Of a DNA stretch of 37,358 nucleotides, positions 1 to 37,358 are shown piece after piece (position 1 is the first letter of the stretch; the number at the start of each line of letters is the position of its first letter). The stretch is taken from UHGV virus genome UHGV-0063828; one strand, written 5' to 3'. Source of the DNA: a virus. The translations under genes were made by a program, and so were the position numbers. Under the pieces are notes generated by a model that ran no database searches, was not told the DNA's origin, and worked only from the letters and a program-made list of their open reading frames with translations.

Positions 1-49
1 ATAAAAAAGCCCCATCACAAGGACAGGGCTATAGAATCAATCACTTACA

Positions 50-355
50 TCACTTAATATCTTTCATTCTACGGATACGCGCGCTTGCTTCCGGTAGTTC
101 ATCCAGTGTTACGTGATAAGCAAGCATACAGACAGGAGTCGGATCGAATCCCTCATGAGTATTGATCAGATGGCTATTCCCGCCTTTAAACTCATCCTGT
201 CCATCCCACATAGCGTACACGTCATCTTCTGCTACATAGATAATCAATCCAATAGGGGAGTTAGTAAGCTGGAAGATGCAGCCAGTAGAATCAATGCGAT
301 GTTCCCGAACGTCATCAACAGTTTCAAAGTCAATCTTAATATCTTTAGTCTTCAT
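50..355 (-). CDS. Hypothetical protein (101 aa)
   Basis: ATG start with GAGGG Shine-Dalgarno on minus strand; weak hairpin plus T-run downstream; no recognisable motifs. Confidence 0.5.
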   Translation of the reverse strand: MKTKDIKIDFETVDDVREHRIDSTGCIFQLTNSPIGLIIYVAEDDVYAMWDGQDEFKGGNSHLINTHEGFDPTPVCMLAYHVTLDELPEASARIRRMKDIK

Positions 356-653
356 GATTTGCCCTCGCGTGAAAATATTTTCGATTATTTATAAAAAAGA
401 CTTGACAAAATCAAAAGGTACTGTTCCACTGGTGAAATAAAGGGAGTTTTCGGCACCCCGGTTTTTGATGTGCGTGTGAGATTTCAAAACAGGTGCAGTG
501 CAGCCCACCAGCGCGGTCGCTACGCGACTATTAACACCAGCCAATCCCTTTCCCCGCCTCGATCTTTCCCTTCGTTATAAAGCGTTTTAGGCGCTCTCCT
601 GAATGCGCAGATCAGATAAATAATTTTACGCAAATTTAATGGAGGATAACCGG

Positions 654-1208
654 ATGAAAGAAGAATTAACCCTTACAGAAATTTCCCGCTTATACGGCTA
701 TACAATTAACGCCGCTAAGAAATGGTTAGAAAGGGGTCTACCGATGAACACCCACACGCGTCGTGTACCACTCAAGGAAGGGACCGAATGGATAGCAAAA
801 AATATCATCAGTCCACTCAGGGAAACTACTGTCAAAGAACAAATCGACGTAGAGAAGTTACGCCGCGAGAGAGCATTAGCGGACGCAGCCGAACGAGAGA
901 ACCAGGAAGCAATGAATCTCCTGATTCCCGTCGGTTATGTAGAACAGCAACTAGCGGAATATTGTGGGAAAGTTAAAACTACCATCTTACAAATTTGTAC
1001 GATTGACGTTTTAGAAATTCTCGAATCTGCGAGTGACCAGAAAACATTAAAGAATAAGCTAAGGGAGATTATCGAGCGTCGTTTAAATGAAGTAGGTGAC
1101 TTGTTCGAAAATGCAGATTTGGGAGAAGACGAGGAAGAAGAATTACCATTAATGGATGAACCGGAAGAACAAGAACCAGAAGAAGACGATGAATTTGATG
1201 TGTCTTAA
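654..1208 (+). CDS. Nu1-like winged-HTH protein, putative terminase small subunit
   Basis: GGAGGA SD 7 nt before ATG at 654 (track start 639 lies inside the SD). N-terminal LTLTEISRLYGYTINAAKKWLERGLPM resembles the lambda Nu1 HTH as recalled; coiled-coil middle; acidic C-terminal tail. Confidence 0.45.
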   Translation: MKEELTLTEISRLYGYTINAAKKWLERGLPMNTHTRRVPLKEGTEWIAKNIISPLRETTVKEQIDVEKLRRERALADAAERENQEAMNLLIPVGYVEQQLAEYCGKVKTTILQICTIDVLEILESASDQKTLKNKLREIIERRLNEVGDLFENADLGEDEEEELPLMDEPEEQEPEEDDEFDVS

Positions 1209-1303
1209 AACGCGTTATAAATAAATGTATGAAAGATGTTGAACGGGTCAACGTCTACGGGGGGAGAACATCCCCCGCTTAACTTTTAAGAGGATATAAA
1301 ACT

Positions 1304-1588
1304 ATGGCTACTTTTATTACCTATGCTGTCATCATTACTATTCTGGCTGTTATTTCTGCTTATAAACTCGGAACCGAAAATAGAGAACGTGCTGAATTAT
1401 TCTTAGGTGCGTTTGTTGCATTTGCTAGCCTTGCGTTAATTGTCGAAGGAATTTCTTATATTGTTGGCCTAGTTAGTATGACACTTTTTAACTTCCATCC
1501 AACTATTGCTATGCATTTGATGCTGACCGTACTTTGGGTATATTGCTTAATCGAATTTTTAACGTTTGTTTTCAAACAGACTAAATAA
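1304..1588 (+). CDS. Small integral membrane protein (94 aa, 3-4 predicted TM helices)
   Basis: AAGAGGA SD; strongly hydrophobic throughout; followed by tetraloop terminators. Confidence 0.5.
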   Translation: MATFITYAVIITILAVISAYKLGTENRERAELFLGAFVAFASLALIVEGISYIVGLVSMTLFNFHPTIAMHLMLTVLWVYCLIEFLTFVFKQTK

Positions 1589-1746
1589 TATTGTAATCTG
1601 CCTTTTCTCCTTATGTGGTTTTAACAGGGGGCTTTCGAAAGAGAGTTCCCGATTAAAAGCCATAAAACACATTCAGTACAGTGTTTTCATAGTCAGTGAT
1701 CTATACAACATAAAAACATAACAAGTATAGATTGAGTATTAATCCT

Positions 1747-1773
1747 CCCGCCCTTCGGGGCGGTTATTTTTCT
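1747..1773 (+). terminator. Intrinsic terminator with UUCG tetraloop
   Basis: CCGCCC-TTCG-GGGCGG followed by TTATTTTT. Confidence 0.7.
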
Positions 1774-1847
1774 GGCTTTACTAGATAATGTAGCATTATG
1801 TTCATTATAACCTCATCTTTGTTGTGCAACCTAACCTAAACTTACTA

Positions 1848-1873
1848 GGGACTCTTCGGAGTCCCTTTTTTTA
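1848..1873 (+). terminator. Intrinsic terminator with UUCG tetraloop
   Basis: GGGACTC-TTCG-GAGTCCC followed by TTTTTTT. Confidence 0.7.
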
Positions 1874-2812
1874 TTGGCAGTAAGAAAAGTTAGTACCGTA
1901 CATTTCATCATGAAGCATTGCAGCATTGCGTTTCTGTTCTTCTTCCTCATCTTCTACATCACTAGAAAAATGAGATTTGCCCTTAAAAGAACGAAGTAAT
2001 TGCAGTGCAGCCATCGGATCACGCATCACATCGATTTTCACTTCTACTTCATCATTTGCGGCCTCATCAGCCGCGTTTTCAACTACTGCTACCGGAGCAA
2101 CTTCTTTAGCTTTCAGTTCTTCAATCTCAGCTTTCTGTGCTTCGATAATCTGGTCTTTTTCTTCCAGTGCAGCTTTCAGTTCTGCGATCTGTGCTTCCAG
2201 TGCAGCAAAGCGATCTTCAACAACCGGAGAAACAGCATTCACCTGTGCTTCCAGTTCCAGAAATGCTTCGCAAGATTCAATACGTTCTTTCTCTTCACCT
2301 TCATAAGCAACCAGTTCTACAACTTCTTTTTCGGTAGCGTGGCTGTTAAAGAAAACAGCAAAGTAAGGATTGCCGGATTTAGTGAAGTTCAGTTTAGCTT
2401 TTCCGGTAACTTCTTTACGACGACCGAAGGTGATCTGGCAATCAGCGGTATCCTGAAAATCCATGTTAGGAGCGGAAACGATAGCAGTATCACCAGCAAT
2501 AACCAGGTGGAACAGTTCAGAAGAGTTCTTAACGGTAAAGGTAACGATGTGGTCTACTGCAACGTCTTTAGCTGGTTTAACGCGGTCGATTGCTTTACGA
2601 ATGCCGTTAGGCAGTTTACCGTCAACACCAAAGCCAGCCGCGATCAGTGCTTCACGATGTGCTTTAAAGCCAGCGAAAGCGGATTTCTGCTGTGCAAAGG
2701 AAACATGAGCAACAACTTTCGGCTGAATCTTCTTGTTTGCTTCTGTGCCAAATTTGATAACTGCTTTAGCGTTGGTTACTTCGTTAGTGAAAAAGTTAGC
2801 GGAAAATAACAT
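1871..2812 (-). CDS. Hypothetical protein with coiled-coil segment and acidic C-terminal region (313 aa)
   Basis: ATG start with GGAG upstream; heptad-like AALEAQIAELKAALEEKDQIIEAQKAEIEELKAKE; acidic stretch DVEDEEEEQ near C-terminus. Confidence 0.5.
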   Translation of the reverse strand: MLFSANFFTNEVTNAKAVIKFGTEANKKIQPKVVAHVSFAQQKSAFAGFKAHREALIAAGFGVDGKLPNGIRKAIDRVKPAKDVAVDHIVTFTVKNSSELFHLVIAGDTAIVSAPNMDFQDTADCQITFGRRKEVTGKAKLNFTKSGNPYFAVFFNSHATEKEVVELVAYEGEEKERIESCEAFLELEAQVNAVSPVVEDRFAALEAQIAELKAALEEKDQIIEAQKAEIEELKAKEVAPVAVVENAADEAANDEVEVKIDVMRDPMAALQLLRSFKGKSHFSSDVEDEEEEQKRNAAMLHDEMYGTNFSYCQ

Positions 2813-2855
2813 TATAAATACTCCGTGGAAAGTTAGTTTTAATTGTTCATTTCAA

Positions 2856-2893
2856 GCCTCCCTTGTTGCAGCAAAGGAGGCTTTTTCTTTTTT
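2856..2893 (+). terminator. Plus-strand intrinsic terminator located between two minus-strand genes
   Basis: GCCTCC...GGAGGC stem followed by TTTTTCTTTTTT. Confidence 0.55.
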
Positions 2894-2925
2894 AAAGCCA
2901 TCATATAATTCTCAGTGAAAGGTTA

Positions 2926-3108
2926 TTACCACACCTCTGCGGTAATCTTTACTTTAATGTCATACTTCTTTAAGAGTTTGTGGAAGGTTGATTGATCAAT
3001 ACCTTCACCTTTAAACCATTCACCCATCACTACATCAGGTGTCAGTTCAAAATAACGCTTTGCCATTTCTAAAACGATTTCGCGAGTGAACTTAACAGGT
3101 CGTGCCAT
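2926..3108 (-). CDS. Small HTH-type DNA-binding protein (60 aa), candidate regulator
   Basis: Strong AGGAGGA SD before ATG; borders the large repeat-rich non-coding region and is divergent from the rightward early genes. Confidence 0.5.
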   Translation of the reverse strand: MARPVKFTREIVLEMAKRYFELTPDVVMGEWFKGEGIDQSTFHKLLKKYDIKVKITAEVW

Positions 3109-3626
3109 CTCGAATCCTCCTAAATCTGGATTAATGATTTCTTAAAAAAGAGCGTTAACCGCTCACTATTATTTATATGGGGATTGTATTTTATTTTTCA
3201 ACCCCTCACATTTATCTCTTATATATGTATTTATAACAGAGATATGTTAAAATGTTATTCAGATGTTATCAGGCGTGTTAAATGTGTTAAACCACAGCAC
3301 GAATTGCTAAAGCGAAGAACACGATTTAACCAAATTGATGTTTATTCAATCAATTTAGAAAAAGGCATAGCACTTTTTGCTAAAGCGGTGAGCATTAATT
3401 GAGCTATGAATTGTAAAGATTTGTTACAAGATTTTCTCTCAGATCCAAATCTTCACAGACATATAACAATTTAACACGGTGATAACAATAGGAAGGAAAA
3501 TCGGTAAATTTTCACTTTCAATACAAATATTATACCACATTTTTCTCGAATTGTCAAGTATAGCACCAAACCTACATAGTGTCAAGAAAGGACTTTCAAA
3601 CCTACACTAGCCCTACACTATGAAAA

Positions 3627-3866
3627 TTGCCCCTGAATTTTTGCCCCTGAACCAAAATCCCCCTAGATTCCACATCCCATTTTTGCCCCTGAAACCCACT
3701 ATTTTTGCCCCTGAAATTCTGGGGAACAGTGATTTTGCCCCTCATTTTTGCCCCTGAAATGCCAATAATTGCCCCTGAAAATCTCATTTTTGCCCCTGAA
3801 ATTTGCCCCCGAAAAGGATTGGTGAGAAAAACTCTTTATAAAACATTAACTTAGTGAGGGGCAAAA
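3627..3866 (+). repeat. Iteron-like array: 7 perfect and 2 variant direct copies of TTGCCCCTGAA, plus one inverted copy
   Basis: Perfect copies start at 3627, 3641, 3683, 3705, 3748, 3769, 3790; variants at 3735 and 3803; inverted GAGGGGCAAAA at 3856-3866; same motif forms the hairpin at 6324-6345. Confidence 0.85.
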
Positions 3867-4016
3867 GCGAGGGATCGGGCGTGCATAGATATTATATAAC
3901 ACATTCGCTACGCTCATGTGTAAAACCAAAAACAACAAATAACCAAAAAGATATTAGGAGGGCGTAGCCCGACTGCGCGAAGCGCCAACCAATTACTTCT
4001 AGTAACAACTAATTTA

Positions 4017-4230
4017 AACTAGATGATCTTAGAAGGAATTAACTAGTTTGCTCGCTCGCTTCGCTCACTCTCAAACGTCTGCGACGCCACTGCGTGGCAT
4101 CGAGAATCACTTCTGAAAGGATTTTCTTGAAAGGGATTTTAAACTAGTTACTAACTGATTCTAGAAAGATAGTAATAATCACTTTGAAGATAATAGTAGT
4201 TAACTGGTTACTAGATGATTCTAGATCACT
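4017..4230. repeat. Cluster of ACTAG-centred palindromes and direct repeats
   Basis: AACTAGTT at 4041-4048 and 4142-4149; AACTAGATGATCTTAGAA at 4017-4037 vs TTACTAGATGATTCTAGATC at 4208-4229; TCTAGA sites. Confidence 0.7.
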
Positions 4231-4485
4231 TTAATGATCATGAAAGGTATTGGTTATCCCTTCGGGATTGCAACCTTCGGTTGCTAAATTGCTTCCTGAT
4301 TATAATTTCTCCAAAAGAAAGATTCTTATATTCTAAAGATACTTCTTCGTTTTGATGATGATTTAATCAAAATCTATGAAGGAGGCGAAGCCGACTGAAT
4401 CCAATCACTTCCAAATAGATAAAAAATTCTCGTTATAAATACTAGTGTAATTTGTTTGATTCACTTTCTTTTAGAGGATACCACT

Positions 4486-4938
4486 ATGATCAATACTAAA
4501 ACTCCTTTCATTCTTCTGGGTCTGAACCATGATGATAATCTGGCTATGATGCATGTTTTCGCTAATCGTGGTTATAACATCATTCGTCATTCCGAAGACT
4601 CCAATTTCTCAACTGCTTTCTATGCTCTTAAACGTAATGGTCGCCCTACGGTTATCGTAGACTGCTTTACTGATGAAGGTCGTGAACAATACAACAACAT
4701 TCCGGCAATTATTGTTCGTGATGACCTGCCGTTTGATGTTCGTGAATATGACGTTGATTTAGGCTCTTACTACGGGATCGCGGATCTTGACCAGATTATG
4801 GCTGATTATGGTAAACAACCCGCTCAGGAAGCCCCAGAACACGATGAACAAGACGAAGATGACGACGACTACGCACCAATCGCTTTTTCTTCTCACGGTG
4901 GCTTCTACGGTTACGATGAAGGCTTAGATATGCTGTAA
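4486..4938 (+). CDS. Acidic early protein (150 aa), function unknown
   Basis: AGAGGA SD before ATG at 4486 (track start 4456 is a TTG); first gene after the non-coding region; very acidic C-terminal half (EHDEQDEDDDDY). Confidence 0.5.
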   Translation: MINTKTPFILLGLNHDDNLAMMHVFANRGYNIIRHSEDSNFSTAFYALKRNGRPTVIVDCFTDEGREQYNNIPAIIVRDDLPFDVREYDVDLGSYYGIADLDQIMADYGKQPAQEAPEHDEQDEDDDDYAPIAFSSHGGFYGYDEGLDML

Positions 4939-4973
4939 GTTAGGTCAACCCTTTGGCGTTTTGTCAAGGGGTA

Positions 4974-5003
4974 TTGACAAAATTTTATGACTTTTTTATG
5001 ATT
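4974..5003 (+). promoter_or_regulatory. Sigma70-like promoter TTGACA-N18-TATGAT with adjacent palindrome TTGTCAA-N6-TTGACAA (4961-4980)
   Basis: Hexamers read directly; located upstream of the gene at 5059. Confidence 0.45.
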
Positions 5004-5058
5004 ATCGCACTTGACAACTTTGAACCTATTTGACCTAGATTTGTAAAGAGGGTGTAAC

Positions 5059-5391
5059 ATGAAAGAATTTACCATCACTAAATCCCTGTATGACTGGACT
5101 GTTAAAATCTCCGGCAAAACCGTTTCTGTAAGCCCTAGCCATGTAGAAAATGATTGGGGCGTATCCCGTGAAACAATCTCCCGTAGTATGCATGTTCCGT
5201 TTGATCTGATGTCCTTAACTGGTATTCATGCAATGCTGGAAGTTCGCGAGCAATTCGAAGCTGGTAATCACAATGCGACTCCAGTTAGCAATCACCTTCT
5301 TACTAATGAAGAACGTGAAATCATCGAAAACTGGCGTTATGAATATGCGATTCCTTATTATGAAGAAGACCAAGTAGAAATCGATTGGTAA
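5059..5391 (+). CDS. Hypothetical protein (110 aa)
   Basis: AGAGGG SD; preceded by promoter-like TTGACA-N18-TATGAT. Confidence 0.5.
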   Translation: MKEFTITKSLYDWTVKISGKTVSVSPSHVENDWGVSRETISRSMHVPFDLMSLTGIHAMLEVREQFEAGNHNATPVSNHLLTNEEREIIENWRYEYAIPYYEEDQVEIDW

Positions 5392-5487
5392 TAAATTTCT
5401 ATCATAAATAAAATTGTTCCGGTGGTGATGCCGGAACTAGGAGGACCAATATCATTATCGCAAAACCGTTTAAGGGGAATTTTTACT

Positions 5488-6318
5488 ATGAATACTGTTA
5501 CTACTATGAATACTGCTGTTAAAACTGCTTCCGTGTCTCTGGTTGTTGATAACACCAAACCGCTGACCATGTCTTCTCGTCAGATCGCTGAATTTACCGG
5601 AAAAGAACACAAAAACGTTAAACGTGATATTAAATCCATGCTCGATGCTCTGGAATTAGATGTGCTCAGTTTTGAGCGCACCTATCTTGATCAGTGTGGA
5701 CGTGAACAAACCGAATATCACCTTGACGAAGAACTTACGCTGACTCTTGTTACTGGTTACGATGTTAAGCGTCGAATGGTTGTTATTCAGGAATGGAAAC
5801 GACTGAAAGAAGAAAATGAAAAACTGCGTTCTCAGCAAGTCAACCCATACGCAAACATGACTAAGCTCGATTGGATTCGTGAGGCAATGGAATTGGAAGC
5901 CGCAAACGAACAACTGATTCAAGAAAAGAAACAACTGGTTGAATTGCATGTTCGTAAAGCTATCGACACACACAGTCTTAGCCGCTTATTAGGCGAAAAA
6001 CGAGGCTCTACGAAGGTACAAATTATTCTGAAAGGTTTATGTGCTGCTGGTGTTCTTGAGCGTCGTCTGGATGCTTCTGGTAAGCCTAAAGGCTATGATC
6101 TGCTTCCTCCTGGCTATATGTTCGCTCGTATGTCGGCACACGGTCAGATCGAGTTCACTGCTGATGCTATCCCGCATCTCGTAAAACTCGGATTGCTTGA
6201 AGAAGAAAAGGCCGCAACTTTGAAATTGCCACAGCCGAATAACTCACGAGCAATCGTCAATAATACTGCTTTGCTGATTCGTCAGAATGCTGGATCACTG
6301 GAACACTTCGGACTGTGA
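5488..6318 (+). CDS. Rha-family phage regulatory protein / antirepressor
   Basis: Motif MSSRQIAEFTGKEHKNVKRDIKSML matches the Rha N-terminal signature as recalled; AAGGGG SD before ATG at 5488; tetraloop-free hairpin terminator downstream. Confidence 0.6.
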   Translation: MNTVTTMNTAVKTASVSLVVDNTKPLTMSSRQIAEFTGKEHKNVKRDIKSMLDALELDVLSFERTYLDQCGREQTEYHLDEELTLTLVTGYDVKRRMVVIQEWKRLKEENEKLRSQQVNPYANMTKLDWIREAMELEAANEQLIQEKKQLVELHVRKAIDTHSLSRLLGEKRGSTKVQIILKGLCAAGVLERRLDASGKPKGYDLLPPGYMFARMSAHGQIEFTADAIPHLVKLGLLEEEKAATLKLPQPNNSRAIVNNTALLIRQNAGSLEHFGL

Positions 6319-6325
6319 TAATTTT

Positions 6326-6356
6326 TGCCCCTGAATTTCAGGGGCTTTTTGTTTTC
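6326..6356 (+). terminator. Intrinsic terminator after the Rha-like gene, built from the iteron motif
   Basis: GCCCCTGAA-T-TTCAGGGGC followed by TTTTTGTTTT. Confidence 0.7.
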
Positions 6357-6364
6357 TATAGGTA

Positions 6365-6389
6365 TAAAAAAGCCACTCCGAAGAGTGGC
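6365..6389 (-). terminator. Minus-strand intrinsic terminator with UUCG tetraloop
   Basis: On minus strand GCCACTC-TTCG-GAGTGGC followed by TTTTTT. Confidence 0.65.
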
Positions 6390-6397
6390 AATGAGAA

Positions 6398-6625
6398 TCA
6401 AACTCCGTTGATTGGTACAACCTCTCCACCGTCTACACGTATAAAGAACTCGACATTAAGTTTCTTCATACTTTTATAAAACTGGGCGGTGGAGATGCCC
6501 AGATCGTTTAATACTTTCTCTCTGCTTTCTTTACCTTTGCCAGCTTTGTAAAACTCGTAGCAAATGTATGCCAGTTGTTCACGATTAAAACGGGCAGGGC
6601 GACCGCGAGTAGCTTTAGTAGTCAT
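6398..6625 (-). CDS. Small DNA-binding-like protein (75 aa) sharing a C-terminal motif with the adjacent 200 aa protein
   Basis: Start placed at ATG with GGAGAAA SD (track start is a GTG); RGRP N-terminus; C-terminal KKLNVEFFIRVDGGEVVPI resembles [21 protein letters not shown] of the neighbour. Confidence 0.4.
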   Translation of the reverse strand: MTTKATRGRPARFNREQLAYICYEFYKAGKGKESREKVLNDLGISTAQFYKSMKKLNVEFFIRVDGGEVVPINGV

Positions 6626-6660
6626 AGTCATTTTCTCCAAATTAAAGTGAATGTTCACCT

Positions 6661-7263
6661 TTATTTAGAGGACTTAGATTTTATAGGAAAAAGTTCTCCA
6701 TCGTCAATACTCATAAAGAACTCAACCTTAATCCCGTACTTCTTCAACCGTGAATAATATGTACCCCGACTTATATCAACCTTGCGAAGCACTTCAAAGA
6801 AGGATTTAGGATCGTTGTAATAGTGGCTGTACTTCACGTTAGCGAGTTCAACGAATAGTTCCCTTGTATCACCATAGCCTTTCTTGAAAGCGATGTTACG
6901 AGGCATTGTAACAGCCATATTATCCCGTGTCTGTTTCAACACTTCTCGGATCGGCTTCCACTGCAACCGATAGATAGGACCGTCATCAATGCGATAATAA
7001 CGCTTGATATCAAAATCAAACCATTCACGGACTCGCTGAAACTCTGTCTGTGATGTTCGGTGCTTCTTAAAGAAGTTATGGATATCTGTATACCCATGAT
7101 CGCGATACAACTCGATTAAAATTTGCTTCGCTTCTTCGCGACTAAAGCCGGATGTTGTGTAATCAGTCTTCTTGTGATGGTGCTTAACTGGCAAACGATA
7201 TTCATGATCGGTACAAGACAAGGCTAATTCTAATTCATCTCTTTCTTGCTGATTAATTAGCAT
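6661..7263 (-). CDS. Hypothetical protein (200 aa) with repeated HTH-like modules
   Basis: Strong AAGGAGGG SD; internally repeated helix-rich units; divergent from the large terminase gene. Confidence 0.5.
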
Positions 7264-7350
7264 ACACCCTCCTTAAATCTTAATACCCGTATTTATCAAA
7301 AAATCAACAATTTAATAAATACCTTCATATTTCGTAATGAGGGTAATTAC

Positions 7351-9258
7351 ATGAAACTGATTTCTAATAAGGCAAAATTAAAAAAGATTCTTAAAAATGC
7401 AGCCAAATATATTACGCCACCGCCTAAGCTCCTTCCTTCTGAATGGTGCGAAGCGAATCTAACGCTAGTCGATGGTCCTCGTGCTGGGGATAAAGTTAAA
7501 TTACTGTCATTTCAGAAAGGCATGATTGATGCTCCTTTCCTTGAGAAGAAAAAGAAGTACGTTTTTTGTACGAGTGCGCAGATCGGAAAGACGACCATCA
7601 TGTCAGGGATCATGTTTAACCAGATGGCAAACGATCCGTGCAATATCATTATCGGGCAAAGTACCGCTAAAGAAGTGGCTATGTACTTGAATACTAAGAT
7701 CCGTCCTTCTATTGAAGCATGTCCGGCATTACAGGAAGTGGTAACAGATAAGAATGATCGTAATGCGGTAAACAACAATAACCAGATTCAGCTAAAAACA
7801 AACCATTTCCTTTACATGGTTTCTTTGACCAGTCCTTCAAGTTTGCGTGGGCGTACTGCCAAGTTAGGGATTGTAGACGAATGCGACGCAGCAACAATCA
7901 CCGAAGAAGGTTGTCCGGTGGCACTAACTGCAAACCGTTTAACTACCTTTGGTGATGAAGCTCGATTGATTGTTTCTAGTACCCCAACCAATAAGCTGGG
8001 AATCATTAACCAGCAATGGTTATCAAGTGATATGCGTATGTTTTTTGTTCCGTGTCCTCATTGCGGGGAACACCAGGTGATCGAGTGGGAAAACGTTCAA
8101 TTTGAATGGCGTAACATCGATGGTAAGAACTTACCCGATCCTGATACCGCTCGTTATATTTGCCCCCACTGTAAGAACGCATGGACCGAAGGGGAACGAA
8201 TCAGGGCAGTAGCACAAGGCGAGTGGAGAGCAACCCGTGAAAGTGAGGTAGCAGGATTCTGGATCAGCCGTCTGTATTCACCTTTCAGCACGATCCGCGC
8301 TTGTGTGGTTGATTTTAGTCATGCGTGGCAATCCTTTGATTTACAATCATTTTATAACACCGTGTTAGGCAAGGTATACGACGATCAGGACACGGCAGTA
8401 GAAGCAAATGAACTGGAACAACTCAAAACAGATGTTTCTATCGAGAATATCCCTGATGACGTAATTTTCTTGTGCTCAGGAATTGACCAGCAATTGGACC
8501 GCGCAGAATCTACCATCTTAGGTGTAGCGAAAGATAAGGTTTACATTCTGGATCACCGCAGCTTTTACGATCATAACTGTGAACGATACGAATCACCTGT
8601 TTGGGATCGTCTGGTTAACTTCAAGAAAACCAAATTCTATAACGTTAATGGTGAACGTGTGCCAATGCTCGCCAGCTTCCTTGATACATCGAACGGTCGA
8701 TTCACTCAAGCCGGATACCGTATTTGCGGCAAGTGGAAGAACCTACACGCTATCAAAGGTAGTTCATCTGGTAATGCTCCAGTGATTCCGGTTAAACCTA
8801 CCCGCACAGGTGGTCATGAATTGCTTATGTTGGGTGTTAACGTTGGGAAATCTGCTGTTCGTGAAATGTTGGTTAGAAACCTGAAAGACAATCCTCACAT
8901 TGGCTTAGAAATATCAGAAACCGTTCCTGATGATTATCTCGATCAGCTTTTGAGTGAATCCATCAAGCGTACTACTACTGGCGTGCGTTGGGTGAAAAAT
9001 CCAGGTAGTACCCGAAACGAGGCTCTCGACTGTCTGGTTTATAGCTATGCTGCTTCTCGCTACGTCCTTTCAAAAATGTCATGGGATAAACTCATTGCAA
9101 TGAAAGACAGCTTAAACCGTGTTGTCGAAGAATCCGTAAAAGCTCCTGAAACGCAATCTGACGAGCAAATCGAAGAAACTAAGCCAATCACACGACCGCA
9201 ACGTCAAAACATCGCCAGACGCCCAAATAGAGGCCGTAGCTGGGTAACATCGTTCTAA
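7351..9258 (+). CDS. Terminase large subunit, lambda gpA family
   Basis: P-loop region [10 protein letters not shown]; zinc-ribbon-like CPHCGEHQ...CPHC; GIDQQLDR and RNEALDC motifs as recalled from lambda gpA. Confidence 0.9.
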
Positions 9259-9330
9259 TAACTCGCCGTCCTTCGGGGCGGCTTACTCCTAAATATTGTT
9301 AATCCAATAACAATTAAATAAGGGGTAATT

Positions 9331-9825
9331 ATGAGTTTAGAACTAATTCCCTTAGTAATTCGTAAAGGCGAAAAAATCACGCTGGCGAATGAAGAGGGTG
9401 TAACAATTCAGGTAGGTAATAGCAAAGGCATTGTATATCAGGTCGATGATGCACCGGAAAATCACGAGATTAAAACGTTAGACTTTCCAGAAGGGAAGAT
9501 GACCATTGTTATTACTCTTGATGAAGAACTGGTATCCATGCAGGAATTAACTGTTTTACCAGTATTCGCCAAACAATCCAAAAAAGAACATCTGCGGGAA
9601 ACTATCGCCAAAATCGAGCAAGTTATTTTCGCCCGTTTATCTGGGGACGAAGCCGCATTATCTGCAATGACAATAAAAGGGAACTCATTCGCTTATGAGT
9701 CATTGGGTGTTCTCCAGACTCTAAAAGTCGATTATGAACGTCAACTGTCTAAATTAATTCAAGCCGAACGACGTAAACAGGGAATTAGCCCGATTAAAAA
9801 TATCAAATTACGTCTTACGCGATAA
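9331..9825 (+). CDS. Hypothetical protein between terminase and portal (164 aa)
   Basis: AAGGGG SD; position corresponds to the head-tail joining gene slot in lambda-like layouts. Confidence 0.45.
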   Translation: MSLELIPLVIRKGEKITLANEEGVTIQVGNSKGIVYQVDDAPENHEIKTLDFPEGKMTIVITLDEELVSMQELTVLPVFAKQSKKEHLRETIAKIEQVIFARLSGDEAALSAMTIKGNSFAYESLGVLQTLKVDYERQLSKLIQAERRKQGISPIKNIKLRLTR

Positions 9826-9835
9826 GGGGTAAAAC

Positions 9836-11347
9836 ATGTTTAATCTTTTTCGACGCAAAAAGGCGGTAGAAACTCCAGTTAAAACTAATCACCGCCAGCA
9901 ACAACAAAAAATCTTTATCGACAAACAAGTAGAAAAATTCCAGAAAGATTTGTCTAAGCGTTCTTTGGGCTTAGTTGGTGATCGCATTGATGGATCGCTT
10001 CAACAAGACACCATTACCGGAACCTTCAATAAGGCTCTCAAATCGAACGGTAAGCGCCTTTATGATCAGGGTCGTACTCTGGCCTTAAACACTTCCGTAG
10101 GCAGTCGCTACACGCAATACATCACCGATATGGTGGTCGGTGGTGGCCTAGATCCGAAGCCATCAATCGTTAAATCAAATGGCAAACTTGATAGCGCACT
10201 GAATAAGCAGATCGAGAATGCTTTCTGGAAGTGGGCGCAGAATGCTAAACGCTTCTCTCGCAATGGTCGTTTTAACTTCCGTGAACTGCTGGTAATGGCT
10301 GAACGTGAGCGCGTTATGGGTGGTGAGTGCTTCATAGTTTTAACCAAAGAAAACAATGAGTTAAATGTTTCTATCCTGTCTGCTGATAAGTGCGACTGGT
10401 CGCTTAGTCGTGAAATAAGCAAAGACCGCGCGATCTTTCAAGGGATTGAGTATGACGTAGAAACAATGCGCCCTGTAGCATACTGGTTTAGAAAAATCAA
10501 TCTACTGACTCAGACTTACACAGGTGATAACTATCGCGTAGATGCTTCGCAAGTATGCCATTATTATCAACCACTTGCGGCTGAATCTCTGCGTGGTGTG
10601 ACTGACTTCCTGCCAGTGATTAAGGATATCGCACATCAAGACGCATTCCGCGAAACTGCGATCGTCCAGAAACGTATTGCGGCTAGTTCTATGGGCTTTA
10701 TCGAACGTCCGAAAGATTCTGGTGACGATTTTGATACTGGTGAAGAGGATGAACAATACCAAGCGCCGGAAGTAGTACAGGACTTTGCACCGGGTACTAT
10801 TCAGGAATTGCCGGAAGGGGCAACGATCAAGAGCATCCAGGCGACGCAAAGCGGTGATGACTTTAACAGCTTCAATGATGCGATGTTTACTAGCGTATCA
10901 ATGGGCTTAGGCGTGTTCAAACAGGGCTTAACGGGAGATTGTTCACAGATCAACTACTCAGCCGCACGCTACGGCGAATTACTTCAAAGAACGCGCGTTA
11001 AAGCACTGCAAAACAAATTGATTGAAACAGTGGTGTCGCCCATTTTCGAAGCATATCTACGCCATTATTCCGCGCGTGGTGTTGTTCCGATTCGTATTAC
11101 TGCAATTCCACATATTATCGATAACACTACTATTATTCGTCCGCGTTTTGAATCCGTCGATCCATTTAAAGACGTAAGCGCCGAGATTGCTTTAATTGAT
11201 AACGGACTTAAATCACGTACTGCCGTTATATTGGAACGTGGTGATGATCCTGAAAAAGTATTCTCAGAGATTCAAGCCGAAAAGAGCGCACTAAATATTA
11301 TCGTTAATGGCGAGGGTGAAGAAAAAAATTCCCCAGCCGATCCCTAA
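9836..11347 (+). CDS. Portal protein, lambda gpB-like
   Basis: 503 aa directly downstream of the terminase; segment AMFTSVSMGLGVFKQGLTGDCSQINYSAARYG resembles lambda gpB as recalled. Confidence 0.8.
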   Translation: MFNLFRRKKAVETPVKTNHRQQQQKIFIDKQVEKFQKDLSKRSLGLVGDRIDGSLQQDTITGTFNKALKSNGKRLYDQGRTLALNTSVGSRYTQYITDMVVGGGLDPKPSIVKSNGKLDSALNKQIENAFWKWAQNAKRFSRNGRFNFRELLVMAERERVMGGECFIVLTKENNELNVSILSADKCDWSLSREISKDRAIFQGIEYDVETMRPVAYWFRKINLLTQTYTGDNYRVDASQVCHYYQPLAAESLRGVTDFLPVIKDIAHQDAFRETAIVQKRIAASSMGFIERPKDSGDDFDTGEEDEQYQAPEVVQDFAPGTIQELPEGATIKSIQATQSGDDFNSFNDAMFTSVSMGLGVFKQGLTGDCSQINYSAARYGELLQRTRVKALQNKLIETVVSPIFEAYLRHYSARGVVPIRITAIPHIIDNTTIIRPRFESVDPFKDVSAEIALIDNGLKSRTAVILERGDDPEKVFSEIQAEKSALNIIVNGEGEEKNSPADP

Positions 11348-11392
11348 TAACCAACGGGGGCGCAATGCCCCCAATTAATTAAAGGTGATTAA

Positions 11393-13402
11393 ATGCTTAA
11401 ATTTCGCCGCGATCTTAACAGTTACGGTGGAGTTATTAACGAAGGGCATAACGATCAATACGAATTTGAAATTGCTTTCTCCAGTACCCAGCCTTACCAG
11501 CGCCAATTCTGGGATGAGCAAAATCAAGAAATGGTGGTATTAGATGAAATTCTGGTACATACACCGGAAGCGGTTGATCTGTCTCGTCTGAATAATAACG
11601 CTCCGTTGCTGTTCAATCATAATTTCGATAATCACATTGGTGTAGTCTGCGACGCTCGAATCGATGCGGATAACGTAGGTCGTGCTCTGGTTAAATTCTC
11701 TAAGCATGGCACTTTGGCTAATGATATTCGCAATAAAGTCATTGAAGGTACGATGGAAAAAATTTCTGTCGGTTATGACATTAAAGAATATCACATCGAC
11801 TACACCAAAGGACAATTGATTGTTACTAAGTGGGCACCCTATGAACTCTCATTTGTCACCGTTCCCGCAGACGATACGGTCGGTTTAAATCGCTCTCTAA
11901 ATACTATCACAGTTAATTTGGAGGCTAAACGCGATATGACTAAAGAACAAATCGAAGAAATCAAAGAAGAACAAGAATCCGCTCAGGTTGAAGAAACTCC
12001 GGTAGAAGAAAATAAAGAACCGGAAGTTGAAGAAACTCAAGAGCGCCAAGTTGAAGAGAATAAAGAAAATGAAAATCTCGAAGACGGAAAAGACGCTGAA
12101 CATCCTGAAAGTGTTGATGATGATAGTTCAACTGTTCGGGAAACAGAAGAAGTAAAAGAAGAACGTGAAGCCGCTCCGGTTGAAGAAGAAAAAACCGAAG
12201 AAGTGGCTGAACGTTCCGAAGAAGACGAATTAGAAATTCGCGAAATTGCACGCGAACTAAATATTGATGACTCTGAATTAGCACGCGCATTGGCAATTAA
12301 AGACATGACGCCGGAAGCATTCCGCACTAAGGCACTAAATAACATTACCAATGCTCAACGTAATAACGAACAAATTAAGGACTCTAAAATGGAAAAAACT
12401 TTCGATCTTAATAACGTAATCCGCTCCCTGGTAGATGGCGACGTGCTCGGCGCTCATGAAGCTGAATATTCCGCAATGGCTGCTACTGCAACTATGCAGC
12501 GTGGTCGTGCTGCTCGCGGTGGCTCTGTATTCGTTCCTGCTGCTGCTATGCGTGCTGCTTCCGAAGGTAACACCAAAGCTACTCTGACTGCTGTTACTGA
12601 TGAAAAACTGCTGACTGAATCCTACATCGAAATGCTGCTTCCTGCTTCGTGTCTGGGTCGTCTGGGCGTGACCGTCCTGTCTGGTCTGAATAGCCCGATC
12701 GCTGTTCCGAAAATGACTGCTTCCAGCGTTGATGCATTTGGTTTTGTTGATGAAAACGGTGCTGCACCGGAAAGCAAAGCTGAATTTTCGAACGTGAAAA
12801 TGGCTCCGAAAACTTTTGCTGGTGGCAACCCGATCAGCCGTCAGTCTCTGAAAACTGTTCCGAATATTGCTACCCTGATCACTGATCATATTAACAAAGC
12901 TGTTCGCATCAAACTGGAACAACTGATTCTGTCTGACAAAGATAATACTCGCGGTCCGGCTGGTCTGGTTAAACAACTGGTAGATGGTGGTCGCGTTGCT
13001 AAGAAAACCGCTTTCAGCTACAAAGACCTGTTGAAAGAGATTGCCGCATTGACCGACGCTGGCGTTCCTGCTCAGGCGATCAAGTTCGCTATGAGTGGTG
13101 CAACTGCTGCTGAACTGGAATCTACCCCGAAATCTGATCGTGGTGACGCTCAAGGCTTCATTATGGAAAACGGCAAAATTGCTGGTTATGAAGTAGTTAC
13201 TTCTGGCGTTATTCCGGCAGATACGATCGTTCTGGGCGATTTCAGCGGCATTATCGTTGGGGAATGGGGAGGTCTTGAGCTAGATCTGGACGATTCGACG
13301 TACCGTGCCCAGTCGGCGATCGTGCCTCGTGTATGGCTGGATTTGGACTACGTTGTAGCACAGCCGGAAGCTCTGAAAGTTCTGAAAATTGGCGAAGAGT
13401 GA
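11393..13402 (+). CDS. Fused prohead protease / scaffold-like acidic linker / HK97-fold major capsid protein
   Basis: N-terminal ~180 aa prohead-protease-like; Glu/Lys-rich acidic middle; C-terminal ~337 aa capsid-like with strongly optimised codons; in-frame internal ATGs with SD at 11936 and 12389. Confidence 0.8.
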   Translation: MLKFRRDLNSYGGVINEGHNDQYEFEIAFSSTQPYQRQFWDEQNQEMVVLDEILVHTPEAVDLSRLNNNAPLLFNHNFDNHIGVVCDARIDADNVGRALVKFSKHGTLANDIRNKVIEGTMEKISVGYDIKEYHIDYTKGQLIVTKWAPYELSFVTVPADDTVGLNRSLNTITVNLEAKRDMTKEQIEEIKEEQESAQVEETPVEENKEPEVEETQERQVEENKENENLEDGKDAEHPESVDDDSSTVRETEEVKEEREAAPVEEEKTEEVAERSEEDELEIREIARELNIDDSELARALAIKDMTPEAFRTKALNNITNAQRNNEQIKDSKMEKTFDLNNVIRSLVDGDVLGAHEAEYSAMAATATMQRGRAARGGSVFVPAAAMRAASEGNTKATLTAVTDEKLLTESYIEMLLPASCLGRLGVTVLSGLNSPIAVPKMTASSVDAFGFVDENGAAPESKAEFSNVKMAPKTFAGGNPISRQSLKTVPNIATLITDHINKAVRIKLEQLILSDKDNTRGPAGLVKQLVDGGRVAKKTAFSYKDLLKEIAALTDAGVPAQAIKFAMSGATAAELESTPKSDRGDAQGFIMENGKIAGYEVVTSGVIPADTIVLGDFSGIIVGEWGGLELDLDDSTYRAQSAIVPRVWLDLDYVVAQPEALKVLKIGEE

Positions 13403-13493
13403 AATAACGAAGAATTGCCGGAAGAAATTCCGGTAGTTACGGCGAAAGCCACAGCTAAAAAGGTGGGACGTCCACCGAAAGCAAAATAATAAT

Positions 13494-13522
13494 TAGCCCT
13501 GCCTAACGGTGGGGCTTTTTTG
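13494..13522 (+). terminator. Intrinsic terminator after capsid gene
   Basis: AGCCCTGCC-TAAC-GGTGGGGCT hairpin with wobble pairs followed by TTTTTT. Confidence 0.6.
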
Positions 13523-13551
13523 TATGTAAATACTCCATAAAGGGGGTAACT

Positions 13552-13842
13552 ATGTTCAAATTATCAGAATCACAATTATCAAGAATGTTCCGAAGTGCTC
13601 CTGTATTTTCGGTGGAAGGTGGTAAATCAATTCGTGCTTATCATGAAATTACTACTACCGACGAACAAGGGGTAATGACAGAGACAGAATTTTTATTTTG
13701 TCGTGAGGGAGACTTAAAGCAGGGTGATATTGTCATTGTAGAAAATCAGCGTTTCAAAGTTCAATACGTTAAGCGCAATGGTGACAATACAACTGATTGC
13801 TTTATCACTCTGGCAGGGGGTACACATGCTCGCTACCGTTAA
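13552..13842 (+). CDS. Putative head-tail connector / head completion protein (96 aa)
   Basis: AAGGGGG SD; position immediately after capsid gene and terminator. Confidence 0.45.
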   Translation: MFKLSESQLSRMFRSAPVFSVEGGKSIRAYHEITTTDEQGVMTETEFLFCREGDLKQGDIVIVENQRFKVQYVKRNGDNTTDCFITLAGGTHARYR

Positions 13843-14248
13843 TAATATGCCGAGACTGAAAATCAAACGCGCCTTGCAAGATATTATCGAACAAGATTTA
13901 GGTCTGGCTTTAAACGTAGAACAAACTCAGCAAGGCTTTAGTGATGATGTGGTTTGTTGGATCACCGGAATGAATGAGACTTACACTAGGGTCCGTGGTG
14001 GTAATGCAATGCAAGCTGAATGCGTTATCGAAATGCAATTGTATTCTCAGATTCATGAAACCAAAATTCATGAGGGTATTTGCCAGATAATCCAGATTCA
14101 GCCGGATAACCCACGTTTTAAAGATTTGGGCTTCGCTATTTCAGATATCACTCCAGTAGCTTCTAATACCGATTATGACGATGATTCTAGTGATGGGGGT
14201 ATCGTTGGGACACTTAGCCTTAAATTTTCTTATCTAGCGCGTTTTTAA
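13826..14248 (+). CDS. Putative head-tail connector protein (141 aa)
   Basis: Start placed at ATG 13826 with GGGGG SD, overlapping the previous gene end; positional inference only. Confidence 0.4.
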   Translation: MLATVNNMPRLKIKRALQDIIEQDLGLALNVEQTQQGFSDDVVCWITGMNETYTRVRGGNAMQAECVIEMQLYSQIHETKIHEGICQIIQIQPDNPRFKDLGFAISDITPVASNTDYDDDSSDGGIVGTLSLKFSYLARF

Positions 14249-14257
14249 GGGGTAATA

Positions 14258-15091
14258 ATGAATATTACACAAGATAACTTAGACATTTTCACGGGGTCGC
14301 ATGTTGAAGTCTCCGTGTCTACTATGGTGGATAACCAGCCGGACTTTTTCGATCCTGCATTTAGTCCTATCGAGAACATCGCAGCATTCCCGACGATAAC
14401 CGAATCTACAGATATCCAGACGTTAGAAGAGTATGATCAGGACGCTACGGGTAAACTTGCTGGCTATCGTAAACTGGAACCGACAACACTCACGTTAAAC
14501 CGTGTTCTGGATGACGAACATCAAGCAATGTTGATGAAAGCGGTAGAGGATAAAACACCTTTACGCTTCCGTATGTTCTATGTTGTGAACTCTGGCTATA
14601 GTGCTGCTAACACTGGTTACTATGTCATCTATGATGCTTACGTCACATCACATAAAACCCGTGGTAGTGATAACAAAGCTGTAACACTGGAATTTAAACT
14701 TGAACCAGATGGCGGGATTCTAGCAAGGGGTATAGCGACCGAGGGAAAAATTCTGCGACAAGGTGATTTTGGTATTGGTGCTGGTGTACATCCATTCACT
14801 GGTCCGATTGATAGTGAAGCATTAGCCGGAAACCGTTTCGTAACTTATCAGGGATCGAGCGCATCTAATCCATTTAGTGCTGATACTTCACTAATTCACG
14901 TTCAACCTAATGAAGATGGTGGATGGCAATTAACTTGCACCGCTTCCGGCGCACCACGTTTACGAGTTCGCACAGTCCAGAAAGACGGTAATTCGGGATG
15001 GGTGAAAGTGTATTCCACAGAAGAAAAACCGACACCAGCCGAGATTGAAGCCGTTTCTATCCATGACCGGATCGACTTCGGGGAATACTGA
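14258..15091 (+). CDS. Tail- or fibre-associated structural protein (277 aa)
   Basis: AAGGGG SD; C-terminal EEKPTPAEIEAVS motif also present inside the downstream tail fibre (GDKPTPAEIGAYS); ordinary codon usage argues against it being the major tail protein. Confidence 0.5.
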   Translation: MNITQDNLDIFTGSHVEVSVSTMVDNQPDFFDPAFSPIENIAAFPTITESTDIQTLEEYDQDATGKLAGYRKLEPTTLTLNRVLDDEHQAMLMKAVEDKTPLRFRMFYVVNSGYSAANTGYYVIYDAYVTSHKTRGSDNKAVTLEFKLEPDGGILARGIATEGKILRQGDFGIGAGVHPFTGPIDSEALAGNRFVTYQGSSASNPFSADTSLIHVQPNEDGGWQLTCTASGAPRLRVRTVQKDGNSGWVKVYSTEEKPTPAEIEAVSIHDRIDFGEY

Positions 15092-15164
15092 TTGCTTCTC
15101 TAAATAAAACATGACGCGGGAGGTTAACGCCTCCCTTATTCCTGTTTTATAGTGAGGTGATTCG

Positions 15165-18100
15165 ATGCAGTCGATCCAATTTAAACGAACAAATGTTTCT
15201 GGCAAAAAACCAACGCCGGAACAATTACAGGTCGGTGAGGTAGCAATCAACCTTAAAGACCATGTTATTTTTACCAAAGACCGAGATCATGAAGTAGTTC
15301 AAATCTCTGTTTCTCCTGAAACTCACGCGGCACTAGAATCTAAAGTTGATGCTAACAAACAAGAACTGGATAGCACAATTGCAGTAAATGACCGCAATAT
15401 TCACGCTAAAGTAGATGAAATTAAACAAACTACTGATGCAACCATCGCAGCAAATCACGCAGAAATTAACAATAAAGTTGATGTAATTAAACGCGAAACC
15501 GACGCGACAATCGAGGCCAATAAAAATAAAGCTGCTTCCGATCTTGCTGGTGTTAAAGCTGAATTGTCGGATACCATCAACGCTAATAAAAATGCGGCTG
15601 CTGTAGCAACTCAGGAACTGGACACCCGCATCAATAAAAAAGTTGATGATATTAAATCCCGTACCGATGCAACCATCGCAAGCAATGACAAAGCAATCAA
15701 TGACAAAGTTGATTTGATTAAGGCAGAAACTGACCGCACTATCGCAGCAAATAAAGTCTATGCGGAAAATCAGTTAACTGACACCTACAATAACCTTACT
15801 GGTGTGATTGCAGCCAATAAGCAAGAGGCAGCGGATAACGTCGCGGCATTAACCCGTGATGTTGAAGCCAAAAATACCGCAATTCATAGCAAAGTTGACA
15901 ATAACAAGTCTTACACTGATTCTGAATTGGCACGTTTAGAAAGCCGTATTGATGCAGCCGATGGATCGAGTGATGGCAAGTACATCAAAAAGCACGTAAA
16001 CACTTACACTGATGGCTATTTGCTATCTAAGACCGCAAACTATTTTGATGATCCGGGTGCGCGTAATCTTGATTATTTTGGTGCATTCCGCATGAATGAC
16101 CTGGCGGGTCATATTGCAATGATCTTGCATGTTCCGCATCCATCTGGTGTTAATCATGCTCGTGGCTTTGAGTTCACTTATGGGTCCAATCCACATGCTA
16201 CTGTAAGAACATACGGCTATGATGAATTGGGTCATTTGGCATATTCTCACCGCATGTATCATGAAGGCGATAAACCAACTCCGGCTGAAATTGGCGCATA
16301 TTCGAAAGCAGAAATTGACCGGATGTTCCAGAAGACCATCAACTTTGGTGTAGAAACTGGATGGTTTAAAATTGCTACCGCCTTTATTCCGCAAAATGAT
16401 GGACGTAGCTTGAAAATTAGATTGATTGGTGGAAATGGGTGGAACGTAGGCCAAACTGGACAATGTAATATTATTGAACTTGTTATAAGGACTAGCAACG
16501 GTTCGCCTAAAGGAATTAACTTTGTTGCGTATCATCATGTTTCTGGTTACGAGAATCAATTTTGTGCCATTAATACAAGTGATGACACTTATGATATCTA
16601 TGCATATTACTTCGAATTTACTAATATGGTAATGGCTGAATATCAAGCGTCTACCGGTGTTAATTTAACTGTACTTGATCGACCTGAATATGTAGGCGAA
16701 AAACCTGTAGCTGATCATATCTATGATGCATATACAATACACTCCTTTAACAGTTTCAGTAACCGTGGAACGTTAAATTTTGCTGGAAACCATCAAGGTC
16801 AATATGATATTGAGCATTTGAACGAACAACCGACAAATGCTAAGAAAATGCTGCGTCGCTTCCGTAGTTCTGCTCCTGCCACTATCTGGCACGAAAGTGT
16901 TGATGACCAAAATTATCGTCTTGCTACTGGATATAGCGATGTAAACCCACAATTATTGCTTTCTGCTGTAACCGGGTTACATGTCAAGAGATTAACGTTG
17001 GATGGTGGTGTCACTGGAAATTCTGGTATTGATATTCGTCGAGGACCAAACGAATCAAGCCATTTTAATTTTATGGATTATCGCACTGGTCAAGATGTTC
17101 GTAATGGCTGGTTTGGCTTCGGTGATGGTCAGACCAAAGATTTTATTTGGTGGAACGATAACGGTCAAAACTCGATAAACTTGATTGAAAACGGTGAATT
17201 GCATATTACTGGCGGTAAAGGCCAGAAAATTGTAATGAATAGCGAAGTTGCATTATCTGAAAATGCTCGTTTGGCTGTCAAAGGCGGTAACTATGGCTTA
17301 ATTTTTAGAAATGATGGATCTGACTTCCATATTCTCACCACAGGTCTCGGTGATTCCTTTGGACCGTGGAATACTCGTAGACCATTCAGCTATAATTTTG
17401 CGGATGGTGGATTGGATCTAGGTGGTACTGAAACCGCTCGTTGTTTGCACCTGGGAATTGATGGTAGCACTCGTCTCGAAGACAACCTTTTATTTAAATC
17501 TGGTTCTCGTCAATCTATGGACTATATGGAACTCGTCCATTGGGGTAACAGTAATACAGGACGCAACAACGTTTTGAGTATGCGGGATTCCAAAGGATTT
17601 TTAGCCGAATTTGAACGCACCGGAAACAATAGCATTAAAACTAGATTCTTTGGTGAAACCTTCACTGACGGTACATTATACCTAAATCAGATGAATAATA
17701 GCTCTGAACGATTCTCTATCAACAATTGGGGAAATTCAGAAGTTGGACGCGCGGCAGTAATGGAAATCGGTGATTCCAAAGGTTATCACTTCTATACGGA
17801 ACGTAGAACAGATAACAGTTTGGCGTTTGATGTTGCTGGCGCTTTTACTGTGCATGGACCTAACGGAATAACCATCAAAAACTCAGCGGGTGCACGCCAT
17901 ATCTGGTTTAGAGATGATAGCGATGCAGAAAAGGCTGTTATCTGGGCTACAGATGATGGTCTTTTACATATTCGCAATAACTACGGTGGACATTTTAGTC
18001 ATCACTTCCAGGGTGCAATGATTAAAGTGGGAGAGCGTGTTCCTTATGCCGCAGATCAAGGACTTATCCGTGGTGAGGTTTCTGGTGGTGCATATGTTGC

Positions 18101-18683
18101 ATGGAGAGACCGACCTGCTGGTTTGTTGGTTGACTGTCAACAAAGCGTTGATAGTGCTCATGCTATTTGGAAAGCGGTTGATTGGGGGCGTAACTACATC
18201 GCTGCTATGGACGTTCATTGTCCCGGTGATAGTAATAATACTGCGGCAGCGGTTCTTCATGTTCAGGGTGCTGATTATCAATTCCATGCAAGTGGAGAAT
18301 TTCATGCCACTGGTAACGGAAACTTTAACGATGTTTATATTCGTTCCGATCGTCGTCTGAAAATTAATGTTGAAGACTACGAAGAAAATGCGGTAGATAA
18401 GGTAAATAAACTCAAAGTTAAAACCTACGATAAAGTTAAATCACTTTCTGATCGCGAAGTCATCGCACATGAGATTGGTATTATCGCACAGGATTTACAA
18501 GAGGTATTACCGGAAGCTGTTAAAACCGCAAAAATTGGTGGTCTTGATAACCCAGAAGAAATTTTAACAATTTCAAACTCCGCAGTGAACGCGCTTTTAA
18601 TTAAAGCGGTCCAAGAAATGAGCGAAGAAAATAAACTTCTTCGTGAACGTCTTGCTGCTATTGAGGCTAAATTATTTGGTTAA
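15165..18683 (+). CDS. Side tail fibre with C-terminal intramolecular chaperone (peptidase S74-like) domain
   Basis: N-terminal periodic KVDxIKxxTDATIAxN repeats (4 copies); last ~112 aa SDRRLKINVEDYEENAVDK...LAAIEAKL resembles the self-cleaving chaperone of T5 L-shaped fibre and endosialidases. Confidence 0.85.
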   Translation: MQSIQFKRTNVSGKKPTPEQLQVGEVAINLKDHVIFTKDRDHEVVQISVSPETHAALESKVDANKQELDSTIAVNDRNIHAKVDEIKQTTDATIAANHAEINNKVDVIKRETDATIEANKNKAASDLAGVKAELSDTINANKNAAAVATQELDTRINKKVDDIKSRTDATIASNDKAINDKVDLIKAETDRTIAANKVYAENQLTDTYNNLTGVIAANKQEAADNVAALTRDVEAKNTAIHSKVDNNKSYTDSELARLESRIDAADGSSDGKYIKKHVNTYTDGYLLSKTANYFDDPGARNLDYFGAFRMNDLAGHIAMILHVPHPSGVNHARGFEFTYGSNPHATVRTYGYDELGHLAYSHRMYHEGDKPTPAEIGAYSKAEIDRMFQKTINFGVETGWFKIATAFIPQNDGRSLKIRLIGGNGWNVGQTGQCNIIELVIRTSNGSPKGINFVAYHHVSGYENQFCAINTSDDTYDIYAYYFEFTNMVMAEYQASTGVNLTVLDRPEYVGEKPVADHIYDAYTIHSFNSFSNRGTLNFAGNHQGQYDIEHLNEQPTNAKKMLRRFRSSAPATIWHESVDDQNYRLATGYSDVNPQLLLSAVTGLHVKRLTLDGGVTGNSGIDIRRGPNESSHFNFMDYRTGQDVRNGWFGFGDGQTKDFIWWNDNGQNSINLIENGELHITGGKGQKIVMNSEVALSENARLAVKGGNYGLIFRNDGSDFHILTTGLGDSFGPWNTRRPFSYNFADGGLDLGGTETARCLHLGIDGSTRLEDNLLFKSGSRQSMDYMELVHWGNSNTGRNNVLSMRDSKGFLAEFERTGNNSIKTRFFGETFTDGTLYLNQMNNSSERFSINNWGNSEVGRAAVMEIGDSKGYHFYTERRTDNSLAFDVAGAFTVHGPNGITIKNSAGARHIWFRDDSDAEKAVIWATDDGLLHIRNNYGGHFSHHFQGAMIKVGERVPYAADQGLIRGEVSGGAYVAWRDRPAGLLVDCQQSVDSAHAIWKAVDWGRNYIAAMDVHCPGDSNNTAAAVLHVQGADYQFHASGEFHATGNGNFNDVYIRSDRRLKINVEDYEENAVDKVNKLKVKTYDKVKSLSDREVIAHEIGIIAQDLQEVLPEAVKTAKIGGLDNPEEILTISNSAVNALLIKAVQEMSEENKLLRERLAAIEAKLFG

Positions 18684-18722
18684 TTAAAATAGCGGGGAGA
18701 AATCCCCGCTAAGGATTCTTAT

Positions 18723-19019
18723 ATGGGATATTGGGTAAGTAGTGAAATTAATACTAAAATCGATGCTTTAAAATGGCATGTATTTGATATTCCTAACGGC
18801 TATGGTACTGCTCGTGCTGGTGTCGCTGTAATGCGTCATAATGCTGGTGGTGGGTGGTCTGATGCACATATTAACGTAGATGGTTTGACCGTTGCTCGTC
18901 GTCGTGGTGGGACCAATTGGGGATCTACTATAAATTCGTTTGTTCCTGCTGGCTGCACCGTCTCCTTTGGTTTAGGGGGTGAAGGTGGTGTTGAATATTT
19001 TAAATTCATGGAGTTTTAA
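18723..19019 (+). CDS. Small Gly/Trp-rich protein, paralog 1 of 3 (FDIPNG family)
   Basis: AAGGA SD; shares W..FDIPNGW and C-terminal T-V-S-F..G...YFKF pattern with the next two ORFs. Confidence 0.6.
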   Translation: MGYWVSSEINTKIDALKWHVFDIPNGYGTARAGVAVMRHNAGGGWSDAHINVDGLTVARRRGGTNWGSTINSFVPAGCTVSFGLGGEGGVEYFKFMEF

Positions 19020-19021
19020 TT

Positions 19022-19327
19022 ATGGCTGGATGGATAAATCAAAGAATGTCAAACGCTATTAGTATTTGGGCTAATGGTGGATATTTTGATATCCCCAACG
19101 GCTGGGTTACTGATTCATGCGGAATTGTTTTTGCTCATATGGAAGCCATTAACGGTGCTGGTGATCTTGATTCTGAATTGGCTGTAAATGGATTGATTGA
19201 ATCAGGTCATCATGCTGGTGATGCTGGGAGTTGGGGCGCTAGTTCTTTAGTTGGCGCTGGTGCTACCGTTAGCTTTACATTGGGTAAAGGTAGTTTGCAT
19301 TATTTCAAATTCAGGAGAATGCACTAA
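19022..19327 (+). CDS. Small Gly/Trp-rich protein, paralog 2 of 3
   Basis: Starts 3 nt after paralog 1 stop; conserved FDIPNGW core. Confidence 0.6.
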   Translation: MAGWINQRMSNAISIWANGGYFDIPNGWVTDSCGIVFAHMEAINGAGDLDSELAVNGLIESGHHAGDAGSWGASSLVGAGATVSFTLGKGSLHYFKFRRMH

Positions 19328-19629
19328 TGGCATTTTGGGTAGATGGCGCTTTGGGGACTAGGGCGGGTAAAGCAAATCAAGGATGGTTTGATATTCCTAA
19401 CGGTTGGACAGCCGACGCTTTCGGGACTATTTCATTCTGTGTTCATTCTTCCGGTGGTGGCGGCGGTGACTCTGAATTGTTTATTCATGGTTTTTGTGTT
19501 TCTGGAAGCCATAAGGGTCATGATTGGGGACAGATCCATTCTTGTATTGCACCGCAAGGAGCAGTAATTACAGTTAGCACAAATAGGGGGATCGCTCATC
19601 TTCGTTATAGACGTTTGAGCAATCGCTAA
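19327..19629 (+). CDS. Small Gly/Trp-rich protein, paralog 3 of 3
   Basis: TAATG stop/start overlap with paralog 2; AGGAGA SD; conserved FDIPNGW core. Confidence 0.6.
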   Translation: MAFWVDGALGTRAGKANQGWFDIPNGWTADAFGTISFCVHSSGGGGGDSELFIHGFCVSGSHKGHDWGQIHSCIAPQGAVITVSTNRGIAHLRYRRLSNR

Positions 19630-19683
19630 ATAAATAGAATTACGGGTATGTACCCTATTGTTTAAAATAGAAGGAAAAGAATA

Positions 19684-20154
19684 ATGACTACTAAACTTGA
19701 TATTTTTTCTGGTGGCCTCGTTGGTCTGTTTCTGCAAGAAGACGTAAGCAATAAAGACCTTGATGCTGAAACCTATCTGGAAATCCCAGAATGTGCGGCT
19801 TTCCCGGAAACTGGTGTAGAACGTTCTACTATCGATGTTCCTAACTTCGGTGGTCCGTATAACCGTAAGCTGGTTGGTCGTATGTCTGTACCGGATATCG
19901 AACTTTCGATCAACTACATGCCGGGTAACGAAGTACACGAAAAACTGATTAAAGCAACCGAAGACGGTAAGCGCGTACAGCTTAAAATTGCTTACTACAT
20001 CGACGCTACGAAAAAATCTGGTGTGCACATCGCTTATAACGGCTTCCTGTCTAAAACTACCATGACTGGTGGTGAGGATGCTGTAGTAGGCCGTACCTTC
20101 ACCTTTGTAGTAGATGGTGCTCCGGTTAAACAAGCTGTTTTCCAGAAAGTCTAA
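19684..20154 (+). CDS. Major tail (tube) protein
   Basis: 156 aa, strongly optimised codons like the capsid domain; precedes chaperone pair and tape measure; strong tetraloop terminator immediately downstream. Confidence 0.65.
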   Translation: MTTKLDIFSGGLVGLFLQEDVSNKDLDAETYLEIPECAAFPETGVERSTIDVPNFGGPYNRKLVGRMSVPDIELSINYMPGNEVHEKLIKATEDGKRVQLKIAYYIDATKKSGVHIAYNGFLSKTTMTGGEDAVVGRTFTFVVDGAPVKQAVFQKV

Positions 20155-20163
20155 TATTATCTA

Positions 20164-20188
20164 GCCATCCTTCGGGGTGGCTTTTTTG
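20164..20188 (+). terminator. Intrinsic terminator with UUCG tetraloop after major tail protein gene
   Basis: GCCATCC-TTCG-GGGTGGC followed by TTTTTTG. Confidence 0.7.
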
Positions 20189-20236
20189 TTTCCAATTCTA
20201 AATAAACATATCTAATTAACTTAAGAGGAAACAAGA

Positions 20237-20545
20237 ATGAATATTAATGAAATGTTAGCCGCACTCTCTCCGAAACGTGAATCTTTGACCATCGGTGGAT
20301 TTACTTTCTATGCTCGCCCTATGTCAGTAAAAGAATTTAACGAACATGTTTTCAATACCGATAAAGAAGATCGTGATGAACGTTCTATTCTTCGTTGTAT
20401 TGAAGATGAAGACGGTAAGCCGGTATTTGAATCTATGGAACAAGTTAAGGCACTGTATACTAACGTCCGCAGTGAATTAATCGGTTTGGTTGCTCAAGCA
20501 TCATTGATGCAAGATCCGGCAGTAATTGAAAACGAGGTAAAGTGA
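20237..20545 (+). CDS. Tail assembly chaperone (gpG-like position)
   Basis: AAGAGGAA SD; ~100 aa acidic protein between tail tube and tape measure. Confidence 0.6.
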   Translation: MNINEMLAALSPKRESLTIGGFTFYARPMSVKEFNEHVFNTDKEDRDERSILRCIEDEDGKPVFESMEQVKALYTNVRSELIGLVAQASLMQDPAVIENEVK

Positions 20546-20916
20546 ACCCGCTTCTGAATTTCTACTTTCGGCAAATGATGCGATCGGGGCTTAGTAAAGA
20601 TGAAATGGATAATATGCCAATCACTCTGTTTTGGAAATTATACATTTTCGACACCTACTTAGAACCACAAAGCCCCGCGTTTCATGATATGCAGAATGCG
20701 ATGTTGCAATATTCCATGTATATGACGTCGCAAGGAATGACACGCGAAACTGCACGTAAACTCAAGCCTAGCCAATTCCAATTAATTAGAGAAGAAAAAC
20801 TCTTTAAAACTAAAGAAGAACTGGAAGAAATTGCACGCAAGAAAGAAGAAGAACGTAAAGCGGCAATGATGAACATGTTCGATCCATCTTTGCTTGAGAA
20901 ACTCAGAAGCGGTTAA
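20542..20916 (+). CDS. Second tail assembly chaperone (gpT-like position)
   Basis: GTG start overlapping upstream stop (GTGA) with GAGG SD; in -1 frame relative to the upstream gene. Confidence 0.55.
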   Translation: MNPLLNFYFRQMMRSGLSKDEMDNMPITLFWKLYIFDTYLEPQSPAFHDMQNAMLQYSMYMTSQGMTRETARKLKPSQFQLIREEKLFKTKEELEEIARKKEEERKAAMMNMFDPSLLEKLRSG

Positions 20917-20927
20917 AGGGGTAATTT

Positions 20928-23357
20928 ATGACAAGACATATAGTAACAATGGAAGGGGATAATAGCGGCTTAAGGAAAAGCACAAATCAAGCAATTGATA
21001 TGCTTGATAACCTTGCGGATAAGGCATCTAAACTTGATTTTTCTGGTGGCTTATCTAGTTTAGGTAGCTCTCTCAGGGGATTGGGTGGATCTGCTAGTCT
21101 TGCCGTTGGTGGTGTTCTAGGTGTCACAGGGGCAATGGTTGGACTGGTTAAAGTTGGTGCTGATTACGTTAAACAGTATTCAGAAGTATCTAAGGCGACC
21201 GGACTCTCGATTGAATCCCTTCAAAGACTAGAAAAGGAATTTTCTGGCACTGGCCTAACAGTTGAAAAATTTGGTGATATCAACAAAGACACCTTAGATA
21301 AAATGGGGGATGCATGGGCTAACGGTGGTGGTATTGCCGATGACTTAGAATCGGTTGGGCTTAAGTTAGAAAACTATGCTCACTTCATGACAGATCCGCA
21401 AGGTGGTATGAAAGCGGCGATCCAAGTGTTCTATGACATGAAGAAAGCCGGAAAATCAATGGCTGAAATCAAATTCATGATGGAATCTTTAGCCAGTGAT
21501 TCAAGCCATATGACCAGCCAGCTTGAGAAATATAATAGTGCTCAAGAAGCGATGACCGCTATCCAGAATCAATCTGTTAAAGTCACCGAAGAAAACGCAA
21601 AGAAATTTGATAAATTCTCTAAGAATATCGATACTTTGGAAAATAACCTGAAAGGCGCAGCTATGACCATTTCTGGTCCTTTGGTTGATAGCTTAAACTG
21701 GTTATTTGACTGGTTTAATATTGATTGGGAAAAGAGTTCTCTATTCAGGGCATTAGACCGACTGAATAAAGAAGGTGCGACCGCTACGGGTGGTATTCTT
21801 AACGCCAACCATAAAGACGCTCAAAAGATTATTGACAAGTACAATAAAGAAAAGCGTTGGAATAATCTGGCAGATTGGGAAAAGGCCGCGATCCGTGGTG
21901 CTGGTGTCGATCCTCGTACTGCTGGCTTTGATGTAGAAGGATTTAAGAAACGTTTTGGTGGGTCTTATAAGAAAAATGGTGCTCTGATTGTCGTAGATGC
22001 TGGTGAACATCTGACACGCAAGGCAGATCCTAACACTGATTTAACTCTACCAAATAAACCAGTAAGACCAGAATCATTGGGTAAATCTGGCAACGAGAAG
22101 AAAGCCGAGGAAGAAGCCAAAAAGAAAGCGGAAGAGGCAGCTAAAAAGGCTAAGGAAGCCGCAGAAAAAGCACAGAAAGCACGCGAGGATGCAATCAAGC
22201 GACTGAATGCACTTGATGTTAAATTGCAAGGGCAAGTTGCAGCGTCTATCACTTCTCAAAATAGCCAGTTGCAAAACAGCTTAAAAGATGTGAACGACGC
22301 GTTAGCTCTGGGCTTAATCTCTCAGGAAGACGCAGCCGCGAAACGCCAGGCGCTAATCGATCAGAATACTGAAAACGTATACAAAATGGTTTTAGGTGCT
22401 GATCCGATTGATGCTCTGAATGCTTTAACACAATTGCAACAAATCAGGGACAACGAGCTAGAAAGCCATAAACGTTTACTTGATGGTAAAGCTATCTCCT
22501 ACGAAGAATATATGCGTCGTGTGAACGATACCGAGCAAAACTATTCTCAGATTGAAAATTCTTTACAGGGAATGGATGGTTATAAAACCAATCAATTAAC
22601 TAGTGGTTATGATTATCAAGACTCAAATAATCCGTTTGCTAAATTTAATGCAATCGATAAAGAGAAATCGGATGCTGAACAAGATTATAAGACCGATAAA
22701 CTCAAGATTGACGGTATTAATGATCCGGCTAAACGGATGGAAGCATTAGAAAAACTCAATGAAAACCATCAAAAACGGATGGCTGCAATTGAAAAGAAAT
22801 ATGCTGATGCTCGCCAGTCAATAGCCGATGATATGTATGGCGGTTTTGCTGCTGCAATGACTCTCTTCGGGCAGGAAAACACTAAAGCTATGCAGATGGC
22901 TTTCACTGCTCATAAAGCATTCTCCATTGGACAAGCGACGGTGAACATGTGGACGGCTGCTACCGATGCATGGAACGATCCGACCAACGTAACCACAGGT
23001 CAAAAAATCGCGGCTGCTGCATTGGCTGTTTCTCAGAACATGGGGAGCATCGCAAACATCAAGTCTACTAACGTTAGCGGTATGGCTCATGATGGTATTG
23101 ATAACATCCCTCGTGAGGGTACATGGTTGCTTGATAAGGGTGAACGAGTAGTTGATCAGCGTACTAACGGTGATTTGAAAGACTTCCTTGCTGCTCAAAA
23201 ATCAGGCGGTGGTAACTCTCAGCCGATTGAAGTTAATGCGCCTTTGAACATTAACGGCAACGTTAATAGCTCAGACAAGATGGTCATGGATGCTATCAAA
23301 CGTCACGCTAAGTTAGTTGCTCAGGCGGTAGAAGACGCACAACGCCGTAAGATGTAA
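20928..23357 (+). CDS. Tail tape measure protein
   Basis: 809 aa, long helical low-complexity regions (KKAEEEAKKKAEEAAKKAKEAAEKAQKAREDAIK); canonical position after chaperone pair. Confidence 0.85.
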   Translation: MTRHIVTMEGDNSGLRKSTNQAIDMLDNLADKASKLDFSGGLSSLGSSLRGLGGSASLAVGGVLGVTGAMVGLVKVGADYVKQYSEVSKATGLSIESLQRLEKEFSGTGLTVEKFGDINKDTLDKMGDAWANGGGIADDLESVGLKLENYAHFMTDPQGGMKAAIQVFYDMKKAGKSMAEIKFMMESLASDSSHMTSQLEKYNSAQEAMTAIQNQSVKVTEENAKKFDKFSKNIDTLENNLKGAAMTISGPLVDSLNWLFDWFNIDWEKSSLFRALDRLNKEGATATGGILNANHKDAQKIIDKYNKEKRWNNLADWEKAAIRGAGVDPRTAGFDVEGFKKRFGGSYKKNGALIVVDAGEHLTRKADPNTDLTLPNKPVRPESLGKSGNEKKAEEEAKKKAEEAAKKAKEAAEKAQKAREDAIKRLNALDVKLQGQVAASITSQNSQLQNSLKDVNDALALGLISQEDAAAKRQALIDQNTENVYKMVLGADPIDALNALTQLQQIRDNELESHKRLLDGKAISYEEYMRRVNDTEQNYSQIENSLQGMDGYKTNQLTSGYDYQDSNNPFAKFNAIDKEKSDAEQDYKTDKLKIDGINDPAKRMEALEKLNENHQKRMAAIEKKYADARQSIADDMYGGFAAAMTLFGQENTKAMQMAFTAHKAFSIGQATVNMWTAATDAWNDPTNVTTGQKIAAAALAVSQNMGSIANIKSTNVSGMAHDGIDNIPREGTWLLDKGERVVDQRTNGDLKDFLAAQKSGGGNSQPIEVNAPLNINGNVNSSDKMVMDAIKRHAKLVAQAVEDAQRRKM

Positions 23358-23361
23358 TTAA

Positions 23362-23406
23362 AGCCCCCATAGTCATAAATAATCATAAAACTATGGGGGC
23401 TTTTCT
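23362..23406 (+). promoter_or_regulatory. Long hairpin whose 3' arm contains the only SD-like sequence of the downstream gene
   Basis: AGCCCCCATAG (23362-23372) pairs with CTATGGGGGCT (23391-23401); ATG at 23407; related hairpin CCCTCATA/TATGGGGG at 30128-30149 precedes ATG at 30156. Confidence 0.5.
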
Positions 23407-23967
23407 ATGTTCAAATCAAAGAATATTAAAATCACAGATTTTACTCTTAAATCAAAACAGCCTTTCTTCAAGGCGCAATCTATCTCCGGTAAGTTCCAGC
23501 GTCGCTTTACTGGCATCCATTTTTACGAAGCAGAATTTACCGCGAATTACATGGCTCAGGATATTAACGAAGTAAAAGAATTTGTAGCACGTCACCTTTT
23601 TGGTCGTCCTTTTAGTGTGCCACTGTCTTACTTTTCAAAATATACAGGTGATGTACGCCAGATGGTTACGGCTGCTGCTGGTACTGCTCGCGGTGGGCGT
23701 AAGGTGAGAATCTCCAACTTCACCGGAACACTGAAAGCGGGAACTATCATCCAGTTTGAGAACCACAAGAAAATCTACACGATCACCGAAGATGTGAAAT
23801 CAGGTGGTGAAATGAAACTCTTCCCTAACTTGCGTCAGAACGTCCTGGCGGGTGAGGTGATCAAGTATCAGAACGTAGAAGGTGAATTTGTTCTCAAAAC
23901 TGAAAATATCGATTGGAAGATCGCCCAGATTGGCAAGATGAAATTTGAATTAGTGGAGAATGTATAA
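23407..23967 (+). CDS. Minor tail protein (tail-tip, gpM-like position)
   Basis: First gene after tape measure; its only SD-like run (GGGGG) lies in the 3' arm of an upstream hairpin. Confidence 0.55.
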   Translation: MFKSKNIKITDFTLKSKQPFFKAQSISGKFQRRFTGIHFYEAEFTANYMAQDINEVKEFVARHLFGRPFSVPLSYFSKYTGDVRQMVTAAAGTARGGRKVRISNFTGTLKAGTIIQFENHKKIYTITEDVKSGGEMKLFPNLRQNVLAGEVIKYQNVEGEFVLKTENIDWKIAQIGKMKFELVENV

Positions 23968-24620
23968 TGGCAACTATTCAGGAATCATTCAGCAAACTTT
24001 GCACTAATCTGGACTTCATCGAGGTATACAACGACCAGACAGGTCAGAATGTGTCTAGATTGACGCTACCGCAACTTTTCTCCACTGGATCGATGTTTCA
24101 CATTATCGAAGTGATAACAGCGTCAGGGGACGTTCTACGGCTTACTGATGGGTATTTCGATTTGGACTATAACGGATTTACGTATCTCGCAACGGGTGAT
24201 TTTCTTCAAATCTCATCGAATACCGAAGAGAAGGAGATCAACAACAACGGGATTAACGTAACTGTTTCTAACGTTCGCGAAGAATACATTACCCTAATTC
24301 GAAACAAGCAATTCGATAAATCTGATGTAAAAATCGAAATGGTGTTCCTGAACCCTAACACGGGCAAGGTTGAAACCACTTACCCTGTTTTCCGTGGGGT
24401 AGTCGATTCCATCGGGATTAACATCGAACATGAAGATGATGAGTGTAAAAACGAATCAGAATTTCAGCTTAATAGTATCTGGGAAGTTCTAGATAAAAAC
24501 GCTCGAAGTCATGCTTCCGATGGTATCCACCGATCCTATGTTGGAAACGAGAACGATCTATTCTTCTCCCGTGCCGGGAAGTGGAACTCAGAAAGCAAGT
24601 GGCATTCATCGAAGAAATAA
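23967..24620 (+). CDS. Minor tail protein (tail-tip, gpL-like position)
   Basis: ATG overlaps upstream stop (TAATG); GGAGAA SD. Confidence 0.55.
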   Translation: MATIQESFSKLCTNLDFIEVYNDQTGQNVSRLTLPQLFSTGSMFHIIEVITASGDVLRLTDGYFDLDYNGFTYLATGDFLQISSNTEEKEINNNGINVTVSNVREEYITLIRNKQFDKSDVKIEMVFLNPNTGKVETTYPVFRGVVDSIGINIEHEDDECKNESEFQLNSIWEVLDKNARSHASDGIHRSYVGNENDLFFSRAGKWNSESKWHSSKK

Positions 24621-24666
24621 TCCCTTCTCCCTAAGCCTAGTAAATAACAGCATGGAGGTATTCAAC

Positions 24667-25086
24667 ATGCTAAAAACTAGGCTTATCACTGATTACATCA
24701 ATTCTTTAATAGGTCAGGAGTTCGTTCAAGGCGAGAATGATTGCAATCTAATTGCATGTAAGATCATCGATATTCTCGCTGGCACTGACCTATATAATTC
24801 TCTTTATAAAAAATATTCAACTAAAGAAGAAGGCTTGAAAATCTGCAAAGAATTAAGCGGATACACAAACATCCTTCAACCAATTAAGAAACATTTCAAA
24901 TTAGTCACTGATGATTTACAGGACGGCGACTTACTGGTCACAGCCCACAAATTAGGAAACCGCAAATATTATTCCGTAGTTCCTCATTATTCCGGTTATG
25001 GCCTCGTTGAAGAAGATGGTATCTGGATGACCATTCCTGTTTCAGACATTGACTATGAACAAGTTTATAGATTCGGGGGTGAATAA
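24667..25086 (+). CDS. Tail-tip protein with NlpC/P60-like Cys/His motif (gpK-like position)
   Basis: Start placed at ATG 24667 with GGAGGT SD; ENDCNL...DGDLLVTAH...PHY suggests a Cys-His peptidase fold. Confidence 0.5.
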   Translation: MLKTRLITDYINSLIGQEFVQGENDCNLIACKIIDILAGTDLYNSLYKKYSTKEEGLKICKELSGYTNILQPIKKHFKLVTDDLQDGDLLVTAHKLGNRKYYSVVPHYSGYGLVEEDGIWMTIPVSDIDYEQVYRFGGE

Positions 25087-28000
25087 TGGGATTTGAAGTA
25101 TTGGTAGGCGCGGTTATTGCTGGTGCGTCTGCTGGGATGGCTGCTGCTGCAACATTTTCTGTTATGACCGCAGTCGCTATCGGTATGGCTGCTGGTGCAA
25201 TGACCTTGATCGCTTCCACTGTAGGCGCACCAAAAACACCTAAAGTACAAAGCCCAGATAATGCGGTGACACTAGGAACATCAAACGATCCTAAAACAGT
25301 ATTACCCGTTCTTTTCGGTACTACCCGAACTGGTGCAATCTGCGTTTACAAAGCAATTTCACAGCGTGAAAATAACAAACTGGTACAAATTTTTGCTATT
25401 TCAGAAGGTGAGATCGATCACTTTAAAGCACTGCACATCGATAATAAAAACGTTCTCATTAGTCAGAATATGACAATTCGTGATGGTATTCTCGATAAAG
25501 GAAACATTAAAGACGAATACCGCAAAGTGTTAGAAGTCGAGTTTCGCACTGGTAAAAATCCTAACACTGCATTGGATCTGGCTAAACATCATTTGGGCGC
25601 TGATTGGGATGATCGGTATCAGGGTAACGGCATTGCGACCATGTGTATTGTTTTACGTCGTGATGACAAATCTCTTGCTGCTGGTGTTGATATTCTCCAG
25701 CCAAATAGCCAGGTAGCAGTAGACGTTTGCGGCCTTAAAATCCGTAACCTTGAAACCAATGCTATTGAGGCTAGCACTAACGGCGTGGATCAGATTTTCC
25801 ACTACCTAACAAATGAAAAATATGGCTTATCCGTACCAATTGAAAACATTAACGTTGATTCATTCCTGAAAGTACGTAAACAAGTACGCCAGATGGATCT
25901 ACATTCAAACGGTGCATGTGATCCGAACGCCAGCTTTAAAGAGAACTTGACTAATCTTATGCAGACTTTCGGCGGGGTGATGTTCGAATCCTTTGGACGT
26001 ATTACGCTGAAACTGGATGCTCCTGATATTGTTAAGCATACCTTCAATGAAGACAATATCATGATGGGTAAGGTATCACTGAAAACAGGTGGCACTAACG
26101 GTTATTTCAATACCATTAACGCGATGTATCAAGAACCATCAATTGACTATTCAGAGCAAATGCTACGTTATCCGGCTGATGCTGAAAACGATGCTACTGT
26201 TCGCGCAGATGGTCGAATTATTGCTAAGGATGTAGAATATCGTTTCGTTAAGTCTAAAGATCAGATTGATAAACTCGCGAGCATTGAGCGAAATAAATCT
26301 CGTATCACTCAGGTTATCAGCTTTATGACTACTGACGCATTCACTGCCGAAGTTTGGGATGTTATTAGCGTTACCTATGATGAATTGAAACTGAATAATT
26401 CACTTTGGCGCATTACTGCAATTGATCGTTCTATTGATTCTGGTATTGCTGGGATGATGACTATCACCGCTACAGAATATAATTCTCAGGTTTATACTGA
26501 CCTGAACTATGCGGCAACTCCAGACAATAGACCAAGTGGTTTACCGGATTCAATGACAGTACAGAAACCGACTAATTTCAGAATTAAGGCAACTGGTGAG
26601 ACAATCCACGGTAAGAACGTTACTTTAACATGGGATGCACCGGAAGATTTTAACCGCTACGGCTTCCAGATTGATTATCGTGTGAGTGGATCACCTAACT
26701 GGATTAAGCTGGGACAGACTTCACAGCAAATTTTCAATATCAATGCACTGACAAAAGGTCGCTCCTACGATTACCGAGTTTGTGCTTTCGGTATTATTGC
26801 TCGTTCCGAATGGGTGGAACTGGTTAACCAGAATCCAGAAGTTACCTATGAATTGCCGACTCCGGTTATTCGAATCAAAAATCAGGGTAGCACGCCTGGT
26901 ACTTTCGAAGGCAATGATCTGATTATCGAATGGGAAAATCAGCAAGCCTTAGATGTGGTTATCAACGGTGAAACTAACAAGTTTAGTGACCTGTTTGAAG
27001 CCTACATTATCAAGGTAACTAACAAGGCTGGTAAGTCTATTCAGTACCGTACCCGCGATCCTGAATCATGGACCTATACGCTTGATATGAACCAGTTTAA
27101 CGGCCTTTCCCGTGAATTGACGGTAGAAGTATCAGTCAAGGGCTATAACAACTCAGAGAGCGCCCCAGCGCGTTTAGTGGCTATTAACCCACAGCATAAG
27201 CCAATGAAAGGTTTTAGTGCGCGTGGTGGCTTTAATACTGCGTTTGTTAGCTGGGCGGATGACGTAGAACATGACTATGCAGGGTCAATCATCCAGTATG
27301 CAACCGATAACACTTTCTCAGATGCAAGGGCAGTAAGCACGAATAGTGTTAGCCATACTTCCTTTGATTTGGCTGACGGTGATTATTATATCCGTGGTGC
27401 TCACTATGATATTTTCGGTATGGATGATGCTGTTTGGTCTGAACCGTATTTCATGCAAATGAAATCTACCATTAGTTGGGACGATCAGGACAAAGAAGCA
27501 CTGGAAGACCTGATTGGTTTACAAGATCGCTTAGATGAAACCATCGCGGATGCTATTGCTCAAGCTGGCGCTAATGCCGATGCTAAAATTGATGCAATGC
27601 ATAAGCAAATCACTACCGAAACAGGGCAGACGGTCCAAGCCTCAGCCAATACCTTAAAGAGTCTGATTGCTACCAGCGAGCAAGCTAGCTCCACTAAGAT
27701 TGATCAGGTTAAAGCTGAACTGAAAGGCGATATCACCAAAGAAGTTAGCGCATCCGCTACTACCCTGAAACAAGCAATTGCTACCAGTGAGGCAGCAAGC
27801 GCAAGTAAGATTGATCAAGTTCGGGTAGAAATGGATGGCAAGATTGCTGGTGTGAATCAGGAAGCAGATGTAAAAATCGATGCTTTGAAGGGAACCATTA
27901 ACAGCAAATATAATCTGGCGGTTAATGCAGATGGTCGCGTGGCTGGTATTCACATGAGCGCAACCAACGATCCGGCGCAACCGACGAGAATCATCTTTAC

Positions 28001-28862
28001 GGCTGATAAAATCGCGGTAGCTCCACAGAACGGATCGGAAGTATGCCCGTTTGGCATCGAAGATAACAAAGTTTATCTCGATAATGCGATGATTCGTAAT
28101 GCTGCAATTGGCACAGCCCAGATTAGTGATGCTAGTATCACCACGGCTAAGATCGGCACAGCCCAGATTAACGGCGCTCACATCCAACACGCACAGATCG
28201 GAACAGGTCATATCATTGATGGCTCTATCGATAATGCTAAAATTGGTAACTATATCCAGTCTTATAACTGGAATGGTAACGATGGATGGTATATCGGCAA
28301 AGATGGCACTTGTCATTTTAGACACGCTAATATTCGTGGTCATTTGGTGGCTGATTCCGGAGAAATGAACAACGTAACGATTAATTCAAGTTGCCGCATT
28401 TTGGGTATGCTTGATGCTAATCAGGTGCGTGGTGACTTCGTGAAAGCTATTGGTCGTCGATTCCCACATTGGGACGAAAACCCATCATTGGGCTACCCCG
28501 GTTATCCGCAAGGTACAATCACTGTTCGAATTGAAGATGATCACCCGTTTGATCGTCAGATTATCGTTCCGGCTATTAGCTTTGGTGGTCTTAATGCGCG
28601 TGAAGGCTCGAATAACAATACTTACTATGATAACTGTCGCTTGATTGTTCGCAAGAACGGTGCTGAATTATATAACCGTGCATATGGTAGACAGACTGGA
28701 TTGTATAGTGCTGTTATTGATATGCCAGCCGGACACGGACCAGTTACGCTAACTTTTGAAGTAAGTTCAAGCGCAATCAACAACTGGACTCCCAGCACAT
28801 GGATCAGCGATCTTTCTGTAATTGTTACTAAGAAAGCCGCGACTGGTATTTCTGTTTCTTAA
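25086..28862 (+). CDS. Central tail fibre / host specificity protein: gpI-like N-terminal segment fused to gpJ-like body
   Basis: 1258 aa; N-terminal Gly/Ala-rich hydrophobic segment resembles lambda gpI C-terminus as recalled; fibronectin-III-like repeats (LTWDAPEDF...YDYRVCAFG); C-terminus DDHPFDRQIIVP...ATGISVS resembles lambda J as recalled. Confidence 0.85.
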   Translation: MGFEVLVGAVIAGASAGMAAAATFSVMTAVAIGMAAGAMTLIASTVGAPKTPKVQSPDNAVTLGTSNDPKTVLPVLFGTTRTGAICVYKAISQRENNKLVQIFAISEGEIDHFKALHIDNKNVLISQNMTIRDGILDKGNIKDEYRKVLEVEFRTGKNPNTALDLAKHHLGADWDDRYQGNGIATMCIVLRRDDKSLAAGVDILQPNSQVAVDVCGLKIRNLETNAIEASTNGVDQIFHYLTNEKYGLSVPIENINVDSFLKVRKQVRQMDLHSNGACDPNASFKENLTNLMQTFGGVMFESFGRITLKLDAPDIVKHTFNEDNIMMGKVSLKTGGTNGYFNTINAMYQEPSIDYSEQMLRYPADAENDATVRADGRIIAKDVEYRFVKSKDQIDKLASIERNKSRITQVISFMTTDAFTAEVWDVISVTYDELKLNNSLWRITAIDRSIDSGIAGMMTITATEYNSQVYTDLNYAATPDNRPSGLPDSMTVQKPTNFRIKATGETIHGKNVTLTWDAPEDFNRYGFQIDYRVSGSPNWIKLGQTSQQIFNINALTKGRSYDYRVCAFGIIARSEWVELVNQNPEVTYELPTPVIRIKNQGSTPGTFEGNDLIIEWENQQALDVVINGETNKFSDLFEAYIIKVTNKAGKSIQYRTRDPESWTYTLDMNQFNGLSRELTVEVSVKGYNNSESAPARLVAINPQHKPMKGFSARGGFNTAFVSWADDVEHDYAGSIIQYATDNTFSDARAVSTNSVSHTSFDLADGDYYIRGAHYDIFGMDDAVWSEPYFMQMKSTISWDDQDKEALEDLIGLQDRLDETIADAIAQAGANADAKIDAMHKQITTETGQTVQASANTLKSLIATSEQASSTKIDQVKAELKGDITKEVSASATTLKQAIATSEAASASKIDQVRVEMDGKIAGVNQEADVKIDALKGTINSKYNLAVNADGRVAGIHMSATNDPAQPTRIIFTADKIAVAPQNGSEVCPFGIEDNKVYLDNAMIRNAAIGTAQISDASITTAKIGTAQINGAHIQHAQIGTGHIIDGSIDNAKIGNYIQSYNWNGNDGWYIGKDGTCHFRHANIRGHLVADSGEMNNVTINSSCRILGMLDANQVRGDFVKAIGRRFPHWDENPSLGYPGYPQGTITVRIEDDHPFDRQIIVPAISFGGLNAREGSNNNTYYDNCRLIVRKNGAELYNRAYGRQTGLYSAVIDMPAGHGPVTLTFEVSSSAINNWTPSTWISDLSVIVTKKAATGISVS

Positions 28863-28879
28863 AATTTAATTCTAATAAT

Positions 28880-28921
28880 TAATCCCGCTTAATTCTTTTG
28901 AGTTAGGCGGGATTATTTTTA
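28880..28921 (+). terminator. Intrinsic terminator after central tail fibre gene
   Basis: AATCCCGC...GCGGGATT stem followed by ATTTTTAT. Confidence 0.55.
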
Positions 28922-28964
28922 TCTAAATAATTCTGCCATTAAATTATAAAATATCGGGGGCGTA

Positions 28965-29243
28965 ATGACTGAAATTATATATGGCGGTATCGGTGTTATC
29001 GCCTTAATTTGTGGTGGTCTTTGGAGACTTCACCGAAATCAATTAGCAACAGAAAATAGATTGTCGAAATTAGAGTCCAATGATGCATTGTTTAATCAGA
29101 AGTTTGAAACAATGCAAAGTAACCACGACCAGATCGCCGAGAGAGTTTATCGCATGGAACAAACACTACACGGTATAGAGAAGAAAGTGGTTGCGATGGA
29201 CGCCAAATTTGACCAAGTTCTCGACATACTCAAACAAAAATAA
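28965..29243 (+). CDS. Membrane-anchored coiled-coil protein (92 aa), possible lysis or spanin-like component
   Basis: Single N-terminal TM helix (IIYGGIGVIALICGGLW) then predicted coiled coil; follows the terminator after the central fibre gene. Confidence 0.45.
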   Translation: MTEIIYGGIGVIALICGGLWRLHRNQLATENRLSKLESNDALFNQKFETMQSNHDQIAERVYRMEQTLHGIEKKVVAMDAKFDQVLDILKQK

Positions 29244-29261
29244 TAATAAAGGGGTGAATAT

Positions 29262-29432
29262 ATGAAGAATAAACTTAAGAAATATTTTGGTTATCTCTTG
29301 ATTATCGCCCTCACTTATAACGTAGCAATTAGACCTCTGCTAACGTCCTTTGGGCTTGAACTCCCGGCTATGACCGTGGATGAACAATTGCTAAGGACAC
29401 TGGCGGGGGTCTTTTCGTTATTAGGGGGCTAA
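29262..29432 (+). CDS. Small membrane protein (56 aa), possible holin-like
   Basis: Found by manual translation (below track size cut-off); AAGGGGTGA SD; hydrophobic segment YFGYLLIIALTYNVAI; no cysteine so not a lipoprotein. Confidence 0.4.
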   Translation: MKNKLKKYFGYLLIIALTYNVAIRPLLTSFGLELPAMTVDEQLLRTLAGVFSLLGG

Positions 29433-29433
29433 C

Positions 29434-30117
29434 ATGGCAACCAGTACCAATAAACGAAACGCTCTAAGGACTAAGAAAGCGTTGAGGCAATGGTCTGAAA
29501 AGGCAACAGATACATTCGAAAGGGCACTAGGGGAAGGGGCGATCTTTGCTTCCAGAGCACTCCAGAAGAAGATTAACAAGAATGTTGATAGACCTACTCG
29601 CTGGACTCAGCAAGCTGTAGGTAATACCAACTACAAGAACCGATCAGGGACGAGACACCAAATCTTCATCAAGGGCGCAAGGGATAAGGATAAGAAGATC
29701 GGCAGTCAGGACGACTATTTGAAACACTATTTCGATGGAGGCAAAATCAATAAGCTAGTTCCAATCGCTAACGGTAAGGTCTTAGACTCCCACGGGAACA
29801 TTAAGGCCATCAAAGGCGGTAAGATGATGCGTAACATCGAAAACGGCAACTTCATCAAGGTAGAGAACAAGGAAGGGACTTTTATCATGAAGAAGTACAA
29901 GCCTAAGAAATCCCGAACCAAACGCGCTAGGAATGGATCTGCGGTGGCAAAACGTCGCTTAGAGAAACGCATACAGAAACAGAGCAAGCGAATTGTTGCC
30001 GTTAAATCGGATAAAATTTCTACTCGTTATTCGACGCTAGGATCGTGGGAAAGTAACGAAGCAATGATGCTTAAGAACATCAATAAGCACATTAAATCGC
30101 GCATGAAATACGTTTAA
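29434..30117 (+). CDS. Highly basic Lys/Arg-rich protein (227 aa), function unknown
   Basis: GGGGG SD; start 1 nt after upstream stop; dense K/R content throughout. Confidence 0.55.
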   Translation: MATSTNKRNALRTKKALRQWSEKATDTFERALGEGAIFASRALQKKINKNVDRPTRWTQQAVGNTNYKNRSGTRHQIFIKGARDKDKKIGSQDDYLKHYFDGGKINKLVPIANGKVLDSHGNIKAIKGGKMMRNIENGNFIKVENKEGTFIMKKYKPKKSRTKRARNGSAVAKRRLEKRIQKQSKRIVAVKSDKISTRYSTLGSWESNEAMMLKNINKHIKSRMKYV

Positions 30118-30155
30118 TCCATAAATACCCTCATAGAAACTTATGGGGGTATAAC

Positions 30156-30503
30156 ATGGCTAAAAATATTTTTACTGAATTTCCTACTTATCCGGTCGAT
30201 CAGCTTTCCGGTATTTTTATTAATGGCATTAGCCCAGAATCAATGACACATGATTTTGAGGCGAAGAGAGTTAAACATAAACAATATAAAGAATGTATCC
30301 GCGATCATGAAAAAGGGACCGTGTTTTGTGTCGCTACATTGGCTAAACGTCCTAAATATCGTTTTCGTGTAGGGCAAGAAGTCGATGTAGTTAATCCTTA
30401 TAGCTTTAACTGTCTGGGTGATGCACGCGCGGTGTGTGTAGGCACTGCTCCTTATTATATCAAGGGTATGCGCTTTATTGGTTATATCTTCGAAATGATC
30501 TAA
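30156..30503 (+). CDS. Hypothetical protein (115 aa)
   Basis: SD lies in the 3' arm of an upstream hairpin; no recognisable motifs. Confidence 0.5.
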   Translation: MAKNIFTEFPTYPVDQLSGIFINGISPESMTHDFEAKRVKHKQYKECIRDHEKGTVFCVATLAKRPKYRFRVGQEVDVVNPYSFNCLGDARAVCVGTAPYYIKGMRFIGYIFEMI

Positions 30504-30512
30504 GGGGGTAAT

Positions 30513-30866
30513 ATGTTAAGCAAACATTTTTCTCGCAAGGAATTTAAATGTAAATGCGGAAAATGTGATTATGATACAATCGACGCTGAATTACTGGTAA
30601 TTCTTGAGGATGTACGCGAACACTTCGGGAAACCAGTAATTATTAACAGTGGGAACCGTTGTCCGACTCATAACAAGAATGTAGGCGGTGCAACCAACAG
30701 CTATCACGTTCGAGGCCGTGCGGCTGACATTGTGATCAAGGGTGTCTCCCCTGATATTGTCCATGCTTATCTTGATGGGAAATATCCTACTCAATACGGC
30801 TTAGGCAAATATAAAACCTTTACGCATATCGATTCCAGATCGAAAAAATCACGATGGAATGGATAA
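30513..30866 (+). CDS. Peptidase M15-family protein, putative endolysin
   Basis: FSRKEFKCKCGKC...INSGNRCPTHNKNVGGATNSYHVRGRAADI matches the zinc peptidase M15 / YcbK-like signature as recalled; AAGGGGG SD; bidirectional terminator downstream. Confidence 0.6.
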   Translation: MLSKHFSRKEFKCKCGKCDYDTIDAELLVILEDVREHFGKPVIINSGNRCPTHNKNVGGATNSYHVRGRAADIVIKGVSPDIVHAYLDGKYPTQYGLGKYKTFTHIDSRSKKSRWNG

Positions 30867-30868
30867 AA

Positions 30869-30897
30869 TTAAAGCGCCCACTAGAGGCGCTTTTTTG
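30869..30897. terminator. Bidirectional terminator between convergent M15 peptidase and helicase genes
   Basis: AGCGCC-cactaga-GGCGCT hairpin flanked by A-run upstream and T-run downstream. Confidence 0.65.
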
Positions 30898-32388
30898 TTA
30901 TATAGCAATTGTTTTAGTTGCATAGCTGAACTTGTCGGTTAGATAATAGCGGATTCTCTCAAGTGCATGTTTTACCGCATAATTTTTATGCTTGACTTTT
31001 CCGTTACGACCGAATATACACAAATGATCGATAAGATCCCAGACCGTTGCAATGTCTTTCGAACCATGTTTACGCAATGCACGACCGATACTCTGACGAA
31101 CGATAGTTGATTCCTTCACTGGATGACCGAAAATAACATGGTGCAAATTCTTAATTGAAACACCAGTAGAGAACACACCATAAGACGCAACACAAATGAT
31201 CCCGGTGTCACCCTCCGCCATTTTCTTAAATTCATCACGTTCTTCTGTCTTAACTCCACCGTCAATATAATAAACCTTGTCGTGTACCTTCTGTAACGCG
31301 TCATACATAAGTTTTCCGTGCTTAGTATTGCGGAACATCAGGAATACGTTTTCGCCCTTCTTAGCGAGTTTTAGCGCCAAATTACAAGCAAACTTATTTC
31401 GTCGTGGGTTAGATGTAATATACTTGATCTCTTCCGCATATTCTCTCCCCTTAACCGCGCTACATTCCTCATCGGTATAACGAAGGAAAAGACAGTTGAT
31501 TTTCAGTTTCGTCACTTGACCTTCTTCCATCAGGCGGTCAATACTCACGATCTTAGAAATATCACCGAAAAGCCCGACATACTGCATTAAATGGCACTTT
31601 GATTCTTTCGGGGAACCAGTCATACCGATCTTAAACTGGCAATGATTCATTCCGTTAATGATATTGGTAATATTTTTGGCACTAGCCTTATGCGATTCAT
31701 CAACTATCAACATTCCATATTGTCGGAACCATTCAGGAGGCATCTTGCAAGCTGATTGCCAGGTACTAACCGTGATTAACCTGTCTCCCGGATGTTTCCC
31801 GCTACCACTCATCATTGTATGGATTGCTTCATAAGGGAATAACCGATAATCGATGAAATCATCCCTCATTTGAACCACTAGCGATGTAGTCGGGACAATG
31901 ATTAACACCTTTCCGGTGTAATGCTCTAAGTACCAACGAGACAGCATACAAGCAATCAATGACTTTCCGGCACTGGTAGGAAGAACCAGCATTCTACGGC
32001 GATTGTGGATACCCTGAAAGACTGCTTCACGCTGATACCAGTAAGGATTGATTTTATTGGAACCGGAATACACTTCTAAAGAGTCAATCCACGAATCAAT
32101 CTGTTCTTTGGTTACATCTTCCTTCTCAAGTAATCGCGGGTCAATCCAGACTGAATAGCCCATATTTTTAACGAAGACACCCAATGTTTTTAATAGTCCA
32201 ATTGGTAGGGTATTTTCATGCGTAAACAGTCTTATTCGTCCATCCCAGCCGGAATACTTGTAGCGGGGGCTAAACCTAGCCCCTTCAACCTCAAACGAGA
32301 AATAATCTCTTAATTCCATTCCGATAGAAGGAGAGCAATCAACCTTAACGAAACTGTAATCTTGAAAATGAATTTTAATATCTTGCAT
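30898..32388 (-). CDS. SF2 helicase, T4 UvsW-like
   Basis: Walker A LPTSAGKS, DESH box, TGSP, QSIGRALR motifs; N-terminus MQDIKIHFQDYSFVKVDC resembles T4 UvsW as recalled; start placed at ATG 32388 with GGAGTGG SD (track start 32397 is GTG). Confidence 0.65.
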   Translation of the reverse strand: MQDIKIHFQDYSFVKVDCSPSIGMELRDYFSFEVEGARFSPRYKYSGWDGRIRLFTHENTLPIGLLKTLGVFVKNMGYSVWIDPRLLEKEDVTKEQIDSWIDSLEVYSGSNKINPYWYQREAVFQGIHNRRRMLVLPTSAGKSLIACMLSRWYLEHYTGKVLIIVPTTSLVVQMRDDFIDYRLFPYEAIHTMMSGSGKHPGDRLITVSTWQSACKMPPEWFRQYGMLIVDESHKASAKNITNIINGMNHCQFKIGMTGSPKESKCHLMQYVGLFGDISKIVSIDRLMEEGQVTKLKINCLFLRYTDEECSAVKGREYAEEIKYITSNPRRNKFACNLALKLAKKGENVFLMFRNTKHGKLMYDALQKVHDKVYYIDGGVKTEERDEFKKMAEGDTGIICVASYGVFSTGVSIKNLHHVIFGHPVKESTIVRQSIGRALRKHGSKDIATVWDLIDHLCIFGRNGKVKHKNYAVKHALERIRYYLTDKFSYATKTIAI

Positions 32389-32957
32389 TAGTTCCACTCC
32401 ACACTTGCAATATTCTTTATATTGTTTAGTGATTTATTGCAGTAGTGGAATGTTTCAGTTTTACCGTATTCAATCCCGCCTATACCCACATCCAGTAATC
32501 TCTTTATTGCTCTTTCAGTGGCTAAAGCATGTTTCATTGATGGCATTTCACCAGCAAAGACAATATCAAAGTTATGACCGGGATTGCGTACACCCAGATT
32601 AACACGTCGCTTGATGATTGACTTTGTAACACCAAATTTACCAATATCCCCTGATTTCATTACATAGAGATAAGGCACACCCGCTTTATATTGAAAGTAA
32701 TCACTTTTGAGACATGCACAGCGTTTACCTTCATTAAGCAGGTTGGTAGCTGATTTGTCGGCTCTATTGCCGCATCTGGTACATGTAAGAGCAATTCTTG
32801 AATGAAGCCCTTTAAACTCACCCAGAAAGCCATGAAAGACTAATGGTAAGTCCTTCTCTTTGATGTGAGTCAGAATGCGTTGTTCTAATGCCGATGGAGT
32901 TACAGCACGGGAGGATTTAGGAGTAAAAACAATATCTTTAGCCATTACTGGAATCAT
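32388..32957 (-). CDS. Zinc-ribbon plus T5orf172 (GIY-YIG-like) domain protein
   Basis: CTRCGN...CACLK cysteine pairs followed by YLYVMKSGDIGKFGVTK...ERAIKR...GKTETFHY; stop overlaps the helicase ATG (TAATG). Confidence 0.55.
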   Translation of the reverse strand: MIPVMAKDIVFTPKSSRAVTPSALEQRILTHIKEKDLPLVFHGFLGEFKGLHSRIALTCTRCGNRADKSATNLLNEGKRCACLKSDYFQYKAGVPYLYVMKSGDIGKFGVTKSIIKRRVNLGVRNPGHNFDIVFAGEMPSMKHALATERAIKRLLDVGIGGIEYGKTETFHYCNKSLNNIKNIASVEWN

Positions 32958-33110
32958 ATAGACCTCACTTTTTAACTTATAGGCATAACCTCAATATGGT
33001 TGGTTTGGGATTTAGGGTCGCGTATTATACACATCCAGATAGAGAATGCAATAGTAAGACAATTTTCTCTAATAAATAGTAGTGAGCTTATTATTTTAGA
33101 GGAAACTACT

Positions 33111-34286
33111 ATGAAACTTGCTTACGCTGCCGAAATTCCTTTTGTTAAGAAAACTCGCGGTTTATCGCCGGAAGAGTACCAACAACGAATCATCGCTAAA
33201 CTGGAACCTGCTTTCGTATTTGGTGGATTTATCCTACCGTGGAAGGGTAATCACACTTACTTTCGAATCTACAATTTAGATACACAAGAATATAAGGACT
33301 ACAAATTACGCAAACTGGAAGATACTAACGGGGGTGAGTTATTCCAGACTGAAAAGGCTGTATGGTTGAAAATGGAATCTCGTTGTAATGAGAAGGGAAA
33401 GAAATTCCTCGGATGGCAAGGAGAATGGAAAGGGCGAAATAGAACGAAAGCCCGTGTTTTGTGCCCTGAACACAATCAAATCATGACGCCATCTCTATTA
33501 CATGCTCTTAAAGATGATTTCGATTTTGATTGCAAAATCTGTATGGCTGAAAAATCCCAACGGGTAAGAAGTGGCAAGACTTTTGATGAAGTTATTAAGG
33601 ACAAAGAGACAATCATCAATGCACGTTGCGAGACTACACCTTACATCTTCAAAGGATTCATCATAAACACCCCACACCTAAAGGATGTTAAATTTAAAAC
33701 CTATTGCAAGACACATAACCACGAATGGGAATCTCATTTAAGATGTGCTGATTCTTTCACTTGTCCGCTTTGCATTAAAGACCAACTGGTGCAACTGTCT
33801 AACCGGACTTATCAGGGTAAGGCTAGTTTCTACATTCAATTATTAGATGACAAATTTATTAAATTTGGAATCACTACCCGGAAACCAGAAGAACGAATGA
33901 GAGAGCAAACCAGAAAGAGCAACTTCACTCACCGCTTAATCTTTACTCATGAGTTTGAGGATGGTTGGAAAGCCGTTGATTTAGAGCATGAAGTAAAACA
34001 ACGCTTCAAGACTCATGCAGCACCCTACAAAGATTTCAAGGATGGATGGTCGGAAACTCTGACTATTGATGAGTTACCACACTTACAGCAACTGGTTTAT
34101 GACTACCTAACCAATCAACCGGACGAGGCTAATATGTGGGTATCTCCGAAAGATGTATTTGATGACGATACATTCAAGCTACATACTCACTTCTACGGCA
34201 TCAATAAACCGGAATTTTTCTGTATTGATGACGACAGTCCTGATTTAATGGATGAATACTTTAATACTCTCTTAGAGGCTCTCTAA
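33111..34286 (+). CDS. Zinc-finger plus T5orf172 (GIY-YIG-like) domain protein
   Basis: Start placed at ATG 33111 with AGAGGA SD; Cys/His clusters (CPEHN...CKIC; CKTHNH...CPLC) then FYIQLLDDKFIKFGITTRKPEERMRE...GWSETL. Confidence 0.55.
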   Translation: MKLAYAAEIPFVKKTRGLSPEEYQQRIIAKLEPAFVFGGFILPWKGNHTYFRIYNLDTQEYKDYKLRKLEDTNGGELFQTEKAVWLKMESRCNEKGKKFLGWQGEWKGRNRTKARVLCPEHNQIMTPSLLHALKDDFDFDCKICMAEKSQRVRSGKTFDEVIKDKETIINARCETTPYIFKGFIINTPHLKDVKFKTYCKTHNHEWESHLRCADSFTCPLCIKDQLVQLSNRTYQGKASFYIQLLDDKFIKFGITTRKPEERMREQTRKSNFTHRLIFTHEFEDGWKAVDLEHEVKQRFKTHAAPYKDFKDGWSETLTIDELPHLQQLVYDYLTNQPDEANMWVSPKDVFDDDTFKLHTHFYGINKPEFFCIDDDSPDLMDEYFNTLLEAL

Positions 34287-34298
34287 CGCAATTAAATT

Positions 34299-34326
34299 AA
34301 AAAGGGGTACGAATGTACCCCTTAAC
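34299..34326. terminator. Bidirectional terminator-like hairpin between T5orf172 gene and integrase gene
   Basis: AAGGGGTAC-GAAT-GTACCCCTT perfect 9 bp stem, A-run upstream, T-containing tract downstream. Confidence 0.5.
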
Positions 34327-34359
34327 TGTTTTAGCTCGTTATACGTAGATTTAGGCCGC

Positions 34360-36039
34360 TTAAATTCCAAATTCCTGTAATGGACCTGGTATTTCCTCTT
34401 CTGGTTTCCAGTTCTTATCTGTCAGCATGTCTAAACATGGATGCAAAACAAGCCCGTTACTTTCCAGAATCTGCCTATCATTGATAGTTTTCAAATCAAT
34501 GAATATCCGGCCTTTCCTCGTTCCTCTTGAATTTTCTATTACAACTCTCTGGGTTTTTCCATCGATGTATTCCAGTACAAACAAGTTTTTGTTTCTGTCA
34601 ATCCTGCTACACCCGATCCGCTTTAGAGCTTGCTTAATCTTAAACCGGACCTTTAGTCGTTCCTCGTTGTAAACATCTTCTAAATCAAATTCTGCGAGCT
34701 TCTCCCAGCCTTGAGAGTCAACAGAATACATTTCCTCTTCTGCCATCTTGATCTGATTGTAGAGTGTTTCACGCTCGCTATTGAGGGTAGTAATCTGATC
34801 GGCTAGTTCCTTCGTTGCTCCTGTCATAGCAGAAAGGGCAATCAGGTTATCAATCTTGCGTGATATCTCATCAACCTGTACTTTCAACGCCGGAACCGGA
34901 TTAGCCTTATCCTCAGCAATCCAGATTTTATCAGCCAGCAATTGCAATACAGCTTTCTCTAATTGATCACCTCGAAAACTCCAGTTTGGATGCTCGCAAT
35001 CAAGTCTACGTGAACGGGTCGCATCACATGTATAACGATACTGGTCAGAACGTTTGTTCGTTCCCTTCACTTTAACCATAGCGCAACCGCAATGATCACA
35101 TTTCAATAGGCCAATACCACTAAGCAGGGGGATCGGTTTAACTTCTTCCTTGTCTCCAAAGTTCCATGCTCTAGCACCAATATTTTTCTTAAGGTGATAG
35201 AACGTAGCATCATCAATAACACGAGGGTAATAATCCTTTAACTCATAGTTAACGCCATCTACAGAGACCTCCTTGATACCAATCAAAGCGCGGGTATGAA
35301 ACAACCTTTCAACCATTGCCCGTGACCATTTTGAATGCTTCTTATTACTAACCGCTGGTGGTGGTGCATATGTCTCGTTAAGGTGATCCAGTATTTCGGC
35401 GGTTGAACGTCCATTCTTCCGTAATTCCACAATCTCCTGAACAACAGGGAAGAAGACCGGATGAGGCAACACATAACCGGAAGTGGTATCAGTCCACCAC
35501 ATATTCTTTCCAACTTCCTCGATTGCCACTGCCGGATTCTGGGGATTTTCTTGATGGGCTTTAATCTTAATCAGTGCGCTTGAGTTAGTACGATTGCGCT
35601 TAGTCTGGCTTTCCTCATTACCACGGATGAATAAAAGGATGGAGAACATCAGGTCCATCGGATTAGCGGTAACAGTATCCAGCGAGTAGATCTTGTTATC
35701 CATGCCAGTAACAATGGTTATCCCCCTACGGATTATTGAAAGGAATAACTCCTGCGCACTGACAATATCGGCACGGGATAAACGGTCCAAGTTTTCAATG
35801 AATAGCCAGCTACCAACAGGAACGGATCTACCAATTGCATCAAGGAAACGAGATAGCGCCCCTGTTTTAGAGTTAGCACCTTTAAACGCAGATACACCCA
35901 GATCCTGATAATCATTTACCAGTTCTAAGTCATACTTTGCCGCAATCTCTCTCGCCATCCTGATTTGTCGTTCATAACTCGAACCATCACTCTGACGCAT
36001 AGACGAGAAGCGAATATACGAATACAGTTTAGTTTTCAT
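34360..36039 (-). CDS. Large serine recombinase (integrase)
   Basis: N-terminal resolvase-type catalytic domain (YSYIRFSSMRQ, ENLDRLSR); cysteine-rich zinc ribbon (CDHCGC...YTCDA...CEH); C-terminal coiled coil; ~559 aa from ATG at 36039. Confidence 0.85.
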   Translation of the reverse strand: MKTKLYSYIRFSSMRQSDGSSYERQIRMAREIAAKYDLELVNDYQDLGVSAFKGANSKTGALSRFLDAIGRSVPVGSWLFIENLDRLSRADIVSAQELFLSIIRRGITIVTGMDNKIYSLDTVTANPMDLMFSILLFIRGNEESQTKRNRTNSSALIKIKAHQENPQNPAVAIEEVGKNMWWTDTTSGYVLPHPVFFPVVQEIVELRKNGRSTAEILDHLNETYAPPPAVSNKKHSKWSRAMVERLFHTRALIGIKEVSVDGVNYELKDYYPRVIDDATFYHLKKNIGARAWNFGDKEEVKPIPLLSGIGLLKCDHCGCAMVKVKGTNKRSDQYRYTCDATRSRRLDCEHPNWSFRGDQLEKAVLQLLADKIWIAEDKANPVPALKVQVDEISRKIDNLIALSAMTGATKELADQITTLNSERETLYNQIKMAEEEMYSVDSQGWEKLAEFDLEDVYNEERLKVRFKIKQALKRIGCSRIDRNKNLFVLEYIDGKTQRVVIENSRGTRKGRIFIDLKTINDRQILESNGLVLHPCLDMLTDKNWKPEEEIPGPLQEFGI

Positions 36040-36051
36040 ACCATTTCCAAA

Positions 36052-36088
36052 CAAAAACGCCCCTACCGTGTATTATAACGATAGGGGC
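36052..36088 (-). terminator. Minus-strand terminator between secreted-protein gene and integrase start; loop contains TATAAT
   Basis: On minus strand GCCCCTA...TAGGGGC stem followed by GTTTTTGTTT; candidate integrase promoter overlaps. Confidence 0.45.
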
Positions 36089-36104
36089 ATTGGTTAGTAA
36101 GTCA

Positions 36105-36350
36105 TTAATATTTCTTTCCAGTTAGTTTTGCATCACGTTTATTAATATCCTCGATATGACTCCATACACACGCAGTAATAAAGTCGTCATCGTCACCAAC
36201 TCCGGCAATCTGTGCTAATTCAGTACACAGTTGATTTAAAGAAGGTGCAACGGCAGCACGCTTGACACTATCACCCTGTACATATTGATCCGCATTAGCA
36301 GCACCCACCAAACCCAGAGCAAGAACAACACCAGCGATAATCTTTTTCAT
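36105..36350 (-). CDS. Small secreted protein (81 aa) with signal peptide
   Basis: AAGAGGAAA SD; N-terminal MKKIIAGVVLALGLVGAANA signal-like sequence; DDDD motif and two Cys in mature part. Confidence 0.55.
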   Translation of the reverse strand: MKKIIAGVVLALGLVGAANADQYVQGDSVKRAAVAPSLNQLCTELAQIAGVGDDDDFITACVWSHIEDINKRDAKLTGKKY

Positions 36351-36395
36351 AGTAGAATTTCCTCTTGTTATTTGAATTACGATATATTTATATCG

Positions 36396-36521
36396 TTAAA
36401 AATTGATGCTAATTACCAGACCAAACACAACCGCACCAATCAAATCAATCCAGTTAATACACAATCCGCTATATTCTTTCTTGAATGTCTTAGATGAAAT
36501 GCCATCATGAAATTGTTTCAT
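36396..36521 (-). CDS. Small membrane peptide (41 aa)
   Basis: Manual translation MKQFHDGISSKTFKKEYSGLCINWIDLIGAVVFGLVISINF; GGGG-rich SD overlapping upstream peptide stop; C-terminal TM helix. Confidence 0.35.
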   Translation of the reverse strand: MKQFHDGISSKTFKKEYSGLCINWIDLIGAVVFGLVISINF

Positions 36522-36524
36522 TGC

Positions 36525-36605
36525 TCACCCCATACTAACGACAATATAAGAAAGGCTGATCATAGTTGTGAGACTACCTCCCACGAATGAGATAAAAGCT
36601 AACAT
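36525..36605 (-). CDS. Small hydrophobic peptide (26 aa)
   Basis: Manual translation MLAFISFVGGSLTTMISLSYIVVSMG; GGAGAA SD 6 nt before ATG; directly after a hairpin terminator. Confidence 0.3.
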   Translation of the reverse strand: MLAFISFVGGSLTTMISLSYIVVSMG

Positions 36606-36620
36606 GTTTGATTCTCCATT

Positions 36621-36647
36621 TAAAAAGCGGTGGGAATTGCACCCACC
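36621..36647 (-). terminator. Minus-strand terminator/attenuator hairpin preceding the small-peptide ORFs
   Basis: On minus strand GGTGGGTGCAATTCCCACC followed by GCTTTTTAAA, then the SD of the 26 aa ORF. Confidence 0.5.
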
Positions 36648-36657
36648 AAATTAGAAA

Positions 36658-36927
36658 TTACTTCTTGCTAATAAACTCTTTGTAGATAAAATCTAAGACT
36701 TCCTTTAACTTCTTATCGGTGTCAATCATCACCGGAAGTTCTTCTTTAATATCGCGAGGAAGATACACATTACCTTTCCAGAACAAGCAACCACATTGAG
36801 CAATCGAATAGCTGAACATCCATTCACAATCTTGTTCTATCTCCCAGAATCTAACCTGCTCATCTTCGAGTTGAAGTTCGATTCCACGGCGGCGAGCATA
36901 GTTATGGATTGCTTTGGTAATGTTCAT
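36658..36927 (-). CDS. Hypothetical protein (89 aa) abutting attR
   Basis: GAGAGGATA SD; start lies ~30 bp from the host junction, so its promoter must lie in host DNA in the integrated state. Confidence 0.5.
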
Positions 36928-36939
36928 CGTTGTATCCTC

Positions 36940-36975
36940 TCGTGTTATTGTGGGTACATGATATTAGGGAATCCC
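36940..36975. other. Approximate prophage-host junction (attR) inside ycdX
   Basis: Phage gene SD at 36928-36936; YcdX-like coding sequence recognisable from ~36966 (GGGAATCCCAAATATGAAAT); exact crossover cannot be set without the uninterrupted host allele. Confidence 0.55.
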
Positions 36976-37308
36976 AAATATGAAATAGATGTGAAAGCCG
37001 TTGCTGAAGCAGCCGCGAAACATCAGGTGGCGCTGGAAATCAATAATTCTTCATTTTTACACTCACGTAAGGGCAGTGAAGACAACTGTCGTGCGGTAGC
37101 CGCAGCGGTACGTGATGCTGGAGGTTGGGTGGCATTAGGCTCGGATTCTCACACCGCGTTTACCATGGGGGAATTTGAAGAGTGTCTTAAAATCCTCGAC
37201 GCGGTAGATTTTCCGCCAGAGCGCATTTTGAATGTTTCGCCGCGCCGCTTACTGAACTTCCTTGAATCTCGCGGTATGGCACCGATTGCGGAATTTGCAG
37301 ACCTTTAA
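36961..37308 (+). pseudogene. ycdX: 3' remnant of host PHP-family phosphoesterase gene ycdX, truncated by prophage insertion
   Basis: Translation [32 protein letters not shown]...PIAEFADL matches the YcdX C-terminus as recalled; the upstream part of the track ORF (36796-36960) is phage-derived read-in. Confidence 0.7.
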
Positions 37309-37331
37309 TTACTAGTAATGGAAATATATTA

Positions 37332-37358
37332 ATGAACGAGTTTTCTATCCTCTGTCGT
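37332..37358 (+). CDS. ycdY: 5' end of host ycdY-like gene (partial, continues beyond window)
   Basis: ATG followed by NEFSILCR, matching the remembered YcdY N-terminus; located just after the ycdX stop. Confidence 0.5.

What the first reader, a model, noticed from the sequence alone, without database searches (positions are those of the whole stretch)
30898..34286. UvsW-like helicase translationally coupled to a zinc-ribbon/GIY-YIG-like gene, with a second such gene divergent, between lysis region and integrase
An SF2 helicase with all core motifs and a T4 UvsW-like N-terminus sits in a temperate prophage's accessory region rather than a replication module. Its start overlaps (TAATG) the stop of a zinc-ribbon plus T5orf172 protein, and a second zinc-finger plus T5orf172 protein is encoded divergently. 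The block is bracketed by bidirectional terminators at 30869-30897 and 34299-34326, so it looks like a self-contained cassette. A helicase paired with a nuclease-like partner is a common architecture of anti-phage defence and of recombination-restart systems, and I do not recognise this combination as a named system.
Basis: partly seen in the sequence, partly recalled or inferred. Interest (0 to 1): 0.7.

Follow-up and report, generated by a model that had tools for sequence, protein, structure and literature searches.

The report
T4-type uvsW plus homing-nuclease genes in prophage
A temperate E. coli prophage carries the uvsW helicase gene of T4-like lytic phages, next to two nuclease genes of the homing-endonuclease type, and part of that gene was recently copied from a living lytic phage; this is most likely selfish-nuclease gene traffic between lytic and temperate viruses, not a new helicase-nuclease defence machine.

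Summary
The three genes, the TAATG overlap and both flanking terminators are present.

The helicase is a full-length orthologue of phage T4 UvsW (PDB 2OCA, E 9e-184), not a new family. Its gene is a mosaic. Window 31073-31629 is 98.9% identical to uvsW of the lytic Krischvirus phage pEJ01, with 341 nt perfect. The 5' half is only 67% identical to that phage but about 90% identical to other prophage alleles.

Both nuclease-like genes have CapR zinc fingers plus a GIY-YIG/T5orf172-type domain. That architecture has been described as a class of putative homing endonuclease genes. ORF2 sits where the homing endonuclease segE sits in T4, abutting the uvsW start. The closest phage relatives of ORF3 lie directly after uvsW in two Krischvirus genomes.

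Related prophages carry helicase-only, nuclease-only and empty versions of this hotspot, so the genes are separable. The helicase is intact in every copy and under purifying selection (dN/dS about 0.1).

Best reading: a T4-type uvsW homing locus living in a temperate prophage. A defence role, possibly switched on by T4-type late transcription, is not excluded.

This is a new variant of a known kind, of moderate interest.

The parts
30871..30893 (.). Bidirectional terminator-like hairpin between the endolysin and the 3' end of the helicase gene
   Evidence: 8-9 bp G+C-rich stem with a T-run, readable on both strands.
30898..32388 (-). uvsW orthologue: SF2 helicase, 496 aa from the ATG at 32388
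   Evidence: Pfam UvsW_N, ResIII and Helicase_C. Matches PDB 2oca at E 9e-184 over the full length with motifs intact. It is 81-84% aa identical to Krischvirus UvsW. dN/dS is 0.01-0.12 among prophage copies. It is intact in every helicase-bearing prophage locus read.
31073..31629 (-). Recent gene-conversion tract inside uvsW, derived from a Krischvirus phage
   Evidence: The tract is 557 nt with 6 mismatches to phage pEJ01, and 341 nt are perfect (31073-31413). All differences across this part of the gene are synonymous. The flanking parts of the gene are 65-67% identical to the same phage.
32388..32957 (-). ORF2: CapR zinc finger plus a GIY-YIG/T5orf172-type nuclease domain, 189 aa. Its stop overlaps the helicase ATG (TAATG). 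It occupies the position that segE occupies in T4.
   Evidence: (invariant C59, C62, C80, C82; Y96, Y98; G106, K107, G109; R117; E148; T167, E168, T169, F170).
32391..32495 (-). 3' end of ORF2. It is conserved in all ORF2 alleles and is the only part of ORF2 kept in the helicase-only deletion derivatives. It carries the helicase Shine-Dalgarno and a weak late-promoter-like TATAAAGA (32421..32414).
   Evidence: The promoter role is an inference.
33024..33051 (-). Candidate sigma-70 promoter for the ORF2-uvsW operon: -35 TTGCAT at 33051..33046, a 16-nt spacer, and -10 TATAAT at 33029..33024
   Evidence: Read from the sequence. Both hexamers are conserved in five cassettes, including the Salmonella one, although the coding regions are highly diverged. 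The consensus scan did not list it because the -35 matches only 3 of 6.
33071..33113 (+). ORF3 leader. It contains a T4-late-promoter-like octamer AATAAATA (33071-33078), hairpin arms at 33076-33083 and 33105-33112 that enclose the Shine-Dalgarno (33098-33104) and cover the first two bases (AU) of the AUG, and the ATG at 33111.
   Evidence: In sister alleles the octamer is an exact TATAAATA and the stem is 12 bp (L003: -15.2 kcal/mol, z -3.2). Edgell et al. describe the same design for I-TevI, segB and mobE.
33111..34286 (+). ORF3: two CapR-type zinc fingers plus a GIY-YIG (MUG113/T5orf172-type) nuclease domain, 391 aa
   Evidence: (invariant C118, H121, C141, C144; C199, H202, C218, C221; Y241; K251, F252, G253; R262; E292; G312, W313, E315, T316). 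The closest phage relatives lie between uvsW and uvsW.1 in the Krischvirus phages Whisky and JK32.
34302..34323 (.). Bidirectional terminator-like hairpin between ORF3 and the integrase gene

Best explanation
The block is a T4-type 'uvsW plus free-standing homing-endonuclease gene' locus that now resides in the integrase-proximal hotspot of a temperate E. coli/Salmonella prophage inserted in ycdX.

Shown:
- The helicase is an intact UvsW orthologue.
- ORF2 and ORF3 are CapR-zinc-finger plus GIY-YIG/T5orf172-type proteins with conserved metal-binding and nuclease motifs.
- Nuclease genes of this kind, or of the SegE kind, sit immediately before or after uvsW in T4 and Krischvirus phages.
- The prophage uvsW has recombined recently with a Krischvirus phage.
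- The nuclease genes are swapped as cassettes between conserved flanks, independently of the helicase allele.

Inferred mechanism:
- The nucleases make sequence-specific breaks in alleles that lack them or differ from them, in or near uvsW of co-resident T4-like phage DNA. Phage-encoded nucleases may do the same to the prophage copy.
- Repair by homologous recombination then copies DNA between the prophage and the phage. This produces the mosaic uvsW and the turnover of nuclease alleles.
- The nuclease-helicase adjacency therefore reflects a homing nuclease sitting beside its target or cargo gene. It does not reflect two subunits of one machine.
- The helicase itself is kept functional by selection. 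It most probably works as UvsW does in T4 (branch migration, fork regression, R-loop unwinding), for the benefit of the prophage or its host.
- ORF3 may be translated mainly from T4-type late transcripts, that is, when a T4-like phage infects the lysogen.
For: - UvsW orthology holds over the full length and the motifs are intact.
- T4 RefSeq places segE 2 nt before uvsW. SegE is an active homing endonuclease that cuts the hoc.1-uvsW region of phages lacking it and homes with co-conversion of the flanks.
- Krischvirus G5211 has a SegE-family gene 4 nt before uvsW. Whisky and JK32 carry the closest phage homologue of ORF3 directly after uvsW.
- ORF3 homologues occur 2-3 times per Krischvirus genome. 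ORF2 homologues in T5-like phages are annotated as homing endonucleases.
- CapR+T5orf172 is a described class of putative homing endonucleases found at the boundaries of genetic exchange.
- A 557-nt tract is 98.9% identical to phage pEJ01, while the flanking parts of the gene are 65-67% identical.
- Within Krischvirus too, the part of uvsW next to an inserted nuclease gene is the divergent part.
- Two prophages with 98-100% identical integrase and endolysin have ORF2 at 46% and the ORF3 slot at about 30% aa identity, between conserved leaders and tails.
- Helicase-only alleles are deletion derivatives that retain remnants of both nuclease genes. Nuclease-only alleles also exist.
- Related prophages keep uvsY and fragments of gp27 in T4-like order. 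Some of these pieces are 97-100% identical to extant Krischvirus phages.
- The ORF3 leader has a late-promoter-plus-hairpin design like that of T4 homing endonucleases.
Against: - No cleavage site, homing event or expression data exist.
- The close relatives of ORF2 and ORF3 are found only in this prophage family. Phage homologues are only 25-30% identical, so no recent transfer of the nuclease genes themselves is documented.
- Both nuclease genes lie on the same side of uvsW, so the cargo is not bracketed.
- There is no Krischvirus homology on the far side of ORF2, so classical two-sided homing of ORF2 into a phage is not obviously possible.
- All three genes are intact, with dN/dS well below 1, in the E. 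coli and Salmonella prophage copies compared. This looks more like function than like a decaying selfish gene.
- The late-promoter-like octamer in this window is 7 of 8. Its 8-bp hairpin is not more stable than shuffled sequence (z about -1.4).
Confidence: 0.6

Rival explanations
1. A prophage-encoded interference (defence) module against T4-like phages. The zinc-finger nucleases cut the DNA of invading Krischvirus-type phages at specific sites. The ORF3-slot nuclease is released only when T4-type late transcription starts inside its inhibitory hairpin. The stolen T4-type genes (uvsW here; uvsY and gp27 N-terminal fragments in sister prophages) disturb the invader's replication, recombination or assembly.
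For: - The block sits in a variable, integrase-proximal prophage hotspot with its own promoter and terminators.
- The three genes are conserved and under purifying selection in E. coli and Salmonella prophages.
- The nuclease alleles diversify rapidly in fixed slots, as specificity determinants in an arms race would.
- The ORF3 leader has the late-promoter and hairpin design.
- There is precedent for co-opted T5orf172/CapR proteins in phage-satellite conflict and for a GIY-YIG defence nuclease, PD-T4-3.
- Two gp27 5' fragments from two different Krischvirus lineages sit in tandem, each still an ORF.
Against: - PADLOC has no match for ORF2 or ORF3 and only generic helicase hits.
- The helicase and the nucleases are separable.
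- The cassette contains no exact TATAAATA.
- There is no phenotype.
- Every listed feature is also expected for selfish homing genes.
Confidence: 0.2
2. A recombination and replication-restart module used by the temperate phage itself. UvsW drives branch migration or fork regression, and the translationally coupled ORF2 acts as a structure-specific (SLX1-like) nuclease that resolves the branched DNA.
For: - The stop and start codons overlap.
- The best structural matches of both nucleases are SLX1 structure-specific endonucleases.
- The prophage has no other recognisable replication or recombination gene.
- The helicase is under purifying selection.
Against: - ORF2 carries a CapR-type sequence-specific DNA-binding finger.
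- ORF2 alleles diverge to 46% beside a nearly unchanged helicase 5' end.
- Helicase-only derivatives persist in at least five loci.
- Most sister prophages lack the helicase altogether.
- The same tight spacing is seen for T4 segE-uvsW, where the nuclease is a homing enzyme.
Confidence: 0.1
3. Inert debris: a fragment of T4-like DNA picked up by illegitimate recombination and simply not yet lost.
For: - Sister prophages show progressive loss: gp27 fragments, a truncated uvsY, deletions of ORF2 and ORF3, and an ORF3 remnant with a stop codon.
- Most relatives lack the helicase.
Against: - The helicase is full length with no stop in every copy read.
- dN/dS is 0.06-0.11 in the prophage-specific 5' half, with 26-51 synonymous changes.
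- ORF2 dN/dS is about 0.1.
- Catalytic and zinc-binding residues are invariant across alleles only 38-42% identical.
- The promoter region is conserved.
Confidence: 0.05

Closest known systems
Phage T4 segE-uvsW locus (free-standing GIY-YIG homing endonuclease SegE next to uvsW)
   Same: - A GIY-YIG-superfamily nuclease gene lies on the same strand directly upstream of uvsW with almost no spacer: a 2-nt gap in T4, a 4-nt gap in Krischvirus G5211, and a 1-nt overlap here.
- In T4 the nuclease cuts the uvsW-proximal region of phages that lack it and drives co-conversion of the flanks.
- The prophage uvsW is itself a conversion mosaic.
   Different: - ORF2 is not a SegE homologue. BLASTP finds no similarity, Pfam finds no SegE_GIY-YIG domain, and the domain order is reversed, with the zinc finger N-terminal and the nuclease C-terminal.
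- The locus is in a temperate prophage.
- It appears to be driven by a sigma-70-type promoter rather than a T4 late promoter.
CapR+T5orf172 putative homing endonucleases and 'HEG-islands' (Barth et al. 2023, PMC10448857)
   Same: - The protein architecture is the same: one to three CapR CxxC...CxC fingers plus a T5orf172/MUG113 domain.
- The DNA-binding modules are repetitive and shuffled.
- The nuclease genes sit at the boundaries of exchanged DNA.
- Cognate nuclease genes are replaced in the same slot by distant relatives.
- The cargo is conserved at the nucleotide level between otherwise unrelated phages.
   Different: - That work concerns lytic phages and a satellite. The words 'prophage' and 'temperate' do not occur in the paper.
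- Here one partner is a temperate prophage and the other a lytic T4-like phage.
- The two nuclease genes are on one side of the cargo and do not bracket it.
Domesticated T5orf172/CapR proteins in the ICP1-PLE conflict (PLE CapR repressor; ICP1 Odn nuclease)
   Same: A chromosomally integrated mobile element carries a relative of homing endonucleases with the CapR finger, used against a lytic phage. The four cysteines are at equivalent spacing.
   Different: No evidence here of repression or of anti-phage activity. The system described in those papers is in Vibrio (ICP1 and its satellite PLE); this one is in an E. coli/Salmonella prophage. Both proteins here keep the nuclease motifs.
Translational control of T4 homing endonucleases (I-TevI, segB, mobE): a late promoter inside a hairpin that hides the ribosome-binding site
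   Same: The ORF3 leader has a late-promoter-like octamer overlapping the 5' arm of a hairpin whose 3' arm covers the start codon. A late transcript would start just after the 5' arm.
   Different: The octamer is 7 of 8 in this window and exact only in sister alleles. The stem is short (8 bp). No transcript mapping exists. The gene is on the bacterial chromosome.
Prophage-encoded anti-phage systems in variable hotspots (helicase-nuclease types such as Hachiman or Gabija; the GIY-YIG nuclease PD-T4-3)
   Same: The position is a variable prophage hotspot, and the gene content is a helicase plus nucleases.
   Different: There is no profile match for the nucleases. The helicase matches only through the generic SF2 core. 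The components occur separately. The helicase is orthologous to a phage core gene.

Membership tests
T4 UvsW helicase family | N-terminal UvsW_N domain followed by two RecA-like SF2 domains, colinear with T4 UvsW | tested here: met
   PF21241 at 118 bits, plus ResIII and Helicase_C. PDB 2oca at E 9e-184, residues 3-494 against 2-500.
T4 UvsW helicase family | Intact SF2 motifs: Walker A GKS, DExH, motif III, motif VI arginine | tested here: met
   PTSAGKS, DESH, TGS and QSIGRALR are aligned to T4. K142, D230, E231, H233 and R436 are invariant in the 7-sequence alignment.
T4 UvsW helicase family | Neighbourhood of uvsW.1 and uvsY as in T4-like phages | tested here: not met
   This window has neither; a terminator and the endolysin follow the helicase. 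Sister prophages keep uvsY or a fragment of it in T4-like order.
T4 UvsW helicase family | Branch-migration and R-loop helicase activity | not testable with these tools
   Needs biochemistry or complementation of a T4 uvsW mutant or E. coli recG.
Free-standing homing endonuclease genes, CapR+T5orf172 class | GIY-YIG-superfamily (T5orf172/MUG113) nuclease domain | tested here: met
   [not shown]
Free-standing homing endonuclease genes, CapR+T5orf172 class | Conserved nuclease motif residues, including the glutamate needed for T5orf172 activity | tested here: met
   Y96, Y98, G106, K107, G109, R117, E148 and T167-E168-T169-F170 in ORF2, and Y241, K251, F252, G253, R262, E292 and G312-W313-S-E315-T316 in ORF3, are invariant across alleles down to 38-42% identity. 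Equating E168 and E315 with the catalytic glutamate is an inference.
Free-standing homing endonuclease genes, CapR+T5orf172 class | N-terminal CapR-type zinc finger (CxxC...CxC) for DNA binding | tested here: met
   PF21817 is above its cut-off in both proteins. C59, C62, C80 and C82 are invariant in ORF2, and two Cys/His fingers are invariant in ORF3. The motif is as described.
Free-standing homing endonuclease genes, CapR+T5orf172 class | Intergenic position beside a conserved phage gene, and patchy presence among otherwise similar genomes | tested here: met
   ORF2 sits in the segE position. Presence, absence and replacement are seen among sister prophages and among Krischvirus genomes.
Free-standing homing endonuclease genes, CapR+T5orf172 class | Site-specific cleavage of the allele lacking the gene, and biased inheritance (homing) | not testable with these tools
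   The only indirect trace is the conversion mosaic in uvsW.
HEG-island (Barth et al. 2023) | Cargo gene conserved at the nucleotide level between phages that otherwise share little sequence | tested here: met
   A 557-nt tract at 98.9% identity to a Krischvirus phage. Outside uvsW and a tail-fibre region, the prophage shares nothing with phage records at megablast level.
HEG-island (Barth et al. 2023) | Two or more nuclease genes flanking the cargo on both ends | tested here: not met
   ORF2 and ORF3 are both upstream of uvsW. Downstream there is only a terminator and the endolysin.
T4 SegE family | SegE_GIY-YIG domain (PF19835), with an N-terminal nuclease domain | tested here: not met
   PF19835 hits T4 SegE and the G5211 gene but not ORF2. 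BLASTP of ORF2 against SegE finds nothing.
Known anti-phage defence systems (PADLOC-DB 2.0) | Profile match of the components to a catalogued system | tested here: not met
   ORF2 and ORF3 match no family. The helicase gives only weak generic hits to PbeA, HamB and type IV restriction helicase cores.
Known anti-phage defence systems (PADLOC-DB 2.0) | Components always co-occur as one unit | tested here: not met
   Helicase-only loci L008 and L036-L039, and nuclease-only loci L003, L009 and L010.
Known anti-phage defence systems (PADLOC-DB 2.0) | Protection against phage infection | not testable with these tools
   Needs plaque assays on isogenic strains.

The most novel reading that the evidence does not exclude
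The hotspot is a prophage weapon built from stolen T4-like parts.
- Sequence-specific CapR/GIY-YIG nucleases stay untranslated in the lysogen because a hairpin hides their start site.
- They are released only when an infecting T4-like phage switches on its own late transcription from the TATAAATA-like box inside that hairpin.
- They then cut the invader around uvsW.
- Meanwhile the host-promoter-driven UvsW (plus UvsY and truncated gp27 in sister prophages) disturbs the invader's origin firing, recombination or baseplate assembly.
- The same events would explain why fresh pieces of Krischvirus DNA keep being written into this locus.
Probability: 0.2. Interest if true: 0.85.

Novelty: new variant of a known kind. 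Interest (0 to 1): 0.5.

Why it matters
Homing endonucleases and the genes they drag along are known to shuffle DNA among lytic T4-like and ICP1-like phages. Here the same kind of locus sits in a temperate prophage on the bacterial chromosome, and it carries a near-identical tract from a living lytic phage. If the reading is right, prophages act as reservoirs and exchange partners for the core genes and selfish nucleases of virulent phages. That is a route of gene flow between two viral lifestyles usually treated as separate gene pools.

It also gives a simple, testable system: E. coli lysogens plus Krischvirus phages such as RB49, Phi1 or GEC-3S. With it one can ask whether chromosomally resident homing nucleases merely spread, or also protect the lysogen against lytic phages. 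For annotation, it warns that a 'helicase next to a nuclease in a prophage hotspot' is not by itself evidence of a defence system.

Tried and rejected
- PADLOC scan of all three proteins found nothing for the nucleases and only generic SF2 hits for the helicase.
- PDB sequence search with ORF3 found no hit.
- An exact T4 late promoter TATAAATA does not occur inside the cassette. The 7 matches in the window all lie elsewhere, so the late-promoter idea rests on a 7-of-8 match here and on exact matches in sister alleles.
- Hairpin stability in this window is not better than shuffled sequence (z -1.4 to -1.5). Only the L003 allele is clearly better (z -3.2).
- ORF2 against T4 SegE shows no sequence similarity, so ORF2 is not filed as SegE.
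- Profile-profile comparison of the ORF2 and ORF3 families aligned only the N-terminal module.
- A scan of 185,579 species-representative genomes for UvsW relatives found none. This is uninformative because only two narrow peptide patterns were used.
- IMG/VR scans with both nuclease families returned only the same prophage family and one Krischvirus, so no new contexts emerged.
- Rfam scan of the window found no family.
- PHROG scan of the prophage early region found no replication gene.
- The SLX1-like 'resolvase partner' idea was considered and ranked low. The match is only to the shared fold, and ORF2 carries a sequence-specific finger and is dispensable in helicase-only derivatives.
- Literature searches for UvsW or UvsY in prophages listed no title or abstract describing a prophage-borne uvsW; the papers were not read in full.

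Full report
**1. What is in the sequence**

The three ORFs exist as described.

- Helicase. The ORF runs 30898..32397 on the minus strand. The ATG at 32388 overlaps the TAA of the upstream gene as TAATG, giving 496 aa. RefSeq calls near-identical E. coli copies the same way.
- ORF2 is 32388..32957 on the minus strand (189 aa).
- ORF3 is best started at the ATG at 33111, preceded by AGAGGAA, giving 391 aa, rather than at the TTG at 33000.
- Hairpins with T-runs on both strands lie at 30871-30893 and 34302-34323.
- The flanks are an M15 endolysin (30513-30866) and a large serine recombinase (34360-36054).
- The whole window is one prophage inserted in ycdX, between ghrA and ycdY.

**2. The helicase is UvsW itself**

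- Pfam gives UvsW_N (118 bits), ResIII and Helicase_C.
- Against solved structures it matches T4 UvsW at E 9e-184 over its whole length, with Walker A, DExH, motif III and motif VI intact.
- At the DNA level it hits only the uvsW genes of Krischvirus phages, the RB49/Phi1/GEC-3S group of T4-like coliphages. There are 56 such records.
- So the helicase is an orthologue of a core recombination gene of lytic phages, not a new helicase family.

**3. The gene is a mosaic with a very recent phage-derived patch**

Sliding-window and mismatch counts divide the gene into three parts.

| Part of uvsW | Identity to Krischvirus pEJ01/GEC-3S | Identity to other prophage alleles (L002, L017) |
|---|---|---|
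| First 759 nt | 67% | 90-91% |
| Window 31073-31629 (557 nt) | 98.9% to pEJ01 (6 mismatches; 341 nt perfect at 31073-31413) | 72% |
| Last ~175 nt | 65-68% | 63% |

- Across codons 254-439, which span this tract, the window differs from pEJ01 only by 7 synonymous changes and no non-synonymous ones.
- There the window sequence nests inside Krischvirus diversity. The simplest reading is therefore gene conversion from a pEJ01-like phage into the prophage copy.

**4. The helicase is kept by selection**

- Pairwise Nei-Gojobori dN/dS among prophage copies is 0.01-0.12, with dS up to 0.38.
- In the prophage-specific 5' half, the window against L002 and L017 gives 43-51 synonymous and 22-23 non-synonymous differences, so dN/dS is 0.09-0.11.
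- Every helicase-bearing prophage locus I read has a full-length ORF without stops.
- Caveat: these are pairwise estimates on recombining sequences.

**5. The two partner genes**

- Both carry the CapR zinc-finger domain above Pfam's cut-off.
- ORF3 also passes MUG113 of the GIY-YIG clan and just misses T5orf172 (19.1 against 20).
- ORF2 has no Pfam nuclease hit, but several lines support a nuclease domain:
  - PHROG 681 'endonuclease' covers residues 31-182.
  - A 74%-identical homologue is precomputed as T5orf172.
  - A 42%-identical allele scores 21.1 bits.
- The ORF3 model (pLDDT 79) gives the same top hits.
- Family alignments down to 38-42% identity keep the following residues invariant:
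  - ORF2 finger: C59, C62, C80, C82.
  - ORF2 nuclease motif: Y96, Y98, G106, K107, G109, R117, E148, T167-E168-T169-F170.
  - ORF3: two Cys/His fingers, then Y241, K251, F252, G253, R262, E292, G312-W313-S-E315-T316.
- The CxxC...CxC finger is the one shown to bind DNA in PLE CapR.
- CapR+T5orf172 is the architecture that Barth et al. describe as a class of putative homing endonucleases.

**6. The same kind of gene sits beside uvsW in lytic phages**

- T4 RefSeq has the GIY-YIG homing endonuclease gene segE ending 2 nt before uvsW.
- SegE is active. It cuts the hoc.1-uvsW region of phages that lack it and homes at almost 100% efficiency with co-conversion of the flanks.
- Krischvirus G5211 has a SegE-family gene 4 nt before uvsW.
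- The best phage homologues of ORF3 (29% identity, E 2e-34) lie directly after uvsW, between uvsW and uvsW.1, in the Krischvirus phages Whisky and JK32. Other Krischvirus genomes have nothing there.
- ORF3 homologues occur two or three times per Krischvirus genome.
- ORF2 homologues in T5-like phages are annotated as homing endonucleases.
- Within Krischvirus, the end of uvsW next to an inserted nuclease gene is the divergent end. This is the 5' part in G5211 and the 3' tail in Whisky and JK32.
- ORF2 is not a SegE homologue. It occupies SegE's place.

**7. Variation among sister prophages**

Fifty-eight complete E. coli genomes match the region.

- Seventeen carry the helicase. Twelve of them align over at least 93% of the 6.5-kb query.
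- Four show the 74%-coverage pattern. In the one I read (L008), the helicase is intact, only the last 105 nt of ORF2 and the first 24 nt of ORF3 remain, and the rest of both genes is deleted. Four IMG/VR loci are the same.
- The other matching genomes lack the helicase. Of those I read:
  - L011 has an empty hotspot.
  - L003, L009 and L010 hold other members of the same nuclease superfamily.
- L017 has integrase 98% and endolysin 100% aa identical to the window. Its ORF2 is nevertheless 46% and its ORF3-slot protein about 30% identical, set between the conserved leader, the conserved ORF2 3' end and the conserved ORF3 3' end.
- The nuclease genes therefore behave as exchangeable cassettes, independent of the helicase allele.
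- A Salmonella prophage at the same chromosomal site keeps all three genes.

**8. More T4-like DNA in the family**

- L017-L020 carry a full uvsY and gp27 (PF09097) fragments beside uvsW, in the T4 gene order with the intervening genes missing.
- In L018, two tandem gp27 5' fragments are 97.5% and 97.4% identical to two different Krischvirus lineages.
- In L002, a uvsY fragment is 100% aa identical to GEC-3S UvsY.
- The hotspot has therefore taken up Krischvirus DNA repeatedly and recently.
- Elsewhere in the window, 16028-19645 (tail fibre) is 85-92% identical to T4-like long-tail-fibre genes. The prophage and these lytic phages probably share hosts.

**9. Expression signals**

- The 153-bp divergent intergenic region is conserved even where the coding regions have diverged.
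- On the minus strand it contains TTGCAT (33051..33046), a 16-nt spacer and TATAAT (33029..33024). This is a plausible host-type promoter for ORF2-uvsW.
- Krischvirus uvsW instead has an exact T4 late promoter upstream.
- The ORF3 leader has AATAAATA (33071-33078) overlapping the 5' arm of a hairpin (33076-33083, pairing with 33105-33112). The hairpin loop holds the Shine-Dalgarno and its 3' arm covers the start of the AUG.
- In the L003 and L009 alleles the octamer is an exact TATAAATA. L003 folds into a 12-bp stem (-15.2 kcal/mol, z -3.2).
- A paralogue in L002 also has an exact TATAAATA.
- A late-type transcript would begin about 33084, just past the 5' arm. That is the design reviewed for I-TevI, segB and mobE.
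- In this window the evidence is weak: a 7-of-8 match and z of -1.4. This step is inference.

**10. Interpretation**

The nuclease-helicase adjacency is best explained as a homing-type nuclease beside its target or cargo gene, resident in a prophage, with ongoing recombination with Krischvirus phages.

- The helicase is functional and selected. Its benefit is unknown; it may be prophage replication or recombination, host R-loop or fork repair, or interference with invaders.
- A defence role for the nucleases is compatible with everything seen, but nothing seen requires it.
- The 'one machine' reading is weakened by the separability of the parts and by the T4 precedent.

**11. What remains open**

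- No cut site, transcript or phenotype is known.
- The nuclease genes have no close relatives in sequenced phages.
- They do not bracket uvsW.
- All three genes look maintained rather than decaying.

Noticed in passing
window 16028-19645: The C-terminal two thirds of the 1172-aa tail-fibre ORF (15165-18683) and three small ORFs after it are 85-92% nt identical to the long-tail-fibre distal subunit region of Krischvirus and other T4-like phages. No other part of window 1-25000 matches any phage record at megablast level. This is a second island of T4-like DNA in the prophage.
   Followed up: partly
L018 10570-11120 (E. coli GCA_041866535.1): Two tandem fragments of the 5' end of baseplate gene 27 are 97.5% identical to Krischvirus G5211 and 97.4% identical to Krischvirus Whisky respectively. 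Each is still an ORF of 82-89 aa from the native start. These look like two independent recent captures of the same gene segment from two phage lineages.
   Followed up: partly
L017-L020 10103-10510; L002 3974-4141: Sister prophages carry a full-length uvsY (135 aa, 51% identical to GEC-3S UvsY) or a 55-aa fragment 100% identical to GEC-3S UvsY. T4 RefSeq annotates replication origin oriF at the 5' end of uvsY, so these prophages might carry a T4-type origin. I did not test this.
   Followed up: no
window 3110-4455: A stretch of about 1.3 kb has no ORF longer than 72 aa and is unannotated in the RefSeq copy. Three of the window's seven TATAAATA octamers lie in or at its edges (3170, 3228, 4434). 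Rfam finds nothing.
   Followed up: partly
window 1-7300 (prophage early region): No replication initiator, helicase loader, polymerase, recombinase or repressor is recognisable. Only a small-terminase-like protein (639-1208) and a Rha/Ant-like regulator (5422-6318) hit PHROGs. UvsW is the only recognisable DNA-metabolism enzyme apart from the integrase, the terminase and the nucleases.
   Followed up: partly
L002 9309-10355: A third paralogue of the nuclease family, with three CapR repeats plus a T5orf172-like domain, lies on the other side of the integrase gene in strain FDAARGOS_1267. An exact TATAAATA lies about 35 nt before its start.
   Followed up: partly
L029 (IMG/VR UViG 2671181056_000005): An ORF2 100% identical to the window's is combined with a helicase only 84% aa identical and an ORF3-slot protein 33% identical. 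This is a further recombinant arrangement of the three slots.
   Followed up: no
window 36105-36350 (minus strand): A small ORF of 81 aa with a signal-peptide-like N-terminus (MKKIIAGVVLALGLVGAANA) lies between the integrase and the attachment site. It has no PHROG match and is replaced by other small genes in sister prophages.
   Followed up: no
[not shown]
   Followed up: no

Follow-up and report, generated by a model that had tools for sequence, protein, structure and literature searches.

Evidence for a temperate phage integrated in the ycdX coding sequence by its own large serine recombinase

The window analysed here, the whole stretch of 37,358 nucleotides from virus genome UHGV-0063828, very probably carries a temperate phage of about 37 kb, to all appearance complete, whose own large serine recombinase (LSR) inserted it into the coding sequence of ycdX. 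The anatomy of the junction, its 2-bp overlap, the class of the enzyme and the recurrence of the insertion in independent genomes and in Salmonella support this directly. The event is of an ordinary kind, and the ycdX site is uncharacterised as an attachment (att) site. A first-pass annotation, made from the sequence alone, had remarked that this target was not a described att site. The searchable literature bears this out: nothing was found there on ycdX, hicB or codB as serine-integrase att sites beyond a single table line that places a Cronobacter sakazakii prophage at ycdX (PMC3680222). That line concerns the same host gene in another enterobacterial genus and gives neither the integrase type, nor the junction position, nor the phage relationship. 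The present case adds one intragenic attachment site for a phage serine integrase, and the insertion explains the missing working ycdX in about 0.5% of E. coli strains and in some Salmonella.

Anatomy and recurrence of the ycdX junction

Positions 36972-37358 contain E. coli ycdX sequence that starts at codon 134 and runs through the stop codon, followed by the start of ycdY, with the prophage lying to the left. Of 5426 complete E. coli genomes, 5411 match positions 36967-37358 in the 3' part of ycdX and the start of ycdY, with identities of 97-100%; only 27 (~0.5%) match the phage side of the junction as well. As empty-site reference served NZ_CP074895.1, where ycdX occupies 2105-2842 of L002 and the match to the window begins at L002 2501. 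Such alignment to uninterrupted alleles, which the first-pass annotation had proposed as a check on its placement of the prophage within ycdX, puts the junction inside the gene, defines attB and identifies AA as the crossover dinucleotide. A base-by-base comparison of the empty ycdX and the two junctions of a 98%-identical prophage gives an overlap of 2 bp, AA (36970-36971), with no duplication of target sequence, which is the signature of an LSR. The dinucleotide represents nucleotides 400-401 of ycdX, the first two bases of codon 134. What remains in the window is the 3' fragment of this PHP-family zinc phosphatase gene, codons 134-245 plus the stop codon (36970-37308, + strand). The fragment thus encodes the C-terminal part of the protein as anticipated, its length being 112 codons rather than the estimated 115 or so. 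A YcdY-like start had also been read after it, and the ATG of ycdY indeed stands at 37333 (37333-37358, + strand), cut off by the prophage from the ycdX promoter region.

The three-way comparison of attB, attL and attR places attR at 36945-36995, with the P arm extending to 36969, the crossover AA at 36970-36971 and the host B' arm starting at 36972. The same register is found in the attR of a hicB-type sister prophage and of Salmonella. The base directly left of AA in attR is G, C or T depending on the phage, as expected if crossover occurs at AA. The left end of the prophage lies at positions 1-33 (- strand), where an A-run, a GC stem and a T-run form the terminator hairpin of a 101-aa gene (50-355, - strand). 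The attL crossover falls 38 nt beyond position 1, outside the window, and the first 55 nt of the window are identical to loci that run on into attL in ycdX. The sequence of attL was therefore taken from near-identical lysogens, and attP is a reconstruction. The host attB reads ...AGCCATCCCGGA[AA]TCCCAAATATGAAATAG..., the attL expected in the source genome ...CATCCCGGA[AA]CCCGAACGTAGTC, and the reconstructed attP ...GTGGGTACATGATATTAGGG[AA]CCCGAACGTAGTCAACCCCC..., of which the likewise reconstructed stretch GGGTTGACTACGTTCGGGTTCCCTAATATCATG would be diagnostic of excision. In the hicB-type sister the overlap is 5 bp, GGCAA, containing the same AA in the same attP register. Read by eye, the arms are imperfect inverted repeats centred on GGA[AA]TCC in attB and GGG[AA]CCC in attP, and the P arm agrees with the complement of the P' arm at 11 of 18 symmetric positions. 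On the host side, attB spans the codons H131-P-G-N-P-K-Y of the phosphatase, so that the target encodes the conserved motif H-P-G-N-P.

The insertion recurs. Nine contigs encode the exact integrase, and the four distinct places listed among them all lie beside ycdY, ycdZ and csgG. Seven isolate genomes, one of them CUVET21-37, have attL in ycdX, as do two metagenome contigs. Salmonella prophages with integrases of 71-77% identity have their crossover at the same position, as does locus L065. In a scan of species-representative genomes the only match was to a 512-bp contig of an Actinacidiphila assembly (99% identity), which is probably contamination.

The integrase and the choice of target

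The integrase gene occupies 34360-36039 (- strand) and encodes 559 aa from the ATG at 36039, the start used by RefSeq in CUVET21-37; the mechanical ORF begins at TTG 36054 and has 564 aa. The earlier assignment to the large serine recombinases holds up. Two Pfam domains score above their gathering thresholds, PF07508 (Recombinase, aa 203-292) and PF13408 (Zn_ribbon_recom, aa 315-373), followed by a long helical segment, and the alignment shows the zinc-ribbon cysteines CxxC...C...C. At the N-terminus, residues 1-114 align to the resolvase catalytic domain of 3GUV (E 0.0013), with a predicted catalytic Ser12 in an R-x-S motif. PF00239 (Resolvase) is not reported by Pfam at E<0.01 for the window integrase itself and is recorded for its 99%-identical cluster representative, P0001. 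Both the phrog_95 integrase and the phrog_125 DNA invertase families are matched, the latter over residues 2-256. The 98%-identical prophage of CUVET21-37 has no other annotated recombinase. Among sequenced phages, the nearest integrases are the YbcK-like LSRs of lambdoid E. coli phages (Escherichia phage 4A7, Perceval) and those of the Burkholderia phages Bcep176, Bcep22 and JC1. These have the same domain order but only 28-31% identity to the window integrase (at most ~31% in any known phage), and their phage backbones are unrelated.

Several elements surround the integrase gene. A bidirectional terminator-like hairpin lies on its 3' side (34302-34323), and a strong one with TATAAT in its loop directly precedes its start (36056-36091, - strand) and is predicted to insulate the gene from upstream transcription. 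Between the integrase gene and attR, an accessory gene encodes an 81-aa protein (36105-36350, - strand) with a signal-peptide-like N-terminal segment and no family match; in some relatives it is swapped for a protein of 137-139 aa.

Sister prophages insert in hicB or codB instead of ycdX. The identical 101-aa end gene and the same phage backbone are found at ycdX in some genomes and at hicB in others, and one genome has both. The integrases of the ycdX and hicB types are 93% identical, with 32 fixed differences, of which 27 fall in the two DNA-binding domains. The attP sites of the two types are the same at all but about 4 of 52 positions, whereas the attB sites agree at only about half of theirs. 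In every locus examined (~20), the type of the recombinase and zinc-ribbon region (aa 199-352) tracks the target gene, and at the level of sequence comparison the DNA-binding domains of the integrase are thereby linked to the target. Because related integrases with differing attB sites act on a nearly identical attP, the comparison yields a short list of candidate specificity residues for an enzyme class that is widely used in genome engineering.

The 89-aa gene and a putative promoter spanning attP

Beside attR lies a gene for an 89-aa protein (36658-36927, - strand; ATG at 36927). Directly after it stands a terminator-like hairpin (36628-36648, - strand), so that the gene looks monocistronic. 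The protein has no Pfam or NCBIfam match, its sole match being phrog_6147, a family of unknown function; the predicted model is a confident alpha-beta4-alpha fold (pLDDT 93), with no PDB fold match below E 0.1. The phage sequence had been said to end about 30 bp from the start of this gene. It does end close by, at a distance of 42 bp from ATG to crossover. The further suggestion that the gene is left to host-derived upstream DNA is right in that everything upstream of about -30 is host sequence, but the host provides no recognisable -35.

A phage promoter may instead span attP. The P arm carries a putative -10 hexamer, TATCAT (36958-36963, - strand), whose partner -35, TTGACT, lies on the attL side beyond the window. 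In the reconstructed attP these form TTGACT-17-TATCAT before the 89-aa gene, with a score of 10/12 and a 17-nt spacer. Neither attR alone nor attL alone contains a site of that quality. The comparison suggests that attP carries a sigma-70 promoter for the 89-aa gene, its -35 contributed by the P' arm and its -10 by the P arm, and integration appears to part the two hexamers.

The pairing could also be a by-product of the integrase recognition sequence, with the 89-aa gene expressed alike in prophage and circular phage, an explanation with somewhat less than an even chance of being correct. Both hexamers sit in the ~25-bp arms that would be bound by an LSR, which are imperfect inverted repeats, and their conservation may serve recombination rather than transcription. 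One Salmonella lineage, moreover, has a poor -10 at this position, TACTCT. Against this, a terminator precedes attP in the circular form and only ~75 bp then remain to the ATG, so that a promoter is required at this place. Throughout the E. coli lineages the -10 keeps the form TATNAT; it is TATTAT at four of the six attR loci examined in Salmonella, and becomes TATAAT where a different first gene has the same 5' UTR. The -35 is kept at 17 nt, as TTGACT or TTTACA, in two divergent P' arms. Finally, sites of at least 10/12 quality are rare, with only 8 in the whole window on both strands (~75 kb of strand). The integrase is ruled out as the gene driven from attP by the two terminator-like hairpins in between. 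The 89-aa protein was considered as a directionality factor and is thought unlikely to be one, since its predicted promoter would exist only after excision.

A promoter split by integration would give the phage a simple physical means of restricting the expression of a gene to the unintegrated state of its genome. Junction promoters are known from the circular transposition intermediates of IS911, IS30 and Tn916, and other integration-dependent controls include lambda sib and the integration-dependent immunity of mycobacteriophages. In all of these, as predicted here, the joined ends of the element create or complete an expression signal that is absent when the element is integrated. The enzymes at work there are transposases or tyrosine integrases, and what is controlled is a recombinase or repressor. 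By contrast, the gene controlled by the predicted promoter here encodes the 89-aa protein, and the integrase gene is set off by two terminators. A broader proposal combines this promoter with the choice of target. In this enterobacterial phage lineage, an exchangeable DNA-binding cassette of the integrase (aa 199-352) might redirect integration among conserved coding motifs of ycdX, hicB and codB while the catalytic domain, the C-terminus and attP stay nearly constant, and attP would also be the split promoter, integration switching off an early gene. This combined proposal is tentative and on balance doubtful. If true, the lineage would offer a minimal set of naturally retargeted serine integrases that brings its own sensor of the integration state.

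State of the prophage and effect on the host genes

Between attL and attR lie genes for the large terminase, portal, major capsid, tail tube, tail tip, tail fibre and an M15 peptidase (endolysin), and the large structural ORFs are all intact. It is nevertheless conceivable that the prophage is a fixed, defective remnant, its junction a vertically inherited scar and its integrase no longer working. No intact attP was found in IMG/VR (exact and degenerate patterns) or the JGI metagenomes, the 338-bp reconstructed attP has no match in complete E. coli genomes, and a search with the P'-arm pattern returned attL forms and chance matches only. Nor was a free, circular or excised phage genome found in IMG/VR, the JGI metagenomes, complete E. 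coli genomes or the GenBank phage collection, the last of which holds no DNA match to the integrase end and only a 194-bp match to the structural genes. Current activity and attP consequently remain reconstructions. The left-arm ORFs tested also include no recognisable repressor or replication genes. These observations notwithstanding, a defective remnant is highly improbable. The strains with the junction are unrelated, come from cats, pigs, veal and humans and have prophages of 83-99% identity; the same backbone sits at ycdX or hicB according to the genome (or at both); and besides the intact structural ORFs most copies have a full-length integrase ORF. The integrase is probably active today.

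In the proposed integration the enzyme recombined attP with the ycdX attB through staggered cuts at the central AA and conservative rejoining, so that each junction is a clean hybrid without a duplicated target. The insertion leaves at attL a 5' fragment, codons 1-135 of ycdX followed by NVVNPQ and a stop, and at attR a promoterless 3' fragment. The gene is inactivated, and precise excision would restore it. The insertion is probably polar, depriving ycdY and ycdZ of their upstream promoter; no sigma-70 consensus site of at least 9/12 was found between the junction and ycdY on the + strand.

Among the closest known parallels is the SPbeta prophage of Bacillus subtilis, whose integrase SprA targets spsM and which has a directionality factor, SprB, and a developmental excision programme (PMC5499854). 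There too an LSR puts a complete prophage into a gene that encodes a protein, with cleanly hybrid junctions, and the reading frame is rebuilt on excision. The host, however, belongs to another phylum, the present target being an enterobacterial phosphatase gene, and no counterpart of SprB or of the excision programme was found in the present phage. The comK prophages of Listeria, A118 and phi10403S, similarly combine a serine integrase with an intragenic attB and keep the host gene off while present; in their case regulated non-lytic excision, termed 'active lysogeny', has been demonstrated (PMC7397523).

These characterised precedents raise the question of whether the ycdX prophage is a regulated switch as well, conditional excision, not necessarily lethal to the host, restoring ycdX and transcription of ycdXYZ. 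Intragenic insertion and the conservative chemistry of serine integrases mean that excision would restore ycdX exactly, and a link of ycdX and ycdY to swarming is quoted in PMC7046640. Of the features of active lysogeny, precise intragenic insertion is the only one found here, with no evidence of excision and no directionality factor identified. The insertion is present in only ~0.5% of E. coli genomes and sister phages use hicB and codB, so that the choice of a conserved sequence fits better than a regulatory partnership with ycdX, and a switch of this kind is very unlikely.

That an intact ycdX lies elsewhere in the genome, with the fragment at the window end a duplicated piece beside the prophage, is extremely improbable: no supporting evidence was found, and in CUVET21-37 the 3' part of ycdX occurs in a single place, with no intact second copy. 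In this proxy genome neither a duplicate intact ycdX nor a junction outside the gene, the two findings that the first-pass annotation had named as fatal to its reading, was encountered. At the opposite prophage end, where that annotation had proposed to locate attL, the near-identical lysogen has the 5' part of ycdX, in attL beside ghrA and ~35.7 kb away. The gene order of CUVET21-37, ghrA, ycdX', prophage, 'ycdX, ycdY, ycdZ, csgG, is the normal chromosomal order.

The ycdX junction and the integrase

The prophage lies inside ycdX, and its junction with the host gene is at the right end of the window. When positions 36400-37358 were compared by megablast with 5426 complete E. coli genomes, 5411 matched, and in all of these except 27 the match started at query position 568-571 (window 36967-36970), in a host region annotated as ycdX, a zinc-binding phosphatase, followed by ycdY. 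The remaining 27 match the full query, and the phage-host junction is therefore identical there. Given these shared junctions and the order ghrA, ycdX (738 nt), ycdY, ycdZ and csgG in the empty-site genome NZ_CP074895.1, the insertion proposed by the first-pass annotation is real and recurrent. The far end of the prophage was located in E. coli strain CUVET21-37, whose prophage is 98% identical to the window across the integrase end. There the 5' part of ycdX adjoins ghrA and is separated from the 3' part by about 35.7 kb of DNA that includes a complete phage gene set. Window position 1 falls 38 nt inside the phage from this attL junction, so that attL itself lies outside the window.

Base-by-base comparison defined the empty site attB as ...AGCCATCCCGGA[AA]TCCCAAATATGAAATAG..., attL as ...AGCCATCCCGGA[AA]CCCGAACGTAGTCAACCCCC... 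and attR as ...GTACATGATATTAGGG[AA]TCCCAAATATG..., the crossover dinucleotide being bracketed. attL equals attB through the AA inclusive and attR equals attB from the AA on, leaving an overlap of exactly two bases with no duplication; the AA lies at window 36970-36971, or ycdX nt 400-401. Alignment to an uninterrupted allele, as suggested at first pass, has thus supplied both attB and the crossover dinucleotide. Serine integrases make a 2-bp staggered cut and rejoin the ends conservatively, and clean junctions with a 2-bp overlap are their expected product. A locus from another genome (L019, GCA_030927665.1) has the attL host arm CATCCGGGG[AA] instead of CATCCCGGA[AA], so synonymous changes at attB -1 and -4 do not prevent integration. 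Three attR loci (L060, L062 and L063) have CCG for CCC at +4.

The recombinase gene (34360-36039, minus strand; ORF listing and sequence) encodes 559 aa, or 564 aa in the mechanical ORF that starts at TTG 36054. In its product Pfam detects a Recombinase domain at aa 203-292 and a recombinase zinc ribbon at aa 315-373, each scoring above the gathering cutoff; the protein also matches the PHROGs integrase family phrog_95 over residues 2-484. Aligned with the solved catalytic domain of a resolvase-family protein, residues 1-114 place Ser12 at the nucleophile position, and a 99%-identical cluster representative (975 member sequences) has PF00239, PF07508 and PF13408 on record. It is also the only annotated recombinase of the CUVET21-37 prophage. 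Judged by its sequence, then, the enzyme has all the attributes of a large serine recombinase, in agreement with the earlier assignment and with the AA overlap. SprA of SPbeta at spsM and the Listeria comK prophages share both the mechanism and the kind of event.

For the host, the site spans codons H131-P-G-N-P-K-Y, and His131 is presumably a zinc ligand of YcdX. The attL reading frame runs on as N-P-N-V-V-N-P-Q to a stop, and a PHP-barrel protein interrupted at residue 134 would be expected to be non-functional. On the attR side the open frame extends from about 36970 to 37308 (plus strand), followed by an ATG at 37333; an in-frame phage ATG (36958) lies upstream of the ycdX fragment, with no evident ribosome-binding site or promoter. 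ycdY starts 24 nt past the ycdX stop. The plus strand from the junction to ycdY showed no consensus promoter, so most transcription of ycdY and ycdZ is probably lost. A ycdY mutation has been reported to reduce swarming, as quoted in PMC7046640.

Distribution of the insertion and choice of target

Related integrase regions, at 83-99% nucleotide identity, occur in 59 of the 5426 genomes. The exact window integrase is present on nine contigs, and the four distinct places shown all adjoin ycdY, ycdZ and csgG; attL in ycdX was found in seven isolate genomes, CUVET21-37 among them, as well as two metagenome contigs. Salmonella enterica prophages with integrases 71-77% identical adjoin the same three genes, and their crossover falls at the identical position, GGATT|CCCTAATA on the minus strand, with a host B' arm that diverges past the N-P-K-Y codons. 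The target is thus a protein-constrained sequence, stable across genera. One Salmonella contig carries the E. coli ycdX-type integrase at the ycdX site. A 512-bp contig of an Actinacidiphila cocklensis assembly (L026, JANCAF010000145.1), 99% identical to the middle of the integrase gene, almost certainly got into that actinomycete assembly as a contaminant.

Our literature search found no paper characterising ycdX as an att site, in keeping with the first pass, which did not know it as a described one; the gene is named as a prophage locus in a single table row of a 2013 Cronobacter pan-genome paper (PMC3680222). The earlier reading is supported overall, with small numerical corrections, and what is new is a phage lineage without a cultured relative at a site not previously characterised. 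To this we add sister phages at hicB and codB, whose differences are confined to DNA-binding domains, and a predicted split promoter.

Same-family prophages sit inside the antitoxin gene hicB (loci L006-L010, L014 and L015), with hicB attL in 35 complete E. coli genomes, and inside the cytosine permease gene codB in E. coli and E. fergusonii (L012, L013, L031 and L032). Insertion in hicB costs the antitoxin its C-terminal quarter, while hicA stays in place upstream. GCA_031118945.1 (contig JAVHZS010000001.1) carries two family members, at ycdX and hicB (L020 and L021), with identical copies of the 101-aa gene found at the left phage end. The hicB attB is ...GAATTGGC[AA]ACCTAAACAGGAG..., and its overlap with attP, GGCAA, includes the AA in the same register as ycdX. 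Only about half of the positions agree between the ycdX and hicB attB, whereas the attP of the FDAARGOS_946 hicB phage matches that of ycdX at all but about 4 of 52 central positions.

The two integrase types are 92.5-93% identical as proteins. Fixed differences distinguish the groups at 32 positions; residues 199-351 contain 27 of these and residues 1-198 none, and the catalytic domain occurs as two alleles that do not track the target. Typing of the aa 199-352 segment, which covered the sequenced loci and 75 database relatives, predicted the target without exception at the roughly 20 loci where context was checked. Compared with the window enzyme, the Salmonella ycdX enzymes have 91% identity in the N-terminal region but only 58% in aa 199-352. 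In this enzyme family residues 199-352 make up the domains that contact the att arms, and from the correlation we infer that they determine the integration target.

Two phage P' arms occur among hicB-type prophages, ...CCCGAATGTAGTCAACCC and ...(A)CCTAAATGTTGTAAACCCC (L017, L021, L022 and L025 versus L010, attL in hicB), the latter similar to the host B' arm across some 12 bp. Loci differ by one in how many A residues they have at the hicB crossover; this may be true variation or a sequencing error in a homopolymer.

A predicted promoter spanning attP

On the minus strand of the circular phage, the 101-aa gene (50-355) would be followed by a terminator (33-1), attP, the 89-aa gene (36658-36927; ORF listing and sequence), a terminator (36648-36628), small genes, a strong hairpin (36091-36056), the integrase gene and a terminator. 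The small genes, all on the minus strand, are two tiny hydrophobic ORFs, of about 26 aa (36525-36605, read by eye) and 41 aa (36396-36521), and an 81-aa gene whose product begins like a signal peptide (36105-36350; ORF listing and sequence). Gene content between integrase and attR differs among relatives.

Joining the phage arms of attL and attR gives ...GGGGG TTGACT ACGTTCGGGTTCCCTAA TATCAT GTACCC.... With a spacer of 17 nt, the two hexamers match the sigma-70 consensus at 10 of 12 positions, and the site ends 30 nt upstream of the 89-aa ATG. By the same criteria only eight sites this good occur in the whole window on both strands, and neither attR nor attL alone has a site of at least 9/12 at this place. 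As their -10, the E. coli ycdX, hicB and codB lineages have TATCAT, and hicB-type phages without the 89-aa gene, in which the same 5' UTR precedes a 128-aa gene, have TATAAT; in Salmonella attR the -10 is TATTAT at four of six loci examined and a poor TACTCT at the other two, both with one integrase. For the -35, a divergent P' arm has TTTACA in place of TTGACT, with the 17-nt spacing unchanged. That the site exists only in joined attP and that its hexamers are conserved in relatives argue for a promoter whose -35 would be taken away by integration, silencing the 89-aa gene, but the hexamers also sit within the integrase-binding arms of attP, and we consider the chances of this reading about equal either way. 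Two terminators separate the predicted promoter from the integrase gene, which would thus be insulated from it.

The 89-aa family comprises 12 clusters in Escherichia and Salmonella, none with an annotated function. The structure model of the 89-aa protein is confident (pLDDT 93), and a structure search found no solved relative. Distant homologues (44-48% identity; loci L058 and L059) are the first genes of long small-gene arrays preceded by a 0.7-0.9-kb gap, on contigs that resemble lytic phage genomes with DUF7170, DUF7174, DUF7274 and PNKP-like genes nearby. This array-leading position would fit an early function.

Phage viability and other regions

Intact structural genes, many diverged copies at three sites and one double lysogen count for a live phage. 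On the other side, searches of IMG/VR, JGI metagenomes, complete E. coli genomes and the GenBank phage collection yielded neither an intact attP nor a free genome, and no repressor or replication genes were recognisable among the left-arm ORFs tested. The mostly non-coding stretch at about 3100-5000 holds the best sigma-70 matches of the window (12/12 at 3557 and 11/12 at 3585, both minus strand; 11/12 at 4974, plus strand) and is possibly the phage regulatory switch; the ORFs beside it have no family match. Between endolysin and integrase, a module at 30898-34286 encodes a UvsW-like helicase (499 aa) and two CapR proteins, one a 189-aa CapR-domain protein and the other (428 aa) combining CapR with a GIY-YIG/T5orf172-type nuclease. 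This module, which may serve replication or defence, is missing from the CUVET21-37 prophage, which is elsewhere 94-98% identical, and adjoins the integrase gene in Salmonella and E. fergusonii relatives.

Follow-up and report, generated by a model that had tools for sequence, protein, structure and literature searches.

The locus examined here lies between the integrase gene and attR of a ~37-kb E. coli prophage integrated in the host gene ycdX. The window, by which we mean the whole stretch of DNA that was analysed, is 37,358 nt long, and it contains the following features in and around the locus.

36970..37308, plus strand: 3' part of host ycdX, interrupted by the prophage (tblastn of YcdX residues 110-245).
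36942-36969: phage P arm of attR, GTGTTATTGTGGGTACATGATATTAGGG, followed by the crossover AA at 36970-36971 and then by host ycdX.
36958..36963, minus strand: -10-like hexamer TATCAT within the phage arm of attR, ~30 nt upstream of the start of the 89-aa gene.
36927..36658, minus strand: 89-aa gene with the SD GAGAGGA.
36648..36618, minus strand: hairpin of 7 pairs, 5/7 of them G-C, followed by a T-run (TGGTGGG-TGCAATT-CCCACCG plus CTTTTTAAAT).
36605..36525, minus strand: ORF1, 26 aa, with GGAG 8 nt 5' of the start; protein MLAFISFVGGSLTTMISLSYIVVSMG.
36521..36396, minus strand: ORF2, 41 aa, starting 3 nt past the ORF1 stop.
36378..36396, minus strand: AT-rich palindrome or hairpin ACGATATAAATATATCGT, directly 3' of the ORF2 stop and including TATAAAT.
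36350..36105, minus strand: 81-aa exported cargo gene with the SD AAGAGGA.
36091..36056, minus strand: strong intrinsic terminator of 14 pairs with TATAAT in its loop, at the end of the accessory operon.
36039..34360, minus strand: large serine recombinase, the integrase (Pfam Recombinase and Zn_ribbon_recom; phrog_95).
30156-30866, plus strand, opposite to ORF1 and ORF2: endolysin cassette, ~6 kb from the locus.

This layout agrees with the initial annotation in the positions of the four ORFs, their SD sites, both terminators, the serine integrase and attR within ycdX. Terminator-like sites in the region number three, against 0.8 expected from shuffles. PGAP calls the integrase a 'recombinase family protein' and marks ycdX as a pseudogene in relatives; in ten inspected E. 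coli records, PGAP annotates ORF1 in none and ORF2 in two.

Chance yields ORFs as short as ORF1 and ORF2 in any sequence, and the case that they are genuine is therefore made by their conservation across relatives rather than by their being open. Over ~50 related loci we found 16 distinct nucleotide alleles of ORF1 and 28 of ORF2, all with open frames except for an ORF1 variant with a frameshift and a single copy that the end of a contig truncates. ORF1 ranges in length from 25 to 27 aa, is open in all lineages despite strong DNA divergence and has the family motif L(I/L)SF...T.(I/L)S..Y.VV. ORF2 carries the invariant N-terminal peptide MKQFHDGISSKTFKK and the C-terminal motif GL.(I/L)SIN(F/I); its first 15 residues do not vary, in contrast to a drifting transmembrane part, and the N-terminal motif is unchanged despite 5-6 synonymous changes. 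The Ser-Ser codons of ORF2 change from TCA TCT to TCT AGC in relatives with the amino acids unaltered, and the family includes an in-frame 3-nt indel. With dS near saturation, dN/dS is 0.14-0.31 for ORF2 and 0.14-0.6 for ORF1. By this comparative evidence, ORF1 and ORF2 are genuine protein-coding genes under purifying selection. The initial annotation had made the peptides depend on conservation of their frames in related prophages; that comparison was run here, and conservation of the frames is clear from their protein sequences. The alternative that the small ORFs arose by chance within a conserved non-coding regulatory or RNA region could appeal to the ~310 nt that PGAP leaves mostly unannotated and to the two hairpins in the region, yet the frames outlast saturated synonymous divergence, codon-family switches and in-frame indels, an Rfam search of the region gave no match, and the RNA folds no better than shuffles. 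We give this alternative a negligible probability, and the frame conservation in relatives has effectively refuted it already.

The arrangement of the genes is equally regular. ATGA or TAATG overlaps connect ORF1, an inserted gene and ORF2 in the related loci L012-L016 and L053-L056, and, as judged from such junctions, translation of ORF1, of ORF2 and of the gene between or adjoining them is coupled. In L055 and L056, ORF1 has a GTG start with its own GGAG, and an obvious SD is absent from the ORF1 variants of L005 and L006. ATGA overlaps flank inserted genes on both sides and cargo enters exactly at these junctions, as might be expected if the small ORFs were mere translational couplers or leader ORFs that load ribosomes for downstream cargo and whose peptides have no function. 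A pure coupler would drift, however, whereas here the amino-acid sequence is conserved and not just the frame, both in the ORF2 N-terminus and in the SF...T..S..Y.VV pattern of ORF1, and we regard this explanation as very improbable.

ORF1 has no charged residues and a GRAVY of 1.64, and hydropathy gives a single hydrophobic helix; the C-terminal hydrophobic stretch of ORF2 spans residues 21-39. Hydropathy and coordinates thus match the earlier description of a fully hydrophobic 26-aa peptide and a 41-aa peptide with a C-terminal TM helix. ORF1 is probably nothing more than a transmembrane helix, one face of which carries Ser, Thr and Tyr, and ORF2 is probably a tail-anchored inner-membrane protein whose invariant, Lys-rich peptide of ~17 residues faces the cytoplasm. 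It is likely that the two proteins interact within the membrane. Small bacterial single-pass proteins of the AcrZ, MgrB, MgtS, KdpF and CydX type modulate larger membrane proteins. Like ORF1 and ORF2 they are 25-50 aa long, have one TM helix, depend on an SD for translation and were missed by annotation; unlike them, ORF1 and ORF2 are phage-borne and form a coupled pair, and there is no homology between the two groups.

Type I toxins (Ibs, ShoB, Ldr, TisB, Hok and ZorO) are likewise very short and hydrophobic and are sometimes found in prophages, and ORF1, alone or with ORF2, could be a membrane-damaging peptide, be it type I-toxin-like, an abortive-infection effector or a prophage-stabilising killer. 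In support of this, ORF1 at 25-27 aa is nearly charge-free and hydrophobic, similar in size and composition to Ibs and ShoB, a hairpin stands just 5' of its SD, and the variants without an obvious SD in L005 and L006 point in the same direction. We nevertheless consider such an activity quite unlikely. No Pfam or NCBIfam toxin family was matched at E <= 1, and a consensus scan, which a weak promoter could escape, found no opposite-strand promoter-like site facing ORF1 or ORF2. Set against the type I toxins, DinQ included, ORF1 and ORF2 match no family, have no antisense RNA gene that was detected and lie in a coupled operon with ordinary genes, an arrangement foreign to type I toxins. The pair is, moreover, intact in essentially all copies, whereas decay would be expected of a costly toxin. 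The toxin-immunity reading put forward in the initial annotation is unsupported on the same grounds, namely the lack of a toxin-family match, the lack of an antisense promoter in the scan and the placement of the genes in a translationally coupled operon. A holin/antiholin identity was also considered and rejected: there is no family match, the endolysin cassette is ~6 kb off on the other strand, and the proteins are < 60 aa.

The distribution of the pair is narrow and constant. Of 5426 E. coli genomes, 58 carry the ~310-nt module, and 52 of these share it at 95-99% identity. The genes around the module differ, and the att sites are of two kinds, ycdX in the window and hicB in sister phages. 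Both ORFs are kept in relatives from another enterobacterial genus, where the host flanks are 79% identical to E. coli and the integrases 71-77%; indeed, every relative found has ORF1 and ORF2, and has them immediately 5' of the integrase gene. Among 5.8 billion proteins, as among 1.84 billion representatives, the ORF2 family comprises only ~10 clusters, all on this prophage type, and the 26 viral contigs that carry ORF2 are all among the 27 loci found via the integrase (together with one further truncated contig, L086). On this distribution, ORF1 and ORF2 belong to the core of the serine-integrase prophage lineage and are not cargo. This departs from the initial annotation, which had presented the peptides as typical of lysogenic-conversion, exclusion or toxin-immunity cargo; it is their neighbours that vary, while the peptide genes themselves are invariant.

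ORF1, ORF2 and the 81-aa protein have no counterpart in Pfam, NCBIfam, PHROG or PADLOC, the ORF2 family has no match among PDB sequences, and a phage isolate collection contained no match to the 1-kb locus; in isolated phages, the prophage matches via its tail-fibre gene only, to T-even phages. Two degenerate-pattern scans of species-representative genomes found nothing, and an integrase-alignment search of viral contigs returned the close set again and nothing more distant. The element was not found in the literature on ycdX/hicB prophages with a serine recombinase and on small membrane exclusion proteins. Kinship of ORF2 with SgrT, with which it shares an MRQF start, was rejected at an hhalign probability of 2.3%. 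ORF1 and ORF2 represent two previously unrecognised small-protein families for which the comparative evidence for translation is unusually clean, and 300-nt 'intergenic' gaps by prophage integrases appear worth screening for coupled micro-ORFs.

Presence in some relatives and absence from others, as is typical of morons, is seen for the 81-aa gene but not for ORF1 and ORF2, which all the relatives found possess. Relatives replace the 81-aa gene by genes of 75, 113, 130, 132-139 or 348 aa, or by nothing. Codons 1-20 of the 81-aa gene (36350-36291) encode the signal peptide MKKIIAGVVLALGLVGAANA, after which the mature protein begins with DQ; read from the sequence, the leader has an n-h-c layout of MKK, IIAGVVLALGLVGAA and ANA before DQ, with an AxA cleavage motif. 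The DNA for this signal peptide is common to the 137-139-aa cargo of relatives, with similarity that stops at the cleavage site and returns at the integrase-proximal terminator, and one RBS and signal peptide are reused in this way by several cargo alleles. The clear signal peptide reported in the initial annotation is thus upheld, as a leader that is also fused to other mature domains, and so is the view of the 81-aa protein as exported cargo, exchangeable in that unrelated mature domains are swapped at the cleavage site. The mature part of 61 aa is predicted to form a helical hairpin with Cys42 and Cys61, and a fold search with the 81-aa model, a generic helical hairpin, gave no significant PDB match.

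Cargo is inserted either between ORF1 and ORF2 or 3' of ORF2, and most of it is envelope-targeted, including periplasmic 2-Cys helical hairpins, a periplasmic family of 132-139 aa and lipoproteins; OmpW-like barrels occur further upstream, before ORF1. Among the other cargo, profile searches gave only the CapR/T5orf172 matches of the 348-aa gene. Cargo alleles show no link to tail-tip or side-fibre alleles, evidence against a masking of receptors that would be matched to the receptor-binding proteins which the phage itself carries. Counts of 81-aa to 139-aa cargo are 11:7 with a window-like tail tip and 10:6 with a ~77% tail-tip allele, and cargo matched to receptor-binding proteins, following the logic of Cor and Llp, was rejected for want of any association in these allele counts. 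Rousset et al. 2022 reportedly described cargo hotspots between conserved phage genes in P2 and P4, and the moron concept is said to come from Juhala et al. 2000. As at P2/P4 hotspots and with morons, anchor genes here flank a slot in which unrelated genes are exchanged among near-identical phages. In contrast to the P2/P4 hotspots, the anchors are microprotein genes, the cargo is joined by start/stop overlaps or lies behind a shared signal peptide, and it is mostly envelope-targeted, with no recognisable defence system (PADLOC negative). The locus shows that microprotein genes can form the invariant frame within which prophage cargo is exchanged.

The 89-aa protein, which belongs to phrog_6147, is a small cytoplasmic protein of alpha-beta4-alpha (RWD/UBC-like) type with relatives in lytic phages. 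The initial annotation had listed its gene with the cluster, but the gene is not of a lysogenic-conversion type. Its relatives in lytic phages suit an operon that acts early in infection no less than one that acts in lysogeny. The hairpin at 36648..36618 lies 9 nt past the stop of this gene and ends ~8 nt before the SD of ORF1. Its stem is kept in L005 and L006 by a compensatory or wobble change, but without the T-run, and there is no hairpin in L012-L014 and L053, in which ORF1 directly adjoins the gene before it or overlaps with it. The region shows no conspicuous alternative structure (z = -1.58), and by its position and predicted structure the hairpin behaves as the terminator of the upstream 89-aa gene. 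The attenuator role first suggested for it is unsupported for a structure for which only a terminator is predicted, which closely follows the stop of a normal gene and which some relatives lack. The terminator at 36091..36056 is kept in relatives with compensatory stem changes.

Comparison of attB (K-12 ycdX), attL (strain CUVET21-37) and attR (the window) allowed attP to be reconstructed, with imperfect inverted-repeat arms and the 2-bp crossover AA. The element has the hallmarks of a large-serine-recombinase prophage, namely a recombinase with a zinc ribbon and a short attP with inverted arms and a 2-bp crossover. In circular attP, TTGACT from the left end of the prophage stands 17 nt upstream of TATCAT. 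This TTGACT-17-TATCAT combination scores 10/12 as a promoter in both ycdX-type and hicB-type phages, a score attained by 65 of 5000 shuffles, whereas attR reaches <=8/12 for the same -10. Conservation of the promoter hexamers is inseparable from conservation of the integrase-binding arms.

A scan for sigma-70-like promoters between attR and ORF1 in the window predicted none, and a promoter between the hairpin and ORF1 was rejected, as there is neither room for one nor a match. A promoter-like TTGCAA-17-TATTAT precedes ORF1 in L055 and L056. In L012, the operon starts 45 nt from att, and its promoter must therefore overlap att; the left-end 101-aa gene has its own terminator at 30..8, so that read-through across attP is unlikely. 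Transcription probably starts at att, where attP carries a putative sigma-70 promoter that integration splits. Because integration would split this promoter, the free phage may express the operon more strongly than the prophage does. With no promoter predicted from attR to ORF1 and a terminator 5' of ORF1, the operon could be weakly expressed in lysogens. Elements at -35 and -10 on opposite sides of a recombination site are likewise known from the junction promoters of IS911 and IS30, the Tn916 circle and the integration-dependent regulation of mycobacteriophage BPs immunity and lambda sib. Unlike in these systems, the attP promoter here is a consensus match alone and overlaps the integrase-binding arms. 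The locus offers a candidate case of a promoter split by serine-integrase integration.

An att-split promoter that limits expression to the unintegrated phage would suit a role for ORF1 and ORF2 in the lysogeny or integration decision, with the ORF2 peptide tethering or inhibiting FtsH, the integrase or a directionality factor at the membrane. Lambda CIII inhibits FtsH. The strict linkage of ORF2 to the integrase, always directly upstream of it, speaks for such a role, as do the invariance of the 15 N-terminal residues against the drift of the transmembrane part, the loss in attR of the 10/12 promoter that spans attP in both att types, and the operon start in L012 so close to att. On the other hand, a strong terminator lies between the operon and the integrase gene, the envelope-targeted cargo on the operon fits expression in the lysogen better, and the promoter hexamers coincide with the conserved arms to which the integrase binds. 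We hold control of lysogeny to be unlikely, with a small but real chance of being correct. That the microprotein pair senses or controls the integration state, with a promoter present only on the circular phage and the ORF2 peptide and ORF1 together capturing FtsH, the integrase or a directionality factor, is a long shot; if true, it would be a new coupling of serine-integrase integration to gene expression via membrane microproteins.

Genes next to int and att in temperate phages commonly serve exclusion and conversion. The locus is the integrase-proximal accessory operon of the prophage. Our preferred reading, which we hold with slightly better than even confidence, is that its membrane pair serves exclusion or envelope protection. 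The ORF1-ORF2 pair would act on a conserved membrane-associated target, and would most plausibly block the DNA entry of incoming related phages or otherwise protect the envelope of the lysogen or infected cell. The pair would provide the constant function of the lineage, and the exchangeable exported cargo, carried on the same transcript, would contribute envelope functions specific to each allele. The membrane or exported location typical of exclusion proteins is predicted by hydropathy for ORF1 and ORF2 and by the Sec signal peptide for the 81-aa protein, and none of the locus proteins resembles a described exclusion family in Pfam, NCBIfam, PHROG or PADLOC, nor does the ORF2 family among solved structures. 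Known exclusion proteins, such as HK97 gp15, lactococcal Sie2009, Ltp of S. thermophilus phages, Cor of phi80 and N15 and Llp of T5, are also small membrane or exported proteins, encoded by int/att or as morons with variable neighbours. ORF1 and ORF2, for which exclusion is putative, differ from these in being far smaller (26 and 41 aa), in lacking sequence or profile similarity to them, and in being invariant core genes rather than variable morons, with accompanying cargo that is unmatched to tail-tip or fibre alleles. With two peptides in ~300 nt and natural allele swaps, the locus is a compact system in which to learn what phage membrane microproteins do.

The AT-rich palindrome at 36378..36396 is found wherever a cargo gene follows ORF2 and is retained in L012 by the double change GCGTTATAAATATAACG; its fold energy is not better than that of shuffles. 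Considered as a unit of its own, the 81-aa gene has a terminator, and no promoter for it passes the scan; some alleles carry TGATATAAAT 3' of ORF2. This sequence is a frequent C-to-T variant of the palindrome, which forms an extended -10-like site in the DNA and a G-U pair in the RNA.

The window is essentially one entire ~37-kb prophage, inserted at E. coli ycdX, and the small genes, SD sites and terminators described in the initial annotation were all found where it had placed them. Terminator-like sites occur three times in the region, compared with 0.8 expected from shuffles. Read from attR toward the integrase, the locus (34360-36971, minus strand) is organized as follows.

Features of the locus in reading order
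first element, before the 89-aa gene, minus: attR phage arm
36927..36658, minus: 89-aa gene, with SD
36648..36618, minus: hairpin of 7 pairs with T-run
36605..36525, minus: ORF1, 26 aa, with SD
36521..36396, minus: ORF2, 41 aa, with SD; starts 3 nt past the ORF1 stop
between ORF2 and the 81-aa ORF, minus: AT-rich palindrome
36350..36105, minus: 81-aa ORF with classical signal peptide and SD
36091..36056, minus: terminator of 14 pairs
36039..34360, minus: large serine recombinase (Pfam Recombinase and Zn_ribbon_recom)

Of 5426 complete E. coli genomes, 58 carry the ~310-nt module that separates the 89-aa gene from the 81-aa gene, and in 52 of these carriers it is 95-99% identical; no match to the locus was found in a collection of isolated phages. 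PGAP almost never annotates this module, calling ORF2 in two and ORF1 in none of ten records inspected. Divergent copies came from E. coli (L004-L006), Logan assemblies (L012-L016 and L053-L056), 26 IMG/VR contigs and 8 metagenome contigs. L012-L016, L055 and L056 are flanked by host DNA with only 79% identity to E. coli, and Logan-locus integrases share 71-77% identity with that of the window. Loss of the peptide frames in related prophages, which the initial annotation named as evidence against them, was not seen; all divergent copies retain both. ORF1 is 25-27 aa long in all lineages (with a GTG start codon in L055 and L056) and keeps the motif L(I/L)SF...T.(I/L)S..Y.VV at near saturation of the DNA. 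ORF2 is 39-41 aa long and begins M[KR]QFH[DEQN]GISSKT[FY]; within the closer set residues 1-15 are identical despite 5-6 synonymous differences, including a Ser-Ser change from TCA TCT to TCT AGC, and a 3-nt indel at codon 19 is in frame. By the Nei-Gojobori method, dN/dS lies at 0.14-0.6 in ORF1 and 0.14-0.31 in ORF2. Across ~50 loci, with 16 nucleotide alleles of ORF1 and 28 of ORF2, the exceptions to intactness are a frameshifted ORF1 (L022), one Y-to-C change and a read-through fusion of the two frames (P0004). The L022 frame (988-1077) is 29 aa long, still hydrophobic, and has an ATGA overlap with ORF2. The natural fusion, a 68-aa protein from an ENA contig (...SMGWAMKQF...), indicates that one membrane side can accommodate both the ORF1 C-terminus and the ORF2 N-terminus.

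In L012, TAATG and ATGA overlaps connect the upstream gene, ORF1 and ORF2. In L013-L016 and L053-L056, ORF1 and ORF2 are separated by one or two additional genes that have ATGA overlaps at either end. Such a pattern is characteristic of translational coupling within an operon. Coding conservation together with this start-stop pattern excludes an RNA-only region and leaves chance ORFs with next to no credibility. That the two frames serve purely as translational couplers is very improbable, since their amino-acid sequence is conserved beyond a mere open frame. Judged from sequence, the bioinformatic case for translation of both is strong. A 170-aa ORF on the opposite strand (36796-37308, plus) is a chimera of a ycdX 3' fragment and the antisense of the 89-aa gene; copies in relatives are flagged as pseudogenes by PGAP, and we rejected it as a real gene.

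By its sequence, ORF1, which has no charged residues and a GRAVY of 1.6-2.5, is essentially a single transmembrane helix bearing a polar Ser/Thr/Tyr stripe. ORF2 has a Lys-rich N-terminus of ~20 residues, then one hydrophobic stretch, and ends GL.(I/L)SIN(F/I); under the positive-inside rule, it would be a tail-anchored, N-in protein. The ORF2 family comprises ~10 clusters in 5.8 billion proteins, and likewise in a profile search of 1.84 billion representatives, and every member that could be placed has the same prophage context. It has no match in Pfam, NCBIfam, PHROGs, PADLOC or PDB sequences and no carriers among species-representative genomes. The analysis shows ORF1 and ORF2 to be a conserved, coupled pair of microprotein genes whose sequences are hydrophobic and of membrane type, and which are linked to the serine integrase of a single prophage lineage in enterobacteria. 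Toxin-immunity was among the roles first proposed for this cluster; a membrane-damaging toxin or abortive-infection peptide is improbable, given the lack of a family match, the absence of any antisense promoter from a consensus scan and the coupling of the genes in an operon.

The pair frames exchangeable cargo, mostly envelope-directed. Identical ORF1/ORF2 alleles are found with differing genes on either side, and a census of the gene directly downstream of ORF2 covered 49 distinct loci.

Gene following ORF2 among 49 distinct loci
81-82-aa protein: 14 loci
132-139-aa periplasmic protein with CREIL end, plus one 134-aa relative with a different end (L056): 14 loci
113-aa protein, N-terminally anchored: 5 loci
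130-aa lipoprotein: 2 loci
75-aa 2-Cys periplasmic protein: 1 locus
348-aa CapR/T5orf172-like protein: 2 loci
integrase itself, no cargo: 8 loci

In relatives outside E. coli, the ORF1-ORF2 gap holds a cytosolic protein of 62 aa, a signal-peptide 2-Cys protein of 75-77 aa, or both. Farther upstream, a lipoprotein and OmpW-like beta-barrels (245-314 aa) are among the cargo. The 81-aa and 139-aa genes have in common the RBS and entire signal-peptide coding sequence; similarity ends at the ANA| cleavage site and returns at the integrase-proximal terminator, indicating that the mature domain alone is exchanged. The original description of the whole cluster as cargo thus holds for the 81-aa gene, which is swapped in relatives, but not for the peptides, which stay constant while their neighbours vary. 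The 81-aa protein falls into 15 clusters, of which every named one is from E. coli, and has no assigned family; AF2 predicts its mature part to be a helical hairpin (pLDDT 74-91) with Cys42 and Cys61, and a fold search returned no significant PDB match. The 89-aa protein is a phrog_6147 member with relatives in E. coli and Salmonella and structural relatives in the lytic phages egaa, RaK2 and IME_EC2. It lacks an export signal and may be a cytoplasmic protein-binding module, which it resembles.

Several relatives carry further genes or insertions here. A third hydrophobic micro-ORF (L004 3313-3396, 27 aa, MKQVIACASVLLVTVYCSAGLVWVIAH) occurs in one E. coli variant, behind a duplicated cargo RBS and ahead of an 82-aa cargo gene. 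Directly upstream of ORF1 in many relatives, and absent from the window, is a conserved family of 80-145 aa (L002 4664-5050, L007 2562-2999, L012 4682-4924, L014 4155-4400; ...KGFRKLKL..Y.(I/V)GKQ....KGLLDT.TI...), which lacks a Pfam match and is in some cases labelled 'beta/alpha barrel domain-containing' by PGAP. IS911 lies between ORF2 and the integrase in L006 (3198-4366), and IS1 removes all beyond the first ~58 nt of the module in L011 (3115-3812); these natural knock-outs of the locus could be used for phenotyping.

Small phage membrane proteins, moron/cargo hotspots and junction promoters are known kinds. New here are the ORF1 and ORF2 families themselves, the part they play as an unvarying, translationally coupled frame around a cargo hotspot in which a signal peptide is reused, and their strict linkage to a serine integrase. 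We suggest that ORF1 and ORF2 would insert in the inner membrane and act jointly, with the invariant cytoplasmic peptide of ORF2 contacting a conserved partner. That this peptide instead serves lysogeny or integration control is unlikely. Our best guess, a tentative one, is that the pair acts at the inner membrane in exclusion or in protecting the envelope, because a position beside int/att is the usual seat of such genes, because cargo directed to the envelope has built up on their transcript, and because microproteins with a single membrane pass generally work by binding to larger proteins of the membrane. For the exclusion variant, we compared cargo alleles with alleles of the phage's own receptor-binding proteins. 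The 81-aa and 139-aa cargo were distributed 11:7 with the window-like tail-tip C-terminus and 10:6 with the ~77% tail-tip allele, and the T-even-like side-fibre allele showed no linkage to the cargo allele. These data thus lend no support to receptor masking of the Cor/Llp style, in which the cargo would match the receptor-binding proteins of its own phage.

The hairpin ahead of ORF1 had been proposed as an attenuator. It begins 9 nt past the stop codon of the 89-aa gene, is followed by CTTTTT, and is best read as the terminator of that gene. In every E. coli variant the conserved block starts exactly at the upstream stop codon; L005 and L006 retain the stem through a compensatory or wobble change and have lost the T-run. 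In L012-L014 and L053 the upstream gene and ORF1 overlap or abut, and the hairpin is therefore absent. With this terminator-like position, its absence from those loci and no competing RNA structure evident, an attenuator role is unsupported. No sigma-70-like promoter between attR and ORF1 passes our scan of the window, so ORF1 and ORF2 must there be reached by read-through. In L055 and L056, ORF1 is preceded by a promoter-like TTGCAA-17-TATTAT/TAATAT whose upstream tract is AT-rich; upstream of this element in these non-E. coli loci, in the att-proximal operon region, lie OmpW/OMP-beta-barrel genes (L055 4604-5353, L056 4686-5630), each with its own terminator. The loop of the terminator upstream of the integrase (36056-36091; also L013, L014 and L053) contains a perfect TATAAT in most relatives, with compensatory changes in the stem, and the -10 of the integrase promoter may be embedded in this terminator of the preceding operon.

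Comparison of K-12 attB, attL of strain CUVET21-37 and attR of the window placed the crossover at a 2-bp AA (36970-36971). The reconstructed attP has imperfect inverted arms, GTGTTATTG.GGGT..., and sister prophages inserted at hicB have an almost identical attP. Only ~45 nt separate the crossover from the first gene start, and in L012 the entire operon starts at about this distance. On the operon strand, attP carries TTGACT-17 nt-TATCAT, a 10/12 sigma-70 match (reached by 65 of 5000 shuffles) pointing into the 89-aa gene; the -35 comes from the left end of the prophage (L017, about 2975-2985) and the -10 from the right (36958-36963). In attR, host DNA replaces the -35, leaving at most 8/12 with the TATCAT -10. 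This suggests, as a possible reading of the sequence, a promoter spanning attP that integration would dismantle. The same arrangement is found in ycdX-type and hicB-type attP alike, a conservation that proves nothing because the hexamers lie within integrase-binding arms. The ycdX attB is CCCGGA[AA]TCCCAAA and the hicB attB TTGGCAAACCTAAA; the attP sites of the two sister integrases differ only in core-adjacent bases, TTAGGGAACCCGAAC versus TTTGGCAACCCGAAT (window 36942-36971; L017 2930-2990; L057 9190-9240). This pair is natural material for studying target specificity in large serine recombinases.

Elsewhere in the prophage, a 1172-aa tail-fibre gene (15165-18683) is 84-92% identical in DNA to the T-even long-tail-fibre distal subunit (gp37-like) of phages including vB_EcoM_G37-3, KFS-EC and phiS, and looks like a recent exchange between a temperate phage with a lambda-like tail and virulent myophages. 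On the other side of the integrase, a variable accessory block (30898-34286), replaced by other combinations in relatives, holds a DEAD/DEAH helicase (30898-32397) with weak PADLOC matches to PbeA and type IV restriction-like systems, a 189-aa ORF, and a 428-aa CapR and GIY-YIG/T5orf172-like protein (33000-34286), whose 348-aa CapR-like paralogue occupies the cargo slot after ORF2 in L010 and L026. Near the left end of the prophage, a 94-aa ORF (1304-1588; MATFITYAVIITILAVISAYKLGT...) has the look of a multi-pass membrane protein.
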